Shown here: positions 1-64,000 of the stretch, piece by piece
Layout: the number at the start of each line of letters is the position of its first letter
How positions within the stretch are numbered: position 1 is the first letter of the stretch
DNA from: Myxococcota bacterium
GTDB lineage: Bacteria > Myxococcota_A > SURF-8
Length of the DNA: 64,000 nucleotides
Assembly (NCBI GenBank): GCA_963674735.2
Contig: CAXXQS010000001.1
Location: 2,464,001-2,528,000 of the forward strand
Direction of reading: 5' to 3'
Notes under the pieces: model-generated
What the model saw: only the letters and a program-made list of their open reading frames with translations
Told to the model about the DNA's origin: nothing
Databases searched by the model: none
Program-made: the position numbers and the translations under genes

Positions 1-2
1 AC

Positions 3-1373
3 GCGCTGCGCAACGAGATCATCGACGAACTCGTGCTGGCGGCGGTCTTCGCTCAGGATGAGGAAGTGCGCGATACCGCCCGCTGGCTGATATGGGAGAC
101 TGGCCATCAACTCGGCGCCACCATTGCCTCCATCCACGATCTTTACATGGCTCGTGGCCAGGAAAAATACAAAGATCTGTGCGTCCCGGCCGTCAACCTG
201 CGCGCCATGACTTACGACAAGGCCCGCGCCATGTTCCGCGCCGCCAACGGGATCAACTCGGGAGCCTTTATCTTTGAAATCGCCAAAAGCGAAATCGGCT
301 ATACCATGCAGCGTCCGGCCGAATATACCGCCGCCGTTTTGGCCGCCGCCATCAAGGAAGGCTACGAAGGCCCGGTGTTCATTCAGGGCGATCACTTCCA
401 GGTCAACGCCAAGAATTACAAACAAGATCCGGCCAAGGAACTCAATGCCGTCAAAGAATTGATCGAAGAAGCCGTCCCGGCCGGTTTCTACAACATCGAC
501 ATCGACACCTCCACCCTGGTGGATCTCGACGAACCGACCGTCCCCGAACAGCAACGGCTGAACTATGAACTGGCCGCCGAATTGACGGCCTATATCCGCA
601 ATCTGGAACCGAAAGGCATCACCGTCTCGGTCGGTGGCGAAATCGGCGAGGTGGGCGGCAAGAACTCCAACATCGAAGAGATGGAAGCCTACATGGATGG
701 CTACACCCAATCTCTGGCTAAGCAAGCCCCCGGCAAGCCGGGCCTGAGCAAAATCTCGGTGCAAACCGGGACCAGCCACGGCGGCGTGGTCCTGCCCGAC
801 GGCAGCATCGCCAAAGTGGCCCTCGATTTCAGTGTGCTCGACAGCCTCGGCAAAGTGGCCCGTGCCAAATACGGCATGTCGGGTTGCGTGCAGCACGGCG
901 CGTCCACTCTGCCCGACGAAGCCTTCCACAACTTCACCAGTTCGCAGGCTTCCGAAGTTCACCTGGCCACCGGTTTCCAGAACCTGCTTTACGATCACGC
1001 ATCCTTCCCGGCCGATCTGCGCGAACGCGTTTACGGCTGGCTGGCCATCAATTGCGCCAAGGAGCGCAAGCCCGGTAAAACCGACGAGCAGTTCTTCTAC
1101 AGCACCCGGAAGAAGGGCTTCGGTCCCTACAAATGGGAAACCTGGACGCTGCCGGAGTCGATCAAAGCCCCGATTCTGAAAGATCTGGAAGCGAAATTCA
1201 GCTTCCTGTTCAATCAACTGGGTCTCAAGGATCGCCGAGACGTGACGCGCGAATTCGTCAAAGCCCCCTTCATCGCCAAGGCTATGCCCAAGGCTCTGAA
1301 CACGCTTTTGACCGATCCGAACCGCTATGGTGCGGCACGCGGACCGGAAGAAGACGCCCCCGGCGCCGACTAA
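3..1373 (+). CDS. Class II fructose-bisphosphate aldolase-family protein (5' partial; frame is open to the window edge)
   Basis: VPAVN, FIQGDH, GEIGEVG, GTSHG and VQHGAS match class II (Zn) aldolase metal and substrate motifs. The frame is open upstream of the GTG at 33. Confidence 0.85.
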   Translation, partial: ALRNEIIDELVLAAVFAQDEEVRDTARWLIWETGHQLGATIASIHDLYMARGQEKYKDLCVPAVNLRAMTYDKARAMFRAANGINSGAFIFEIAKSEIGYTMQRPAEYTAAVLAAAIKEGYEGPVFIQGDHFQVNAKNYKQDPAKELNAVKELIEEAVPAGFYNIDIDTSTLVDLDEPTVPEQQRLNYELAAELTAYIRNLEPKGITVSVGGEIGEVGGKNSNIEEMEAYMDGYTQSLAKQAPGKPGLSKISVQTGTSHGGVVLPDGSIAKVALDFSVLDSLGKVARAKYGMSGCVQHGASTLPDEAFHNFTSSQASEVHLATGFQNLLYDHASFPADLRERVYGWLAINCAKERKPGKTDEQFFYSTRKKGFGPYKWETWTLPESIKAPILKDLEAKFSFLFNQLGLKDRRDVTREFVKAPFIAKAMPKALNTLLTDPNRYGAARGPEEDAPGAD

Positions 1374-1400
1374 GCCGCAAGGCGACAATCCTGACAGACG

Positions 1401-1436
1401 AACGGTCCTCCTTTTGGGGGGGCCGTTTTTATTTTC
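1401..1436 (+). terminator. Intrinsic terminator, probably bidirectional
   Basis: aacggtcctcc-tttt-gggggggccgtt stem followed by tttattttc, between convergent genes. Confidence 0.7.
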
Positions 1437-1451
1437 AATACTTTTTTACGC

Positions 1452-1799
1452 TTAACGCGGATGACAAATCTGGCAGGAGCGCGGATCGGGAAAACCCGTG
1501 TCCCCATGAGGAGCATCGTGGCAGTCGGAACAAGGCGTTTCACCGTCATGTCCCGCAGGTGCACCGTTGTTTCCGTGACAGTCGACACAAGTGTAAGATG
1601 GATTGACACTCGGCGTATAGCCGCGCGCAGGGTGGACGTCCTCTTCCGTGTGACAATCCCAGCAATCCGCCTGTTGCCACCCGTCATGATTTGCAGACAA
1701 CTCCACCGACCCGCCGTCGGTCTCGTCGCTGCTACCGCAAGCTACCAAGGTCGAAATAAGAAACACGACCAGTATTAACGCTTTCGCCCCGTGCTTCAT
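1452..1799 (-). CDS. Small tetraheme c-type cytochrome lipoprotein (115 aa)
   Basis: Start reassigned to ATG 1799 (GGAGA RBS upstream). Lipobox LVAC. Four CxxCH motifs (CWDCH, CVDCH, CSDCH, CQICH) plus four extra His. Confidence 0.85.
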   Translation of the reverse strand: MKHGAKALILVVFLISTLVACGSSDETDGGSVELSANHDGWQQADCWDCHTEEDVHPARGYTPSVNPSYTCVDCHGNNGAPAGHDGETPCSDCHDAPHGDTGFPDPRSCQICHPR

Positions 1800-1863
1800 G
1801 TCAATTCTCCGTCTTCCAATGATGAAAAAGACCCAGGGGTACTCATGCAAAACGGCAGATCGG

Positions 1864-2595
1864 TTAATCGTCCAAAATGTCAGCGGCCTCATCGTTATCC
1901 GCGGCCTCGGGATCCGGTTTGGGCTGTTTCGCTTCCAAATCCCTAACCAGAGCTTGAATTTTCTGGTGAGCCTCGGCATCCAGCTTAATGAACCGCAACC
2001 CGACACCCGTGCTCAGATCCAGTTTTTCGGCAATCAACGGCTGAATCAAGTGCACGACCTTGGCATCAACGCTGATCGGCTCGCCGGCATCCGGTAGTGT
2101 CAACCGCAACGAAACACGTTCATCCCTGTAAGGCGGCGGCGGCCCTTCGATTTTCAGAAACAGCCCACCCTCCGAGAGATTGTCGGTGTGCAAGTCGCCC
2201 AGTTCCGGCAGGTTGGCCACCTGCACCGGCAAATCGATGGGATAGCGGCGCGAACCGTTGCGGCGCGGTCCATCGTACTTCACCATCTCGACCAACCGAG
2301 CGTGCTCGGGATCGACAGCCAAGTGTTTCAAACCGAAACGGAAAATACCCAGGCTCATCTTTCGACCGTGTACCGGACGCCACCAGCGAACTTCGGAAAG
2401 ATAATGGAATTTCTCTCCTTCAAAGGTGATGACCCGCATCGAAACTTCATCGTTCATGTTGAGGCGGTACCGGGTACGCACCTCCATGCCTTCGTTCGAC
2501 AGGTTGGTCATGTATCCGATCTTCTGTTCACCGTTACAGCGAAGCAAAACCTCGAAACGTTTCTGCCAGCGTGGCGAATCACTGCGCCCGTCCAT
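1864..2595 (-). CDS. Tandem PilZ-domain protein (putative c-di-GMP receptor)
   Basis: Two PilZ-like units: RWQKR...NLSNEG and RNGSRRY...NLSEGG...GVGLRF. Confidence 0.8.
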   Translation of the reverse strand: MDGRSDSPRWQKRFEVLLRCNGEQKIGYMTNLSNEGMEVRTRYRLNMNDEVSMRVITFEGEKFHYLSEVRWWRPVHGRKMSLGIFRFGLKHLAVDPEHARLVEMVKYDGPRRNGSRRYPIDLPVQVANLPELGDLHTDNLSEGGLFLKIEGPPPPYRDERVSLRLTLPDAGEPISVDAKVVHLIQPLIAEKLDLSTGVGLRFIKLDAEAHQKIQALVRDLEAKQPKPDPEAADNDEAADILDD

Positions 2596-2754
2596 ATTTT
2601 GGCCTCCATCATTGTGACTTCTTTAGTTTTATCCGATTACGGCGAGGGGCGCAAGTCGCTTCAATGGAAAAATGTCAACCATTTCATCGACCTCCAACAT
2701 ATATAACCACATATTTAAAGCAAACACCCATTCGGGACAGTTGCGCAAACATAA

Positions 2755-4434
2755 TTGACCCAGCCGTTCAATCGCATTACACTCGCCGAGATGTGGACAC
2801 AACACTTCTCAAACACCGCTCACCGGCCAGCTTGGATCGGGCTGGCGGTCATCGTAATCCTGCTAAATGGCTGGATATTCGGAATCTGGACAGCCACCGT
2901 AAGCGCCGCCACCGCCGCCGCAACCGACTCGCCCGCAGAAGCGGAGGCGCAAAAGCTGGTCACGGCCTGGCCCACCGACCAACCGCCCTTCGTCGATTGG
3001 ACTGTCCCGCTTTCATCTCACGTTGCAGGGGAAATCCGACTGGCGATCACCCATCGAACGACCGGCGAACAACTGCAATTGGTACTGCGAGTCCGGGATG
3101 ACAGCCAGCCCGCCTTCGCACGCTCGCAACTCTACAATATTTTTTACTTCTCCACCGCAAAGTCCGCTCACACCTCCCCCGAAGCGGATCGCCTTTTGCC
3201 GCAGGTGAGTATCTGGCTGAAGAAAGTCGAAACCAACCGCACCGCTCTCTTGCCTTACGATGAAGCTCAACGGCGGGCTCAAGAACAGCGAGAAAAAGAG
3301 GAAGCCCGCCAAAAAGTTGAAGCCGAGCGACAACAACGCCGCGACCGCATCGGCATTCAGCGTCTGGTGGCACCGGGAATAGCAAATCGCTTATCTCCTC
3401 AACGCCTGCGCCCCTTCACCGGTCTGCTCGTGCTTGTGCTTTTCCTCTTCTGCCTGCCGCGCGTTCATCGAGCCTTTAAAGTCGTGCGGGGGCTCGAATT
3501 CACGTACATCACCCGCATCGGCGATCCGGCAGGACCGATTCTCGCCCTGCTCTTCGCCATCCGCTACGGCATTTCCTGGACCGGAGCGACCCCGTCCATC
3601 GGCTTATCCGATCCGGTCGGAGCCTGGCTCACCAGCACCAGCTTATTAGCCGCTCCCCATACTTTTTGGGTCGCCGCCATCATTGCAGGAATCTTGACGG
3701 TCCTCGGCGCTTACATGATCGGGATGACGGCCTACGTCGTGTTCGACGATGACCGGATGGCCGGTTTGTCGGCCCTTCTCTATCTGGCTTGGCGCTTGGT
3801 CCAACCAATCGAGTCCGATCAGATTTCCGCCCTGGTCGCCGACGCCGCATTGAGCGCAGGATGGTTGGCGCTGCAACTTCAGATTTTGAGCCATAAAAAC
3901 ACCCCACGCATGTTGCTTGCGGCTCCCCTCTTCGCTCTGGCCGCCTGGGCCGAACCCGCCTACTGGTCCACCTCGATTTTGGGCTTTGCCGCCCTTCTGA
4001 TAGACCCACGCTTTCGTTCTTCGACGGTTTCGTTTCCCATTGCCTGGCTGTTTCCGATCATTACCCTGCTCATGATCGTTCCAGCGGTCTTGAGAGCAAT
4101 TTTGCCTTTGGGTCTGACAGCTCCGGATATGCTGTTTGGCGGCTGGACCTCTCCCATCTGGCCGATCCTGCACAACCATCCGGAAACGATACTATTCGCC
4201 GCTCTGGCCATTTTCTTCGGAGGGACGGCGATCTATAAAGCCATTCACGCCGAACGGGCCACGGCCGTTCTTTTCGTGCTTTTTTATGGAATCTGTTTGA
4301 TCGGAGCCACCGGCTTGGAGGGCTGGCGTACCGACCATCTCCTGGCCGGTCGCAGCATCGTTTTTCCCTGTTGGCTGATCGCGGCGGGACTGATTTCCAT
4401 CATTCACCGCGAGCCCCAATCCGCCACGACCTGA
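2755..4434 (+). CDS. Polytopic membrane protein with N-terminal extracytoplasmic domain and coiled coil; possible GT-C (ArnT/PMT-like) fold
   Basis: N-terminal hydrophobic helix, charged EAQRRAQEQREKEE coil, then about 10 hydrophobic segments. Start codon uncertain. Confidence 0.55.
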   Translation: MTQPFNRITLAEMWTQHFSNTAHRPAWIGLAVIVILLNGWIFGIWTATVSAATAAATDSPAEAEAQKLVTAWPTDQPPFVDWTVPLSSHVAGEIRLAITHRTTGEQLQLVLRVRDDSQPAFARSQLYNIFYFSTAKSAHTSPEADRLLPQVSIWLKKVETNRTALLPYDEAQRRAQEQREKEEARQKVEAERQQRRDRIGIQRLVAPGIANRLSPQRLRPFTGLLVLVLFLFCLPRVHRAFKVVRGLEFTYITRIGDPAGPILALLFAIRYGISWTGATPSIGLSDPVGAWLTSTSLLAAPHTFWVAAIIAGILTVLGAYMIGMTAYVVFDDDRMAGLSALLYLAWRLVQPIESDQISALVADAALSAGWLALQLQILSHKNTPRMLLAAPLFALAAWAEPAYWSTSILGFAALLIDPRFRSSTVSFPIAWLFPIITLLMIVPAVLRAILPLGLTAPDMLFGGWTSPIWPILHNHPETILFAALAIFFGGTAIYKAIHAERATAVLFVLFYGICLIGATGLEGWRTDHLLAGRSIVFPCWLIAAGLISIIHREPQSATT

Positions 4435-4568
4435 TTAGCAATCAATGTGGCAATTCGGCAACACCGCGACGTCAAGACGGCGACGCTTCCGCTGATTCGC
4501 TATCCATCCGGATCTACAAGGATTTCTTCTTAGAAAGCCCCCAACTATCCGCAAGCTTTTCTCGCTTG

Positions 4569-4582
4569 CGACAAATTTGTCG
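4569..4582. promoter_or_regulatory. Perfect 14-bp palindrome CGACAAATTTGTCG; candidate activator (enhancer) site
   Basis: Exact inverted repeat about 100 bp upstream of the predicted start of a sigma54-like promoter. Confidence 0.45.
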
Positions 4583-4649
4583 GTTTACCCCACCCCCCTT
4601 GTTTTCTCGCAAATACCCCAAGCTGCCGTGAAAACTGAAGAACATGAAT

Positions 4650-4664
4650 TGGCATGATTATTGA
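4650..4664 (+). promoter_or_regulatory. Sigma54-like promoter TGGCATGATTATTGA
   Basis: GG at -24 with correct spacing; -12 reads GA instead of GC. Confidence 0.5.
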
Positions 4665-4720
4665 AGAATAAATACGGTATGAATCGGGATTAACGACTTA
4701 TGTTCCCGATGGAGGTAAGC

Positions 4721-4903
4721 ATGACTCTCACAACCGAACTTGAACGCATGCAACGACGTATCGGCCTAACCGGCGATGTCAAGTGGATGAACTTCTACAG
4801 CCGACATTTTCCTTTACACTACGACAAATATGTCCGAACCTTCACCCATCCTCGCGCCGTCAAACGCGTGTGGTTTTACGGAAATCGCTTAAGTATCAAA
4901 TAG
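4721..4903 (+). CDS. Hypothetical small basic protein (60 aa)
   Basis: Strong GGAGGT RBS at 4711-4716 before ATG 4721; lies in a free intergenic gap. Confidence 0.6.
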   Translation: MTLTTELERMQRRIGLTGDVKWMNFYSRHFPLHYDKYVRTFTHPRAVKRVWFYGNRLSIK

Positions 4904-4912
4904 TTGTGCTTA

Positions 4913-4928
4913 TGGCACGCTTCTTTCA
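4913..4928 (+). promoter_or_regulatory. Second sigma54-like promoter TGGCACGCTTCTTTCA
   Basis: Perfect TGGCACG -24 box; degenerate -12 (TTTC). Confidence 0.45.
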
Positions 4929-4939
4929 ATAGCTTATTA

Positions 4940-5060
4940 CCATCTGCAGGGCCCGTGGCGAGTCCTATTTGGTAAGAAAAAGTTTCGATGGTCTTTCCCT
5001 GCAGTATACCCCGATCTGAAAGGCGCGGGGGGGTCCGAGCCTTTCAGACGGGGTATCTTT
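4940..5060 (+). ncRNA. Candidate structured small RNA (about 120 nt)
   Basis: Stem ctgcaggg (4944-4951)/ccctgcag (4997-5004), then an 18-bp hairpin 5006-5056 with one bulge and a G7 loop, followed by cttt. Begins where the upstream sigma54-like promoter would initiate. Confidence 0.45.
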
Positions 5061-5190
5061 GTGTCTAACCAATCGCTCTCATGTTGAATCATTCCATTTT
5101 AGAATACCAAAGCGAGATAGCCTTCGCAAAACCTTCCTCTTTTTGCCTGAACGGTATGGCAGAAAGATCGGATGCGACAGGTGTGAGGAC

Positions 5191-6714
5191 TTATTCCGGG
5201 TAGGCTTTCTGACGGAAATACAGAAAGAGGGTCTGGAAGATGGAGAAGACCGGCACCGCCAACAACGCCCCGAAGAGCCCATAGCCGTATTCCCCGGCCA
5301 CCAAGGCGAACACCACCAGAACCGGATGGATATGAGCCGAGGAACCCATGATTTTGGGATTGAGGATATTCGCTTCGATCAGGTGAATGATGACGATCCA
5401 CACGAGGGCCAAAAAGCCGATCATGAACGATTGCGTCAAGCCGATGGCCACCGCCGGAATCGTCGACAAAATCGTGCCGAAGATGGGAATCAGGGAAAAT
5501 ACTGCCGCAATCACAGCCAAAACGACGGCGTATTTGACACCGATGATCGTCAAACCGATTCCGGTCAGCGTGCCGTTAACTAAGCAGATCATCAACTGCC
5601 CACGAATCACTCCACCCAACCCCCGGTCGATGCCGCGTACAACGTCATCGTATTCCTCGCGGTATTTGGGAGGCGTCAACGAGCGGAAAAACTCTTTGAT
5701 TCTCGGCGTATCGATTAAAATGAACGCCGCAAGCATGAACGTCAAGACCAGCGTCATCAGCGAACCGACGACCATACCGACCACATTGCGCCCGAGAACG
5801 AAGGCATCGGCGACCAGCCTTTCACCGGAACTCAACAGATTGTCCAGCTTCTGCTGAACGCGGGACTGCAAATCGAGCGCCCGTTCGCCGCCGGGATTGG
5901 GTATGGTATCAAGCGGCACCAGTTGCAGCTTATAGCTTCCCTCTCCTTTTTGCTCGACCTCGATCGAATAGTTTTCCAGTTTAGCCGCCAACTGGTCCAA
6001 TAGCGGACCCGCCAACGGATCGTCGGGCACGTCCCCCTCCGGAGCAAACTCCGAACCGGGCTGCAAATCCACCTGCATTTCCTCCACTCCGATGTCCTCC
6101 GGTCCCAAAACGATCGGTCGCTTGGTCGGCAACGGCGAAGGAACTTTCTTGTTAACGGAATCGTCCGGATCTTGATCCGATTCCTCTTCCAAAGGACGCT
6201 TGAGATCCTGGAGAAACGACTGCAAACGGTCATTTAGGTCCGGCACCCAGACCTGCGAAGCCTTTCGGAAAATCGTCGGAACATCGTTGGCCATTTTGGA
6301 GAATTCCGAAGCGAAACGCGGCAGCACCAGAAGTGAGAAAACATAAACCCCGATGAGCAAAATGATGTAGATCAGAATGACCGAAATCCAACGCGGCAGA
6401 CGCATCTTTTTTATCCGCCACGCCGACATCCGATCCACCAGCGGAGACACAACGTAGGCGACGACCACCGCCAGAATGAACGGCAGCAGAATGCCGCGAA
6501 CCGCATAGAGCACAATGAGGAAGAAGAGGATGCTCCCCATCCACAAAAAACGCCGTCCCCACTTCCGCACCGCGCTGACCATCCCCAGTGGGTCGGGTTG
6601 CGCGTCGCTCGTTTCGAGTGGAGCTCGCACCTCCGCCGTTTGTACGTCGGGTTCATCGACGGACGGCGTAGACGAGGGCGCTTTCGACGGATTTTCGGGG
6701 TTATCTGTACTCAT
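5191..6714 (-). CDS. AI-2E (PerM/TqsA) family transporter with large acidic insertion
   Basis: PFILAVVVAYVVSPLV, RGQL, LIPIFG, EANILNPKIMG and IHPVLV family motifs. ATG 6714 overlaps the end of carB. Confidence 0.85.
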   Translation of the reverse strand: MSTDNPENPSKAPSSTPSVDEPDVQTAEVRAPLETSDAQPDPLGMVSAVRKWGRRFLWMGSILFFLIVLYAVRGILLPFILAVVVAYVVSPLVDRMSAWRIKKMRLPRWISVILIYIILLIGVYVFSLLVLPRFASEFSKMANDVPTIFRKASQVWVPDLNDRLQSFLQDLKRPLEEESDQDPDDSVNKKVPSPLPTKRPIVLGPEDIGVEEMQVDLQPGSEFAPEGDVPDDPLAGPLLDQLAAKLENYSIEVEQKGEGSYKLQLVPLDTIPNPGGERALDLQSRVQQKLDNLLSSGERLVADAFVLGRNVVGMVVGSLMTLVLTFMLAAFILIDTPRIKEFFRSLTPPKYREEYDDVVRGIDRGLGGVIRGQLMICLVNGTLTGIGLTIIGVKYAVVLAVIAAVFSLIPIFGTILSTIPAVAIGLTQSFMIGFLALVWIVIIHLIEANILNPKIMGSSAHIHPVLVVFALVAGEYGYGLFGALLAVPVFSIFQTLFLYFRQKAYPE

Positions 6715-9700
6715 CCCAGGCAAGAACCTCCAGCTCCGTGCCTTGCGTGCGCACCAATGAAAGTACCACCAGCTCGGCCAGCTGCAAATTGGTAAACAAC
6801 GGAATGCCCATATCCACCGCCGTGCGACGGATCGCATAACCGTCCTGGTTTTCCTCGGCGCTGTATTCCTTGGGGATATTGATCACCAGGTCGATCTTGC
6901 CGTTGGTCAAATACTCCGTGCAGCTGGGCGATTTTTGATCCCGTTCTTTGTACAACATCTCCACCGGGATGTCACGCTCTTTCAAAAACGCGTAGGTGCC
7001 CGCCGTCGCATAAAGCGGAAGTCCGAGTTTGAGCAGAAGATTCAACCCATCAACGAAGTCCAGCTTGTCGCGTTCACGTCCGATCGACACCAACACACCG
7101 GTTTTCGGATAGCGGAAGCCGGTTGACAACAGCGACTTGAGCAGGGCCTCTTCCGTATCGCGGCCGAAACACGCCACTTCACCAGTGCTGGCCATTTCAA
7201 CTCCCAAAGTCGGATCAGCCCCGGTAAGGCGCGAGAACGAAAACTGCGAAGCCTTCACACCGAGATAGTCCAAATCGATGGAATCCACTTTTACCGGCCG
7301 TTTCTTGCCCAGCATGCGCTCGGTCGCGACCCGAATGAAGTTTTCTTTCGTCACTTTGGACACGAAGGGGAAGCTGCGCGAAGCGCGCAGATTGCACTCG
7401 ATCACCTTGACCATATTGTTGCGGGCCAGGAATTGAATATTGAAGGGTCCTGTAATTTCAAGCTCTTTCGCGATCTTAGCGGCGATTTGCTTGATCTTGC
7501 GGAAGGTGCGCAGATAGATTTTCTGAGGTGGCAACATCAGCGTGGCATCACCGGAATGCACCCCGGCCTTTTCGACGTGCTCACTGACGGCGTAGGCCAC
7601 CAGTTCCCCGGCATCCGCCACCGCGTCGATTTCGATCTCCTTGCTGTCCACCTCGTATTTGCTCATCACCACCGGATATTCAGGACTGACGCTGGTGGCT
7701 TTTTTGAGGTAATTGTCCAACTGGCTTTCATCGTAAGCGACACACATGGCCGCCCCCGACAGCACATAGGATGGCCGCACCAACACCGGGAAACCGATGC
7801 GTTTGGCGACATCCTGCAGATTGTCGATGTCGGTCATTTCCGCCCAGAGCGGCTGATCGACCCCGAGGTCATCGCATAACTGTGAAAATTTGTGCCGATC
7901 CTCCGCCCGGTCGATATTGGCGGCGCTGGTGCCCATGATGGTGACGCCATTTTGCGCCAATTTCATGGCCATGTTGTTGGGAACCTGCCCTCCCACCGAG
8001 ACGATCAAGCCTTGGGGGCTTTCTTTTTCCCACAAGTCGAGGACGGTTTCGAGGCTGATCTCGTCGAAATACAGTCGGTCGCAGACATCGTAATCGGTTG
8101 AAACGGTTTCGGGATTGTGGTTGAGCAGAATCGTTTCGTAACCCAGTTCACGACAGGTGTTGACGGCGTTGACGCAGCACCAGTCGAACTCGACCGATGA
8201 TCCGATTCGATAGGCTCCCGATCCCAATACCACCATCTTCTGCCGCACCGTCGCAGTGACATCGTCGTCGATACCATGATAGGTGAAATACAAATAGTTG
8301 GTTTCAGCCGGGTATTCGGCGGCCAAGGTATCGATCTGCTTGACTCGGGGAACAATGCCCTGCTCTTTGCGATAAGCCCGCACCGTCATGTCGTCCGTTT
8401 TGGCCGACCGGGCGATCTGGCGATCGGAAAAACCACCCTGTTTCGCCTTATTCAGCAACGATTTATCGTAAGGCCATTGAGCGGCCTGCATAGCTTTTTC
8501 AATCAGGGCCAGATTTTGAACTTTCTGCAAAAACCAGGGAGTAATGAAACTCAGTTCAGCAATTTCCTCAACGGAAAAGCCCCGGCGAAAGCCTTCCATG
8601 ACGGCAAAGACGCGCTTGGGCGATGGAACGGCGATCTTGTCGCGCAGGGTTTTGTCATCCAAACGACCGTATTCCATCGGCTCGAAGGCCAGTCCTTCGA
8701 CGCCGATCTGCAGCATACGCAACGCTTTTTGCAGAACTTCCTCGAAGCTGCGCCCGATGGCCATCACCTCGCCGACCGATTTCATCTCCGAGCTGAGTTG
8801 CTGGCGCACCCGCTGGAATTTTTCGAGATCCCAACGCGGAATTTTGAGGACGAGATAATCGAGCGCGGGTTCGAAAAAGGCCGCCGTGCGTCGCGTGATG
8901 ACGTTGGCCAAGTCCACCAGGGTATAACCCAACGCCAGCTTCGCCGCGATGTAGGCCAGCGGATAGCCGGTGGCTTTGGACGCCAGCGCCGAAGAACGCG
9001 ACAACCGGGCGTTGACTTCGATAACCCGGTAATCGCCCGTTTGGGGACAAAGCGCAAACTGGATGTTGCACTCACCGATGATGCCGATCCGGCGAATGGC
9101 TTTGATCGATAACTCGCGCAGGAAATGGTAGTCGCGATTATCGAGCGTCTGACTGGGGGCCACCACGATGGACTCGCCGGTATGCACGCCCAGCGGATCC
9201 ATGTTTTCCATGTTGCAGACGGTCACGCAGTTGTCGCGGACGTCGCGCACGACCTCGTATTCGATCTCTTTCCAACCTTCGAGGTATTCCTCCACCAGCA
9301 CCTGCGGAATCCCCGCGAAGGCTTTGGGCAATACGGCTTCCAGATCTTCGTCGTCGCGCACGATAGCCGAGCCTTTGCCGCCCAAAGAGAAAGCACCCCG
9401 CAGAATCAAGGGATAGCCGAGAATCTTGACGGCTTCCCGCGCCTGTTTGGGACCGTTGCAGGCCACGGAGCGGGCGGTCTTGATGTTGATCTCGTTTAGC
9501 ACATCGATAAAGAGCGCGCGATCCTCCGTTTCGAGAATGGATTGCACCGGGGTGCCCAAAACGCGCACCTGATACTTCTCGAAAACACCGCTTTTAAACA
9601 GCGCCACGCCGCAATTGAGGGCGGTCTGACCGCCGAAACTCAACAGAATGGCGTCCACCTTCTCTTTTACGATTACCCGTTCCACCATGTCGGGGGTGAC

Positions 9701-9913
9701 CGGCAAAAAATACACCCGATCGGCCATGCCTTCGCTGGTTTGGATGGTCGCGATGTTGGGATTCACCAACACCGTGTGGATGCCTTCCTCGCGCATGGCT
9801 TTGATGGCTTGGGAGCCGGAATAATCGAACTCTCCGGCCTCGCCGATCTTGAGGGCGCCGGAGCCGAGAATTAAAACTTTACTAGGCTTGTGAGGTAGAA
9901 AATTTCCAAACAT
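6701..9913 (-). CDS. carB: Carbamoyl-phosphate synthase large subunit
   Basis: GEFDYSG, NPNIATIQT, GVHTGES, EVNARLSRSS, duplicated ATP-grasp and C-terminal MGS domain; 1070 aa. Confidence 0.98.
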   Translation of the reverse strand: MFGNFLPHKPSKVLILGSGALKIGEAGEFDYSGSQAIKAMREEGIHTVLVNPNIATIQTSEGMADRVYFLPVTPDMVERVIVKEKVDAILLSFGGQTALNCGVALFKSGVFEKYQVRVLGTPVQSILETEDRALFIDVLNEINIKTARSVACNGPKQAREAVKILGYPLILRGAFSLGGKGSAIVRDDEDLEAVLPKAFAGIPQVLVEEYLEGWKEIEYEVVRDVRDNCVTVCNMENMDPLGVHTGESIVVAPSQTLDNRDYHFLRELSIKAIRRIGIIGECNIQFALCPQTGDYRVIEVNARLSRSSALASKATGYPLAYIAAKLALGYTLVDLANVITRRTAAFFEPALDYLVLKIPRWDLEKFQRVRQQLSSEMKSVGEVMAIGRSFEEVLQKALRMLQIGVEGLAFEPMEYGRLDDKTLRDKIAVPSPKRVFAVMEGFRRGFSVEEIAELSFITPWFLQKVQNLALIEKAMQAAQWPYDKSLLNKAKQGGFSDRQIARSAKTDDMTVRAYRKEQGIVPRVKQIDTLAAEYPAETNYLYFTYHGIDDDVTATVRQKMVVLGSGAYRIGSSVEFDWCCVNAVNTCRELGYETILLNHNPETVSTDYDVCDRLYFDEISLETVLDLWEKESPQGLIVSVGGQVPNNMAMKLAQNGVTIMGTSAANIDRAEDRHKFSQLCDDLGVDQPLWAEMTDIDNLQDVAKRIGFPVLVRPSYVLSGAAMCVAYDESQLDNYLKKATSVSPEYPVVMSKYEVDSKEIEIDAVADAGELVAYAVSEHVEKAGVHSGDATLMLPPQKIYLRTFRKIKQIAAKIAKELEITGPFNIQFLARNNMVKVIECNLRASRSFPFVSKVTKENFIRVATERMLGKKRPVKVDSIDLDYLGVKASQFSFSRLTGADPTLGVEMASTGEVACFGRDTEEALLKSLLSTGFRYPKTGVLVSIGRERDKLDFVDGLNLLLKLGLPLYATAGTYAFLKERDIPVEMLYKERDQKSPSCTEYLTNGKIDLVINIPKEYSAEENQDGYAIRRTAVDMGIPLFTNLQLAELVVLSLVRTQGTELEVLAWDEYR

Positions 9914-9916
9914 GAC

Positions 9917-11017
9917 TTACCTATACTGCGCCAGGATGCGCGCGAAATCGTCGAACAGGTATTCGGTATCCACGGGGCCCGGGGCCGCTTCGGGATGGAA
10001 CTGAACCGAGAAGAAGGGCCGCGACCGATGCCGGATGCCCTCGTTGGTGCCGTCGTTGATGTTGACAAACCAGGTGTCCCAGTCGCTCGGGATGGTTTCG
10101 TCGTTGACGGCGTAGCCGTGGTTCTGGCTGGTAATGACGCAACGGCGCGAAACCAGATCCTGACACGGCTGATTCTGCGAACGATGGCCGTATTTCAATT
10201 TGTAGGTATCGGCTCCGGCCGCCAGCGACAGCACCTGGTTACCCAGGCAAATGCCGAAAATCGGTTTATCACCGGCCAGCAAGGCCTTGACCTGATGCAC
10301 CAGCGGCTGAACGTTTTTCGGGTCGCCCGGACCGTTGGACAGCAGCACGCCGTTGTAGTCTTGCTCCACCGCCAGCAGATTGGTACTCCAGGGAACCCGG
10401 TGCACCGTGATGCCGCGTTTGAGCAGATGGCGGATGATATTGAGTTTCACGCCGCAATCGACCACCAAGACGCTCAGATCGCCCGCCGGATACGTCACGA
10501 TTTCCCGGCACGAAACCTCGGGAACCACTTGATCCTCGGGAAGCGTGGTTTTGGCGGGAACGGTTTCATCAACATCCGCCGCCACGATGGTCCCGCGCAT
10601 GGTGCCGTATTCGCGTAGTTTTCGTGTCAGGGCGCGCGTGTCGATGCCCTCTATGCCCGGAACTCCCGCCTCCGCCATCCAGTTTTGCAAACTGCTCGAT
10701 GCCGTGCAGTGACTGTAGCCGGGGGACGCCTCGGAGACTACCAACCCCAGCACCTTGAGTCCGTCCGACTCATACGGGCCATTGATGGGATCTTCGGGAT
10801 CGGGAGCCGGAACTCCGTAATTCCCGATCAGGGGGGATGTCATCACTAAAATCTGGTTCGTGTAGGAGCAATCGCTGAAAGACTCCACATAACCGGTCAT
10901 CCCGGTATTGAAGACGACCTCTCCACACACGTCCCGGTCGGCTCCAAAGCCGACGCCGTGAAAGACACTTCCGTCTTCCAGAACTAATTTCCTCGGTTTC
11001 CCAGTCAGCGGGGTCAC
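9917..11017 (-). CDS. carA: Carbamoyl-phosphate synthase small subunit
   Basis: LVLEDG, GEVVFNTGMTGY, SNGPGDP, GICLG, SQNHG and QFHPE. Start placed at GTG 11017 behind GAGGGAG. Confidence 0.96.
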   Translation of the reverse strand: MTPLTGKPRKLVLEDGSVFHGVGFGADRDVCGEVVFNTGMTGYVESFSDCSYTNQILVMTSPLIGNYGVPAPDPEDPINGPYESDGLKVLGLVVSEASPGYSHCTASSSLQNWMAEAGVPGIEGIDTRALTRKLREYGTMRGTIVAADVDETVPAKTTLPEDQVVPEVSCREIVTYPAGDLSVLVVDCGVKLNIIRHLLKRGITVHRVPWSTNLLAVEQDYNGVLLSNGPGDPKNVQPLVHQVKALLAGDKPIFGICLGNQVLSLAAGADTYKLKYGHRSQNQPCQDLVSRRCVITSQNHGYAVNDETIPSDWDTWFVNINDGTNEGIRHRSRPFFSVQFHPEAAPGPVDTEYLFDDFARILAQYR

Positions 11018-11192
11018 GTCGTTGTCTCCCTCTCGTCTACTTGTCGATAGAGGTGGGCGCACCCACCATTGTGATCGGGGCCTATGGGTACCACAGCCGG
11101 AACGCTTGGGCAAGCACAAAGCACAGCCAGCTATCGTTTCTGTCAGAACGACACGACCGTGCCTGCGTGACAGCCCCCCTAATCGAGGGTTA

Positions 11193-13172
11193 TCACACGC
11201 TTTCCGATTTATCAAGCTCGGGATGCTGAAAAGGCTCGGGAGTCGGTTTTCCGATGAGACGAAGCGTAATCGCCAACACCCCCAAAGCCAAAAGATAGGA
11301 AACCGGCGGTGGCAACCAACCCGCGAGGCCATATCCCAAAGCGACGGCCACCAACCCAACCACGACGGCATAGGGAAGTTGCGTGCGGACATGGTCGATA
11401 TGATCGCAGCCCGCGGAAATCGACGACATGATGGTCGTATCCGACAGGGGCGAACAGTGGTCGCCGAAAATCGAGCCATCCAACACGGCTCCCACGCTGA
11501 TGATCATGAGGGGCAAGCCGCCGACATGGTACGCCAGCGGAACAGCCGCAGGCAAAAGCACGGCCATGGCCCCCCAACTCGATCCGGTTGCGAAACTGAT
11601 GGCGGCGCCGAGAAGAAAAATCAGCACCGGCACCCAAAACGGCGAAAGCGTGCTTCCAAGAGCGGCCACGAGGTAGGCTCCGGTCCCCAATTCGCCATTG
11701 AGATCGCCGATCGCCCAAGCCAGAATCAAGACGGAAAAAGCCAGCAATAACACACGCCAAGAGGACAGCCAGGCCAACACCAGACGTCCGAACGGTGCAC
11801 GTCCGGCTGCTACGCCTCCGATAAGCGCGACCCCCGTCCCTAAAAGAGACGCCATGGCCAACACCCAGGCCCCATCCTGACAGGCAATCAGGTAGTTGCC
11901 CTCCAGTTGCACCAACCGTCCCCAATCGAACGTGGTCCAGGCCGCCGTATTAACGTACCAAGGCCCCAGTAGACCCGCGCCGTTGGCGGCCATGCCGACC
12001 AACACCGCCCCGATCACCGTCAACACCGGCAGAAGTGCGTTGAGCGCCAAAGGCCGCCCCAGGATTTCGGGTCGTTTGGCCCCCGATAACGGTTGAGCGC
12101 CGGGACGCAGCAGTTGACCGGTTGTAGCCGCCCGTATCTGTGCGGTATACATCGGGCCGAACTCACGACGCATGATGATGGTCAACCACACAAACACCAG
12201 CGCCAGAATGCAATAAAAGCGGAAAGGCAAAGCTTGGATGAAAAGCGCATAGGCCGATTCGGTCATTTTCAGTTCCCGCATGGCATCGCCGATCAGGCTG
12301 ACTTCATAGCCGATCCAAGTGGAAATCAAAGCCAGACCGGCCACCGGAGCGGTGGTGCTGTCGACCAGATAAGCCAGTTTTTCACGCGAGATACGCGCCC
12401 GGTCGGCCAGTGGACGCATGGAACCGCCGACCACCACCGTGTTGGAATAGTCGTCGAAAAAGACGGCCAACCCCAGAAGCACCGTCGCCGCCTGGGTGGA
12501 ACGCGCCGAGCGGGCCAGCCGTCCCAAGGCGTCGGCCAAACCCTGCATCCCACCGCTGGCCACCGCCACATTGACGATACCGATCAAGGAAAAGGTGAAC
12601 AAAAAGATATATAGGCGAAAGTCGTCCACCATCACCATCGCCAGTCGCCCAATACCGCCCGCGCTTGCCCCCTTGACCACGCCCCACAAGCTTGGATCAC
12701 CGGACGCCAAAGCCGCCCCGAGCGCCACACCGGCCAAAAGCGAGACGATCAAACGCCGCGTCGCCATAGCCAAAGTCACCGCCAAAAGAGCCGGAAGCAA
12801 GGAAGTCCAGTGAATCCGTACAGTTGAAGCCGTAACGGGCTTGATTTCCGGCCCCTGGAGTTCCGCCGTCAATCGCCAGCCATCCCGGCTCAGTAAAAGG
12901 GTACAGTCCGAATGTAGTGGATCACCCGCTCCCAACGGGCCTCGCGCAGCAAAGGCCGAGGCCATCGGTAAAAAAACCCGCCCGTGTGCCTCCTGCTTGC
13001 ACAGATAACGGCCGATAGAGCCTGAAGCGGCCGCGGCTTGGCTCAATGCGTCATACAAACGGTCCGCATCGGCTTTGCCCCGACTTGTTTCATCGACCGG
13101 CAGCATCGCCAGAACGAGAATCACCCCCAATCCCACCAGCAGAGCCCACACCGCCCGAATTTTAAAGCTCAT
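11193..13172 (-). CDS. Na+/H+ antiporter NhaC-family protein with N-terminal extracytoplasmic domain
   Basis: FFDDYSN, REKLAYLVDST, ATGSSWG, GDHCSPLSDTT and HVRTQLPY. Confidence 0.9.
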   Translation of the reverse strand: MSFKIRAVWALLVGLGVILVLAMLPVDETSRGKADADRLYDALSQAAAASGSIGRYLCKQEAHGRVFLPMASAFAARGPLGAGDPLHSDCTLLLSRDGWRLTAELQGPEIKPVTASTVRIHWTSLLPALLAVTLAMATRRLIVSLLAGVALGAALASGDPSLWGVVKGASAGGIGRLAMVMVDDFRLYIFLFTFSLIGIVNVAVASGGMQGLADALGRLARSARSTQAATVLLGLAVFFDDYSNTVVVGGSMRPLADRARISREKLAYLVDSTTAPVAGLALISTWIGYEVSLIGDAMRELKMTESAYALFIQALPFRFYCILALVFVWLTIIMRREFGPMYTAQIRAATTGQLLRPGAQPLSGAKRPEILGRPLALNALLPVLTVIGAVLVGMAANGAGLLGPWYVNTAAWTTFDWGRLVQLEGNYLIACQDGAWVLAMASLLGTGVALIGGVAAGRAPFGRLVLAWLSSWRVLLLAFSVLILAWAIGDLNGELGTGAYLVAALGSTLSPFWVPVLIFLLGAAISFATGSSWGAMAVLLPAAVPLAYHVGGLPLMIISVGAVLDGSIFGDHCSPLSDTTIMSSISAGCDHIDHVRTQLPYAVVVGLVAVALGYGLAGWLPPPVSYLLALGVLAITLRLIGKPTPEPFQHPELDKSESV

Positions 13173-13393
13173 CCCGTCCTCCTTACCGTCGGCGATGCCG
13201 CATCTTACCTAAGCATGGACGAAAACTCAACTTTATCCATTCGCCCTATCCGAATGAATCCGTAACATCATAGACGTCCCCACACGAAAAGAGGTTGTCA
13301 ATGTTGCGCGGATATGTTAGATTAAAGGTGGAAAGACTATCGTCCCGAGTTGCTTGAAAGCTTGAAATTTTGTTCAGAAAAAGACCTTTTTGC

Positions 13394-13422
13394 TTGACAG
13401 TCAGGTAACAGGGCTTTAACAT
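13394..13422 (+). promoter_or_regulatory. Sigma70-type promoter TTGACA-N17-TAACAT
   Basis: Consensus -35, 17-bp spacer, near-consensus -10; about 150 bp upstream of the ATG at 13574. Confidence 0.6.
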
Positions 13423-13573
13423 CCTCAGTTGAAGTTTGTTCAAATTGCCACGCCACGGCATGAATTACCAAACAGGACGCCACATTGTGTTTTATTAGGG
13501 AGTTGTAGTTACAATTTTGTTATTCTGAATTGGGTCAACCCCTACAACGAAGAAAGAGGAAAAGGAGCTGAAA

Positions 13574-14620
13574 ATGTCGAAGAAATTTCTGTTGATTCTC
13601 ATGATGCTGCTGATGTCATTCGTATTGGTAGCCAATGGCTGCACGAGCGATGAAGAAGGTAGCAGCGACGGCGACGATGCCGATGGCGACGATCCCGACG
13701 GCGACGATCCCGACGGCGACGATCCCGACGGTGACGACGTGGGTTGCGCGGGTGCCTGCAACCCGGCCAGTGACGTATCCTTCTGCGTCGTGAACGACGT
13801 GTGTGTCTGCGAAGGAAACTGGACGCCTTACACCTGCGACCAGATCTGCGCCATGACCAACCAGGTCTCGGCGGGCTGTGGTCCCAACGACCTCGGCGTG
13901 CAGTACTGCATCTGCCAGGATCCGGCTGACGGCGATGATCCCGACGGCGACGATCCCGACGGCGACGATCCCGACGGCGACGATCCTGACGGCGACGACC
14001 CCGACGGCGACGATCCTCTGCCTTGCGAAGGTGCCTGCACCTACGGCGAAGATCTGCCCTTCTGCTCCACCGACACCAACCTGTGCTGGTGCGACGAGAC
14101 CGGCAACACCTACGGCATCGTCGACTGCGACCAGACCTGCCAGACCGAATACGGCGAAGCCGGCGTTTGCGACTATGACGACAGCGTCGAATACGATCGT
14201 TGCCTTTGCGGCAGCATCGGTGACCAACAGTGCCAGAGCGATGCCGACTGCGAAGCCCTGGGCAGCGACTACTGCGTTGGCGATTACGACGATCAGGGCA
14301 ACCAGATCACGATCTGCATGGACGCCTGCGACATCGTTTCCTGCGATCCCGGCACCGACGCGATCCCCTGCATCGATTATGGCAACCCGGGCCAGCCCTT
14401 CGGCGTCTGCTTCGACGATGAAGGCCCCGATTGCCCCACCCCGAACGACTTCTGCGGCGGCGATGAAAACCACATCTGCATGGCCTTCCAGAGCGGCGAC
14501 CAGATCTGCATGGAACTGTGCGATCCGGCTCCGAACACCTGCGGCGCCGATGCCCTGTGCATCCCGCTGAGCAACAGCTCCACCGGCGAACTGGTCGGCG
14601 GCGGCTGCCTCGAACTGTAA
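13574..14620 (+). CDS. Cys-rich acidic lipoprotein with DGDDP linkers and two 10-Cys modules
   Basis: AAGGAG RBS, lipobox ANGC, strongly C-ending codons, own terminator. Confidence 0.85.
   Translation: MSKKFLLILMMLLMSFVLVANGCTSDEEGSSDGDDADGDDPDGDDPDGDDPDGDDVGCAGACNPASDVSFCVVNDVCVCEGNWTPYTCDQICAMTNQVSAGCGPNDLGVQYCICQDPADGDDPDGDDPDGDDPDGDDPDGDDPDGDDPLPCEGACTYGEDLPFCSTDTNLCWCDETGNTYGIVDCDQTCQTEYGEAGVCDYDDSVEYDRCLCGSIGDQQCQSDADCEALGSDYCVGDYDDQGNQITICMDACDIVSCDPGTDAIPCIDYGNPGQPFGVCFDDEGPDCPTPNDFCGGDENHICMAFQSGDQICMELCDPAPNTCGADALCIPLSNSSTGELVGGGCLEL
13667..13738 (+). repeat. 15-bp coding tandem repeat (gacggcgacgatccc) x5, encoding DGDDP
   Basis: Read directly from the sequence. Confidence 0.95.
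13928..14017 (+). repeat. 15-bp coding tandem repeat x6, encoding DGDDP
   Basis: Read directly from the sequence. Confidence 0.95.
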
Positions 14621-14636
14621 TCGCATCTCGACTGAT

Positions 14637-14664
14637 AAAAGGGAGGCTTCGGCCTCCCTTTTTT
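14637..14664 (+). terminator. Intrinsic terminator
   Basis: aaaagggaggc-ttcg-gcctcccttttt: perfect stem, UUCG loop, U tract. Confidence 0.9.
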
Positions 14665-14793
14665 ACATTTATGCTGCACGCGCGATCTCTTCTTCCTTCT
14701 TTCAACGTTCGCCTCGCTTGACACCTTTTGCATTCCCCAGTACCATAAGCATGACTCGTCGGGAAATAGAGGCCATCGGAGAAGGAGTAGCAA

Positions 14794-16017
14794 ATGAGCC
14801 GGGCGTGCGTCTTTTTTTATTCCTGTGTCATGCTTTTAGCAACAATGCTCCTGGCCTGTTCATCATCCGGAGGCATCACCTTCACCTCAACCGACTGCCA
14901 AGGCGATAGCGGGTGTTCGGACGGCAAAATCTGCCTCAACGGCCGTTGCACCGTCCCCAGCACGCCCGATGGAGATGCCGAGGATGAATCCGACAGCGAA
15001 GCTCCCAGCATACCGCCCATTATCGAGAATCCTTGTGTCGGCCAATGCGACATCATAAGCGAAACCGCCTTTTGTATGAGCGACGACATCTGCCTATGCG
15101 AAGGAACCTGGAACTACTATACCTGCGACGAAATCTGCGACTATCTGGGCGGCCAGTCACTTGGCTGCGGCGCTTCATCCGATGGCCAGCCTTTTTGCAT
15201 CTGCGACGGTAGCGACGGCGACATCGATCCGCAACCCTGCATCGGAGACTGCAACCCCGGCGATTCTCCTTACTGCCTTCAGGATGACCTCTTATGCCGC
15301 TGCGACACGAATTCCGCCAGTTGGGAAACGGTATCCTGCATCGCCGAGTGCGGCGCCGCCGGTTATGCGGATGTCGGATATTGCGGTTTTAACGCTCTTG
15401 ATGGCGATCAGGCCTGCCTCTGCGAAACTTACATACCCGACTGCGACGGCCCCTGCAATGAGTTGGACATCAGTTTCTGCAGTACCGGCCGTGAGTTATG
15501 CTGGTGCGACTCCTACCTGGAATGGTGGACGCTGCTTGATTGTGAACAGATCTGCCTGGAAGCGGGCTTCGCCCCACCGGCCGAATGCGGTTACAGCAGC
15601 GACGCGGGCCACGAAGTCTGCTTCTGTTCGTCACCGGGCTTCGATCCGTGTGAAAACGCCCACTGCGACGCGAATGAAATCTGCTTTGAAGGTCGCTGTC
15701 TCACGAACTGTGATCTGATTTTCTGCGATGCGCCACAAAACCAGGAAGCTTGTGTCGGCTTCGACATCGGTTCACAACTATATGGCGGCTGCATGACCGC
15801 GGATGCTCCTCTATGCGATCAACCTTTCACCCCCTGCGGAGAGCGGAACCAGAAACTTTGCATCGGTCACTTCAGCGACAATACCAGTCGTTGCCTGGAT
15901 GGGTGCCCGCCAATCGCAAACACCTGTCCCAACGGGTTGACTTGCCTGCCCTTCGAAACCTCGGCTGGGCTTGTCGAGGGAGGCTGCGATCTGATAGCAG
16001 GCTGGGAGCTTCCATGA
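14794..16017 (+). CDS. Cys-rich lipoprotein, paralog of 13574..14620, with three 10-Cys modules
   Basis: AAGGAG RBS, lipobox LLAC. Shares CEG.W..YTCD.IC and the C-terminal P..NTC...C.P.......GGC domain with the upstream gene. Confidence 0.85.
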   Translation: MSRACVFFYSCVMLLATMLLACSSSGGITFTSTDCQGDSGCSDGKICLNGRCTVPSTPDGDAEDESDSEAPSIPPIIENPCVGQCDIISETAFCMSDDICLCEGTWNYYTCDEICDYLGGQSLGCGASSDGQPFCICDGSDGDIDPQPCIGDCNPGDSPYCLQDDLLCRCDTNSASWETVSCIAECGAAGYADVGYCGFNALDGDQACLCETYIPDCDGPCNELDISFCSTGRELCWCDSYLEWWTLLDCEQICLEAGFAPPAECGYSSDAGHEVCFCSSPGFDPCENAHCDANEICFEGRCLTNCDLIFCDAPQNQEACVGFDIGSQLYGGCMTADAPLCDQPFTPCGERNQKLCIGHFSDNTSRCLDGCPPIANTCPNGLTCLPFETSAGLVEGGCDLIAGWELP

Positions 16018-16078
16018 CCTCAGCCTTCATCCGTACCCACCACGCGGACTCGATAAATCTTGTTCCGGAGTCCGGGTC

Positions 16079-16915
16079 ATGACTCCACGGGTACTGATCG
16101 GGCTGGCTTACGGACTTCTCGCCACATTACTGGCTTGCGGGCTGTTCAACTTGAGTTCCTTCCATTGGTTGCCGCTTTCCATCACGATTGTTCTCATCGC
16201 CGGCGTCTGGGCCATCGTGGGATTGGCACTTGTTCTGTATCGCATCAGCAAGCACCTGAAGCGCCATGACGAACGACTCGCTGCTGCCGTCCACGAGCTA
16301 CGCGGTCCTCTCCAACGCCTGCGTCTGGCCCAGGCCCGTTTGACGCGCAACCCGGCCACGCATGATGAAGCCCTAATCGAAATCTCGCGTGATATCGACA
16401 TTTTGGATGAAACCCTCCGGCGTTTTGCCGAGCTCGTTCAGCTTGAACGTAAAACCCTGCAGCCACGTGAAACTCCCATCGGTCCATTGCTCGACGATCT
16501 GCTGCTACGCCATCGCATCACCGCAGAAGAACAGGGTTTGACCCTCAGCTTGGCGCCGCTTCCCTCTTTGGCACAGCGTCGCACCGATCCCGACCTGTTA
16601 ACCCGCCTACTCGACCAGTTGCTCTCCAATGCCTGCGCCTACACTCCACCGGGTGGTCGGGTCGATATCCAAGCCGAGGAGCGTGGCGGACGCCTGATCT
16701 TAACGATACGTGACACCGGCCCCGGTATCCCGGAAAACGAACAGGGGCACATCTTCGATGCCTTCGTGCGTGGCCATGACGCCCGCTTGATGGAAGCATC
16801 GGGGATGGGGTTGGGCCTGGCTTTCGCGCGTCGGGCTGCCCTGGCGCTGGGTGCCCGCTTACGCCTGCGAAACCGCACCCAAGGTGGACTCGAAGCCAGC
16901 CTCAGCCTGCCTTGA
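16079..16915 (+). CDS. Small membrane sensor histidine kinase (orphan)
   Basis: Two TM helices, H-box HELRGPL, LLSNA, DTGPG and GMGLGL. Confidence 0.85.
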   Translation: MTPRVLIGLAYGLLATLLACGLFNLSSFHWLPLSITIVLIAGVWAIVGLALVLYRISKHLKRHDERLAAAVHELRGPLQRLRLAQARLTRNPATHDEALIEISRDIDILDETLRRFAELVQLERKTLQPRETPIGPLLDDLLLRHRITAEEQGLTLSLAPLPSLAQRRTDPDLLTRLLDQLLSNACAYTPPGGRVDIQAEERGGRLILTIRDTGPGIPENEQGHIFDAFVRGHDARLMEASGMGLGLAFARRAALALGARLRLRNRTQGGLEASLSLP

Positions 16916-16961
16916 TCCATTCGGGATACTTCTAGAAAACAACGCCTTTTCGCTTAAATCG

Positions 16962-16989
16962 CTTGCATTTCAGCAAAAGATGCCTATCT
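16962..16989 (+). promoter_or_regulatory. RpoH (sigma32)-like promoter CTTG-N17-CCTATCT
   Basis: Matches the heat-shock promoter pattern, 40 bp upstream of the zinc-ribbon gene. Confidence 0.45.
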
Positions 16990-17028
16990 TTGGAGGGTTG
17001 AGATTGGAGCTAACTGCAGAGGTTGAGT

Positions 17029-17424
17029 ATGCCTATTTACGAGTATCAATGTGAAAAATGCGGTGAGATCACGGAAGTTATGCAACGCATCACCGAAGAT
17101 CCCCTCACCGACTGCGCCTGTGGCGGCAAAGGAACCCTTCATCGTCTGATTTCGCTGACATCCTTCCGCCTCAAGGGAACCGGTTGGTACGAAACCGACT
17201 TCAAAGGCAAAGGAAACGGCAAAAGCGAATCCCACGCACCCAAAGCCGCCACCGCACCGGTCGAACACGACGCCTCCGGCGAATCGTCGCCATCCACTTC
17301 GGAATCGTCCACAAACGAAAGTGGCACGGGATCCGAAAAGGCAACCCCGACCGAAACGAAAAGCTCCGATAGCACGAAAGATTCCGCCAGCGGTAAAGCC
17401 AAAGCGGCTTCTCCCAACATCTGA
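17029..17424 (+). CDS. FmdB-family zinc-ribbon protein with Ser/Thr-rich tail
   Basis: MPIYEYQCEKCG...CACG...FRLKGTGWYETDF signature. Confidence 0.92.
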   Translation: MPIYEYQCEKCGEITEVMQRITEDPLTDCACGGKGTLHRLISLTSFRLKGTGWYETDFKGKGNGKSESHAPKAATAPVEHDASGESSPSTSESSTNESGTGSEKATPTETKSSDSTKDSASGKAKAASPNI

Positions 17425-17444
17425 AAATACTATCCTAAAAAGCC

Positions 17445-17478
17445 AACGCCCCCATGCTTGAATTGCCGGGGGCGTTTT
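17445..17478. terminator. Bidirectional terminator
   Basis: aacgccccc...gggggcgtt-tt between the convergent fmdB-family gene and dnaJ. Confidence 0.6.
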
Positions 17479-17526
17479 CGATTATAAAGCAATCGGCCGC
17501 AGCCGTTCACAAAGCTTGAGTAAACC

Positions 17527-18684
17527 TTACTCCACGCTGAAGAATTCTTTGACTTTATCAAGAAAACTCGTGTTATCCGGCATGCTTACCTTGCCACGCT
17601 TGCAGCACGACTCATCGAATTTGCGAATCAGCTCTTTCTGATCCTTGGTAAGATTTTTGGGAACCTCTACCTGGACACGCACCAACTGATCGCCCTTCCC
17701 AATACTTCCAAGATGCTGAATTCCTTTATTTTTCATTCGAAATATATCGCCCGGCTGCGTACCGGCCGGTATTTTCAATCCGGCCTTGCCCTCCAAGGTA
17801 GGAACCTCCAACGTATCCCCAATCGCGGCGACTCCGAAACTGATCGGCATATCCAACACCACATCGTCATCGTGCCGCTTGAAGATTTTGTGTTCCTTCA
17901 CCAGTGTGACCACATACAAATCTCCCGCAGGTCCACCGCTCGAACCGCTTTCACCCTCGGCCTGTAAACGCAAGCGCTGGCCATGATCGATTCCAGCGGG
18001 CAGAGTGACGGTCAGGTTACGCGTTTTCTTGATGCGCCCCTGCCCACGACAACTGGAGCAAGGATCGGAGATAACCTGGCCACGCCCCCCACAAGCGGGG
18101 CAAGTACGGGCGATCATGAAGAACCCTTGCTGGACGCGAACCTGGCCGCTACCATGGCATTGTCCGCAGGCCGTCGGGGACGATCCGGGTTTGGCACCCG
18201 TTCCCTTGCAGGTTTCACAGCTCTCCATACGCGGAACTTCTATGACTTTTTCGCAGCCAAGCGCCGCTTCCTCGAACTCGACTTCCAGGTCATATCGCAG
18301 ATCGCGCCCACGCTGTGCATGAGTCCGCTGGCTGAAACCACCACCACCGAAAAAATCACCAAAGATGTCACCAAAAATGTCCATAAACGAGGAACTGTTT
18401 GAAAAACGGCTGAAATCGAAATCGAACCCGCCATACCCTCGGCTTTTTCCCATATCATGGCCGAACTGGTCGTAAAGCTTACGCTTTTCAGGATCAGACA
18501 GGGCTTCATAAGCCTCGGCCGCCTCCTTGAATTTTTCCTCGGCCCCGGAATCACCCTGATTTCGATCGGGATGGAATTTGACCGCCCGCTTGCGGAAGGC
18601 TTTCTTGATCTCGTCCGCTGAAGCCTCGCGTGCGACGCCCAACACTTCGTAGTAATCTCGTTTTTGCGCTGGCGACAAAACCAC
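17527..18684 (-). CDS. dnaJ: Chaperone DnaJ
   Basis: J domain with HPD, G/F region, four CxxCxGxG repeats. Confidence 0.98.
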
Positions 18685-18789
18685 TCCTTTACATATTCTT
18701 TTTCATATCAGCAACTTAGCAAGGAAACAATCTGAGGTCTAACTCATGATAAACCGCCACGCTTTTGCATCGCGCAACGGGTTACTCTA

Positions 18790-18817
18790 ATATGGGCATA
18801 TTTGGGGAAGAATCAAG
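18790..18817 (-). promoter_or_regulatory. RpoH (sigma32)-like promoter CTTG-N17-CCCATAT upstream of dnaJ
   Basis: Minus strand reads cttgattcttccccaaatatgcccatat. Confidence 0.55.
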
Positions 18818-18848
18818 TCCCCAGACGATTTTTTGTCCGATTTATCGA

Positions 18849-20711
18849 CTATTCGCCGCCGTCTTCCGGCTCTTTCTCCACTTCCTCGGCCGCTCGCGAC
18901 GCCTCGGCATACATGATGTCGGCAATTTTGTGGGAATGCGTGCTCAGTTCTGCAATTCCTTCATGAATCGTGGCGTAATCGTTGCTGGCAAGAGCCGCCT
19001 GCAGATTCTTCAAGCCTCTTTCTATTTCCGTTTGAGCGGTGGGGGAAATCTGGTCGGAATAGTCCTTCAGCGCTCGCTGGGTGGTATACATCAGCGTATC
19101 GGCTTCATTGCGCAGTTCGGCCATAGCCAATTTCTGCTTATCGTCCTCCCGAGCCGATTCCGCCATCGTAACCATGCGCTCGATCTCGCCTTCGGTCAAA
19201 CCCGAAGAAGCGGTGATGCGAATGGCCTGCTCTTTGCCGGTCCCGAGATCTTTTGCGGAAACATTCAGAATCCCGTTGGCATCGATGGTGAAGGTGACTT
19301 CGATCTGCGGCACACCGCGCGGAGCCGGTGGAATACCAACCAACTCGAAACGCGCCAGACTTTTATTGTCGGCCGCCATTTCGCGCTCACCCTGCAAGAC
19401 GTGCACCGACACCGCCGGTTGGTTGTCGGCAGCGGTGGAAAACACCTGGCTTTTGGTCGTCGGAATCGTTGTGTTCCGCTCGATCAGCCGTGTAAACACC
19501 GCCCCGAGGGTTTCAATACCCAGCGAGAGCGGTGTAACATCCAATAGCAGAACATCTTTGACGTCGCCTTTCAGAACACCACCCTGGATAGCGGCGCCGA
19601 TGGCAACCACTTCGTCGGGATTGACGCCTTTAAACGGCTGTTTTCCAAAGAACTCGGCCACACGGCCTTGCACTTTCGGCATACGCGTCATGCCGCCCAC
19701 CAAGATCACCTGGGTGATCTCATCGGTCGTCAGCCCGGCATCTTTGAGCGCCAGCCGACAAGGCTCGATGGTGTGATCGATCAAATCTTCGACCAAAGAT
19801 TCGAGTTTGGCACGCGACAGCTTCAGATGTAAGTGCTTGGGTCCGCTTTCATCGGCGGTAATGAACGGCAGGTTGACTTCCGTCTCCGTAGACGTGCTGA
19901 GCTCGTGCTTGGCCGATTCGGCGGCCTCTTTGAGCCGCTGTAAAGCCATACGGTCGCTCCGCAGGTTAATTCCGTGCTGGCGTTTGAATTCATCGGTCAT
20001 CCAGTCGATGATGCGCTGATCGAAATCTTCGCCACCGAGGAACGTGTCGCCATTGGTGGCGCGCACTTCGAAAACGCCCTCGTTGAGTTCGAGGATGGAA
20101 ATATCGAAAGTCCCGCCGCCGAGATCGTATACGGCGATACGCTCGTTCTGTTCCGTTTGTTCGTGATCCATTCCATAAGCCAGCGCGGCAGCCGTGGGCT
20201 CGTTGATGATGCGCAACACATTCAACCCCGCAATGCGGCCCGCGTCCTTGGTGGCCTGACGTTGCGAATCGTTGAAATACGCCGGAACCGTGATCACCGC
20301 GTCGGTGACTTCTTCACTGAGATAGTCTTCCGCCGTCTGTTTCATCTTCTGCAGCACCATGGCCGAAATTTCAGGTGGACTGAATTCTTTATCGGCCACT
20401 TTCACCCAGGCATCGGCATTCTTGGCGGAAACGATCTGATATGGCATGGTTTCCATCGCACGCTTGATTTCCGGAGAATCGAAGGTGCGGCCAACCAGTC
20501 GCTTAATGGCATGAACGGTATTCTCGGGATTGGTGATGGCCTGACGCTTCGCTATCTGACCAACCAGTCGCTCACCCTGCTCAGTAAAGGCAACCATGGA
20601 AGGCGTTGTACGTGCACCTTCCGAATTGGCGATAACAACGGGGTCTCCCCCTTCGATGATGGAGACACAGGAATTGGTGGTCCCCAGATCAATTCCAATC
20701 ACTTTGCTCAT
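18849..20711 (-). CDS. dnaK: Chaperone DnaK (Hsp70)
   Basis: [25 protein letters not shown] and NPDEVVA. Confidence 0.98.
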
Positions 20712-20778
20712 GGGCAGCTCCCTTTATGCGGTCGGATCTCAAACAATCGATAGTGTATTCGTTAAAACAGGTCTTGGT

Positions 20779-21924
20779 TCAGGTTTCGTCAATCGGTTCC
20801 AGTTCTTCGAGCTCCTGCGTTGGGTCGTCGGCCATATCCTCTACATTATCGAGAGGTTCGATCTCTTCCAATTCTTCGGCTTCCCTATCGGGTTTGCCGG
20901 TTTCCGCTTCAGCGCCGGATGGTGTTTGCGACACCACGACCAAAGCCGCTCGGATCAGGCGATCGTGCAGAAAGTAACCTTTCTGAAATTCTTCCACCAC
21001 CTGGTTGGACTCGACTTCCACGGTCTCCCGTACGGAAATCGCCTGGTGTTTGGTCGGATCGAATACACGCCCCAGACTTTCAACCGAACGTACCCCGGAT
21101 TTCTTCAAGATTTCACGGATCTGGCGATAGATCATCTGAACGCCTTCGAGCAGCGTATTGAAATCTTTCGACTGTTCCAGATGTGCCAAAGCTCTTTCGA
21201 AATTGTCCATCACCGGCAGAAGTTGCTTGAGCAACTCCTCGTTGACGAACCGTTGATGCTCTTCCCGTTCTCGGACCGTGCGCTTTTTGAAGTTATCGAA
21301 ATCGGCCATCACACGCAACAACCGTTCGTAATTCTCATCCGCTTGCTTCTGATCGGCTGCGACCGTCTCTCCCGTTTCCGACTTTTCCACCGGCTCGACG
21401 GGTTCCGGATCTTCTTCCTCGATCTCGATCTCGCTCTCCGTATCGAATATCTCGGCCAAACCGGTCATCGGCTGGGCGGGCGGCTCGTCGTTAATGGCCT
21501 CCATAATTGGCGGCACCACAGGCGACGTCGCGGACAGCAAAACTTCGCTATCCAGAATGTCATCCACGACCTCGAAGTCATCTTCCGAGTCGCCTTCATC
21601 CTCGACCCGACTTTGTAGATCACCGACACCGAGAGGCAATTCAGCCGGCATGTCGCCCCTTTGGAAGTCTTTGTCCTCCAATTTCCGGCCGGTCAGTTCT
21701 TCTGCGATGTCATCCCTGAGCGATTCGAAGGCATGGGCTTGATCGTCATCGGACGGTTCGTTCTCGGGTGGGGTTGGTTGAGTCTTACGAGAAATGGCTT
21801 TATCGGCATCTTCCAAGGCCATATTGATGGCCGAAGCCAACGAATCGAGATCGGAAAAATGTTCGTCCACGCTTTCGAGATTTATCGGGGAGCCTTTCGG
21901 CCTCTGTTTTTTCGATTGACTCAC
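20779..21924 (-). CDS. grpE: Nucleotide exchange factor GrpE with very long acidic N-terminal extension
   Basis: ADFDNFKKR, LLPVMDNFERAL, FDPTKHQA and GYFLHDRLIRAALVVV. GTG 21924 is well spaced from GGAGGA. Confidence 0.92.
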   Translation of the reverse strand: MSQSKKQRPKGSPINLESVDEHFSDLDSLASAINMALEDADKAISRKTQPTPPENEPSDDDQAHAFESLRDDIAEELTGRKLEDKDFQRGDMPAELPLGVGDLQSRVEDEGDSEDDFEVVDDILDSEVLLSATSPVVPPIMEAINDEPPAQPMTGLAEIFDTESEIEIEEEDPEPVEPVEKSETGETVAADQKQADENYERLLRVMADFDNFKKRTVREREEHQRFVNEELLKQLLPVMDNFERALAHLEQSKDFNTLLEGVQMIYRQIREILKKSGVRSVESLGRVFDPTKHQAISVRETVEVESNQVVEEFQKGYFLHDRLIRAALVVVSQTPSGAEAETGKPDREAEELEEIEPLDNVEDMADDPTQELEELEPIDET

Positions 21925-22015
21925 CTGCACTCCTCCACCCAGGCTACGGCATTTGCTGGTGTCGTGCCAGAAGGCGTCCGATTCCTTCGGCTATCACTAA
22001 TTTACACCTTGGGGC

Positions 22016-22044
22016 AGAGTACTCTCCAGCGGGTTAGCTGTCAA
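22016..22044 (-). promoter_or_regulatory. Sigma70-type promoter TTGACA-N17-TACTCT for grpE-dnaK
   Basis: Consensus -35 with 17-bp spacer. Confidence 0.55.
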
Positions 22045-22246
22045 GAAAACATAGCGTAGCCAAATCCAGGCCTGCAAGAATAAAATACCTCACAATATCA
22101 ATCATCTCAAGCATTTTCGATCGTTTACGTAAACGATCCCCAGGTCATGGCCGATACGACTTTTTGCTTGGCTTAGCCCCCCATGCCGTGCTATTCAAAG
22201 ATTAGGATATTGACACTAAAAATCATTGTAATCCAGCGAGGGTGGC

Positions 22247-24463
22247 ATGCGAGTGAAGTGTGATAATTGCGGAGCCACATACAACATCGACGCAAGCAAA
22301 GTTCCTGCAACCGGACTGGCCGTTAAGTGCACGAAATGCAAAAACCTTTTTATCGTCAAACCCGAAGCGGATCTTCCCCAGGAAGTCAAGCCGGTCTCCA
22401 TCGACGAACTAGCCGTGAAGACGGAACCCGAACCGTCAATGGGGTTCATCTTACGGCAACCCGACGGACAAACGTTTGCATTCAAGGAATTTGCAACCCT
22501 GCAACGCTGGATCGTCGAGAACAAGGCACTGAAGCTGGACGAAGTTTCCCAGGATAACGGGCAAAGCTGGCGGCGTCTGCGCGACATCCCGGAGCTCGAA
22601 GCCTTCTTCGCCATCGTCGAACGCGCGACAGGCCAATTCGAAGCTCAGGACATCCCCGCGACCGATCCCATCCCCGAAGCACAGCCCACTCAACCCAAAA
22701 AAACCATGCAAATGTGGGCGGTAGAAGACGAAAAGCCGCCAGCCCCTGCACCCGAACCTGAACTCGAACCTGAGCCGGAACCCGAACCTGAGCCCGAGCC
22801 CGAACCCGAGCCGGAACCCGAGCCGGAACCCGAACCGGAGCCCGAGCCGGAACCCGAGCCCGAGCAGGAGCCGAAGATAGAACCTTCGATGGAGGTAGAC
22901 CTGACTCAAGAGGCCGAAACTCCCGAGGATATGAAACCTTTACGCCCAGAAGACGAACAGCCAGACACCATAACAAAGCCGGAACCGCAAACGGAAACAA
23001 TGCAGGAATGGAGCGATGCGGCTGCGAGCTCAGATGAGAAACTGGAACTCGGCACCCCGGCATCGGTTCCAGAAGCGGGTCCATCCGCTTGGGATAACAC
23101 TCCCCAACCATCGGATGATGTGTGGAACGATTGGGACGAAGACGATTTGCCGACCAAGCGAAAAAGCGGCAAGATCGTGGCCATCGTTATCGGAATACTG
23201 GTTCTGGCGGCGGCCGCCGCAATATGGTGGGTGCCCGACCTGCATAAAGCAGTTTTAGGAGGCGGTCCTCCCGAAGAAGCCCTCAGACATTTGCAAGACG
23301 CCCGCCTGCAGTTGAACCTGCATACGCCCGACACCCTGCAAAACGCCGAACAGACGCTCGTCGAACTGGTTGGAAAATACCCGGAATTCACCCTGGCGTG
23401 GGCCATGTTGTCGGAAGTTTACGCCACACGTGCCGACCTGGTCGAGTACGACCTGCCCAAACGGGAAAAAGAACGCGAAGCGATCAATCAAGCGATCAAG
23501 GATCTCAACAAGCAATTCGAAGCCGCCGACAACCGAGCCGACAAGGAAGCCCTGGTCAAACGGATAACGGTGCTGAAAGGTCAACTTGATCCACTCAACA
23601 ACCAAGTGATCAACCTCACCGAACGCTTGAACGAGTCCGTTAAAAAAGCCACCGAATACGCCCAGCGCGCCTTCGAGTTGGATCCGACGACTCTTGAAAC
23701 CAACCGCGCCGTAGCCGACTATTATCGTCTCGGCATGCAGGCCGCTAAAGCCACCGACTACCTCGACAAGGCACTGGCCAAAGACGCCGAAGACGCCGTG
23801 ACGTTGTTTGTCAAAGGTGCTCTGTTCGCCGCCGACGAATCTTTGCTGGCCAACGCGCTAACCGCCTTGAAGATGGCTTATCTCAAAGATCCGACCCTTA
23901 TTAAAGCCAAATTCAAAGTGGCGCATCTGTACCTGCAGGACGGGAAGAAAAGCGAAGCGAAAAAAATCCTCGAAGAAATCATCGAACAGAATCCCCAACA
24001 CACCCCCTCGAAAGCTCTTTTAGCGAGCCTGGTCGCCGCCGAGCCGAAACCCGAGCCGAAGGTCGAGCCGACCACCGAAACAAAACAGACCCAAAAGACC
24101 GAAGCCAAGCCGATGTCTTACAACGAGTTGGTCGCGACCGCCAATCGTCTGCGCCGCGCCGACCGAGCCAAACAGGCGCTGTCGTATTATCAAAAGGCCG
24201 CCGCCATCAAAGCCACCGCCGCCATTCACTCTGGCATGGGCTATTGCTATTTCGATCTCGGGAATTTCCAGGGAGCCCTGGATCATTTCAAGAAAGCGAT
24301 CCAAAAGAACAGCCGCGAGCAGGGCGCTTTGATCGGTCTTGCCATGGCTTACGAAGAGTTGGGAAACAAATCCAACGCAAAGAAATACTACCAGAAGTAC
24401 CTGGACTATTATCCGGCCGGTCCCGATGCGGTCGTAGCCAAAAACGCAATCAAACGACTCTAG
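22247..24463 (+). CDS. Zinc-ribbon (MJ0042-type) / GYF-like / Pro-Glu linker / single TM / TPR protein
   Basis: MRVKCDNC...VKCTKC, GYF_2-like segment (TLQRWI...[11 protein letters not shown]), (PE)n run, one TM helix, C-terminal TPRs. Confidence 0.85.
22751..22873 (+). repeat. Coding (Pro-Glu)n hexamer repeat, about 20 units
   Basis: ccngaR hexamers read directly. Confidence 0.95.
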
Positions 24464-24498
24464 CATCGGCCGAATACCGTGCGAAATTAGAGGCGTAC

Positions 24499-24804
24499 AT
24501 GCCGCTTTCACGCGATGACGCGCGACACATCGCCGACTTGGCTCGGCTTCGATTTTCGGAAGAGGAACTGGCTCAAGTTCACGGGCGACTTGGCCGCATC
24601 CTCGACTATATGGACAAGTTAAACGAGTTGTCCACCGACGGCATCGCCCCCACCGCCCATTTGCAGAATCAACCCACTCCGTTGCGCGATGACGAAGTTC
24701 GCCCGCCCCTCGATCTTGGCGAGATCCTGAAAAACGCTCCCGAAAGACAAGACGACACCATCCGCGTTCCACGAGTGGTGGGCGGCAGAAACAAATCAAG
24801 CTGA
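24499..24804 (+). CDS. gatC: Asp/Glu-tRNA amidotransferase subunit C
   Basis: HIADLARL...[11 protein letters not shown]...LRDD...NAP...VPRV; directly precedes gatA. Confidence 0.93.
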
Positions 24805-26282
24805 TGAATACCCTCCTCACCGACCTCACCCTGCACGAAGCGGCAGAGGCGCTGAAACGGCGAGAGGTATCGGCCATCGAGCTGACTCAAGCTCACCTGG
24901 AACGTATCGCGGCGGTGGATCCCCTGCTTAACAGTTATTTGACCCTCGACGAACCCGGCGCGTTGGCACAAGCGGCGGCATCAGATAAGCGCTTGGCAGC
25001 AGGCAATGAAATACGCCCATTGGAAGGCTGCCCGATCGCGCTGAAGGACAATTTCGTCACGAGAGGTCTGCGTACTACCTGTGCATCCCGAATTCTTGAT
25101 TCTTTCATTCCGCCTTACGACAGCGGCCCGACCGAACGCCTCAAAGAAGCGGGAACGGTTCTTCTGGGCAAACTCAACATGGATGAGTTCGCTATGGGCG
25201 GTTCCAGCGAAACGTCGGCCTACGGTCCGGTTCGCAACCCCTACGACCTCGATCGCGTCCCCGGTGGATCATCGGGCGGTTCGGCGACCGCGCTGGCGGC
25301 GCGCCTGACTCTGGGAGCTCTCGGCACCGATACGGGCGGCTCGATCCGTCAACCGGCCGCCTTTTGCGGCGTGGTCGGTCTGCGCCCCACTTACGGACGC
25401 GTCAGCCGCTATGGTGTCGTGGCCTATGCTTCCTCGCTGGATCAGGCCGGACCCATGGCCCGCACGGTGCGCGACACGGCGCTTTTGTTACAAGCCATTG
25501 CCGGTCACGATCCGCGCGACAGCACCTCGTCCTTGGAGCCTGTCCCCGATTTTACCGCCGCGCTCGGCCAAGATCCGGCCGGGCTGAAAGTGGGCATCCC
25601 GCGCAACTATTTCGGCGAAGGACTAGACCCCGAAATAAGAGCGGCCATTCAGATCGCCCAGTCCGAGCTCGAAAATCTCGGGGTCGAACTCATCGACATC
25701 GATTTGCCCCACACCGACTACGCTGTCCCCTGCTATTACATCATCGCCCCCGCCGAAGCCTCTTCCAATCTGGCACGCTACGACGGCGTTCGCTACGGGC
25801 ACCGCAGCCCCAACGCCCGGAATTTACTCGACCTCTACCAGCTGTCACGCAGCGAAGGGTTCGGCGACGAGGTCAAACGTCGAATCATGCTCGGCACCTA
25901 CTGTCTCTCGGCCGGGTATTACGACGCGTACTACAAAAAAGCCATGCAGGTACGGACGCTTATCCGGCAGGATTTTATCAACGCATTCAAACAGGTGGAT
26001 GCCGTATTGGCCCCCGTCTCGCCCTTCCCCGCTTTCCGTCTGGGCGAAAAGCTCGACGATCCGTTGGCTATGTACCTGGCCGATATCTACACCGTTCCCA
26101 CCAACCTGGCAGGACTGCCGGGCCTGGCTCTGCCTTGCGGTTTCACCAAAGCCGGGCTCCCCATCGGCTTGCAACTGATCGGTCGCCCCTTCGACGAATC
26201 CGGCCTGTTGGCATTGGGTCATGCTTACGAACAGGCCACCGCCTGGCATAAGCGCCGACCGGAGGTAGGCGATGGGGTTTGA
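24804..26282 (+). CDS. gatA: Asp/Glu-tRNA amidotransferase subunit A
   Basis: Amidase signature [28 protein letters not shown] and EVKRRIMLG. Confidence 0.98.
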
Positions 26283-27726
26283 ATCGCGTTACGAAATCGT
26301 GATCGGACTCGAGGTGCACGCCCACCTCAAAACCAGCAGCAAACTCTTTTGCGCCTGTCCGGCCGCATTCGGAGCGACTCCCAACCGACAGGTTTGTCCG
26401 GTTTGCCTGGGGTTGCCGGGTGCCTTACCCGTGCTCAACCGGCAAGCGGTGGCTTTTGCTGTCCGCGCCGCCCTGGCCCTTCGATGCCGGATCAATCTCA
26501 CCTCCGTGTTCGCACGAAAAAACTATTTCTACCCGGATCTACCCAAAGGCTACCAGATCAGCCAATTCGATTTACCCGTTGCGGAACAGGGTTACCTGGA
26601 CATCGACAGCGGGGAAAACGACCGGCGTCGGATCGGCATCACGCGCATTCACCTGGAAGACGACGCAGGTAAAAGCGTTCATCTGGAAACCGAAGATGCC
26701 TCGCTGCTCGATTACAATCGCAGTGGAGTCCCGCTGATCGAGATCGTATCCGAACCCGATCTGCGTTCGCCGGTCGAAGCAGCCGCGTATATGCGCTTGC
26801 TGCGGCAGGTTCTGCGCTATCTCGACATCTGCGACGGCAACATGGAAGAAGGTTCCCTGCGTTGCGACGCCAACCTGTCATTGCGCCCCTTCGGCCAGGA
26901 AGCGTTCGGAACACGTACGGAATTGAAGAACCTCAACTCGTTCAAATTCGTCGAACGCGCCCTTAGTTACGAAGCCCGCCGGCACGCCGCGCTCCTCGAT
27001 GCCGGACAAGCAGTGCAGCAGGAAACACGTCTCTTCGACAGTCATACCGGTGAAACCCACAGCATGCGTGGAAAAGAAGAATCGCACGATTACCGCTACT
27101 TCCCCGACCCCGATTTGGCTCCCCTCACCGTGTCTGACGAGTTTGTGGAGACCCAGCGGCGCAAACAACCCGAGATGCCATGGGACGCCCGACTACGAGT
27201 TGAAACCGACTACGAACTTCCATCTCAAGACGCGCTCTTGCTGACGGCGGAACGTTCCAGCTTGCAATATTTGGATCGCTGCATCCGTGCAGGTGCACAG
27301 CCCAAACGAGCCGCGAACTGGATCATGGCGGATGTGCTGCGCGACGCCAAGGAAACCGGCGGAGACCTGGCGGATTTCCCACTTTCCCCCGAAGAACTGG
27401 CCAATCTGCTTGTACGCCTGGAAACGGGCAACGTATCCGTTCCCATTGCCAAAGCCGTCTATCACGACATGCTCAGAACCGGGCAAACGGTCGACGCGAT
27501 CATCGCCGCCAATCCAAACTACCAACTGATGTCCGACACGGACGAACTGGTCAAGCACATCGAAACCGCGATGCAGACAAACCCGCAGGCTGTGGACAGC
27601 TATCGGGCCGGAAACCGCAAAGCTTTAGGTGCCTTGATCGGACCCATCATGCGCGCCACGAAGGGACAAGCCGATCCGGTCTTGGTCAATCGCTTACTCA
27701 TCGAGCGCCTTGAAAAAGACGCCTGA
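26272..27726 (+). CDS. gatB: Asp/Glu-tRNA amidotransferase subunit B
   Basis: [23 protein letters not shown] and [10 protein letters not shown]. Confidence 0.98.
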
Positions 27727-27752
27727 CCGGCAACCCGCCCCACACACCAACG

Positions 27753-27780
27753 AAAAAAGCCGGGGAAATCCCCGGCTTTC
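27753..27780. terminator. Bidirectional terminator
   Basis: aaaaaagccgggga-aa-tccccggctttc. Confidence 0.85.
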
Positions 27781-27797
27781 AGCGTATACAAGCAAAA

Positions 27798-28838
27798 TCA
27801 GCCGCAGGAGCCTTCCGTTTCGCAAGTTCCTTCATTGGTCTGGGTATCCACACAACAGTCGTAACCCTCCTGGCAGCGACCGGTTTGGAGGGCTCCCGTA
27901 CCACAAGGATCTCCATAGCAAGACTCACCCGGGCCGACTGTGGGGATCTTGCAGCGCTTGCCTTCGGCCGTATCTTCGCACTTGCCCGGGCATTCGCAAT
28001 CACTATCCTGTTCGCAACGACCGTTGGGGAAACAATCGGGCTGGCTACCATCTCCGTAGGAAATGCAGTCGTTGAACGAGGCGCACATGCTGATATTCCA
28101 CCCGTCTCCCGTGTCATTACAGGTAAGAATGGCCTCCGTCAACAGCTCATCCAGGTCCAGACAATCAGGATTTCCCGGATCATCGGTGCAGCACTGTAAG
28201 TATCCAGGCTGACAAGAAATCTGGTCGAGACGGCAGGTGCCTTCGTCGCAGATGTAGCCCGATCCGTACAGATCGACACAATCCTGTTGCTCGCAACATT
28301 CGGTGGGGCAGGGATCGGATTCGAGTACGCAATTGTTGAAACGGCAGATGTAATCGGCCCCGAATTCGGGATTGTTCCAGCAATCGTAGTTCTGGCAACA
28401 TTCCTCATCGCAGGGAATGATCAACACACAACTGTGGGTATTAAGATCGCAATAATTGTTGGACGCGCAGTCCGCATCGGAACAACATTCATACTCGCAG
28501 GGCAACTGTCCCTGGTCGTTGTCGCCGTCCGGAGTGTCGCCGTCGCTACCCGTCCCATCGCCGTCGCTGCCATCATCGATTTTACCACCTTCACACAGGT
28601 GATTTACGCATTCTCCGACGCATTCTTCGTCGCTATAGCAATATTCGTCGATGGTGAAGCACTCTCCCTCGACCGAACAGACGTACTTGAGCCGCCCTTC
28701 CGCTCCGCAATCGGAAGCCTGGCTGCAGGCGGTGCGCTCGGATTCATCATCCGAGGAGGAATCCTCATTGCAGGCGTACGCAGCCATCAGCAATAGACAA
28801 GCGACAACCAGTGTCATCCAGGCATAGCGTTTCATCAT
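27798..28838 (-). CDS. Cys-rich acidic lipoprotein with DGD linker and tandem CxxxCC repeats
   Basis: Lipobox AYAC, very high Cys content, three CxxECC units. Start at ATG 28838 or 28835. Confidence 0.8.
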   Translation of the reverse strand: MMKRYAWMTLVVACLLLMAAYACNEDSSSDDESERTACSQASDCGAEGRLKYVCSVEGECFTIDEYCYSDEECVGECVNHLCEGGKIDDGSDGDGTGSDGDTPDGDNDQGQLPCEYECCSDADCASNNYCDLNTHSCVLIIPCDEECCQNYDCWNNPEFGADYICRFNNCVLESDPCPTECCEQQDCVDLYGSGYICDEGTCRLDQISCQPGYLQCCTDDPGNPDCLDLDELLTEAILTCNDTGDGWNISMCASFNDCISYGDGSQPDCFPNGRCEQDSDCECPGKCEDTAEGKRCKIPTVGPGESCYGDPCGTGALQTGRCQEGYDCCVDTQTNEGTCETEGSCG

Positions 28839-28981
28839 GACCTCGTTCTCCTTGGTATCCGCCATCGAGACGGATGCTAGGGTTTATTTCGGTATCCTTA
28901 AGGTGTGGCAAATCCTAACGATGGGCCAGTATATCATCCACAACCGCTCTTGGCAATGAGACGGCGTCCAACAACAACTCG

Positions 28982-29302
28982 TCAGTTCAGTGAATCATCA
29001 CCCTTAACGGGCAATGCCGGGGATCGTTTCGAGCGAAGCTTGATTTCGCCGAAATGCTTTTCATATTGAGCGAGTTGCGTCCCCAACAACATGTAGAGCC
29101 GTTTGGCGTGCAGGGGGCTCAGGATAACCCGCGAACGCACATTGGCCTTGCGAGATGCCGGGGGCAAAAACACGAAATCAAGCGTGAATTCGGCCTCCGA
29201 CTGGTTGGCGATAATGAAGTTGGCATACACGCCGTTGGCGATGTCATCATCGGCGCGGATCTCCAGCTTGACTTCCTTTTTTGCTGCTTTCTCATCGGCC
29301 AT
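28982..29302 (-). CDS. DUF3467-family protein
   Basis: GVYANF...EFTLDF...SRVILSPLHAKRL...YEKHFGEI. AGGAGG RBS before ATG 29302. Confidence 0.88.
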   Translation of the reverse strand: MADEKAAKKEVKLEIRADDDIANGVYANFIIANQSEAEFTLDFVFLPPASRKANVRSRVILSPLHAKRLYMLLGTQLAQYEKHFGEIKLRSKRSPALPVKGDDSLN

Positions 29303-29532
29303 AGCGCCCTCCTTTGACCTCAAGATAACACACCGGAAAAAAAGCGCAAGCCTGCCGTTGCCAACATCTTTCGAGCTCGTTGGCATCACCCCGAAGCCTC
29401 TCAAAAAGCGGCGATCCCACATGCTTCGCGACCGCACAAAACACTTGGCAGGCAACGCGGCGCTATGTTAGGGTGTTTTCCCGCATATGGATGAAACCGG
29501 CAGACCGGCCATAGACCGGCGAGGAGGAGCAC

Positions 29533-31011
29533 ATGGCTTCCTATATTCTGGCCATCGATCAGGGAACCACCAGTTCTCGCGCGTTGATTTTCGACGAGAA
29601 CCTTTCCGTTTTGGGAGTCGGACAACAGGAATTCGAACAGATCTACCCGAAACCGGGTTGGGTGGAGCATAATCCCGAGGCCATCTGGCATTCGGTGGAA
29701 GCCTCGATTTCCATCGCCATCGAAAAGGCCGGGATCAAGGCCAACGATATCGTCGGCATCGGCATCACCAACCAGCGTGAAACGGTTGTTTTGTGGGATC
29801 GTCAAACGGGCAAACCTTTGCACAATGCCGTGGTGTGGCAATGTCGCCGTTCAACGGGAATCTGCCACCGGCTGAAAGAGCAAGGGCTGGAACTCACCTT
29901 CTCAAGCCGCACCGGTCTGCTGCTCGATCCGTATTTCTCGGGCACCAAGCTGACCTGGCTGTTCGAAAACGTCGACGGTCTGCTGGCCAAGGCCAAGGCC
30001 GGAAAAGTGAAAGCCGGAACCATCGACAGCTTCCTGGTGGATCGTCTCACCGGCGGCGCAACCCATGTTACCGATGCCAGCAATGCCTCGCGCACCCTGT
30101 TGATGAACATACACAAGCAGGAATGGGACGAAGAACTGGCGGACGCCCTGGGCGTGCCGATCTCGATTCTACCGCGCATCCGGGGTTGCTCGGAGGTGTA
30201 CGGCAAAACACAGGGACTCTCGGTGCTCCCGGACGGCATTCCCATCGCCGGTATGGCGGGCGATCAGCAGGCGGCCCTTTTCGGTCAAGCCTGTTTCGAA
30301 CCCGGCAGCGCCAAATGTACTTATGGAACCGGGGCCTTTTTGCTGATGAACACCGGCGAAAAAGCCGTAAAAAGCCAGAATCGCTTATTGACCACCATCG
30401 CCTGGCGGATCGGAAATCAAACAACCTACGCCTTGGAGGGTAGCGTCTTCATCGCGGGAGCGGTGGTGCAGTGGCTACGAGACGGCTTGGGGCTTATCCA
30501 AAACAGCGCCGAGGTGGAGGCCCTGGCGGCACAGGTTCCCGATTCGGGCGGCGTCGTTCTGGTGCCGGCCTTCGTGGGCTTGGGAGCTCCACACTGGAAA
30601 GCCGATGCTCGCGGCATCATGACCGGTCTGACACGCGGAACCACCACGGCGCATATCGCCCGCGCCGCCCTCGATGGAATCGCGCTGCAAAATTACGAAA
30701 TTCTCAAAGCGATGGAGTCGGATGCAGGCCGTCCCTTGACCGAATTGAAAGTGGATGGCGGCGCGGCGGCCAACGATCTGCTGATGCAATTCCAGGCCGA
30801 CATCCTCAACTGCTCCATCGAGCGCCCCGAAATGCTCGAAACCACCGTTTTGGGTGCAGCGTTTTTAGCCGGACAAGCGGTGGGGGTGTGGCCAGGCTTC
30901 GACGACATCCGCCGAACGTGGAAACAGGACCGGCGCTTCGATCCCTCCATGGCTGAAGAAGAGCGCCGCGATTATATAGACCGGTGGAAAGCCGCAGTCA
31001 AACTGGCTTGA
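29533..31011 (+). CDS. glpK: Glycerol kinase
   Basis: [31 protein letters not shown] and YALEG. Confidence 0.97.
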
Positions 31012-31113
31012 TCATTATTTCTCGGCCGCTTTGCGGGTGGCACGAGCTTGTGACAGTTAACGACCAACGGAACTGTATGTATCGATCCATGGAATCAGAG
31101 AAAAGGAGATAGC

Positions 31114-32304
31114 ATGCGAGACGTAGTAATCGTAGGAATGGCGCGTACCGCCATCGGAAGTTTTGGCGGCAGCCTTAAAACAATGCTGAGCAACGAACTG
31201 GGCACCATCGCCGTAAAAGAAGCACTCAAACGTTCGGGGCTCCCGGAATCGGAATACGGCCAGATTGACGACGTCCTGATCGGCAATTGCATGATGCGTA
31301 CCGATGAAATCAACGTGGCCCGCTGCATCGGCCTGAAAGCCGGTATCCCCTTCACAACTCCGGCCGCCACCATCCAACGCCAGTGCTCTTCGGGCATGCA
31401 GGCGGCGGTTTTCGGCGCACAAAAAATCTGGTTGGAAGAAGATGAAATTGTGGTGGCGGGTGGTGTCGAAGCCATGTCCAGCGTGCCTTACGTTCTAAAA
31501 GACATGCGCTGGGGTGCCCGGCAATTCGACGTAAAAGCCATCGATTCACTCTTCGAAGGCCTGACCGATCCGCTGGGCGGATTCATGATGGGTATCACCG
31601 CCGAAAACCTGGCGGCCAAATACAACATCAGCCGTGAAGAGCAGGACGAACTGGCGCTGACTTCTCAGCAGCGCGCCTGGCAGGCCATCGACGAGGGTTG
31701 GTACAAGGACGAGATCGTGCCGGTACCCGTTCCGCAACGAAAAGGCGACCCGAAAATCTTCGATACCGACGAACATCCCCGCCGTGGAACCACACTGGAG
31801 ACACTGGCCAAACTTCGTCCCGCATTCAAAAAAGACGGAACCGTAACGGCGGGCAACGCATCCGGGCTCAACGACGGTGCTGCGGCCATGGTTCTGATGA
31901 GTGCGGATAAAGCCAAAGAGTTGGGGCTCAAACCGATCGCACGTATCGTGGCGCACGCGGTGGCCGCCGTGGAACCGGAATTGATGGGTTATGGTCCGGT
32001 CCCGGCCATCAAAAAGCTCTTCAAAAAAACCGGCTTGAACCTGAGCGATATCGACGTGTTCGAAATCAACGAAGCTTTCGCGGCCCAATACCTTGCCTGC
32101 GAAAAAGGCCTCGAACTGGATCGCTCGAAGACAAACCTCGGCGGCTCGGGAATCGCGTTGGGCCATCCGGTCGGCGCAACCGGTTGCCGGATCATGATCT
32201 CGCTGATTCACCATCTCAAGCGTTTGGGCAAGCAGCGCGGGTTGGCTTCGCTGTGTGTCGGCGGTGGCATGGGCAAAGCCGTCGTCGTGGAAATGATGGA
32301 CTGA
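31114..32304 (+). CDS. Acetyl-CoA C-acyltransferase (thiolase)
   Basis: CSSG catalytic Cys, [12 protein letters not shown] and CVGGG. Confidence 0.96.
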
Positions 32305-32330
32305 CATACTTGTTTGTAAACAAATGCTCC

Positions 32331-32362
32331 AAACGGGACGCCTCGGCGTCCCGTTTTTTTTT
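32331..32362 (+). terminator. Intrinsic terminator
   Basis: aaacgggacgc-ctcg-gcgtcccgttttttttt. Confidence 0.9.
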
Positions 32363-32476
32363 GCAAGTATTACGATCCCCTTCGCAACATATGTTTTGAC
32401 GTCGGATGATTCATTGCATGCAGATCATATAGTAACCGTTCGGTTCCCAACACGATTTACGGGAGTGAGGTTGAGC

Positions 32477-34093
32477 ATGACGAAAGCACGACAACAGTTT
32501 GCATGTATCTCGATGCTGTTATTGGCATCTGTGATCGTCCTTTTACTAACGGCTTGTGGCGGCGAAGAATCACTGATCGACGGCGATAGCCCCGACGGCG
32601 ATAGCCCCGACGGCGACGACCCGGACGGCGACGACCCGGACGGAGATGATCCGGACGGTGATGACACGCCCGTTTCGGCGATTTTGAAGCTGGATGCGGA
32701 AGATCCCCCCGATGTTTTCACTCCCCTGTCGATCGTCGAGCTCGATGCCTCGGCCACTGCAGCCGCATTCGGTATCGACCTTGAAAACCTGCAATTTTAC
32801 TGGGACTGGGCCGAAGGTGGCCATCCTCAAGGCGCGCAAGACAGCCAGCTAGTCTGCGACGATTGCTCGCTCGACCCACCCATCGATTCCCTGATCGGAC
32901 GCTGGTCGGACTCCGCTTTCGCCAAACTATACCTAGCCGTGTCCGGCGATTACAAGATTCGCGTTAGAGCACGTCCCCTCGGCGCCGAAAGCGTGGACGG
33001 CGAATGTCCGGACTGCAGCAGCTGGGGTGAAATCATGGTTAAAGCGGTCCCGTCGGCTCGATTGCATGCCGAATTGGTTTGGGACAAGGGCTCGAACATC
33101 GATATGGACCTTTTCATGGTGCGTCACCGCGACAACGGCACCTTCGCCACGCCGAGAGCATACGGAGACCGGATCCATCCTCCGCAGATTACCATGCCGG
33201 CTTGCACCAGCGATGCCGACTGTTTCGACAGCGCCTTCGCCTGCGACACCAGTTCCGAAACCTGCTTGAATGAATGCACCAGCGATTCGGATTGTCAGGC
33301 CGCCAACCGCGGCTGGGAATGCAGTACCGACGGCGCCTGCGAAGTCAACCAAAACCGTATCATCCCCTGTGATAACGATGATGATTGCGGTGCGGAAGGT
33401 TACTGCAGCATCGGAGAGATCAATAACTCCCAACAACAGGCGTTCTGTGCGCAACACTCGTTTGAGGCTGCCAACGACACCTGTTTCTACAATTCGCCTT
33501 CCCCGAGCTGGGGCGAGTATGAGAGCACGTCCACATCCTGCAACAGTCATGCGGTTTGCCTGGCCGAGGGACCGAATCAGTTGTGTGGTGACGACGGATT
33601 ATGCCTGATCGACAATCTCGACGACAACCCGACCCTCGACATCGATGACGTGGACGGTTGGGGCCCCGAAAACATGTCTCTGATCGACCCCGCTCCCGGC
33701 AGATACCGGTTGGTGGTGAGGTTGTACGCGGATCCGAACCTCCTCTTGAGTGACGAAGTACAAGCCACCGCCGTCCTGCGTCTTTTCCTCGACGGCCAGG
33801 AATGGAACGAGGGCAGCTTGAGCCAAGCTTTCGACAGCCCGGGAACCTACTGGAAAGCGGCTGATGTCATCGTGGATGAATTGGGAACGATGAGTGTGGT
33901 TTCCTTGTGTGGAGATGAGGGATGTAACGCCGTTGAAGATTTCGAGGATAATCCCTACGCCAACCCATTCGTCACTATTTCGGGCGGAATGTTCGACCCT
34001 CTGAGCGACCTGGTAGCGCGTTCCATTTGGTGTGATGCTTCGACCGATCAAATCGATGAAAGTACGACTTGTGCGACGTTGTATGGGGAATAG
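32477..34093 (+). CDS. Cys-rich lipoprotein with DGDDP linker and a YfaP/DUF2135-like domain
   Basis: ATG 32477 after GAGG; lipobox LTAC; ELVWD...DMDL and LDIDDVDGWGPEN...GRY motifs flank CxxDxDC repeats. Confidence 0.8.
   Translation: MTKARQQFACISMLLLASVIVLLLTACGGEESLIDGDSPDGDSPDGDDPDGDDPDGDDPDGDDTPVSAILKLDAEDPPDVFTPLSIVELDASATAAAFGIDLENLQFYWDWAEGGHPQGAQDSQLVCDDCSLDPPIDSLIGRWSDSAFAKLYLAVSGDYKIRVRARPLGAESVDGECPDCSSWGEIMVKAVPSARLHAELVWDKGSNIDMDLFMVRHRDNGTFATPRAYGDRIHPPQITMPACTSDADCFDSAFACDTSSETCLNECTSDSDCQAANRGWECSTDGACEVNQNRIIPCDNDDDCGAEGYCSIGEINNSQQQAFCAQHSFEAANDTCFYNSPSPSWGEYESTSTSCNSHAVCLAEGPNQLCGDDGLCLIDNLDDNPTLDIDDVDGWGPENMSLIDPAPGRYRLVVRLYADPNLLLSDEVQATAVLRLFLDGQEWNEGSLSQAFDSPGTYWKAADVIVDELGTMSVVSLCGDEGCNAVEDFEDNPYANPFVTISGGMFDPLSDLVARSIWCDASTDQIDESTTCATLYGE
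32579..32668 (+). repeat. 15-bp coding tandem repeat x6 (DGDSP/DGDDP)
   Basis: Read directly from the sequence. Confidence 0.93.
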
Positions 34094-34117
34094 CGGTTGA
34101 CCCTGCCCCCTGCCCCC

Positions 34118-34147
34118 TGCCCTCGCGCCTTTGCGCGGGGGCATTTC
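34118..34147 (+). terminator. Probable intrinsic terminator
   Basis: tgccctcgcgc-cttt-gcgcgggggca followed by tttc. Confidence 0.6.
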
Positions 34148-34300
34148 CTTACTCTTCTATTGAACAATCGTTTGCCATAACAAAATTATCACCTGTAGCA
34201 ACTTCCTCCCGACAATCCGTTTTTCCATTTGTTGGAATGATCCGAACGTGCTAGCCTTCCTAGTATTATCAAGGTTTGCGCGACAATTCCAGCGCATGGG

Positions 34301-35800
34301 ATGAAATCTTCTCAGGGGTTCTCAAATATGCGAAACCGGACACTCATTTCCACGGATGCAAGACGACTCGGCATCCATCCAAAATACGGCATGCTTTATA
34401 CGATTCTTGCCATAATCGTCTTTACATGGATGTCAGTCGCAGCGGCCTTTGCTCACGAGAGCAATTCGACAGGTCAATCCACCCCGAAACCACATAAAAC
34501 GGCAGTTAATCCGCAAACCGATGAAATGAAACAGGTTTCTTCTCCCGACTTCGCCCACATTCCACCCATGGAATTAACGGTTGTGCGGGTACTCGACGAC
34601 GATTTCACTCCCATCAGCGACGACGATCTCCGCGAAATTCTGGCGACCGCCCAACACATGTACCACGATAAGTTCGGCGTGAACAACGTCACATTCCGCG
34701 ATGCCGGAGTCTTATCGATCGAAGAATTTTTCAACACCAACCTCATGCGCGATCCGACCATTTACGAGCAAAAACAGGCTCGCCGCTTTCGGATCGGACA
34801 AACGAACGATTTCAGCCGACATCAGGCCTCCATCAAATCGTTTATCAAGAACTGGACCGTAGCGGAATTGCAGGGTTTCTTTCCCGAATCCGAGCGCGCC
34901 GACTACGCCACCCACGACGATATCGTACGCGGACTTGAAGAGCAGATGCAGCGCAAGATCAAGGAAATCGCAGGTTTCACCGCCAACAAGCAACCGCTGC
35001 TAAGACCTTCAAAAGCCGAGTTGCGGAGTTTTCTCAACTGGTTGGCTGTCCTGGAAAACCAGCAAGACTACGATTTGGTATTGACTAACGCCTTCATTCT
35101 TTACGACGACATGAGCCAACCATCACCTCATAGCATTTTCTCCAAATGCAAAGTCGGCGGGGTCTCTCATAAAAATGCTCACCGCCTTGCGTTGGGGGGG
35201 CGCGTGATCATGGGCTCCACCTTCGGAATGGACACCGACATTCCCTTTTTCATGGAACGTGAAGGCGTGCGGACCTCACGCCACGACCGCAACCGCGTCA
35301 CCGGTGCGTTTGTCATCGCTCACGAACTGGGGCATGCCGTTTTCAAGCTTCCCGATCATTACAACCATCCCCCCGTGTGTCTGATGAACAACAGCAAGGA
35401 GCTCACCTACAGGGAAGGTTTCGACCTGTTGACAACGCATCCCGGCCCCTGCCCGCTTTGCAAACCCTGGCTCGCCGCACGGGACGCTTTTTGGGATGCC
35501 GAATGGGCATTCGACCAGAAAAATTGGGCTCTGGCGGAGGACCGCTACAACGTGGTGGTGCGCACGACTCCTAAAAACGTAGACGGTTATTACCCGGGTT
35601 ACATGGCTTACGTCGCCTATAAGCTTTCCAAGGTGTACGACGCCACCAAGCGTCCCGATTTGGCCTTATCGCGCGCCGAAACCGCCGTCAAGCTTTACCG
35701 ATGGGATGATACCTATGTTAAGTGGCGGGATACGCTTAAAACCCGACACAGCCCGACACCACCCGAAAACGTCGTCGAACGGGTCGGGGGACGACCATGA
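34301..35800 (+). CDS. Secreted zinc metallopeptidase with C-terminal TPR-like helices
   Basis: Signal-like hydrophobic segment ending AFA; HELGH...LPDH...CLM...CPLC. True start may be downstream (e.g. MLYTIL). Confidence 0.75.
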   Translation: MKSSQGFSNMRNRTLISTDARRLGIHPKYGMLYTILAIIVFTWMSVAAAFAHESNSTGQSTPKPHKTAVNPQTDEMKQVSSPDFAHIPPMELTVVRVLDDDFTPISDDDLREILATAQHMYHDKFGVNNVTFRDAGVLSIEEFFNTNLMRDPTIYEQKQARRFRIGQTNDFSRHQASIKSFIKNWTVAELQGFFPESERADYATHDDIVRGLEEQMQRKIKEIAGFTANKQPLLRPSKAELRSFLNWLAVLENQQDYDLVLTNAFILYDDMSQPSPHSIFSKCKVGGVSHKNAHRLALGGRVIMGSTFGMDTDIPFFMEREGVRTSRHDRNRVTGAFVIAHELGHAVFKLPDHYNHPPVCLMNNSKELTYREGFDLLTTHPGPCPLCKPWLAARDAFWDAEWAFDQKNWALAEDRYNVVVRTTPKNVDGYYPGYMAYVAYKLSKVYDATKRPDLALSRAETAVKLYRWDDTYVKWRDTLKTRHSPTPPENVVERVGGRP

Positions 35801-36684
35801 GGCACAGACCCTGTAGAGATATGCGCAGCGTTACTAAGCTTGTGCCAATCTTCTCTCTGGGGCTTCTGCTGAGTTGGCTGTCAACGGCCTGCGTCTCTCA
35901 CGTCAACCCCAGTTTTTCAGCCTATCGAATCATACGCCCCAACATCTCGGCTGCCGAGATACGCCTCGAATACAACGCAGAAAACAACTGGGATGCCCGG
36001 ATGATAAGCGCGGCTGTAGAAGCCGCGATCCCCAAAGCTACACGCTGGGGCCCCTTAGAAAACCAAGTTGTTATCAGTATTTATCCAACTCACGACGACT
36101 TGGAACGCGCAATCCGCAAGCCGGGCGTTCACTGGCTGCGCGCCTGGGCCACTTATGACCACATCCACTTGCAAGCACCGTCTACCTGGGGTAGCGGAAG
36201 CCTTGAAAGGCGCGTCAATGAGCTGATCGCCCACGAACTGACCCACGTCGTGATGTACCAACAGGTTGGCAATGCCAAAAGTTGGCGAACGATCAATATT
36301 CCTCTATGGTTCCGGGAAGGTATGGCTTCCGTCACCGCCGGACAAGCCGCCGGTCGGCTGCCGCGCGACGTATTGGCCGAGAGGTTGGTGGCGTTGCAGT
36401 TCGATGGCGATCCGGTGCTGGAAGCCGATAAAATCGTCAATAATCACCCTCAGGAAGTATATAGCCTGGGACATTGGTTATTCGCCGATTTGCTCGAACT
36501 GAAAGGTGAAGCCCCCATCCGGGCCATGCTGCGTGGCTTGCGATCAGGGCAAAGTTTCCGTGAAGCCTGGCACAAACACCTGGGCGACTATATGGATACT
36601 TACATAGCATCTTGGACGGAACGCCTTGTTACCCATGGCGCCGCAGGTGGTGCAAACGCAACAGCCAGCCCCCCGCTTCTGTGA
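35797..36684 (+). CDS. Lipoprotein metallopeptidase, clan MA (gluzincin-like)
   Basis: Lipobox STAC; HELTH followed by PLWFREG; ATGA overlap with the upstream gene. Confidence 0.8.
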   Translation: MRHRPCRDMRSVTKLVPIFSLGLLLSWLSTACVSHVNPSFSAYRIIRPNISAAEIRLEYNAENNWDARMISAAVEAAIPKATRWGPLENQVVISIYPTHDDLERAIRKPGVHWLRAWATYDHIHLQAPSTWGSGSLERRVNELIAHELTHVVMYQQVGNAKSWRTINIPLWFREGMASVTAGQAAGRLPRDVLAERLVALQFDGDPVLEADKIVNNHPQEVYSLGHWLFADLLELKGEAPIRAMLRGLRSGQSFREAWHKHLGDYMDTYIASWTERLVTHGAAGGANATASPPLL

Positions 36685-36998
36685 AATTCGGTTTGGACAC
36701 CCTAACTTGCCGACGAATTAGGTTCCCTCATACGAAGGTACTCAAGCCCTCCGTTCAACCCGGTTTAAAATGAAACCGTTCTCCTTTTCACCGCTTTTTA
36801 ATGGACACGTTCACATTTTTCGGGAATCATGCCACCGCTCGTGGCGTCCTGTCTGCAAGTAAAGCTATACGGCCTTCCGTTTCGCTTTTTGAAAGGGATT
36901 TTTCACTTGCATTTCCGATAAGATGCCCGATAATTGAGGCAATATGTTTGGGGTTTGAGAAGGACGGGCGCCTTCCATACCGGAAAGATGGGTAGGGG

Positions 36999-39116
36999 AT
37001 GAACGAACCATTGAAGGTCGTACTTCTATGGCATATGCATCAGCCGTCGTATGACGACCCGGATACGGGCCATGCGCTGATGCCATGGGTCCGCCTGCAT
37101 GCCATGAAAGACTACTACGACATGGCCAAGGTGATCGAGGATGTCCCCGGTGCGAAAGCGGTGATCAATGTCGTTCCGTCGCTATGGGATCAACTGCTGA
37201 ACCTCTCGGAAGGCTCCTGGCTCGACGAACACGAAATCCTGGCTCGCCGACCCGCCCGAGACCTTTCCGACGACGAGCGCCGCTACCTGGCCAAACAATT
37301 TTTCGCGGCGCACCCGGACAGCATGATCGAACCTTACCCGCGCTATGTCGAGTTGAAAAATCGATATGACGGTCCGCAGGGTGAAAAACGCATTCTAAAA
37401 GCACCGGCACGGGATCTGCGTGACATTCAGGTCTGGTTTCATATCGCCTGGTGCGGACACACACTCAAACATGATCCGCTGGTTGCGGGACTGATCGACA
37501 AAGGACGTCATTTCAAAGAAGACGAAAAGCTGGCCTTGCTCGACCGCATCCGCGCTTTTTTAAATGAAATCCCGACGCTGTACCGTAAGCTCTCCGACAG
37601 CGGGCAGATCGAAGTCAGCACCACGCCCTACTATCATCCGATTTTGCCCTTATTGATCGACCCTGAATCGGCGCTTGTGGCCTGCCCCGGCATGAACCTG
37701 CCACGCGGTCGACGCAGTCTGGCCGCAGACGCCGAGCGCCAGATCGATCTTGCCGTACAACGCCACGAAAAATTGTTCGGGCACCCACCCGCCGGTTTCT
37801 GGCCCTCCGAAGGATCGGTATCGCCCGAAGTCGCCAAATTGATGGCCAGCAAAGGTGTGCGCTGGATCGCCACCGACGAAGAAGTCTTAAAGGCATCGCT
37901 ACGTAAAGACACATTGGAAGCGGCAGATAAATACCGCATCTACGCTTTCGGGGGAACCCACCTGTTTTTCCGCGACCATGGACTGTCGGATGGCATCGGT
38001 TTTGAATACCAGAAACTCGATACGGAAGAAGCAGTAGAGACTTTTATCGGCCACCTACGGACCATCCACCAATCCCTTCCCGACGAACCGGGCTTTGTGG
38101 TGCCGGTTATTCTGGATGGTGAAAACTGTTGGGAATTTTACAGCGAACAAGGACGCCCTTTTCTCAAACAGCTCTATACGGAACTGGTAAAAGATCCGAG
38201 TCTCGAACTCGGCACCTGTTCGGAAGCCCTCGATTTGGACGTACCGATCAGAAAACTCGATTATTTGCACAGCGGCTCCTGGATTTTCGCCAATTTCACG
38301 ACTTGGATAGGCGATCCGGTTAAAAACCGGGCCTGGGAACTCCTGTATCAGGCGCGTCAAATAGCGGAAGAAACACTGGCCGCCGGAAATCTGAACGACG
38401 AAGCCGAAACCGCCCTCTGGGAACATATTCTGGCAGCCGAGGGGAGTGACTGGTTCTGGTGGTTCGGCGAAGGACACACCACGGCCTTCGATCCCATGTT
38501 CGACGCTCTGTTCCGAAAGCGTCTCGCCGCCATTTATCGGAGTTGCAATCAGGAATTACCCGAAGCACTACTGCGTCCGGTGGATCACCGCTGGGCGACC
38601 GAAACGCCGTACATTCTTCCGACCTACAGCCTGCATCCACACATTGATGGACGAATCACCAGTTATTACGAATGGTTATCGGCCGGAGCCTGCTACCCCG
38701 CTGCGGGGGCCATGCAACGCATCGCGACTATGATGACCAAGCTCAGTTTTGGTTTCGACGACCGTCACTTGTATCTGCGCATTGAAGGTCCGGCCATCGA
38801 GCAACTCAAGTCGGGTGAGGCTCGGTTGTCGCTATTCTTCGAAGTTCCGTCAAACAACTCCAAAACGCTGTCGTTATCTCTCCCGCAAGAGGAACAAATT
38901 GAAACCCCGGAAGGTTTTCATTATGCGATGGACCAAGTGATCGAGGCGGCTCTGCCCTTCGCCGCCTTAAGCACGGAATTAAAGCCGGGAGAACCGATCG
39001 AATTTTACGTAGCCTTAGAACGCAATAATCGAGAAGTCGAGCGGTTGCCCGATGGGGCGCCGATCGTCCTGCCTTTTCCGTCCGAAACCTTCGACGACGA
39101 AAATTGGCAGGTCTAA
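36999..39116 (+). CDS. GH57 glycoside hydrolase (amylopullulanase-like)
   Basis: WHMHQP, PYYHPILPL, WPSEG nucleophile, LDGENCWE and AEGSDWFWW. Confidence 0.93.
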   Translation: MNEPLKVVLLWHMHQPSYDDPDTGHALMPWVRLHAMKDYYDMAKVIEDVPGAKAVINVVPSLWDQLLNLSEGSWLDEHEILARRPARDLSDDERRYLAKQFFAAHPDSMIEPYPRYVELKNRYDGPQGEKRILKAPARDLRDIQVWFHIAWCGHTLKHDPLVAGLIDKGRHFKEDEKLALLDRIRAFLNEIPTLYRKLSDSGQIEVSTTPYYHPILPLLIDPESALVACPGMNLPRGRRSLAADAERQIDLAVQRHEKLFGHPPAGFWPSEGSVSPEVAKLMASKGVRWIATDEEVLKASLRKDTLEAADKYRIYAFGGTHLFFRDHGLSDGIGFEYQKLDTEEAVETFIGHLRTIHQSLPDEPGFVVPVILDGENCWEFYSEQGRPFLKQLYTELVKDPSLELGTCSEALDLDVPIRKLDYLHSGSWIFANFTTWIGDPVKNRAWELLYQARQIAEETLAAGNLNDEAETALWEHILAAEGSDWFWWFGEGHTTAFDPMFDALFRKRLAAIYRSCNQELPEALLRPVDHRWATETPYILPTYSLHPHIDGRITSYYEWLSAGACYPAAGAMQRIATMMTKLSFGFDDRHLYLRIEGPAIEQLKSGEARLSLFFEVPSNNSKTLSLSLPQEEQIETPEGFHYAMDQVIEAALPFAALSTELKPGEPIEFYVALERNNREVERLPDGAPIVLPFPSETFDDENWQV

Positions 39117-39172
39117 CCGACATCACCCGAACCCGCCTTATGGCGGCCGGATAAGAGCGGATGGAAACAAAT

Positions 39173-41290
39173 ATGGCAAGAGACAAAATCGCATTCATCC
39201 TGGGTGTACACTGCCACCAGCCAGTCGGCAATTTCGGCTGGGTGATTGAAGAGGCTTTCGAAAAAAGCTATCGACCTTTCATGGAAGCTTTGGTCGATTT
39301 TCCTTCCATCAAAACCGTTGCCCATTTCTCGGGCCCGCTACTGGAGTGGATCGAGATAAACCGCCCTACCTTTTTCGAAACGATACGCATGCTGGTAGAA
39401 CGCCGACAGGTGGAAATCATCGGCGGCGGTTTTTATGAACCCATTTTGATGACGATTCCCGAAGTCGATCGTCTCGAACAAATCGAGATGATGAACGTCT
39501 ATGCCGAAGAACATCTCGGAATGCGCCCGCAAGGTGTGTGGCTGACTGAACGAATCTGGGAACCGGCCTTACCTCGAACACTCAAAGCGGCGGGAGCGGT
39601 CTACAGCCTTACGGACGACAGCCATTTCGTACAGGCGGGTCTCGATCCCGAAAAAGTCAGGGGCTATTACTACACCGAAGATCAAGGCGACCGCACCGCA
39701 ATCTTCCCCATCGATCACCACTTACGCTACGCCGTCCCGTTTAAAGATCCCGAGGCCACCATCGCTTACCTTCGACAACGCTACGATGCGGGCGACCGCA
39801 GTTGCTGCACGTTGGTCGATGACGGCGAGAAATTCGGGATCTGGCCCGGCACCTTCCGCCTGCTGTATGAAGAAAAATGGCTGGAGCGCTTTTTCCAAGC
39901 AATCCAAGACGCTTCCGATTGGCTGGAAATGACCCTGCCAACCGACTACATGGCGGCGTGTCAGCCTGAAGGACTGGCCTACCTGCCCACGGCCAGCTAT
40001 TTCGAAATGGGGCAGTGGACCCTTTCTCCTGCGGGAAACCGGACCCTCGAAGACCTGAAGTACCGCCTTGAAGGCGAATTGGGCGATCGTACCGATGCCT
40101 TCTTGCGCGGGGGATTTTTCCGAAATTTCTTTATGCGCTACCCCGAAACCAACCACATGCACAAACGCATGCAGGAAATCAGCCTGAAAATCCATTTGTC
40201 GGGCTTGGAGGGCCGTCCGCGAGACGAAGCCAAACGGGAATTGTTCATGGCCCAATGTAATTGCGGCTATTGGCACGGTATCTTCGGCGGACTCTACCTG
40301 CCTCACCTGCGTGAAGCCATCTACGAACATCTGATCAAAGCCGAGCGCTTTGTGGAAGACGATCCCCCCAAAGTCGAACTTTACGATCTCGATTTCGACG
40401 GCTGGGAGGAAGCCCATCTTCGTACTACATCCCTGGCTGCCTATCTAGCTCCTCACGATGGTGGAACCGTAATTGAACTCGATCATATCGAATCGGCCAC
40501 CAACGTGGTCAACACCCTGGCCAGACGTCACGAAGTCTATCACGATCCAGCTGAAGACCACGGGAACGACGAAGGTAACAGCATCCACGATCAAGTGAAG
40601 GTTTTATCGGAAGAAAACCGCAAATTATTGGTGTACGATCCGGTGCGCCGTACTTGCTTCCGAGATGTTCTGCTCAATCAGTCGACCCTGCCAACCCCTG
40701 CCGATATACAAGGAAATCTGTTAATAGAAACAGGTGGATTGAGCACGCTGAGTTATGCAAGCGAACCGGAAGAACCCCAAGCAAACGCCGCCGCCTTGCG
40801 CCTGTGGGCCACAACGTCTCTGCCGGATGGACACAAGCTCGAAGTGGTAAAGCACGTGCAGCTTCTCAGCGAAAGCGAAACTTTGCAGACAACCTACACC
40901 TTCGATTTGCGCGAGGGTGGCTCGTTTGAGGGGCTTTTAGGGGTCCAGTTCAACTTGACGGCCCCTTCGGCTCTGGGTATCGAATCACCCTTTTCCATCA
41001 ACGATCAGGTTTTGGCGGGACATGGATTGATCGAGCCGGGCGAAGCGGAATCGGTCGACCGCTTTTCCTTGCGCGATCCGCACCGACAGCTCACCATGAC
41101 GCTTGAAAGCGACCGTAAATTCTCGGCGATCTGGCATCCGGTGCAAACCGTCTCTCAATCGGAATCCGGTTTCGACACCAATTACCAGGCATCCGCCATT
41201 TGGCTGTTCATTCCGCTGGCGCTTTCCAAAGGGACGCAAGAAGCACTGACGATTTCGCTGGGGTTGAAAAACGATCGGGAGACCGAATAG
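39173..41290 (+). CDS. GH57 4-alpha-glucanotransferase / alpha-amylase
   Basis: HCHQPVGN, WLTERIWEP, DDGEKFG, YWHGIFGGLYLPHLR and TVSQSESG. Alternative start at 39161. Confidence 0.93.
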   Translation: MARDKIAFILGVHCHQPVGNFGWVIEEAFEKSYRPFMEALVDFPSIKTVAHFSGPLLEWIEINRPTFFETIRMLVERRQVEIIGGGFYEPILMTIPEVDRLEQIEMMNVYAEEHLGMRPQGVWLTERIWEPALPRTLKAAGAVYSLTDDSHFVQAGLDPEKVRGYYYTEDQGDRTAIFPIDHHLRYAVPFKDPEATIAYLRQRYDAGDRSCCTLVDDGEKFGIWPGTFRLLYEEKWLERFFQAIQDASDWLEMTLPTDYMAACQPEGLAYLPTASYFEMGQWTLSPAGNRTLEDLKYRLEGELGDRTDAFLRGGFFRNFFMRYPETNHMHKRMQEISLKIHLSGLEGRPRDEAKRELFMAQCNCGYWHGIFGGLYLPHLREAIYEHLIKAERFVEDDPPKVELYDLDFDGWEEAHLRTTSLAAYLAPHDGGTVIELDHIESATNVVNTLARRHEVYHDPAEDHGNDEGNSIHDQVKVLSEENRKLLVYDPVRRTCFRDVLLNQSTLPTPADIQGNLLIETGGLSTLSYASEPEEPQANAAALRLWATTSLPDGHKLEVVKHVQLLSESETLQTTYTFDLREGGSFEGLLGVQFNLTAPSALGIESPFSINDQVLAGHGLIEPGEAESVDRFSLRDPHRQLTMTLESDRKFSAIWHPVQTVSQSESGFDTNYQASAIWLFIPLALSKGTQEALTISLGLKNDRETE

Positions 41291-41325
41291 TCCGGTTACC
41301 GGACCACGATTTTAAGGATAGAAAA

Positions 41326-42132
41326 ATGCTGCCTTTTAGTTACAATCACGACCGCTGCCTGATCTACCCGGTAGCCCCTCATCTGTTGTTCGGTTATTGG
41401 GACTTCAGCGAAGAGACCTGGAACCGTATCACGGCAAACGGATCTTCCTTGAAGCTGATCCTGCTGCGTGACGATGGCAATGTTCGCTGGTTCGAAACCG
41501 ACCCGCGCACCCGGGGCTTCTATTTTCGCGGTATCGATGCCAACACCACCTACCACCTGCAATTGGCTCTTTGGGAAGACGGTGCGGATCGGATGCTGAT
41601 GGAAAGTCCGGCAACCACCACACCGGCCGACCGGCCCAGCGAAGACCTGAGTGTCCAGTACGCCCAATTTCGCTTCCTCACCAAACCACCCCGCTACCTG
41701 CCGCCTTCCAGGCTGAAGGAGCTTGGTCTGATCGAGCAGTGGCAGGCACCTGCCGCAGGGGGATTCGGATTCGGTCGCGGTTATGATGCAAGTACAGACA
41801 AGGAAGACGCCGGGAGTTCCTCGGCTGCCGTCAACGCCAACGCCGGGTCGCTCCCCTTATCGCTGCCGCCCGGACGATACCAACGCCATCTGGAGAGCCG
41901 TTGGGTCAGCATGGAACAACGCGGATCGTCCGGCAATTTGAGTTCGTGGTCGGTAAAACGAGACGTGGAAGAATGGGAAGTCCTACCGGAAGCCCCTTCC
42001 TCTCATTTGCAAGCTCAGGCACCGGCCGGCGGGCTCAGTTCGCATGTTTTGAGTTCCGGGACAATCGACGCGGGCGGGGCCGGATCGGACCAACCCGATG
42101 GCGCCAGCAAGAAAGAAGACCATCATGGCTAA
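41326..42132 (+). CDS. DUF4912-domain protein
   Basis: LPFSYN...P..LFGYWDF...S....TP...PS and a Ser-Ser-rich tail; usual position just before a GH57 branching enzyme. Confidence 0.8.
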   Translation: MLPFSYNHDRCLIYPVAPHLLFGYWDFSEETWNRITANGSSLKLILLRDDGNVRWFETDPRTRGFYFRGIDANTTYHLQLALWEDGADRMLMESPATTTPADRPSEDLSVQYAQFRFLTKPPRYLPPSRLKELGLIEQWQAPAAGGFGFGRGYDASTDKEDAGSSSAAVNANAGSLPLSLPPGRYQRHLESRWVSMEQRGSSGNLSSWSVKRDVEEWEVLPEAPSSHLQAQAPAGGLSSHVLSSGTIDAGGAGSDQPDGASKKEDHHG

Positions 42133-43720
42133 AGGCTATTTATCGCTCGTTTTACACGCTCACTTGCCTTTCGTACGGCACCCCGAACACCAGGATCACC
42201 TGGAAGAGCGCTGGCTGTTTGAAGCCATCACCGAAACATACATGCCGCTGCTGCACGTTTATCTCGGGCTTCTGCACGACCAGGTGCCTTTCAAGATCAC
42301 TATGTCGATCTCGCCCCCTTTGGCCAACATGCTGGCCGATGATTTACTCAAGGAGCGCTATCTGCGCCACCTCGACAACTTGATCGATCTGGCGAAAAAA
42401 GAAATTGCCCGGACGAAAAAAGAAGCCTCCGAATTCAGCGATCTGGCCGAAATGTACCTCCATATTTTCTCCGATACGCGAAAAACCTTCGTCGATCGTT
42501 TGGATATGGATATTCTTGGCGGGTTCAAGCAGGTGCTCGATAGCGGCAATCTCGAAATCATCACCTGTGGTGCCACCCATGGTTTTCTTCCGCTCATGCA
42601 ACATCACCCCGAGGCCATCCGCGGGCAGATCCTGACCGCCGCCGACGATTACGAACGGCATTTCGGCCAGGCCCCCAAAGGTATCTGGCTGCCGGAATGC
42701 GGCTACTTCCCGGGCCTGGATTACTATCTGGCCGAGGCGGGAATCAGTTACTTTTTGACCGACAGCCACGGCATCGACTACGCCCAACCGCGCCCCCTTC
42801 ACTCGGTGTACGCTCCCTTACAATGTCCGTCGGGTGTGGCGGCCTTCGGGCGAGATCTGGAATCGTCCAAGCAGGTGTGGAGTTCCGAGGAGGGCTACCC
42901 CGGCGATTTCGAATACCGCGAGTTCTACCGCGACGTCGGATTCGATTTGCCTTACGATTACATCAAGGACCACATCCACCCCGATGGGATCCGTCTCAAC
43001 ACCGGCGTCAAATACTTCCGCATCACCGGCAACGGCGAACTGGGTGCACGGGCCGTCTACAACCGACCCGCCGCCCTGGAGAAAGCCGCCTCTCATGCCA
43101 GCAACTTCATGTTCAATCGCGAACGCCAGATTGAGTGGCTGGCCGGTCAGATCGACAAACCTCCAATCATCGTCGCGCCTTACGACGCCGAGCTATTCGG
43201 CCACTGGTGGTTCGAGGGACCCGAATTCATCAACTATTTGATGCGAAAAGTCGGTTTCGACCAGAACGTCTTCGAGTTGACGACTCCCCGACATTATCTG
43301 GAAAACGAACCTATTCTTCAAGTCGCAACACCGGCGGGTTCGAGTTGGGGCGACAAAGGCTATTACGAAGTTTGGCTCAACGGTTCCAACGACTGGATTT
43401 ATCTGCATCTGCATGAGGCCGCCGAACGCATGAGTGAACTGGTCCGCCATCCGCGCCGTGGCGAGGAACAGATAGAGCGCGCGGTCAAACAGGCATTGCG
43501 GGAACTGCTTCTCGCACAAAGTAGCGATTGGGCGTTTATCATGACCACCGCCACATCGGTTGGCTATGCCAACCAACGCACCGACATGCACATGGAACGA
43601 TTTAACGAGTTGTATTCGCAAGTAATACAAGGTACCATCAACGAAGAATTCCTGGCCGACATCGAAGCGAAAGACAACATCTTCCCCACGATCGATCCGG
43701 ACGTGTACCGTCCGCGCTAG
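42125..43720 (+). CDS. GH57 1,4-alpha-glucan branching enzyme
   Basis: HAHLPFVRH, WLFEAITETY, WLPEC, YDAELFGHWWFEG and LLAQSSDW. Confidence 0.95.
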   Translation: MAKGYLSLVLHAHLPFVRHPEHQDHLEERWLFEAITETYMPLLHVYLGLLHDQVPFKITMSISPPLANMLADDLLKERYLRHLDNLIDLAKKEIARTKKEASEFSDLAEMYLHIFSDTRKTFVDRLDMDILGGFKQVLDSGNLEIITCGATHGFLPLMQHHPEAIRGQILTAADDYERHFGQAPKGIWLPECGYFPGLDYYLAEAGISYFLTDSHGIDYAQPRPLHSVYAPLQCPSGVAAFGRDLESSKQVWSSEEGYPGDFEYREFYRDVGFDLPYDYIKDHIHPDGIRLNTGVKYFRITGNGELGARAVYNRPAALEKAASHASNFMFNRERQIEWLAGQIDKPPIIVAPYDAELFGHWWFEGPEFINYLMRKVGFDQNVFELTTPRHYLENEPILQVATPAGSSWGDKGYYEVWLNGSNDWIYLHLHEAAERMSELVRHPRRGEEQIERAVKQALRELLLAQSSDWAFIMTTATSVGYANQRTDMHMERFNELYSQVIQGTINEEFLADIEAKDNIFPTIDPDVYRPR

Positions 43721-43733
43721 AGAGGAAGTCAGT

Positions 43734-45227
43734 ATGGCCGAACGGAAACTCAGAGTGTTATATGCAGCCGCCGAGGTCGCCCCCTTTTCCAAGGTGGGCG
43801 GTTTAGCCGACGTGGCCGGAGCGCTTCCACGCGCCTTGATCGCTGAAAAAGTCGATATCCGGTTGATCACGCCCCTTTATGGAATGATCGACCGTTCCGC
43901 CTGGCGTATACGCCGAGTGGCCGGATTGGGCGATCTTCATATTCCCATCGGTGAGCACGATTATGCGATCCGCTTCTTTCGCGGAAACCTACCGGACTCG
44001 AAAGTGCAAGTCTTTTTCATGGAATGCGATGACCTCTTCGCCGGAGAAGGTGTTTACGCCGATCCCGCCAGTGGACATGATTACCCCGATAACCCGGCAC
44101 GTTTCATCCTGTTCTCGAAGGCCATTCTCTCATTTCTCCAGACAGGTGTATTCGACGCAGACATCTTGCATCTAAACGATAACCAGACCGCTTTGGCGGC
44201 AGCGATGATGAAAACATCCGAGGCCTATGCCGACGCACGCAAGCTACCGACTTTACTAACGATTCATAACATCCAGTATCAGGGAAACTATAGTCTGCAC
44301 CATCTGTACGACGCGGGGCTGAGTCCTTATCTGGCGGCTCCCGGCGGACCTTTCGAGTTTTACGGCGGCTTCAATTTCCTGAAAGCCGGAATCGAATACG
44401 CCGATAAAATCAATACCGTATCGGACACCTATGCCCGCGAAACGCTCCAATTTGATGAAATCAGTTTCGGTTTACAGGGTGTGCTGAATAATCGAAAAAA
44501 CGATTACTTCGGCATCCTAAACGGCGCAGATTACAACGACTGGAATCCGGCTAAAGACAAGCATCTGGTCAAAACATACAGCTCCCGCAATCTGAGCGGC
44601 AAAACGGTCAACAAGCAAGATCTGATCGAACTCTGCGATTTTAACGATCCAGCCGCCGCACGTCCCTTGGCTGGAATCATTACACGCCTGGTCCAACAAA
44701 AAGGGCTGGACTTGCTCCTTGAAGCGCTACCCAGGCTCATGGAACAAACGGACATCAACTTGGTTATACTTGGGTCGGGCGCCCCTCATTACGCTGAGGC
44801 ACTGCGTGCGGCGGAGGCATACTTCCCAGGACGCTTGAAAGTATTTCTGAAATTCGACAACACTTTGGCGCACCGCATTGAGGCGGGGAGCGACCTCTAC
44901 CTCATGCCATCCGTTTTCGAACCCTGCGGACTTAACCAATTATACTCGCTAAAATACGGAGCGCTGCCGGTCGTGCACTATACGGGCGGATTGGCGGACA
45001 CGGTCCAGGAAGTGGACCCAGCCACCGGCAAAGGCTGGGGCTTCACGTTTACCGAGTATTCCGTCAACGGTTTTATGGACGCAATATTACGCGCCGTTGA
45101 GGCTTACGGCGATCGAGACACTTGGGCGAAACTGGTTAAACGCGCCATGCTGCTTGATTTCTCATGGGCTGCCAGTGCCAAACGGTATAAGGAGGTCTAC
45201 AAAAGTCTGGTCGATGGACAATCTTGA
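43734..45227 (+). CDS. glgA: Glycogen synthase
   Basis: KVGGLADV, TIHN, GILNG and FEPCGLNQ. Confidence 0.96.
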   Translation: MAERKLRVLYAAAEVAPFSKVGGLADVAGALPRALIAEKVDIRLITPLYGMIDRSAWRIRRVAGLGDLHIPIGEHDYAIRFFRGNLPDSKVQVFFMECDDLFAGEGVYADPASGHDYPDNPARFILFSKAILSFLQTGVFDADILHLNDNQTALAAAMMKTSEAYADARKLPTLLTIHNIQYQGNYSLHHLYDAGLSPYLAAPGGPFEFYGGFNFLKAGIEYADKINTVSDTYARETLQFDEISFGLQGVLNNRKNDYFGILNGADYNDWNPAKDKHLVKTYSSRNLSGKTVNKQDLIELCDFNDPAAARPLAGIITRLVQQKGLDLLLEALPRLMEQTDINLVILGSGAPHYAEALRAAEAYFPGRLKVFLKFDNTLAHRIEAGSDLYLMPSVFEPCGLNQLYSLKYGALPVVHYTGGLADTVQEVDPATGKGWGFTFTEYSVNGFMDAILRAVEAYGDRDTWAKLVKRAMLLDFSWAASAKRYKEVYKSLVDGQS

Positions 45228-47436
45228 ACCTATCCAACACCCGTTGAAACAGTGGGTTATCGGCATCTTGGACTTTCTGGGGCCCCTGTTTCACAAATCG
45301 GAAATGGGCGTTATGCTCATCGACCGCAATGCGTATGTCCATTGGTCCGACCAAGGTCTGTCGGAGTTGGGAATATGCCATCATATAGAGGAAGATCCCA
45401 AAGCAAAACCGTTCTATGCCTTCGACCATGATGACTGCATAACCTGCCCACTAGCCGAGGCTTGCCGGAATCCGATTGAAAGCCATGCCTTTTCTGCACT
45501 GGCCTCCACCGAGAACACCAAGGAAAAACGTAGTTTTTCCATGTACAGCCATCCGGTAGTCGACGAAAATAACGAAGCGTTGTATTACATTCTCTTTGTA
45601 AACGAAGTCACCGACCGCGAGCAGGCATTCCGAGAGAAACAGCAGCTTCACCTCATGCTTTCCAACGTGTTGGACAACACCGCCGATGCCGTTATCACCC
45701 TCGACATGAAGCAAGCCATTCATTCCTGGAACAATGGAGCCTGGACGGCATTTGGATATACACGTGAGGAAGTGCGCGGCGAACACATCGGTTTACTCAT
45801 TCCGGACAATCCCGAATCCCAGCAGGCCTTCGTCGAAATTCAGCAACTCCTCGAAGACCAAGGCTTTGTTCGTAACTCGCGCACACGCATGCGCACCAAA
45901 GAAGGCCGTACAATCGATGTCGCCGTCACGCAGACCGTCATGCACGATCTGGGTGACGAACCGTTCGGTTATTCGTTAATCATTCGCGATATCTCAACGG
46001 TCGTTGAGCTGGAAACCAATTTGCAGGCCAAAGTCGACCATCTTCAAAAACAGTTACAGCTCGACAATATCATTCGCAGCGCGCACACCCTCGACGAAGT
46101 CAGCACGACGATTCTCGTTGCCGTTACGGCCGGAGAAGGCCTGCGGTTCAATCGGGCGTTTTTATTGATCGTGGATCAGGATCACCAACGTTTGATCGGA
46201 ATGCAAGCCGTAGGACCATCCAGCCCGGAGGAAGCCCACGAAATCTATCAACAGCATTATTTAGAGCACCCGACGCTGGCCGAAATCCTGCAGGACCGTC
46301 TCAAGTATCAAAATAAGTCCGACCAACTCGTCAATGAACAAGTGCGCAAAGTGGACATCCCGCTTTCCGACACCGAACATCCATTCGTAAGATGCTTGCT
46401 CGAAAACCAGCCCTATTTGTTTATGAGCGGAAACCCCGATGAAGCGCGCCTGCACGAACTTTTGGAAATCATTCCGTCCGTTCAATTCGTCTGTGCCCCC
46501 ATGATCTGGCAGGACCGCCCTATCGGAATCATCATGGCGGATAATCCGGTTACGCGCCAAGACATCAACATGAACGAGATCGAGTTTTTAAGCAGCTTTG
46601 CCAATCGCGCCGCATCCGCCATTTCAAACATCCAGTTACAGGAAAACCTCCAGGCCAAGTTGGAGGAACTAAGAAACGCTTACCAGCAACTCTCGGACAT
46701 GCAAAAAATGACCTTGCATCAGGAAAAGCTGGCGGCGTTGGGCGAAATGGCATCGACCGTTGCCCATGAAATCCGAAACCCGCTGGTATCGATTGGCGGG
46801 TTTGCACGGTTGATCGCCAAAGGAAAGTTATCCAAGGAGAACAAACGTTATCTGGATATCGTCACGGCGGAAACCAGCCGCATGGAGCGCATTCTTGAGG
46901 AAGTACTCGGCTACGTTCGCAGACCCGATCACGAAACCCAACTCCACGATGTCAATGGACTGTTGTCGGAATACCTCACGTTGGTCCGGCGGCAGGTGGC
47001 GAACAGCGATCTCGTCGTGACTTTCGACGCCGATCCGGCATGTCCCATGATCGAATGCAACGATTACCAACTCAAGCAAGCCTTTATCAATATCATCCAA
47101 AATGGGCTCGATGCACTCGGTCGCCGAGGACAACTCGGTATTACCACCCACTACAACCAACACATAGACGAAGTGGTGATACGTATCTCCGATACGGGTA
47201 TCGGCATCAGTGAAGAAACAAAAGCCAATCTATTCAAGCCGTTCTTTACGACCAAATCACGCGGGACCGGTCTCGGCCTCAGCGTGACAAAGCAAATTAT
47301 CACGAATCACAACGGTTCGATCAATGTTCACAGCATCGAGGGAGAAGGGTCAACATTCGAAATCCGTCTCCCCACCAGCCGGAAAAAGGAGGCATCCCAT
47401 GACGGCAACAACGAAGAAGAAGCTGCTCATCGTTGA
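45214..47436 (+). CDS. Cytoplasmic PAS-PAS-GAF histidine kinase
   Basis: No TM segments; PAS (WNNGA..FGY..EEV.G); GAF (NRAFL...PIGIIMADN); AHEIRNPL, FFTTK and GTGLGL. ATG 45214 overlaps glgA. Confidence 0.92.
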   Translation: MDNLEPIQHPLKQWVIGILDFLGPLFHKSEMGVMLIDRNAYVHWSDQGLSELGICHHIEEDPKAKPFYAFDHDDCITCPLAEACRNPIESHAFSALASTENTKEKRSFSMYSHPVVDENNEALYYILFVNEVTDREQAFREKQQLHLMLSNVLDNTADAVITLDMKQAIHSWNNGAWTAFGYTREEVRGEHIGLLIPDNPESQQAFVEIQQLLEDQGFVRNSRTRMRTKEGRTIDVAVTQTVMHDLGDEPFGYSLIIRDISTVVELETNLQAKVDHLQKQLQLDNIIRSAHTLDEVSTTILVAVTAGEGLRFNRAFLLIVDQDHQRLIGMQAVGPSSPEEAHEIYQQHYLEHPTLAEILQDRLKYQNKSDQLVNEQVRKVDIPLSDTEHPFVRCLLENQPYLFMSGNPDEARLHELLEIIPSVQFVCAPMIWQDRPIGIIMADNPVTRQDINMNEIEFLSSFANRAASAISNIQLQENLQAKLEELRNAYQQLSDMQKMTLHQEKLAALGEMASTVAHEIRNPLVSIGGFARLIAKGKLSKENKRYLDIVTAETSRMERILEEVLGYVRRPDHETQLHDVNGLLSEYLTLVRRQVANSDLVVTFDADPACPMIECNDYQLKQAFINIIQNGLDALGRRGQLGITTHYNQHIDEVVIRISDTGIGISEETKANLFKPFFTTKSRGTGLGLSVTKQIITNHNGSINVHSIEGEGSTFEIRLPTSRKKEASHDGNNEEEAAHR

Positions 47437-47776
47437 CGATGAGTCCCATATTCGTGAACTCTACAAAGCCGAATTCGACATGGAAGGATACGAGGTCGTT
47501 CTGGCCTCCAGCGGTCCGGAAGCACTCTCCATGATTGAAAATTCCAAACCCGATCTGGTGGTGTTGGATATTCGTATGCCCGGCATGGACGGAATCGAAG
47601 CCATGGGTGAAATACTGGGTCGCGACAACGAACTGCCGGTTATTATCAACAGCGCCTATAGCCACTACAAAGAGAACTTTATGAGTTGGTCGGCCGACGC
47701 CTATATCGTAAAATCGGCTGATTTGACCGAACTGAAGGCAAAGGTGGCTGAACTGCTGAATCGCGGGATCGAATAA
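47399..47776 (+). CDS. Single-domain response regulator (receiver only)
   Basis: IVDDE, LDIRMP and VKS; 125 aa with no output domain; AGGAGG RBS inside the kinase 3' end. Confidence 0.92.
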   Translation: MTATTKKKLLIVDDESHIRELYKAEFDMEGYEVVLASSGPEALSMIENSKPDLVVLDIRMPGMDGIEAMGEILGRDNELPVIINSAYSHYKENFMSWSADAYIVKSADLTELKAKVAELLNRGIE

Positions 47777-47816
47777 ACCAGACCATTCGGCACATCAGGA
47801 CGTAAGGAAATTTCAC

Positions 47817-49049
47817 ATGCAAGGTTATTGGTCCGGCATTTATCGAAATACACTGACAATGATTTTAGCGGGTGGCCGAGGTGAACGCCTTTACCCACTG
47901 ACCCAACCGCGTTCAAAGCCTTCAGTCCCTTTTGGCGGCATGTATCGTATCATCGACTTCACGCTCAGCAATGCCATCAATTCGGGCTTCCGACGTATTT
48001 ATCTGCTTACTCAGTATAAGAGCCAATCACTGGATGAACACGTACGTAAAGGCTGGAATATCCTTGCACCGGAACTGGGCGAGTTCATCTATGCCGTCCC
48101 CCCCCAACAACGCTATCGCGATCGCTGGTACTCGGGTACGGCCGACGCAATCTTTCAGAACCTCAACTTGCTCGACAAGCACAAACCCAATAACGTTCTG
48201 ATCCTCTCGGGTGACCACATTTACCGGATGGATTACTCCAAGCTGGTCGCGTTTCATCTCGAAAAAGATGCAGACGTAACGGTTTCCACCATCCCGGTTG
48301 CGATCGCCGATGCCGGTCGTTTCGGTGTCTGTCAGACAAACAAAGACGACCGAATCCAATCTTTTCAGGAAAAGGTGGCCGATCCCGCCCAGATCCCGGA
48401 CCGTCCCGGTTATTGCCTGGGAAGCATGGGCGTCTACATTTTCAAAACGGAGCCGCTCGCCCGTATGGTTGCGCAGGATGCCAAGCGTAACACCTCACAC
48501 GACTTCGGAAAAAACATCATCCCCGATATGATCGATCGCTATAAGGTCTATGCTTATACGTTCAAAGATGAGTTTAAAGACGGACCGGATGCCTACTGGC
48601 GCGACATCGGAACGCTCGACAGCTATTTCGAAGCGTCGCTGAATTTGGTTTCCGTCGATCCCGAATTCAATCTATACGAAAATGCCTGGCCCGTCCGCAC
48701 CTACTTCGATCTGCACCCACCCGCCAAAACCGTCTGGCGCGGCGAAGCCCGACGCGGTCAGATTATCGAGTCGATGGTTTGCAATGGAACCATTGTTTCG
48801 GGTGGCACCGTGGTCCGCTCGATCCTCAGCCCTGGCGTACGCATCAACAGCTTCTCCCACACTGACGAATGCATCCTGTTCAACAACGTCGACGTCGGCC
48901 GCTATTGCCGTCTAAGACGCGTCATTGTGGATAAAGATGTGAAAATTCCAGAGGGTACGGTCATTGGCTATGATTCGGTAAGTGACCGTAAACGCTTTGT
49001 CACAACACCAAACGGTGTCAGCGTCATCCCCAAAGGTTACGTTTTCTAA
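47817..49049 (+). CDS. glgC: Glucose-1-phosphate adenylyltransferase
   Basis: LAGGRGERL.PLT..RSKPSVPFGG, GTADA, SGDHIYRMDY, DFGK and YWRDIGT. Confidence 0.97.
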   Translation: MQGYWSGIYRNTLTMILAGGRGERLYPLTQPRSKPSVPFGGMYRIIDFTLSNAINSGFRRIYLLTQYKSQSLDEHVRKGWNILAPELGEFIYAVPPQQRYRDRWYSGTADAIFQNLNLLDKHKPNNVLILSGDHIYRMDYSKLVAFHLEKDADVTVSTIPVAIADAGRFGVCQTNKDDRIQSFQEKVADPAQIPDRPGYCLGSMGVYIFKTEPLARMVAQDAKRNTSHDFGKNIIPDMIDRYKVYAYTFKDEFKDGPDAYWRDIGTLDSYFEASLNLVSVDPEFNLYENAWPVRTYFDLHPPAKTVWRGEARRGQIIESMVCNGTIVSGGTVVRSILSPGVRINSFSHTDECILFNNVDVGRYCRLRRVIVDKDVKIPEGTVIGYDSVSDRKRFVTTPNGVSVIPKGYVF

Positions 49050-49070
49050 AGTACCCTATCCAAGATTTTC

Positions 49071-49092
49071 AGGGGCTTCGGCCCCTTGTTTT
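49071..49092 (+). terminator. Intrinsic terminator of the glycogen cluster
   Basis: aggggc-ttcg-gcccct-tgtttt. Confidence 0.8.
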
Positions 49093-49122
49093 AGTTCCAC
49101 CATCCGCTTAACCGGCTTTTCT

Positions 49123-49151
49123 TTGACTTCGTTGGGCGTTTTTGCTAGAAT
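49123..49151 (+). promoter_or_regulatory. Sigma70-type promoter TTGACT-N17-TAGAAT
   Basis: Near-consensus boxes with 17-bp spacer. Confidence 0.6.
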
Positions 49152-49184
49152 TTTCGCCTTGTTGGAAGCAAGAGAGGCTCATAC

Positions 49185-50117
49185 ATGCCCGGTATCGGTG
49201 TCATCAACAACCCCCGTTCCAAGCAGAATCGCAAACACCCGGAACGAATCAGCAAAATCGGTTATATGCTGGGGTATGAGGGAAAATCCGAATCCACTTG
49301 GACTTTTGAAGCCCTCGACGATGTGCTGATGGAGTTCAAGCGTGAGGATATCGACATTCTCGCAATCAATGGCGGAGATGGATCGAACCATGTGACACTC
49401 ACGCATATGTTGCAGATCTGGGGCGACCACCCATTACCGAAAATCTCCCTTTTGCGGGGGGGCACGCTTAATACAATTTCCGAGGCATGCAAAATCAAGG
49501 GAAGCACCACTTGGCTGCTGTATAACCTGGCCGAAAAATACGGAGCGGGCGAGCCCTTCGAGACCATTCACCGCGACTTGCTACGGATCAACGACCACTA
49601 CGGCTTTCTGTTCGGAAACGGCATCATTGCCAACTTTATGGATACTTATTACGAATCCGGCACACCAAGCCCCAGCCATGGAGCGGCTGTGCTGCTTCGT
49701 GGAGTCGGCTCCGCTATCACAGGTGGTGCCCTGGCGAAAAAATGGACCCGCAAAATCAATGCGCGGGTGGTCATTGACGGCGAAGAAATCTCGGAAACGA
49801 GCTTCACCGCAATCATGGCCGCTACTATCCACGAAATCGGGATCGGTTTCACTCCATGGTATCGCTGCGAAGATGAGCCGGGAACCTTCCATGTTCTCTT
49901 ACTAACCGGAAGCGCCATGGACGTCGCGACCCAAGTCCCCTACATTTACTTCGGCCGAGCCCTTCATCCTAAACTGGGCTGGGATATTGTAGCCAAAGAC
50001 GTCCTTATCGAATCGGAAGAACCTTTTGGTTTTACCATCGATGGCGATATGCATTGGTCTGAAGATGGCCGAATTCACCTGGGAGTCGGTCCTCGCGTGG
50101 AGATCATTCGCAAGTGA
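49185..50117 (+). CDS. Diacylglycerol/sphingosine kinase-family protein
   Basis: NNPRS, GGDGS, GGTLN and IDGD. Confidence 0.88.
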   Translation: MPGIGVINNPRSKQNRKHPERISKIGYMLGYEGKSESTWTFEALDDVLMEFKREDIDILAINGGDGSNHVTLTHMLQIWGDHPLPKISLLRGGTLNTISEACKIKGSTTWLLYNLAEKYGAGEPFETIHRDLLRINDHYGFLFGNGIIANFMDTYYESGTPSPSHGAAVLLRGVGSAITGGALAKKWTRKINARVVIDGEEISETSFTAIMAATIHEIGIGFTPWYRCEDEPGTFHVLLLTGSAMDVATQVPYIYFGRALHPKLGWDIVAKDVLIESEEPFGFTIDGDMHWSEDGRIHLGVGPRVEIIRK

Positions 50118-50902
50118 CAATGCCTAAATCCCACAATCATTCCTACCCATTTGTCACCGGCGGATTCACTCACGTCGGTATGCGACGCGACCACAACGAG
50201 GATGCCTTCTCGATCAATCCCGACCGACGGCTGTTCATCGTCGCCGATGGCATGGGCGGGCACAATTCGGGCGAAATCGCCAGCAAAATGACGATCGAAA
50301 CCATCGACAATTTCTTCAAAGCCCACGAACAGGACGAAGAAATCACCTGGCCCTATAAATATGATCGCCGCCTCAACTTCGCCCAGAACATGTTGAAAGT
50401 GGGCACGATGCTGGCAAATGACCGGGTCTGGGAAACTTCCCAGCGTAACGACCTGTACCATGGAATGGGCACGACCGTCGTCGCCGTCCACCTGGAAAAC
50501 CGGACTGCCCATATCGCCAATGTCGGCGACTCGCGCTGCTACTTGTGCCGCGAAGGAGAAATCAGACAACTGAGCGAGGATCATAGCTTACTCAACGATA
50601 CGCTCAAACGTCAAAAGCTGACCCCTGAAGAGATCAAGAATTTCCCACATAAGAACGTCATCATGCGGGCTTTGGGCATCAAAGATCAGGTCGAAGTAGA
50701 CCTTTTCCAGCATGAAATGCGGAAAGGCGACACCTTGCTGCTGTGTACGGATGGCCTCACCGACATGATCAGCGACCAGCAGATTCTGGATGTGATGTTC
50801 ACCACTCCCGATATCAAGCTGGCGGCCAAGCTTTTAGTACGCGAGGCAAACCATGCCGGCGGTAACGACAATATCACCACGGTCCTGATACAATTACCCT
50901 AA
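50114..50902 (+). CDS. PP2C-family Ser/Thr phosphatase (Stp1-like)
   Basis: RDHNED, VADGMGG, GMGTT, VGDSR, CTDGL and GGNDNIT. Confidence 0.95.
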   Translation: MTMPKSHNHSYPFVTGGFTHVGMRRDHNEDAFSINPDRRLFIVADGMGGHNSGEIASKMTIETIDNFFKAHEQDEEITWPYKYDRRLNFAQNMLKVGTMLANDRVWETSQRNDLYHGMGTTVVAVHLENRTAHIANVGDSRCYLCREGEIRQLSEDHSLLNDTLKRQKLTPEEIKNFPHKNVIMRALGIKDQVEVDLFQHEMRKGDTLLLCTDGLTDMISDQQILDVMFTTPDIKLAAKLLVREANHAGGNDNITTVLIQLP

Positions 50903-50952
50903 AGTTGTTCCGGAAAAATGAATGCTACGGAAAAGCCATTTCGGGAATTTAC

Positions 50953-52032
50953 TCATTCCCCGTTGGCATTCTCGATGATTTGCGTATTGCTTGCGGTGGT
51001 GGGTACACGCAACTTGTGTTTGCGGTTCATCACCATTCCGATCACCTTCTGGCGATTCCCCACCTTGGTTCCGGCGAACACGATCGAGTCACTGACTTGC
51101 GCATTTTTTCCGATTTGGCTGTTATCGCCAATGACGGCATACGGTCCGACCTTGGCATTGTCCCCGATGCGCACGTTGTGCCCGACGATGAACGGCGGAA
51201 TAAACTCGATCGCCGACCCCAATTCCACATTTTCACCTAAACAGGCCAACTCGGCTTTGTCTTTTTCAGGTTTCAAAATGAAATGGGCCAGCGGATCGTA
51301 ATGACGAAAATTGATTCGCCTTTCCAAAAACGCCATGTTCGCCGTATAGTATGTTTCCGGTCGTCCCAGATCGCTCCAAAAGCCGTTCGTGATATAGCCC
51401 ATCACCCGCTCACCATTATCCACCATCTTGGGATAGGCATAGGCGTTGATACAGGTGGTGATATTCGGGGGGACATACTCGAACACACGCGGCGACAAAA
51501 TATGTATACCGGTAAAAACAGTCGGGGTGCGTTCACTTTCACGAACATCATTGATGCGTCCGGCGATATTGCGGATGGCGCATGATTCATCGACTTCCAC
51601 GGCTCCGTAAGTTTGAATGGAAGCATCCCGTGTCAGTACCATGGTTGCCACCGCATCGTGCCGACGATGGAAGTGAATGGCTTCTTCCAAATCGCAATCC
51701 ACCAGGATATCGGCGTTCATCACCACAAAACAGTCTTCACCATCGAAGAAACGTTCCACGTTTTTCAGGCCACCACCGGTTCCCCAGAGTTCGTCTTCAT
51801 GGCTGTAGGTGATGCGGACACCCATGACGGATCCATCACCGAGTTCCTGTTCGATCATCTTGGGCAGATGATAGAGATTGATTACGATATCTTTGCAGCC
51901 ATAGTGTTTGAGAAACTCGATGTTGTAACGGATAACCGGCAAATTCGCGACGGGAAAGAGCGGTTTGGGCAGGCTTTCGGTCAGCGGTAACAACCGTTCG
52001 CCTTTTCCAGCGGCCAGAATCATGGCTTTCAT
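50953..52032 (-). CDS. NDP-sugar pyrophosphorylase with C-terminal left-handed beta-helix (MurU/MPG-like)
   Basis: MKAMILAAGKGERLLPLT..PKPL, GTGGG and hexapeptide repeats. Confidence 0.9.
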   Translation of the reverse strand: MKAMILAAGKGERLLPLTESLPKPLFPVANLPVIRYNIEFLKHYGCKDIVINLYHLPKMIEQELGDGSVMGVRITYSHEDELWGTGGGLKNVERFFDGEDCFVVMNADILVDCDLEEAIHFHRRHDAVATMVLTRDASIQTYGAVEVDESCAIRNIAGRINDVRESERTPTVFTGIHILSPRVFEYVPPNITTCINAYAYPKMVDNGERVMGYITNGFWSDLGRPETYYTANMAFLERRINFRHYDPLAHFILKPEKDKAELACLGENVELGSAIEFIPPFIVGHNVRIGDNAKVGPYAVIGDNSQIGKNAQVSDSIVFAGTKVGNRQKVIGMVMNRKHKLRVPTTASNTQIIENANGE

Positions 52033-53084
52033 AATGACAACCTCGCTTCGTAGCGGCTAAGAAGTTCCGCCAGGTCGTGAAACTCGGGAAGACCTTTCAA
52101 TGCCCAACGGACGTAACTCAAACTATCCGGAATATAACCGAGAAACGACGGATTGTGCTTCACGCGGTCAATGAAAACAAAGCGACCCGCGTCCTTCAGC
52201 TTGCGCTGAACCGTCTGCATTCGAAAACCCATTTTAAAGGCGTCACGGTCGACCGTAATCCCCTTGGCTATTTCCCAGCGGTCGAGGTAGGCATCCACGA
52301 GTTCGTCGACCAGATCCCCTTCAAGAGCGATATACGAGTCACGCAGGAGCGCCACCAAATCATAGGGCCATGGCCCTATCAGCGCATCCTGAAAATCGAT
52401 CAGAGATAAATCGCCCTTGTGAACCATAATGTTCCGACTTTGAAAATCCCGATGCACCAACCCGGTGGGCAACTCCACCAGGAGACGGCAGATACGATCG
52501 AAGTGGACCGTCATCAGTCGGCGATCATCATCCGGAACCGTGATATCATACAAGGCTTCGATACCATATTCAACGTAATGATCGAATTCCCACATCAGCA
52601 AGTCGTAATCGAAACGGCGTGAGAAAGCCAAGCAGTCGGCTTGAACCGATTCACCATGAGTTTGAAACTGCACCAATAAATCCAATGCACGCCGATACCA
52701 GTCCAGCCGGATATCACGACCGGCATCGTGTACCTTCGAAAACAGCTGCACGTCCCCCAAATCTTCGAGAAAAATCAACCCTCGCGATACCGAAGCATGA
52801 AAGATTTTAGGGACGGGGAGCCCTCCTCGATCGAGGAAACGCTGAACGTTGGTGAAGGGAAAATCGGCGGAATCATCACCATTTCCCGCCTCATCGGAAC
52901 GAAAAGCATCGCCGGGGTTGAATCGCATCAAGACCAGGGAGCGCAATTGCGGGTGATTCAGAATATGCAAACGGAAATATTCACGGCTGGACGCATCTCC
53001 GGCCATCTTCTCGATGGAGAAGTGAACACTCTGCTGTCGGGTGATCCGCTGCAGATAAGGTGTCACAGCCCTGCGCAACCGCAT
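52029..53084 (-). CDS. Aminoglycoside-phosphotransferase-fold sugar kinase (AmgK-like)
   Basis: GDASSREYFR, LEDLGD, HRDFQSRN, IDFQDA, YDLVALLRD and QRKLK. Start uncertain. Confidence 0.88.
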   Translation of the reverse strand: MRLRRAVTPYLQRITRQQSVHFSIEKMAGDASSREYFRLHILNHPQLRSLVLMRFNPGDAFRSDEAGNGDDSADFPFTNVQRFLDRGGLPVPKIFHASVSRGLIFLEDLGDVQLFSKVHDAGRDIRLDWYRRALDLLVQFQTHGESVQADCLAFSRRFDYDLLMWEFDHYVEYGIEALYDITVPDDDRRLMTVHFDRICRLLVELPTGLVHRDFQSRNIMVHKGDLSLIDFQDALIGPWPYDLVALLRDSYIALEGDLVDELVDAYLDRWEIAKGITVDRDAFKMGFRMQTVQRKLKDAGRFVFIDRVKHNPSFLGYIPDSLSYVRWALKGLPEFHDLAELLSRYEARLSL

Positions 53085-53232
53085 ATACGCATACCCACTC
53101 GAAATAAGCACGCAAACACGGGAAGCCGGCCTGCGACGCGGCCACGAACCCCGTCGCAGAACCCGGCTACCTATGTTCGTAAAAAAGTGATTTCCGTCGT
53201 CAACCGTTTTCGATAAACGGACCGACAACCAA

Positions 53233-53862
53233 TCAGAACGAAGGAGCATCCAAGCCGGTGGCATCCGCCGTGGCTTCCCAATCGTTGCAATCGATATCGC
53301 TGACGGTTTCGATGCCTTCCGTGTTCTCTTTGGCAATATCCTCGAAGCTCTGCACGTAATCCTCGAAGCCTTGTTCACATGCGGTCACGCAAGGGATTCC
53401 GCCTTCTTTGGCGCACCATTCGGCTGCGGAGGCCTGCCCGGCAACCTGGACGCACTCTACGCATTTGGCACAGAAGCGCAGACAAACGCTGTCTTCCGTC
53501 TGGCCGGTCGCCACCGTAAGACCGAATTCCTCACAGGTATAAGCTTCATCCGTAATCTGCATCTCGGCTGCTTCCTCGGCCGCAACGACATTCTCTTCGA
53601 TATTGACGCCCGGAATCAAACCCGAGCCCTGTTCGCATAATTCCTGGCAGGCACGCCCGGCCTCATCGATAATACAGGTGTAGTCCAGAAGATCCTGAAT
53701 GTAACCTTCACCCGTACCCTGGCAGGTTTCGCACTTGATGCAATAACGGCCACAAGGTGCGCCTTCATCGGCATCGATCAGATCCTCGACGCTGTCACAA
53801 GCCAGAACCATCGCCATCATCGCCACTAAAACCACCACCACAGTCCACATTTTCTTCGTCAT
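53233..53862 (-). CDS. Acidic Cys-rich lipoprotein with two CxxxCxxCxxC modules
   Basis: AAGGAGG RBS, lipobox VLAC, CGRYCIKCETC and CLRFCAKCVEC. Confidence 0.8.
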   Translation of the reverse strand: MTKKMWTVVVVLVAMMAMVLACDSVEDLIDADEGAPCGRYCIKCETCQGTGEGYIQDLLDYTCIIDEAGRACQELCEQGSGLIPGVNIEENVVAAEEAAEMQITDEAYTCEEFGLTVATGQTEDSVCLRFCAKCVECVQVAGQASAAEWCAKEGGIPCVTACEQGFEDYVQSFEDIAKENTEGIETVSDIDCNDWEATADATGLDAPSF

Positions 53863-54052
53863 GAGTCGTCCTCCTTAATGAACGATTGTACTTTCCCCTC
53901 GTTTCGACCTTGTGCCCCATCACTCAGAGGTAGCGATATTCACCACCAAACAAAGTTAAGCAATGGGGATAATGCGAATGCACGATATTGTACGTTATGA
54001 TGAGCGGAAGGCACAAGAAAAAGTCCCCGTAGGCCCTCCGGCTGTTTGCGAC

Positions 54053-55246
54053 CTAAACCAGCTTAACCTGGGCAAAACGCCGCTTACCGCAGCGAATCAA
54101 CCCGTCAAAGCCCTTGGGTAGTTCCGTATCAACGCTATCGACGCGTTGCTCGTCGATTTTGACCGCCCCTTGCTTGACCATACGTCGACCATCGCCATTG
54201 GACTTGACAAAGCCCAAGTCGGTCAGCAGTTTTGGAAGCCAAATTCGATCGCCATCCAATTCAAGAGTCAGTTCCTCGGCGCGTTCCTCGGGCTTGCGAA
54301 AGGCTCGCTGCGCTTCTTCCAACGCGGCGGCCCCGGCATAGCGCGTAACCAATTCCTCGGCCAGCAAGATCTTGATTTCCATCGGATTGCGGCCACCTGC
54401 GACGTCCGCCTTAAAGCGTTCGATCTCATCGAGGGAGCGCTCGGAACACAGATCGTAGTACTTCCACATCAAATCATCCGAAATCGACATGGTTTTCCCA
54501 TAGATATCGGCGGGAGCCTCATCGATTCCGATGTAATTATCCAACGATTTCGACATCTTGTTGACGCCATCCAGCCCTTCGAGCAACGGAACGGTCATCA
54601 CCACCTGGGGTTCGTCCCCGTAAGCTTTCATGATATCGCGACCGACCAGCAGGTTGAAAATCTGGTCGTGGCCCCCCAATTCCACATCCGCTTTCAGCGC
54701 CACGGAGTCGTAGGCCTGCACCAGCGGATAAAGAAACTCGTGAATGGCGATGGAACGGCCATCACGAAAACGGGTGCGAAAATCGTCGCGTTCAAACATA
54801 CGAGCGACGTTGTACTGGGCGGCCAATTCGATCAAACCCACGGCGCTCATGGCGTTCATCCACTCACTATTGAAGCGGACTTCCGTCTTTTGCGGGTCGA
54901 GAATTTTGAACACTTGCTCGCGGTAGGTTTCGGCATTGCTCGCCACTTCCTCCGGAGTCATTTTCGGACGCGTAATTGATTTACCGGTGGGATCCCCGAT
55001 CAAGCCGGTAAAATCACCAATTAGGAAGATTACCTGATGCCCCAAATCCTGAAACTGGCGCATTTTATTTAGTAAAACCGTGTGGCCCAAATGCAGATCG
55101 GGGGCGGTGGGATCGAAACCGGCCTTGATGCGCAGAGGCCGATCCTCATCGATGGCGCGTTTGAGCTTGGTAACCAGTTCTTCTTCGACGTACAGATCCG
55201 ACACACCGCGTTTGAGTTCTTTGAGCTGTTCTTGCACGGAAACCAT
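54053..55246 (-). CDS. tyrS: Tyrosine--tRNA ligase
   Basis: [18 protein letters not shown] and C-terminal S4 domain. GGAGG RBS before ATG 55246. Confidence 0.97.
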
Positions 55247-55247
55247 A

Positions 55248-56033
55248 TCAACCCTCCAATGGGATCGCAAGGCGTTTGATCGATTCGGCACGGCCGGAGG
55301 CGGCATCGACATCGAGAAGAACTCCACACAGCATGGCCCCCCGATTCGCCTGAACGAAAGCGGTGGGACGTCGGTCGAGAAACTGCTTGATAATCGCTTC
55401 TTTACGCATACCGATCACCGAATCGTAAGGACCGGTCATGCCGAGGTCGGTAATGGCAGCCAAGCCTTCCGGCAAAATCCGTTCATCGGCGGTTTGAATA
55501 TGGGTATGTGTCCCGGCCATCAGGCTGGCGCGTCCATCCAGATACCACGCCATCGCCACTTTTTCGCTGGTGGCTTCGGCATGCAGATCCACCAGACGAA
55601 TCTTGATGCTCGGATCGAGTTGATCGAGCAATGCATCCACTTTCTGGAAGGGGCAATCCACCGGAGGCATGAACATGCGTCCGATCAAGTTGATCACGGC
55701 CACCGGCGTTCCATTGGCGGTTTCAACAACCGTTATCCCCCGTCCCGGACAAGGCTCGGGGAAGTTGGCGGGACGCAGAATACGCTTGTCGTCGTCGATG
55801 AAATCGTAGATTTCCTTGTTATGCCAAACATGGTTACCGGTGGTGACGACATGCACCCCCGCGTCCCAAATCACTTTCAAATGCTTGGATGACAGGCCGC
55901 GCCCGCCGCAAAGATTCTCGGCATTGGCCACAACCAGATCCACATCATGCTCGCGGATCAGCCGGGGGACGATCTGCTGGACCGTCCGGCGCCCGGCCTT
56001 ACCGAAAACATCTCCCACCACCAGAATTCGCAT
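55248..56033 (-). CDS. ymdB: YmdB/TIGR00282-family metallophosphoesterase
   Basis: [23 protein letters not shown] and GTHTH. Confidence 0.93.
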
Positions 56034-56076
56034 ATCGCCTCCCGATCTTCCGTGCACCGGCCGAAGCCTCGTGCCG

Positions 56077-57639
56077 CTAGTTGGCGATACCCGTCGCCCG
56101 TGTTTCACGGATGACCGTCACCCGGATCTGACCGGGGTAGGTCAAATCGGTTTCGATTTTCTTGGCGATGTCCTTAGCCAACATCACCGCGTTGTCATCG
56201 GTGATTTTATTCGATTCGACCATCACACGCACTTCACGACCGGCCTGGATGGCAAACGATTTCTCCACGCCTTTGAAAGATGTGGCGATCCCTTCGAGAT
56301 CCTGTAATCTTTTGACGTAGGATTCCAGAATTTCCCGACGAGCACCAGGACGTGCTCCCGAAAGAGCATCGGCGGCTTGCACGAGTACCGAAAGGACGGT
56401 ATTGGGCTCTTCATCTTCGTGGTGAGCCGTGATGGCATGCACGATTTCATCGGATTCACCGAATTTTTTGGCAAGATTACCACCGATTACCGCATGGGAA
56501 CCTTCCACTTCGTGGGTAACCGCTTTCCCGATATCGTGCAATAAACCGGCACGACGGGCTTGCTTGATCGGCAATCCCAGCTCGCTGGCCATTACCCCGC
56601 AGATGAAACCGACTTCGATCGAGTGAGACCAGACATTCTGGCCGTAACTCGTACGATAGCGCAAGCGTCCAAGGAGCTTGATGATTTCCTGGTGAATGCC
56701 GTGCAAACCGAGATCGAAACTGGCTTGCTGACCGAATTCCTTGATCTGCCCATCCAATTCCTGCTCGCACTTCTCAACGACTTCTTCAATGCGAGCGGGA
56801 TGAATGCGCCCATCGGCAATCAGTTGTTCCAACGCCATCTTGGCCACTTCGCGACGCATGGGATTGAACCCGGAAAGGACTACCGCCTCGGGAGTATCGT
56901 CGATAATCAGATCGATACCGGTCGCGGCTTCCAAAGCCCGAATATTGCGGCCTTCACGGCCGATGATGCGGCCCTTCATATCATCGTTAGGCAAGCCGAC
57001 CACCGAAACGGTCCGTTCGGTGACATACTCACCGGCGTAGCGCTGAATCGCCAACGAAATGATGTTTTTCGCCTTGGCTTCGGCGTGTTCCTGCGCCTCT
57101 TCTTCGAGTTGCTTGATAAGTCTGGCGGCGTCGTGTTTGGCCTCGTCCACCATCGCATCCATCAACTGGCGCTTGGCCTCGTCGCCGGAAAGTCCGGCCA
57201 CTCGTTCGAGAACCTGGCGTTGCTCGCCGATCATTTCGTCAAGTTTGGTGCTCTTGGTTTCGAGAGCTTTCCGATCACCTTCGAGTCTTCTATCAAGCTT
57301 ACGAAGATCTTCCTCTTTGTCGTCGAGGTAATTGGTCTTCTTGCTGATATTTTCTTCTTTCTGGAACAGATGCTTTTCCAGCTTGGAAAGCTCGACTTTG
57401 CGGGCCTTGATTTCGTCGTCCGCTTCCTGTTTGGCTTGAATCCGGACCTCTTTCGCTTTCAGCTCGGCATCTTTCAACTGACGCTCGGCCGTCCGTTGCG
57501 CTTCCAGACGAATCCGCTCGGCTTCTTCACGGGCATTGCCCAGCCGGTTATTTTGGATCATCCGAAAAACGAACACCCCGATGACAGCTCCGATGGCCGC
57601 CGCGATAAAAGCGATCACCATTCCACTGATCGCATCCAC
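56077..57639 (-). CDS. rny: Ribonuclease Y
   Basis: N-terminal TM, coiled coil, KH domain [15 protein letters not shown] domain LLHDIGK and ARPGAR. Confidence 0.97.
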
Positions 57640-57730
57640 GTTGATCTCCTTTGCTTTTAGGGTTAACCCGGCGACCTAAGAGAAGGGCGCGCGGGGGAAT
57701 TTCCCACTATATCCGACAAGTTGTAGAGGA

Positions 57731-57908
57731 TTGGACAGACAGGTACGGCCAGGGGACGCCGCCTCAACGGAAAGAGCAGGCGCTTTATGGAACCGCCCAC
57801 ACGTTTACGAGTGGCGGGTCGTGCATCTATTGACCATCCGGCGAAATCAGCCGCCGTGAAAACAGGTCTTCATCGAACTTCACGACCGTACAAGGTCTCT
57901 ATGTCCAA
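57731..57908 (-). ncRNA. ssrS: 6S RNA
   Basis: 178 nt immediately downstream of zapA, the established ssrS position. Ends are complementary (ttggaca...gtacggtc / ggccgtac...tgtccaa). Confidence 0.75.
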
Positions 57909-57924
57909 ACCGCCATTCGGCGAA

Positions 57925-58248
57925 TTACGTCATATCGCCTGGTGTGTCTGGCAGTTTCTCTAGGATGTGATCCAATTCCTGCAAGGTGTCATCCACCGTT
58001 TGCTGCATTTTCTCCCGTTCGGAGCGCCAAGCACTCTTCACTTTGAAATACTCATCGACCACATCCAGCGCTGCCAGCAACAACGCTTGTTGGGGCGAGC
58101 GATTCGCCCGTCCACCTTTGACAAAGGCGATCTTGTCATTCAGGTAATCTGCAATACGCGCCATATACTCGGCATCATAGTGGGACGCGATCCGGTATGT
58201 TTGGCCCGCAATATCGAGTTCCACCGGTTGCCTGCGCTTCGTCGTCAC
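57925..58248 (-). CDS. zapA: Cell division protein ZapA
   Basis: IAGQTYRI...IADYLNDKI...LLAALDVVDEY plus coiled coil. Confidence 0.9.
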   Translation of the reverse strand: MTTKRRQPVELDIAGQTYRIASHYDAEYMARIADYLNDKIAFVKGGRANRSPQQALLLAALDVVDEYFKVKSAWRSEREKMQQTVDDTLQELDHILEKLPDTPGDMT

Positions 58249-58414
58249 GTTATCTAGTCCTAATCTCTCCTAAAAATGCTTTATTTTCCAATAACTTGGA
58301 GATTATGGAATCGCCGGGGATAAAAGTCAAGGATTTTTGAAGGATGCAAGGGGTTTTCACTTAGGTATTTCAAGCAGCGCTTCAGCATTTCAGTAAAAAA
58401 GCAAACCAACCGGT

Positions 58415-59185
58415 TTAGCCAGGCAGGGTATCCGCCACCCAGTTCACGATGGTGTCAATAGCGGTTTGGCGATGAATCGTGTCGGAAAAGCGGTGATCGG
58501 CACCTTCCACCCATTTTACGGTCGTCGGACCGGGGTGGGCGGTCTCCAGTTCGGAAATCTGACGGTAATCGATCAATTCATCATGAGTTCCATGCACATA
58601 GAGGACTGGGCCATGAAAGCGTGCTATCGCCTTCGGGATATCATACTGACGACCATCCTCGACGATATCGAAGGCCACTTTACGGCCTTGGAATTTGTAA
58701 TACCCCTGGGAACGCCACATTTCGCGCTGCTCGTCGCGCATGGCACGCCAAATCATGCCGGTACGCACGATGGAAGCCATCAAGGCCAAACCGATGATAT
58801 CCGAGCGGCCCGCCTCGGCATAGCGCGCCGCCATCAGCATCGAAATACCGGCTCCCATACTGGAACCGCAAAGAAGAAAACGCACCGCACCTTGCCGCTT
58901 CAACAGATCCATGGCGCAACTCAGATCATCGAGGCCATTGGAGTAGGTAATCAGTTCCTCATGACCTTCCGACTCTCCCTGGCCCGAGTAATCGAACCGA
59001 AAGGTCGGGATACCTCGTTCGACCAACCGTTCGGACAGCCGGATGTGTTTGCGACTGGCTTTGTTGGAAAGCATACCGTGGTTCAGGATCGCATAAAACG
59101 GCGCATGCGGTCCTTTGGGAATCTGCAAAGCGCCTGATAGTTGCAAACCTCTTGAATTCTTGAACGATAACGCCGTTTCGTGCAT
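58415..59185 (-). CDS. Alpha/beta-fold hydrolase
   Basis: HG, RFDYSGQGES, GSSMG nucleophile, HGTHD and GADH. Confidence 0.9.
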   Translation of the reverse strand: MHETALSFKNSRGLQLSGALQIPKGPHAPFYAILNHGMLSNKASRKHIRLSERLVERGIPTFRFDYSGQGESEGHEELITYSNGLDDLSCAMDLLKRQGAVRFLLCGSSMGAGISMLMAARYAEAGRSDIIGLALMASIVRTGMIWRAMRDEQREMWRSQGYYKFQGRKVAFDIVEDGRQYDIPKAIARFHGPVLYVHGTHDELIDYRQISELETAHPGPTTVKWVEGADHRFSDTIHRQTAIDTIVNWVADTLPG

Positions 59186-59225
59186 GAGAAGCACCCTCGA
59201 TAATCAAGCCACCTGGTTCAGACTG

Positions 59226-60677
59226 TCAATTCGAAATCAACCCGATGCGGTCCAGGCCCGCCGTGTGCCCGGCGGTCTGCGTCCCAACCACCTCAACGGT
59301 CAGCGTGTGAGCACCGGCCTTCAGGCAAATCGGTTGAAATGACTGCGTTTTTTTGCAGACGGCATAAGGAGGCGCGCAAATGCGATCCAGGTTAACCTCG
59401 GTTTTGCCGAAGTCATAGGACAGCGGATCGGCCAGATCGTCCACATACACCTCAACCAAGCCCCAACCATCCGCTCCGGCAGCGAAATCGAGGTTGAACG
59501 CATAGTCCCAATCGGCCGCGATCGTAAAAGCAGCGACGATTTTCTCGCCGATGCCTTCCGCATCCAGGTGCACATAACTATCACCACTCAAGGTGGACCC
59601 TTCGGTGAGAGTGGCAATCGACGCATTGGCCGAGCTTTGCGCAGACAGGAAAACGCCGGCCGTCTCGGCCTCGAAGGTTCGGAAAAGATTCGGATCTTCC
59701 GTCCCACAGGGGATCTCTTCTTCGGCTTCCGCCTCAGTGACGTCGATATCCCCATCCGTCTCGTCTATATCGCCGTCGCTGTCTCCATCCGCATCGTCTC
59801 CATCCGCATCGCCATCCGGGCTTTCTTCTTCGACTTCCGCATCACCATCAACCCCTTCGAGATCACCATCGCCGTCTCCGTCTGCCTCGTCCACGTCACC
59901 ATCGGAATCGTCATCTTGCGGGCCGATGTCGGTTCCTCCGATACTGAGTAGAACTTGCGGATCATTCGAGTCCGAGTCACATCCGATAGAGAAATCCAAT
60001 CGATTGCCAAGCGACAAATCGGCGGAAAACAGGAAATCTCGCTGAACTTCCTTGGTTTCACTGATCTTTTCAGTCAGACGGACCAACAGTTGCGGAGTCT
60101 GGTTGGTGGGATCGGCCCAATAAAACACTTCACGACCCACCCGCAGAATATCGGCGGTGAGAAGCCGCGAAAGGATAGGCTGGCTGGTCTCGGCGTCTAT
60201 GCGCGTGGCATCGAACACCTCCATTCCAGTGTAAAGGCGGCAAGGTTCCCCCGAAGTGAACACCAAAGTGGTGGGAATCTTATCGAGCAAGAGCACCGGT
60301 TTGGACGATGCTTCATCACAAACAGCCGTAAAGGCCAAGCTTTCTCCCAGCGATTTCGACAGGTTCACGCTATAGGGAAATTGCTTCAACTCACCCCCGA
60401 CCTGACGGGCAAGCTGGATCTCCGTCACAAACTCACCTTCCGGCATCCCCACCCAGTGCTGCACCACATTCTCACCTTCGAAAGTGGCGGCAAAAGATTT
60501 ATCATAGGGTTTTCCCGCTAAAACCACATACCCGGTCACATCCGGGCAAGAGGCGTCACGCGTGAAGGTTACGGTCATGTCAATATCGCCGGGATCGACA
60601 TCGTAGGAGAGCACACAGGCGGTCACGATGGCCATCACACAAACCAAAACACCGGCAAGGCAAAGATTTCGCAACAT
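59226..60677 (-). CDS. Lipoprotein with duplicated N-terminal domain, DGD-rich linker and C-terminal CBM6/35-like beta-sandwich
   Basis: AAGGAGG RBS, lipobox VTAC, DGD linker 59742-59915, FEAE...SGDSYV...AGAHTLTV...GLD. Confidence 0.72.
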   Translation of the reverse strand: MLRNLCLAGVLVCVMAIVTACVLSYDVDPGDIDMTVTFTRDASCPDVTGYVVLAGKPYDKSFAATFEGENVVQHWVGMPEGEFVTEIQLARQVGGELKQFPYSVNLSKSLGESLAFTAVCDEASSKPVLLLDKIPTTLVFTSGEPCRLYTGMEVFDATRIDAETSQPILSRLLTADILRVGREVFYWADPTNQTPQLLVRLTEKISETKEVQRDFLFSADLSLGNRLDFSIGCDSDSNDPQVLLSIGGTDIGPQDDDSDGDVDEADGDGDGDLEGVDGDAEVEEESPDGDADGDDADGDSDGDIDETDGDIDVTEAEAEEEIPCGTEDPNLFRTFEAETAGVFLSAQSSANASIATLTEGSTLSGDSYVHLDAEGIGEKIVAAFTIAADWDYAFNLDFAAGADGWGLVEVYVDDLADPLSYDFGKTEVNLDRICAPPYAVCKKTQSFQPICLKAGAHTLTVEVVGTQTAGHTAGLDRIGLISN

Positions 60678-60687
60678 GATCGCCTCC

Positions 60688-61299
60688 TTAATACCGGACC
60701 ATAACCGACGCCCCAACGGGATACGCCGCCGGTGCAGGCATAATGGTAAAACGATCGAGAGGCTTTTCGCCGATATCCAGACCGTCGAGAATAAACAAGA
60801 CCACCGATCCGGCCAAAACCGCGCCGCCGGAGATCCACATCGCGGTAGCCAAGGTGGCCATCTGGTCGGCGTCGTCGCGCAGGCTTTTGTCGATAAACGC
60901 CTCCTCGGCATATTTTTTGTTGTAATCGTCCCGTTTTTGCCCGGCCATCACGCCGAATGCGACGCCCGTTCCGGCCAAGCCGGTCCCGACCCCCAGCAAC
61001 ACCCACTTGCTGATCTCATAGCCGAGATTTTCGTTGTCGGCTGCTTTCGCCACGTTTTGAGCCGGTGCTTTTTCATCGGCGTCCGACTGAGCCAGCCGAA
61101 CTCCGACCGGTGAAACCGCAATCGGGTCTGCCTGTGAAGGCATATTTCGCGAGTCCTCAGACGTTACCGTAAGATCGACGGCTTTAGCTTCCGAAGCCGG
61201 GGGAACCACCGGATCGGCAGGCGAAGCGGCGGGCGGCTCCGCCCATAAGAGAGACGGCCACAGGCCGACCAACAGACTCCACAATATCCATCGTCGCAT
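60688..61299 (-). CDS. Exported protein with Pro/Ala linker and two Gly-rich hydrophobic helices
   Basis: Signal peptide; GVGTGLAGTGVAFG and ISGGAVLAGSVVLF; ends ...SVMVRY, like the C-termini of myxobacterial PEGA/TPR proteins. Confidence 0.7.
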   Translation of the reverse strand: MRRWILWSLLVGLWPSLLWAEPPAASPADPVVPPASEAKAVDLTVTSEDSRNMPSQADPIAVSPVGVRLAQSDADEKAPAQNVAKAADNENLGYEISKWVLLGVGTGLAGTGVAFGVMAGQKRDDYNKKYAEEAFIDKSLRDDADQMATLATAMWISGGAVLAGSVVLFILDGLDIGEKPLDRFTIMPAPAAYPVGASVMVRY

Positions 61300-61479
61300 T
61301 TTCTTGTCTCCCCGATTGAAATCAGCGTCAATAAGTTAGCGGCAGGAGCGCCCGCTTGTCAAGCAAGGCCTCACAAAGCTCTCGACTTTTATCCCCGTTG
61401 GTGCGGCACGGGATAAAAGATTTGGCGGAAACAACGGTCCTTAGTACAATGCCGCTTATTCCAGCCTAGGAGTTACGGA

Positions 61480-63390
61480 ATGTCGCGTTTGACCGAATCT
61501 TTTGCCGCACGACTCGCAGCTCCGGTCGCCTGGCCGCTGCTGACCGGCCTCGTGTGCCTGCTGTCGTACATTCTGATTTCGGCCAAGGGCATCACCTGGG
61601 GCGATTCACCCGAAGTGGCCCAAGCCGTCTACGGCTTGGGGGTGATGCATCCCACCGGCTACCCGCTTTTCACCCTGGTCAACAAAGTCTTGATCAGCCT
61701 GCTGTTTTTCATCGAGGATCCGGCGCAGCGGCTCAACTACGTGGTGGGAGCCTGGGGAGCCGCAGCCGTGGTTCTGCTGGCTCTGAGCGTACAGACGCTC
61801 CTGCGACATCTCGACCGTGAACACGACGAACTGCGCCCCTGTCATCGCGGAGCCGGTGTGTTGACCGGCTTGTTGTACGGCCTCTCCTATTCGTTCATGG
61901 AACAGGCGCGCATCGCGGAAGTTTACACCTTTCATGTCTTTCTGGTGGCTTTGACTCTTTATATCTGGTTGCGCTTCGTCATCGAACACGAACGCAAGTG
62001 GGTTCTCTGGGCGGCTTTAACGATGGGACTGGGGCTGGCGCACCACCTGACCATCACCCATCTATTTCCAGCCGCACTGCTGCTTCTGCTCGTACTCGAT
62101 CGACGTTTTTTTCTCACTCGCCGTTTCCCCCTGGCCCTGTTGATCGGTGTGGCTCCGCTTCTCTTCTATCTCTATCTGCCCATTGCCGACCAAACGACGA
62201 AAGCCTTCCCCTGGGGCGGAACCAGCGAATGGGGCAACTTCCGCTACCACGTCACCGGTCAACACTACCACCACTTCCTGTTTGAGTCGGCCGCAACCTT
62301 CTGGAATCATCTGTCACGATTACCCGAACAAATCGCCACCCAGCTACAGTGGGGAGGAATGCTTTTTCTCGTACTCGGTTTCGGCATTTTGTCTCGCCGA
62401 TGCGCCCCTTATGCCGGGTTCCTGGCTTTGTATCTGGCCGCCGGACTGGCCCACGCGATGGGCTACAACGTCGGCGATTACCGCGTCTACCTGTGCGCCC
62501 CGTTCTACGTCATCAGCCTGATTGCCGGTGTCGGTCTGGGCTGGTTTCTGGGAAGCGCCCTGCCCCGCTGGTTGACTTCCAAGCGCATATTGATCGCGAC
62601 TCGGATATCCGTCTATGTCGTCGTCTTGTCGGCTATTTTCGGACAAGCCGCGGTTGACGGATATGCTTTCGCAAGCAAACCGGCCTTCGTCCCGGCCATG
62701 GCGGAACAGATGGCCAAGACGGTCCCCGCAGGCGGTCTGTTGCTCATGCCGCCGGGCACCCGCTGCTATGCCTCCTGGTATACACAGAACGTGCGCGGTA
62801 TCGGGAAAGGCTTTGCGGCCATCAACCTGGCCCGTGTCCGCAACCCCTGGTATACCGATTACCTCAAACGCAATTGGCCTTATGTGGATCTGCCCAACAT
62901 TCCCAACCAGCGTCGGGTTCTTTTAGCCGCGCTGAAAAAATACGTAGGCCGACGCCCCGTCTTTACCAAAGATCTTTTCACCCGCGATCAGCGCCTGCCG
63001 AGCAGCCTGCAGCTCGTCAACCGCGGATTCGCTTCTGAAGTTATCCCATCTGACAACGCCGCCCCCGCAGTAGTCATGATTCGTGAAAGCTATCTTACCG
63101 ACCGGATAAGTAAACAAACTTCGGGTCTACCTCGCATGACCTTCGCCTCCGACGAACGCATCTTTTTAGTGGTTAGCTGGAAAGCCAGAAAACGGCGCGT
63201 AGGCGAACTGCGCTGGATCGCTCCCGATGGTTCGGTTCAACAACGACGAAACCTGGATATCGCCAAAAACACCAGGCGCTCCTGGTTTTCTCTCACGACC
63301 AACACGCGCCATCCAGAGGGTGATTGGCGTGTTCAAATCGTCCTCGATGAAACCTTGGCCTTGGAACTGCCGTTTGTTGTGAGGGATTGA
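61480..63390 (+). CDS. DUF2723 (TMEM260-like) membrane glycosyltransferase
   Basis: WGDSPE...LGVMHPTGYPLF, AEVY, GLAHH and YLYLP; soluble C-terminal Ig-like domain. Confidence 0.85.
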   Translation: MSRLTESFAARLAAPVAWPLLTGLVCLLSYILISAKGITWGDSPEVAQAVYGLGVMHPTGYPLFTLVNKVLISLLFFIEDPAQRLNYVVGAWGAAAVVLLALSVQTLLRHLDREHDELRPCHRGAGVLTGLLYGLSYSFMEQARIAEVYTFHVFLVALTLYIWLRFVIEHERKWVLWAALTMGLGLAHHLTITHLFPAALLLLLVLDRRFFLTRRFPLALLIGVAPLLFYLYLPIADQTTKAFPWGGTSEWGNFRYHVTGQHYHHFLFESAATFWNHLSRLPEQIATQLQWGGMLFLVLGFGILSRRCAPYAGFLALYLAAGLAHAMGYNVGDYRVYLCAPFYVISLIAGVGLGWFLGSALPRWLTSKRILIATRISVYVVVLSAIFGQAAVDGYAFASKPAFVPAMAEQMAKTVPAGGLLLMPPGTRCYASWYTQNVRGIGKGFAAINLARVRNPWYTDYLKRNWPYVDLPNIPNQRRVLLAALKKYVGRRPVFTKDLFTRDQRLPSSLQLVNRGFASEVIPSDNAAPAVVMIRESYLTDRISKQTSGLPRMTFASDERIFLVVSWKARKRRVGELRWIAPDGSVQQRRNLDIAKNTRRSWFSLTTNTRHPEGDWRVQIVLDETLALELPFVVRD

Positions 63391-63398
63391 GAAACGCG

Positions 63399-64000
63399 TC
63401 ACACCACCCGGATCGCCGTCCAACGCCCGCCGATGAAGCGGATGATCATCAGACAGCCAAGCAGGATGATGAAGACCAGAGCGGCGATCCATGCACCGAT
63501 GACCCCATAGCCCAGCCATTTGCCGAGAATGAAGGTAAGCGGGATAAACACCACCCAAGCGGACACCAACTGAACGATCAGGGGATAGCGCGTATCGCCC
63601 GCTCCGCGCAAAACGCCGCTGGTAGTGATGCCCAAAGCATCGAAGATCTGGAAAAAAGCGGCGATGAACAAAAGCTTGCGGCCCAACTCGATCACAGCCG
63701 GATCGACGGTGAACAGTCCCACCAGAAAACGACCGGAAAAGGCGAACACAAAGCCCACCAACGCCATAAACGCCACTCCCCAGAAAATGCTCAGACGCGC
63801 CGAGCGCTTGGCCAGCGGGATCGATTCGGCCCCCAGATACTGGCCCACCAGAGTCATCGCCGCGATGGAAACGGCCACCGTCGGCATGAAGGCGAAGTGC
63901 AGGCATTGCCACACAATGGTATGGGCCGCCAGCCCGGCCGGATCGATGGACGCGATGTAGATGGTCATCAGCGACCAGGCCAGCATTTCGACGAACCAGG
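63399..64000 (-). CDS. MATE-family efflux transporter (5' partial)
   Basis: LAAHTI, TLVGQYLGA and GVLRGAGDT; frame open at the window edge. Confidence 0.9.
   Translation of the reverse strand, partial: WFVEMLAWSLMTIYIASIDPAGLAAHTIVWQCLHFAFMPTVAVSIAAMTLVGQYLGAESIPLAKRSARLSIFWGVAFMALVGFVFAFSGRFLVGLFTVDPAVIELGRKLLFIAAFFQIFDALGITTSGVLRGAGDTRYPLIVQLVSAWVVFIPLTFILGKWLGYGVIGAWIAALVFIILLGCLMIIRFIGGRWTAIRVV

Follow-up and report, generated by a model that had tools for sequence, protein, structure and literature searches.

A repeated, acidic, disulfide-rich extracellular module with a probably defensin-like scaffold in Myxococcota

Introduction

Two neighbouring genes in a 64,000-nucleotide stretch of Myxococcota DNA (the window) encode proteins in which a cysteine-rich module of about 60 residues occurs five times. 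The question raised by this locus is whether the module is a bacterial form of the cysteine-stabilised alpha-beta (CS-alpha-beta) scaffold, and what such a scaffold might do inside large proteins. In the CS-alpha-beta fold two disulfides join the CxxxC of a helix to the CxC of a strand, and a third ties the N-terminal segment to the other strand. As a functional class, defensins are small (less than about 60 residues when mature), standalone, usually cationic secreted peptides.

In the portions of two published surveys drawn on here, the only bacterial defensin-like sequences described are small free peptides from a few lineages, among them the myxobacteria, which provide most of the known bacterial defensins (PMC11561630, PMC8819291). 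These bacterial cis-defensins, 74 in one survey (PMC11561630) and 48 in the other (PMC8819291), are small standalone secreted peptides with three or four disulfides. They include classes I-V with xanthusin-1 (PMC11561630) and the actinomycesin/actifensins (PMC8819291). The words 'lipoprotein' and 'tandem' do not occur in the text of PMC8819291, nor do these words or 'multidomain' in the main text of PMC11561630. In a limited search of titles and abstract openings, no paper describing a module of the present kind was found.

Results

Gene organisation and sequence signals

Genes A and B are arranged in tandem with the following features (positions in the window).

13394..13422, + strand: sigma-70-like promoter match 5' of gene A (consensus scan, 10/12 hexamer matches; pattern match only)
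13574..14620, + strand: gene A, 348-aa acidic Cys-rich secreted protein with 37 Cys (ORF and translation)
13574..13642, + strand: signal peptide of A, ending LVANG-C23, a non-canonical lipobox (sequence)
13666..13737, + strand: 15-bp tandem repeat, 4.8 copies, coding for a (DGDDP)n acidic linker in A (TRF, 92% matches)
13928..14016, + strand: 15-bp tandem repeat, 5.9 copies, coding for the second (DGDDP)n linker in A (TRF, 93% matches)
14637..14662, + strand: terminator-like hairpin 3' of gene A, 11-bp stem and T run
14718..14746, + strand: sigma-70-like promoter match 5' of gene B (10/12 hexamer matches; pattern match only)
14794..16017, + strand: gene B, 407-aa acidic Cys-rich lipoprotein with 53 Cys (ORF and translation)
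14794..14859, + strand: signal peptide of B with lipobox LLA-C22 (lipobox pattern match)
14896..14949, + strand: extra 4-Cys mini-motif (CQGDSGCSDGKICLNGRC) 5' of the first module of B (Cys at residues 35, 41, 47 and 52)

Gene B matched gene A in BLASTP at 3e-31, and each ATG is preceded by a Shine-Dalgarno-like site (AAAGGAG 7 nt upstream in gene A, AAGGAG in gene B). The strong acidity claimed in the first-pass annotation was borne out, since D+E against K+R number 83 to 3 in A and 66 to 9 in B. Bacterial lipoproteins carry a signal peptide with a terminal lipobox, [LVI][ASTVI][GAS]C. The same annotation had described two tandem lipoproteins; the tandem genes are real and B carries a canonical lipobox (MLLA-C22), but LVANGC of A, with Asn at -2, does not match the pattern. 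Protein A is clearly secreted and probably lipid-anchored. The mini-motif of B matched no family.

The linker repeats showed very high depth and assembly breaks in the contigs of three DNA runs, and positions 14300-16100 were covered in one DNA run with 4 differences. Around A and B in the window lie housekeeping genes, namely carAB, dnaJ-dnaK-grpE and genes for a Na+/H+ antiporter and a small histidine kinase. The gene neighbourhood was not conserved at four paralogue loci or at the tandem pair in genome G001; the sole neighbour shared with the window was a second dnaK set at one locus. No RNA family was detected in the window with Rfam.

Five cysteine-rich modules and a C-terminal domain

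The modules and the domain that follows them were mapped as listed.

13745..13915, + strand: module A1, 57 aa, 10 Cys, short type (regex; HMM E 9e-20; clade 84/87)
14024..14209, + strand: module A2, 62 aa, 10 Cys, long type (regex; HMM E 1e-22; clade 85/93)
14228..14608, + strand: C-terminal 16-Cys domain of A, last residues GGGC (iterated HMM and alignment)
15034..15204, + strand: module B1, 57 aa, 10 Cys, short type (regex, HMM and tree)
15238..15423, + strand: module B2, 62 aa, 10 Cys, long type, divergent (regex and HMM; long tree branch)
15442..15627, + strand: module B3, 62 aa, 10 Cys, long type, the modelled copy (regex, HMM and AF2)
15628..15987, + strand: C-terminal 16-Cys domain of B (HMM envelope 15622-15987; alignment)

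Five 10-Cys modules had been reported at these positions, and the pattern given for them, used as a regular expression, returned exactly five matches; the module peptides quoted there are present. In the alignment all 10 Cys and one Gly are invariant, with 36-46% identity to the first copy. The expression matched 19 times in the 43,233 six-frame ORFs of the genome as against 0.0 times per shuffle (200 shuffles of 1,454 Cys-rich ORFs), which excludes chance as the source of the pattern. An HMM built from the five copies, the search proposed in the first-pass annotation, found copies in 12 other genomes.

The Cys-rich C-terminal domain said to be common to A and B was recovered by BLASTP, iterated HMM and alignment. 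It matched neither a PDB sequence (profile search) nor a Pfam family, and a word search with the copy in A retrieved only five paralogues in the same genome.

Distribution, cysteine core and partners of the module

The module of about 60 residues constitutes a genuine extracellular domain that is restricted to its lineage and has no name. Neither Pfam nor NCBIfam contains a model of it. At E<=1e-3 its profile matched 203 of 1,835,955,588 representative proteins. There were 27 module matches in its own genome, and the module was present in 10/10 genomes of the order to which the window belongs and in 19/251 sampled genomes of the phylum. When the whole of B was used in a word search the only match was B, and a search of genome contigs for related loci with protein B gave no match. 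The same search with a protein combining papain and module was set aside, its two matches being unrelated MAGs aligned over the protease part only. The nearest ESM Atlas clusters, which serve as leads only, are unnamed and labelled Myxococcota (scores 0.81-0.86).

Across 389 distinct instances the conserved core consists of 8 Cys at profile positions 5, 14, 23, 34, 38, 49, 60 and 62. Cysteines at positions 1 and 21 occurred together in 79 instances and were both missing in 273, and position 21 never carried Cys without position 1. The window copies carry this co-occurring pair (C1 and C4), which, to judge from the covariation, would form a fifth disulfide of their subfamily. A Gly directly precedes C49 in 60% of the instances. 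The net charge of the module has a median of -9 and reaches +2 or more in 3/389.

Carriers of the module are 250-3,000 aa long (up to 3,279 aa in relatives) and contain 1-6 copies. Fusion partners of the module are Trypsin, Peptidase_C1+PPC, Peptidase_C11 and FG-GAP/ASPIC domains, and it adjoins Ldl_recept_a repeats; the protease families found with it are Trypsin, Peptidase_C1, Peptidase_C11 and Trypsin_2. A lipobox-like start was present in 91/143 relatives with a full start, and 8/12 carriers in the same genome had no Pfam domain. Of the repeated lipid-anchored domain family proposed earlier, the repeated family is real and B has its lipobox, but the anchor of A is less certain.

Predicted structure

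The full module B3 was modelled with AF2 at pLDDT 94.8 and pTM 0.74. The predicted elements are E18-23, E28-33, H34-40 (containing C34 and C38), E48-52 (C49) and E57-61 (C60, with C62 adjoining). In this model the CxxxC lies on the helix, and in the hairpin after it C49 is on the first strand and C60 on the last, with C62 adjacent. When the C-terminal 41 aa of B3 (15505-15627) were modelled alone (pLDDT 90.1), the CxxxC helix (H13-19) and both strands (E27-31 and E36-40) were retained. The predicted fold comprises an N-terminal loop tethered by a disulfide, a beta-hairpin, and the CxxxC helix packed against a C-terminal hairpin with (G)C and CxC, with putative helix-to-strand disulfides.

Comparison with known families

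A profile of the half-module gave 14 matches to PDB sequences at E<=10, 11 of them CS-alpha-beta proteins (E 0.0095-4): plant Defensin-2 (0.0095), PsDef1 (0.014), Lqh3 (0.05), eurocin, arthropod defensin and BmK toxins. In these alignments the cysteines are in register, as are the EG-aromatic residues at the helix end and G-x-C-D/G-aromatic residues. None of the 14 or 6 PDB profile matches was a solved bacterial defensin. The sole PDB match of the whole-module profile, an SRCR chain at E 0.77, was treated as noise.

Among 46 single halves Pfam matches were to Defensin (7), SLR1-BP (5), Gamma-thionin (5), Toxin_3 (1) and Toxin_31 (1), the remaining families being singletons; whole modules gave an identical ranking with weaker E-values for the defensin families. 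All scores for PF24552, PF00304, PF00537 and PF07333 were below the gathering cut-offs (best half E 0.0014-0.0055). No defensin family matched A or B or, at E<=0.05, any of the 50 relatives scanned whole, and reverse six-frame genome scans with PF24552 and PF00304 matched no module, a result resembling that in control genomes.

With Foldseek the top matches of the half model by TM were all CS-alpha-beta proteins (1lqh, Art v 1, PDFL2.1, brazzein and OD1). Local superpositions covered 29 columns at 1.8 A and 28% identity for 1lqh, 27 columns at 2.2 A for Art v 1 and 27 columns at 2.7 A for PDFL2.1, and no structural score reached significance. Mytilin was the top VIA match. The defensin spacing CxxxC-x9-C-x4-CxC occurs in some members of the family, and hhalign linked these classical-spacing relatives to the window type at a probability of 95.8.

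The CS-alpha-beta reading of the first-pass annotation is thus partly supported: a CxxxC helix followed by a hairpin is predicted and CS-alpha-beta proteins are matched weakly, but no match is significant. A match to a named EGF-like or other repeat would have spoken against it, and no family scored above its cut-off. For A and B, the only Pfam match at E<=10 was TSP1_TSH7A-B_C (E 0.007, spanning 13 residues), and nothing came from NCBIfam. Among 46 modules TSP1_TSH7A-B_C appeared in 4 (best 0.0044, below its cut-off), and hEGF and EGF_FBN_1st had single matches at E 0.5-0.58.

Discussion

A and B belong to an acidic, disulfide-rich paralogous family, and we consider it moderately probable that its module has a CS-alpha-beta-like core, extended at the N terminus and used for binding or adhesion. 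The analysis establishes the family with its Cys pattern, distribution, acidity and domain partners, as well as the predicted order of secondary-structure elements, whereas the helix-to-strand disulfides and the role are proposals. Both are very acidic secreted proteins built on a common plan: after a signal or lipobox comes an acidic linker of the (DGDDP)n type, then a single short-type module followed by one or two of the long type, and finally the 16-Cys C-terminal domain. The module core of 8 Cys would hold four disulfides, with C1-C4 as a fifth in the window subfamily, and would represent a cis-defensin-like core with an N-terminal extension. Because the median charge is -9, the module is fused to protease and FG-GAP domains, it neighbours Ldl_recept_a repeats and many carriers have lipobox-like starts, a binding role appears most likely. 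As a possibly protease-resistant unit the scaffold may display surface proteins and secreted proteases or target them to prey or matrix surfaces, and the acidic linkers may be extended, possibly Ca2+-binding, spacers. The role would not be that of a cationic membrane-active peptide.

Profiles of Cys-rich families are prone to match other proteins rich in Cys, and therefore the family-specific trend may reflect convergence of spacing. The module would then be an independent disulfide-rich fold, nearer to the peritrophin-A/CBM14 or tachycitin two-hairpin type and binding glycans (chitin) on surface proteins and proteases. We regard this as unlikely. The nearest weak structural neighbours of the whole module are chitin-binding peritrophin-type folds (EHEP, Der p 23, Avr4 and the CBM14 of chitotriosidase), together with the fungal bubble-protein/PAFC fold. 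The scores are weak, no sequence match exists, and the number and pattern of cysteines differ; the module has its helix between the hairpins, whereas in PAFC a short 3-10 helix precedes the strands. CBM_14, with its six-Cys pattern, matched none of 46 modules at E<=10, and a genome scan with PF01607 missed all modules.

Inhibitors of proteases or amylases are known among small disulfide-rich domains, some plant defensin-like proteins included, and the module co-occurs with the four protease families named above. It is conceivable, if rather improbable, that the modules are inhibitory or control units, which impose latency in cis and, in multi-module lipoproteins, shield the surface of the producer from its own secreted proteases; one module gave a weak TIL match (E 0.96). 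Nevertheless most carriers, among them the 8/12 without a Pfam domain, have no protease domain, no meaningful match to an inhibitor family was obtained, the loci of the lipoprotein paralogues share no conserved protease gene, and no conserved loop resembling a reactive site was found. Least credible, and very improbable in our judgement, is that A and B are polyprotein precursors whose linkers are cut to free modules of about 60 aa as antimicrobial or toxin-like effectors in competition or predation. Multiple copies separated by repetitive linkers would suit such a precursor, as would the label Myxococcota or Myxococcales of the lineage and the mainly myxobacterial origin of known bacterial defensins (PMC11561630, PMC8819291). 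But the modules are acidic, only the 3 instances noted reaching +2 or more, the linkers showed no conserved cleavage motif, and A and B terminate in a distinct, conserved domain of 16 Cys. Release is also not expected where the module forms part of large enzymes.

The scaffold itself is probably defensin-like and its acidic, modular use is new. If confirmed, several hundred proteins would be built with the same helix-hairpin core as an acidic, repeated unit, domain catalogues would gain an unnamed family, the scaffold would be shown to be independent of cationic killing, and the debate on defensin origins would gain testable material. The modules may also have practical value as small, very stable binding scaffolds. 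It is a speculative and doubtful extension that the cis-defensin scaffold of Myxococcota is an ancient, mobile, acidic domain from which small bacterial defensins, and by extension eukaryotic ones, were excised and recharged. If true, it would provide a concrete precursor for the idea of a myxobacterial origin of defensins, and the ancestral role would be non-antimicrobial, in binding or recognition. Should the likeness be only convergent, the module would still be a new lineage-restricted extracellular domain.

As an accessory to secreted proteases, the module resembles PPC and PKD-type domains in lying C-terminal to Peptidase_C1+PPC or Trypsin catalytic domains, but it is unrelated to them in sequence, much smaller and disulfide-dependent. 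With the CS-alpha-beta superfamily (plant defensins/gamma-thionins, insect and fungal defensins, long-chain scorpion toxins, brazzein and mytilin) it shares, in its C-terminal 40 residues or so, the order C...CxxxC...(G)C...CxC, the predicted CxxxC helix, and a lone C and a CxC on the strands of the following hairpin. It differs in its additional N-terminal tethered loop and hairpin, in having two additional core Cys (four additional in the window copies), in a hairpin loop mostly of 10 residues, in its strongly acidic rather than cationic character and in being embedded, 1-6 times, in large proteins. The window copies, lying inside 348- and 407-aa proteins of a family with so negative a median charge, stand outside the defensins as a functional class. 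The published bacterial cis-defensins, as presented in the parts of the surveys used here, share with the module bacterial, mostly myxobacterial, hosts, the helix-hairpin cysteine motif and, on some peptides, acidic N-terminal tails (PMC11561630); those are standalone peptides, whereas the module forms part of large proteins.

Genes A and B and their modules

The Cys-rich modules are carried by two tandem genes, copies A1 and A2 by gene A and copies B1, B2 and B3 by gene B.

13574-14620, + strand, ORF A, 348 aa
13666-13737, 15-bp tandem repeat, 4.8 copies, encoding a (DGDDP)n linker of A
13928-14016, 15-bp tandem repeat, 5.9 copies, encoding a (DGDDP)n linker of A
14228-14608, C-terminal domain of A
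14637-14662, strong terminator-like hairpin 3' of A (pattern scan)
14794-16017, + strand, ORF B, 407 aa
15628-15987, C-terminal domain of B

The ATG of each gene is preceded by a Shine-Dalgarno-like site. Because a pattern scan gave a promoter-like match upstream of each gene and the hairpin follows A, the two are probably transcribed as separate units. A small two-TM histidine kinase gene (HATPase_c, 16079-16915) begins 61 bp past the stop of B. The kinase gene may be co-transcribed with B, since the + strand gave no terminator-like site in the interval. Elsewhere in the window, the GrpE ORF (20779-21930, mechanical call, 383 aa, GrpE domain at residues 184-335 only) and the carA ORF (9917-11479, 520 aa, CPSase domain from residue 165, overlapping an antiporter ORF) either encode long extensions at the N terminus or were assigned start codons that lie too far upstream.

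The first-pass annotation had placed five 10-Cys modules at 13745-13915, 14024-14209, 15034-15204, 15238-15423 and 15442-15627. A regular expression of its pattern matched exactly these five; every copy has 10 Cys and spans either 57 or 62 aa. Successive Cys are spaced 3/7-8/5-6/1/8-11/3/9-10/9-10/1; in an alignment, all ten Cys and a single Gly are invariant, and identity to the first copy is 36-46%. The genome has 43,233 six-frame ORFs, in which the expression had 19 matches; 200 shuffles of its 1,454 Cys-rich ORFs gave 0.0 per shuffle. The HMM of the five copies, a check proposed in that annotation, detected copies in 12 other genomes (13/61 counting the source genome). The strong acidity was borne out (D+E vs K+R, 83 vs 3 in A and 66 vs 9 in B), as was a common Cys-rich C-terminal domain, about 125 aa with 16 conserved Cys. 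The claim of two lipoproteins held for B, which has a canonical lipobox, and is less certain for A, whose signal peptide end LVANG-C fails the lipobox pattern. The observation as a whole is confirmed.

Protein architecture and paralogues

A and B have a common architecture (BLASTP 3e-31): signal peptide, acidic linkers, one short-type module, then long-type modules (one in A, two in B) and the C-terminal domain. In a tree of 32 modules, A1 and B1 formed a short-type clade (support 84/87) and A2, B2 and B3 a long-type clade (85/93). Modules of another genus fall inside both clades, and the short-then-long order is therefore older than the split of these genera. At least seven proteins of the genome are built on this plan; the nearest paralogue of A is 91% identical across the C-terminal domain. 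In public DNA, the linker repeats had a summed contig depth of about 835-977 vs roughly 6-26 in most other bins (run X1), and short-read contigs break at the linker repeats of A, so the repeat that encodes the linkers occurs widely across these genomes or samples.

The C-terminal domain, which ends in GGGC, has eight matches in the genome, always C-terminal to modules. Besides those in A and B, copies lie on contig C2 (1114869-1115249, 1353689-1354069 and 47348-47698) and contig C1 (386717-387085 and 385891-386232). It is present in 8/10 genomes of the order. No match was found in PDB or Pfam, and a word search gave no relative beyond the lineage. It is a second unnamed domain.

A second tandem pair of lipoprotein paralogues (C2:46412-48226; 5395-7226 of locus L043) adjoins a dnaK-grpE-dnaJ set (L043 7437-11455), as the window pair does (set at 17527-21930). 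The DnaK proteins of the two sets are just 55% identical, so the arrangement does not stem from a recent segmental duplication; the shared adjacency may be coincidence. No conserved operon partner emerged when the neighbourhoods of the window pair and the paralogue loci were compared. A 4-Cys motif, C-x5-C-x5-C-x4-C, lies ahead of the first module of B (14896-14949), and a similar one starts its C-terminal domain (15643-15699). Locus L035 (C2:391095-393422) opens with many such units and has a weak DUF7107 match under the cut-off (E 3.4e-4).

Cysteine anatomy and predicted fold

Among 389 distinct instances, Cys is conserved (87-100%) at profile positions 5, 14, 23, 34, 38, 49, 60 and 62. The first and fourth Cys of the initial pattern, at positions 1 and 21, characterise a subfamily: both occur in 79 instances and neither in 273, while position 1 alone is Cys in 37 and position 21 alone in none. 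This co-occurrence suggests that the subfamily may add a C1-C4 disulfide to a four-disulfide core. Conserved non-Cys positions are L20, G27, W29 (aromatic in 73%), G42, G48 (directly preceding C49), G56 and D58. The family also includes 12-Cys variants and variants with a short last hairpin, CxxxC-x9-C-x4-CxC, which is the spacing of classical defensins; hhalign joined the latter to the window type (probability 95.8).

Module B3 was modelled by AlphaFold2 with a 46-row alignment (pLDDT 94.8, pTM 0.74). Residues 1-17 are a mostly irregular N-terminal segment, followed by strands 18-23 and 28-33, a helix at 34-40 bearing C34 and C38, and last strands at 48-52 (C49) and 57-61 (C60 and C62 adjacent). 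The C-terminal 41 residues alone retained helix and hairpin (pLDDT 90.1). Element order and Cys placement in the predicted model are those of the cysteine-stabilised alpha-beta (CS-alpha-beta) motif. The model thus shows the helix and, presumably linked to it, the hairpin whose absence would have refuted the fold proposed in the first-pass annotation.

Distribution and carriers

Family counts rest on the 46-row alignment of modules. It had 27 matches in the source genome (E<=1e-3) and matched 10/10 genomes of the order (E<=1e-3); the class comprises the same 10 genomes, 9 of which match at E<=1e-5. Of 251 genomes sampled evenly across the phylum, 19 matched, namely the class itself, 9/13 of one other family and one more. 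A search of 1,835,955,588 representative proteins gave 203 at E<=1e-3, 54 at <=1e-10 and 2 at <=1e-30. A relative with the same architecture is encoded by a MAG labelled 'Myxococcales bacterium', and the nearest ESM Atlas clusters, as leads only, are labelled 'Myxococcota'. Pfam and NCBIfam scans of A, B and relatives gave no model that covers the module.

Carriers in the source genome include a trypsin-like protease, a papain-like protease with a PPC domain and two modules, and an FG-GAP/ASPIC protein. Module partners among 93 scanned representatives were Ldl_recept_a (12; 6 and 6), Trypsin or Trypsin_2 (5), Peptidase_C1+PPC (2), Peptidase_C11 (1) and FG-GAP (1). A lipobox-like start was present in 91/143 relatives with a full start.

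In 12 metagenome representatives (P0003, P0007, P0012, P0013, P0020, P0027, P0025, P0026, P0029, P0035, P0055 and P0066), 8-Cys variants are interspersed with LDL-receptor class A repeats; such a partner is unusual for bacteria. Of six whose sequences were inspected, four start with a lipobox-like signal (P0003, P0012, P0013 and P0020). Locus L034 (C2:1856010-1856924) encodes a 305-aa lipoprotein that lacks the C-terminal domain and consists almost wholly of four divergent modules (8- and 12-Cys variants); these modules branch deepest in the module tree.

Possible relationship to defensins

The defensin-like reading is favoured by the predicted fold and by weak CS-alpha-beta matches, but none of the matches is significant. 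A profile of the C-terminal half (about 40 aa) had 14 matches at E<=10 among all PDB sequences, 11 of them CS-alpha-beta: plant Defensin-2 (0.0095), PsDef1 (0.014), Lqh3 (0.05), eurocin (0.16), arthropod defensin (0.26) and BmK toxins among them. The alignments are in register and non-Cys residues are also in common. The short-hairpin profile matched hydramacin-1, gamma-1-H thionin, cobatoxin, nasonin-1 and two vicilin hairpinins (E 0.087-1.5). Pfam hits on 46 single halves were Defensin (7), SLR1-BP (5), Gamma-thionin (5), Toxin_3 (1) and Toxin_31 (1), all other families being singletons; whole modules rank families alike. All highest-TM Foldseek rows for the half model were CS-alpha-beta proteins, namely 1lqh (29 columns, 1.8 A, 28% identity), Art v 1, PDFL2.1, brazzein and OD1. 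However, no sequence or structure match to defensins was significant: the Pfam gathering cut-off was never reached, no Foldseek row had E<=1e-3, and 50 whole relatives gave no defensin family match at E<=0.05. Scans of the source genome with Pfam Defensin and Gamma-thionin matched zero modules and behaved as in control genomes. On balance, the module likely has a CS-alpha-beta-like core. Common descent with defensins is less likely than not, and the matches do not place the module in a curated defensin family. The first-pass interpretation is thus supported in part.

Discussion

The proteins are secreted or lipid-anchored, and the modules are disulfide-rich and modular and occur joined to secreted proteases and to repeats of adhesion type. 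Module charge has a median of -9 (>=0 in 17/389, >=+2 in 3/389). We suggest that outside the cell the module would serve as a stable unit for binding or display, not as a cationic membrane-active peptide, and that the DGD-rich linkers would be extended spacers, possibly binding Ca2+.

Less probably, the fold arose by convergence and the module binds carbohydrate. Module and genome scans gave no sequence support for CBM_14, and PAFC, as described, has no helix between its hairpins, unlike the predicted module. If the resemblance is convergent, the module just defines a new domain family, as yet unnamed. The protease carriers could also speak for protease inhibition or self-protection, which is less likely still. 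Least likely, the repeated modules between linkers might mean that A and B are polyprotein precursors of free peptides; the lipobox-like starts and the conserved C-terminal domain would sit better with the binding or display unit.

According to the main text of PMC11561630, 74 bacterial cis-defensins form five classes, mostly delta-proteobacterial, and all are small secreted peptides. That of PMC8819291 gives 48 defensin-like peptides, from actinobacteria and myxobacteria only, after more than 100,000 genomes were screened. The terms lipoprotein and tandem are absent from both main texts, and multidomain from that of PMC11561630; titles and abstract openings in the literature yielded no description of such a module. 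Since the published bacterial defensins are small peptides and no such description was found, it appears to be new that a probable defensin-type core is used as an acidic repeat unit within large surface proteins and proteases of bacteria.

Follow-up and report, generated by a model that had tools for sequence, protein, structure and literature searches.

A two-component system with a TrrA-type receiver within a glycogen operon, and GlgC as the receiver's possible target

Introduction

In textbooks, bacteria control glycogen synthesis at GlgC, and the controlling signals are taken to be metabolites. What does a two-component system do between the genes for glycogen synthase and GlgC? The window, a stretch of 64,000 nucleotides from a Myxococcota bacterium, carries in head-to-tail packing the genes glgA and glgC and, between them, those for a soluble PAS-GAF histidine kinase and for a receiver-only response regulator of 125 aa. 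The placement of kinase and receiver ahead of glgC, which is conserved in several distant phyla, suggests that sugar storage is switched at the protein level in a way not yet described. Functional coupling of this pair to glucan metabolism is highly probable. The full reading, i.e., a two-component system of the ThkA/TrrA type which is dedicated to glycogen (alpha-glucan) metabolism, is co-transcribed with glg and GH57 genes and acts via its receiver most likely on GlgC, stands at about an even chance.

The glycogen operon

The four genes form the 3' end of an eight-gene GH57/glycogen operon, all on the forward strand. A promoter-like site at 36802..36830 (+; 9/12 in the consensus scan) lies ahead of the first GH57 gene and is a candidate operon start only, as shuffled sequence yields such sites at least as often as the region does. 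The first gene encodes a GH57 family glycoside hydrolase of 705 aa (36999..39116; Pfam PF03065, 190.8 bits) and is syntenic in four related genomes (G001, G003, G004 and G008). The second, also syntenic in relatives, encodes a GH57 protein of the alpha-amylase/4-alpha-glucanotransferase type (709 aa, 39161..41290; Pfam PF03065, PF09094 and PF09095). Next is a DUF4912 protein (41200..42132; Pfam PF16258, 37.5 bits). The match begins at residue 48, and the real start of this frame is probably downstream of 41290. The glycogen cluster of locus L026 contains a DUF4912 gene, too. The fourth product is a GH57 branching enzyme of 540 aa (42098..43720; Pfam PF03065 and PF09210 BE_C), 70-71% identical to its counterparts in relatives.

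Glycogen synthase GlgA (497 aa, 43734..45227) matches Pfam PF08323 Glyco_transf_5 with 220.9 bits and NCBIfam TIGR02095 with 489 bits (cut-off 328). The kinase gene (45214..47436, 740 aa) starts with the ATG at 45214 and so overlaps the last 14 nt of glgA, stop codon (45225-45227) included. An AAGGAGG is located upstream at 45190-45196, and the ORFs of order-level orthologues start at the aligned position. The receiver gene (47399..47776) starts with the ATG at 47399, has AAAGGAGG 6 nt upstream and shares 38 nt with the kinase gene. Then follows glgC (47817..49049), the ATG of which at 47817 is 40 nt past the receiver stop; it encodes a glucose-1-phosphate adenylyltransferase of 410 aa (NCBIfam NF001947, 551 bits, cut-off 470). 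The first-pass annotation had described two overlaps, glgA with kinase (45214-45227) and kinase with receiver (47399-47436), and the 40 bp ahead of glgC; the ORF coordinates confirm all of this. A terminator-like hairpin (AGGGGC-TTCG-GCCCCT) with a T-run behind it is located 22 nt past the glgC stop (49071..49096, +). It is the first-listed terminator-like site of the region and likely the operon end. Another promoter-like site (49123-49151, 10/12 matches) is situated downstream of the hairpin.

The glgC of the window is the only copy in its genome, where GlgC has a single match. The enzyme scores 462.6 bits against TIGR02091 (cut-off 424.9) and 153.5 bits against the GlgD model, below the cut-off of 236.6.

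The kinase and the receiver

The kinase starts with an N-terminal domain which contains Cys55, Cys75 and Cys78, all three kept in 8/8 orthologues. It continues with PAS (approximately residues 187-300), GAF (approximately 330-510), HisKA (53.1 bits in Pfam) and HATPase_c (87.9 bits) domains. The H-box reads AHEIRNPL and contains His518. No membrane helix is predicted because no 19-residue hydropathy window exceeds 1.29. Thus, domains and hydropathy bear out the soluble PAS/GAF kinase of the first-pass annotation.

The receiver matches Pfam PF00072 with 92.7 bits (cut-off 30.2) and no other Pfam family, as expected from the earlier claim that it is without a DNA-binding domain. An AF2 model displays a (beta-alpha)5 fold at pLDDT 86.6. 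Asp13, Asp14, Asp57, Ser85, Tyr102 and Lys105 are all present in the translation; by homology to CheY we take them to be the acidic pair, the phospho-acceptor, the Ser/Thr, the aromatic switch residue and the Lys, respectively. Residues 87-106 read YSHYKENFMSWSADAYIVKS and are part of a family signature which spans residues 80-113. Across phyla the family shares 50-79% identity. In 42 receiver sequences D14, D57, F94, W97, A99, Y102, K105, E111 and L112 are invariant, and in the AF2 model the invariant residues map to the helix 88-96, the strand 101-104 and the helix 110-121. According to alignment and model, the alpha4-beta5-alpha5 face is the most conserved part of the protein.

The receiver is a stand-alone protein, and its homologues have 116-134 aa. 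A search for fusions among longer proteins returned 17 matches. The sole receiver-GlgC fusion among them, P0126 (382 aa; a class-1 receiver with a GlgC N-terminus), was rejected as its tail is out of frame; it is probably an assembly or gene-call artefact. Long open frames around some receiver matches were also rejected as fusions, being stop-free alternative frames in the high-GC DNA over the kinase gene.

Conservation of the linkage

If receiver and kinase serve glycogen metabolism, their homologues should keep company with glycogen genes elsewhere. The first-pass annotation had named receivers with the motif F.SW.ADAY..KS for such a comparison. Their linkage to glg and GH57 genes is consistent across phyla, and GlgC is by a wide margin the commonest immediate neighbor. 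The converse outcome, homologous receivers unlinked to glycogen genes, is contradicted by linkage in several phyla.

Close to home, the order glgA-kinase-receiver-glgC is kept in G001, G003, G004 and G008, and glgA-kinase-receiver is kept in G006 and G009, the GlgC of which is on another contig. Within the phylum of the window the receiver family occurs in 7 of 251 genomes, all of one order. Among 41 relatives GlgC is present in all seven receiver-bearing genomes, and in 19 it is present with the receiver absent; in G002 and G005 (86% and 79% complete, respectively) neither receiver nor GlgC was found.

A scan of named genomes from other phyla returned 80 loci, only 10 of which contain family members because the generic pattern used diluted the scan. 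GlgC, GlgA, GH57 or GalT-like genes, the last for an ADP-glucose-phosphorylase-like enzyme, are in the flanks of eight of these ten, and a ninth locus (L027) ends inside a GlgC start. Around the 70 other receivers of the same scan glucan genes were near none (0/70).

The metagenome set consists of 80 loci recovered with the C-terminal motif and was not de-replicated. Nine of the 80 are uninformative for the downstream gene; in the remaining 71 the gene directly behind the receiver is GlgC in 48, a GalT-like gene in 12 and another gene in 11. The kinase is positioned directly upstream of the receiver in 43/73 informative loci. The loci L173, L178, L182 and L183 contain no glucan gene at all.

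Sampling of three phyla extends these data. In the phylum of a Thermodesulfobacteriota-labelled MAG (G045) 109 of 151 sampled genomes possess the family; GlgC is next in 24 of the 30 best loci and adjacent by coordinates in 28 genomes. Twenty-four genomes of this phylum have a family match without a GlgC match (E ≤ 1e-60), and 17/151 have GlgC without the receiver. In the phylum of Ca. Brocadia pituitae (G041) the family is present in 25/151 genomes with GlgC next in 18 of the 25, and the Ca. Brocadia pituitae locus itself has no GlgC within 10 kb of the receiver. The phylum of an Aminicenantes-labelled MAG (G043) has the family in 9/151 genomes, in eight of which a glucan gene is located at a distance of ≤ 1.5 kb. 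All linkage counts given here overstate independence because the loci are related to one another.

The receiver-GlgC pair persists in many loci without a nearby kinase. Among 90 pairs the receiver stop overlaps the GlgC start 37 times and lies 0-30 nt from it another 27 times; with starts assigned heuristically, the gap has a median of 7.5 nt.

The receivers were grouped by a motif cross-tabulation because a receiver tree (213 rows, 117 columns) lacked the resolution needed to delimit clades. By this sorting, in which the regular expressions miss variants and 35 family-like rows are classed as 'neither', the window receiver belongs to class 1, and GlgC is immediately downstream in 82/121 class-1 loci and elsewhere in the cluster in nine more. 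Class-2 receivers constitute a sister class. In 17 of 20 loci, hand-picked among the lower-scoring matches, they are linked to GalT-like(-GlgA)-kinase genes and not to GlgC.

GlgC as candidate target

The following mechanism is proposed. An intracellular cue, presumably read by the cytoplasmic kinase through its Cys-containing N-terminal domain, PAS and GAF, would cause autophosphorylation on His518. The phosphoryl group would then move to Asp57 of the receiver. We infer this phosphotransfer; the overlapping genes and the conserved kinase-receiver order favor it at the level of gene arrangement. The receiver has no output domain and therefore would act by protein contact. Its most likely target would be GlgC, the ADP-glucose pyrophosphorylase which is encoded directly behind it. 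Contact may be made via the nearly invariant alpha4-beta5-alpha5 face, i.e., Tyr87, Tyr90, Phe94, Trp97, Tyr102, Lys105, Ser106 and Glu111-Leu112-Lys113. Such contact would set the supply of ADP-glucose, hence glycogen synthesis, at the protein level.

That GlgC itself is contacted by the receiver we rate slightly below an even chance. Complex prediction, which the first-pass annotation had suggested, lends weak support: GlgC with receiver scored 0.50, the best of three controls 0.00. Contacts agree between runs to at least 86%, and the partner has a pLDDT of at least 85; the score is in the weak band, and the prediction gave no interface. Of 157 solved complexes 116 attained the mark, as did 2 of 215 mismatched pairs; only 18 of these complexes, but both of the mismatches, did so with scores ≤ 0.60. 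These counts are only rough here as own alignments were used.

In a GlgC tree 44 enzymes from receiver-bearing loci or genomes stand apart (SH-aLRT 97) from 15 GlgCs which belong to the phylum of the window and are unlinked. Only E23, L128, L130, S131, Y140 and I264 of GlgC tell linked from unlinked enzymes, and these six columns form no obvious surface patch.

The first-pass annotation had the kinase signal through the receiver to GlgC, GlgA or a GH57 enzyme. The part concerning glycogen genes has held up well, whereas direct action on an enzyme, including binding of the receiver to GlgC and its effect, is what we infer. As a tentative generalization, held with slightly less confidence than GlgC as target, TrrA-type receivers may be dedicated phospho-switch subunits of the enzymes which form or cleave ADP-glucose. 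When phosphorylated, class 1 would dock to GlgC and class 2 to the GalT-like enzyme, and docking would toggle glycogen synthesis within seconds and without transcription.

Alternative explanations

The receiver might contact another target, such as GlgA, the GalT-like enzyme, a GH57 protein or a multi-enzyme assembly at the glycogen granule, with GlgC a neighbor merely by shared pathway. The position of the class-2 receivers behind GalT-like(-GlgA)-kinase genes agrees with this, as do five loci with GlgA-kinase-receiver and no adjacent GlgC (L146, L162, G006, G009 and the Ca. Brocadia pituitae locus). At L030 the receiver is located between a GalT-like gene and a UDPGP-family gene. Further, the GalT-like protein has 1Z84 as best PDB match (E 8.1e-78), far above classical GalT (2.8e-24). 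However, GlgC is the immediate downstream neighbor of most class-1 receivers, and receiver-GlgC pairs persist alone, often with overlapping genes. A target other than GlgC is unlikely in our judgment.

A little less probable still is that the receiver is a phosphate sink, a shuttle or a connector in a branched phosphorelay with its output elsewhere, e.g., in glg operon transcription via an unlinked DNA-binding regulator, or that it serves kinase feedback only. There are precedents among single-domain receivers, namely Spo0F and sinks of the CheY type. Spo0F is also the next-best PDB group of the family profile after TrrA and one de novo design, and partners are plentiful in a genome with 108 receiver matches in 5.26 Mb. 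Yet the annotated loci show no recurring Hpt protein or DNA-binding regulator, receiver-GlgC pairs are retained where no kinase is adjacent, and a conserved alpha4-beta5-alpha5 face is needless for a mere sink.

In a genome so rich in two-component genes a receiver beside any one operon is unsurprising by itself, but a chance placement unrelated to glycogen is rejected as extremely improbable because linkage of this receiver family to glg genes recurs in several phyla with varying gene order, against none of the 70 other receivers.

Comparison with known systems

CheY, Spo0F, DivK and CpdR resemble the window receiver in that their Asp pocket is intact and an output domain is lacking, and the receiver-family profile has Spo0F and CheY among its matches in the PDB. 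The known partners of these four are a flagellar switch protein, a phosphotransferase, kinases and a protease. A biosynthetic enzyme in this role would be an output of a new kind. Among the annotated neighbors in the window and in related loci there are no che, flagellar, spo or cell-cycle genes, and a chemotaxis CheY was rejected on the absence of che and flagellar genes there.

Two-component systems are known to control glycogen genes transcriptionally in cyanobacteria, e.g., Hik8/Rre37 and SasA/RpaA. These regulators are DNA-binding and are encoded outside the glg operon, unlike the regulator of the window, which has no DNA-binding domain.

Established control of GlgC is by allosteric metabolites, and in Firmicutes GlgD is a non-catalytic subunit. 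If the proposed mechanism is true, the kinase-receiver pair adds a signal-dependent layer at the protein level, and it would be the first two-component system which has direct control of a central biosynthetic enzyme as its output. By the frequencies in the G045 and G041 phyla such a switch would be common. It would concern large groups of environmental bacteria, among them reducers of sulfate and of metals, Aminicenantes, and planctomycetes of the anammox and other kinds. CipG is reported to be a GlgC-binding protein of cyanobacteria (PMC13506006). At the same ADP-glucose-forming control point a protein partner thus has precedents in GlgD and CipG; neither is a two-component phospho-switch, unlike the proposed receiver.

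The nearest known counterpart is ThkA/TrrA (TM1359/TM1360) from Thermotoga maritima. The entries 3A0R, 3A10 and 3A0U are listed as ThkA/TrrA structures in one dataset (PMC4034769), and a passage elsewhere treats the pair as a structural model and gives no physiological role (PMC5633905). In the openly available full-text literature searched, PMC2996986 included, we found neither a physiological role for ThkA/TrrA nor a description of a receiver-GlgC link. The pair would gain a physiological role if the proposal is true.

The receiver-family profile matches the 116-aa chain of the three structures with E 2.3e-40, and the next PDB match is at 5.4e-28. TrrA shares the C-terminal signature of the family (...AYSHYRSD.SSWAADEYVVKS..FDELK). 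Judged by closest solved structure and shared signature, the receiver is TrrA-type, although the motif of TrrA itself is closer to class 2 than to class 1 of the window receiver. Both systems consist of a cytoplasmic, PAS-linked kinase and a receiver-only regulator. The best PDB match of the window kinase is ThkA (3A0R_A, 2.1e-40), with ZraS equal within error (8.2e-40). The kinases differ in layout: in ThkA PAS is directly linked to DHp-CA, whereas in the window kinase a GAF domain is positioned between PAS and HisKA.

Gene order in the window

Eight genes are arranged head-to-tail on the + strand (36999-49049). They encode three GH57 enzymes and, among these, a DUF4912 protein (41200-42132), followed by glgA (43734-45227), a histidine kinase of 740 aa (45214-47436), a receiver of 125 aa (47399-47776), and glgC (47817-49049). 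The tight junctions from glgA through glgC noticed in the first-pass annotation are borne out: the kinase gene starts (ATG) within glgA, overlapping it by 14 nt; the receiver gene, whose ATG has a strong Shine-Dalgarno sequence, overlaps the kinase gene by 38 nt; and 40 nt separate the receiver stop from the glgC start. The operon probably ends at glgC because a GC-rich hairpin with a T-run (49071-49096, + strand), 22 nt 3' of glgC, is followed by a promoter-like site (49123-49151, + strand) ahead of the next gene pair (DAGK-like protein, PP2C phosphatase); overall, the counts of terminator- and promoter-like sites were not above those in shuffles.

Kinase and receiver

The kinase consists of PAS, GAF, HisKA (His518) and HATPase_c domains; no membrane helix is predicted. 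Within residues 1 to about 145 (window 45214-45650) Cys55 and a CxxC pair, Cys75/Cys78, are retained in 8/8 order-level orthologues. This three-Cys N-terminal domain may serve to sense metal or redox state; it is lacking in Planctomycetota kinases. The sole domain of the receiver is PF00072. It looks phosphorylatable since D13, D14, D57, S85, Y102, and K105 are present. The alignment of the family yields the signature LPVIINSAYxxYKDNFMSWxADAYVxKSSDLTELK.

The closest known system is ThkA/TrrA. The family profile matched the response regulator of the PDB entries 3A0R, 3A10, and 3A0U at 2.3e-40, the next match being 5.4e-28. The best PDB match of the kinase is 3A0R_A, yet a ZraS match is equally good. 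According to the dataset list of PMC4034769, the three entries represent ThkA (TM1359) and TrrA (TM1360) of Thermotoga maritima; the complex is treated as a structural model in PMC5633905. A physiological role of ThkA/TrrA was not found in the open-access literature searched.

Conservation within the phylum

The window genome contains 108 receiver matches, thus placement alone proves little. Six of 40 relatives carry a receiver which is 67-79% identical; all belong to the taxonomic order of the window genome and are spread across three families. The succession glgA-kinase-receiver-glgC is kept in four of them, glgA-kinase-receiver in two. In a wider sample of the phylum the family occurs in 7/251 genomes, every one from the same taxonomic order. 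The best 120 matches in the protein database are 61-79% identical, with source names including Myxococcales, Planctomycetota, Gemmatimonadota, and Candidatus Glassbacteria. Judged by sequence, the receiver family is unusually conserved. Three relatives, G001 (contig C62), G008, and G003, have order-specific paralogous receivers (L021, L022, and L023; 43-49% identical) whose C-terminal motif is related. Degeneration affects either their acid pocket or the loop behind the acceptor Asp (e.g., DG for DD; LPDNDG), and glucan genes are absent nearby. They may be pseudo-receivers.

GlgC was detected in 26/41 relatives and is present in all seven receiver-bearing genomes. Neither receiver nor GlgC was detected in two genomes (completeness 86% and 79%) from the same taxonomic family as the window genome. 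In a GlgC tree (59 rows, quick search, LG+G4) one branch (SH-aLRT 97) divides 42 receiver-linked enzymes, together with those of the relatives G006 and G009, from 15 unlinked GlgCs of the window's own phylum. The GlgC of the window appears to group with receiver-linked GlgCs of other phyla and not with those of its own, which is suggestive, not conclusive, because a single phylum supplies the contrast group. This suggestive picture would fit a module transferred in one piece.

Linkage to glucan genes across phyla

Of 80 receiver loci obtained by scanning species genomes, only ten (L024-L033) are family members, labeled as Spirochaetes, Planctomycetota including Ca. Brocadia pituitae, Deltaproteobacteria/Thermodesulfobacteriota, Aminicenantes, and 'Eubacteriales' MAGs. 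In 8/10 the flanks contain GlgC, GlgA, GH57, or a GalT-like gene, i.e., one resembling ADP-glucose phosphorylase; a ninth locus stops inside the GlgC start. None of these genes was near any of the 70 non-family receivers of the same scan, which served as control. Scanning metagenomes for the C-terminal motif turned up 80 loci of the family (not de-replicated, some near-copies). The next gene 3' of the receiver is GlgC in 48, GalT-like in 12, another in 11, and indeterminable in 9; the gene 5' is the kinase in 43. At least one glucan gene is present in 62/80, the remainder being mostly short contigs.

Genome surveys covered three phyla besides that of the window. In that of Ca. Brocadia pituitae 25/151 genomes have the family, with GlgC next in 18/25; in that of an Aminicenantes-labeled MAG 9/151, with a glucan gene within 1.5 kb in 8/9; in that of a Thermodesulfobacteriota-labeled MAG 109/151, with GlgC next in 24 of the 30 best loci and adjacency by coordinates in 28 genomes. 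In this last phylum and in about 20 metagenome loci, receiver-GlgC pairs occur without a nearby kinase. Using heuristic start assignment, receiver stop and GlgC start overlap in 37/90 pairs, mostly by 4 nt, and in 27 further pairs the gap is at most 30 nt. Of note, in a 382-aa database ORF (P0126) a class-1 receiver is fused to the N-terminus of a GlgC; its last ~100 residues are out of frame, and an indel artefact at an overlapping stop/start is the probable cause. Four metagenome loci (L173, L178, L182, L183) constitute an exception lineage: a class-1-like receiver with a WGAEAY variant follows a short TyrRS-like gene amid cupin-HTH, rubrerythrin, and RtcB genes, with no glucan gene.

Two receiver classes

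Lower-scoring family matches carry a second motif, ...YKQDFxxWASDAYVVKS (class 2). Cross-tabulation by motif gave 121 class-1 loci (GlgC next in 82, in the cluster in 9, other glucan genes only in 10) and 31 class-2 loci (GlgC next in 3, no entry for GlgC in the cluster, other glucan genes only in 19); 26/26 control receivers had neither motif. Among 20 class-2 loci chosen by hand from matches not adjoining GlgC, 17 have a GalT-like gene ahead of the receiver, nine of these also GlgA, and most a kinase. In the PDB, the GalT-like protein is closest to 1Z84 (E 8.1e-78; classical GalT 2.8e-24), the Arabidopsis ADP-glucose phosphorylase. Thus, each class is situated beside an enzyme which makes or breaks ADP-glucose, GlgC in class 1 and the GalT-like protein in class 2.

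The GalT-like HIT-family gene is recurrent (L279-L298; L028:5652-6677; C2:2102997-2104796 in the window genome). It is the usual neighbor of class-2 receivers, including genomes without detected GlgC, and may encode an alternative enzyme of ADP-glucose formation or breakdown. In the phylum of the Thermodesulfobacteriota-labeled MAG, 24 genomes have a family match and no GlgC match; several class-2 loci are from these 24. The window genome has one GlgC only, and on another contig a GalT-like gene together with a second GlgA.

Mode of action

The receiver must act by contact or phosphorelay because it has no output domain. In an AF2 model (pLDDT 86.6) the family-invariant residues are on helix 88-96, strand 101-104, and helix 110-121, the usual output face of CheY-type receivers. 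One run set of GlgC-receiver complex prediction, using matched alignments of 42 loci, scored 0.50, in the weak band; the best of three controls scored 0.00. Between the three runs at least 86% of contacts were shared, with partner pLDDT of at least 85. The mark for this score was reached by 116/157 solved complexes and 2/215 mismatches, of which 18 complexes and both mismatches scored 0.60 or less; these counts are approximate here since own alignments were used. Taken with the strong neighborhood prior, the predicted complex would be a modest plus for GlgC-receiver contact.

We are highly confident that the receiver system is functionally coupled to glucan metabolism. That GlgC is the direct target is possible, though we rate it slightly below an even chance. 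The main rivals are that another glycogen enzyme is the target, or that the receiver is a phosphorelay component or sink. A receiver-GlgC link was not described in the open-access full text searched. At four kinase-less loci (L106, L120, L133, L149) a protein of 210-250 aa with a partial CdhD-like match is encoded upstream and an aminotransferase on the opposite strand.

Adjacent genes

Behind glgC (49185-50902, + strand) a DAGK-catalytic-domain protein of 310 aa and an Stp1-type PP2C Ser/Thr phosphatase of 262 aa (NF033484, 262.9 bits) are encoded; the pair adjoins glgC also in the relatives G003 (same strand) and G008 (inverted). The genes for a 359-aa NTP-transferase carrying hexapeptide repeats and for a 449-aa APH-family kinase are neighbors on the - strand (50953-53378); the two resemble an AmgK/MurU-type sugar-recycling pair. 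The DUF4912 protein may be an uncharacterized component of glycogen clusters; in a Planctomycetota locus (L026:11682-12455) another such protein is encoded between glgC and a GH57 branching enzyme.
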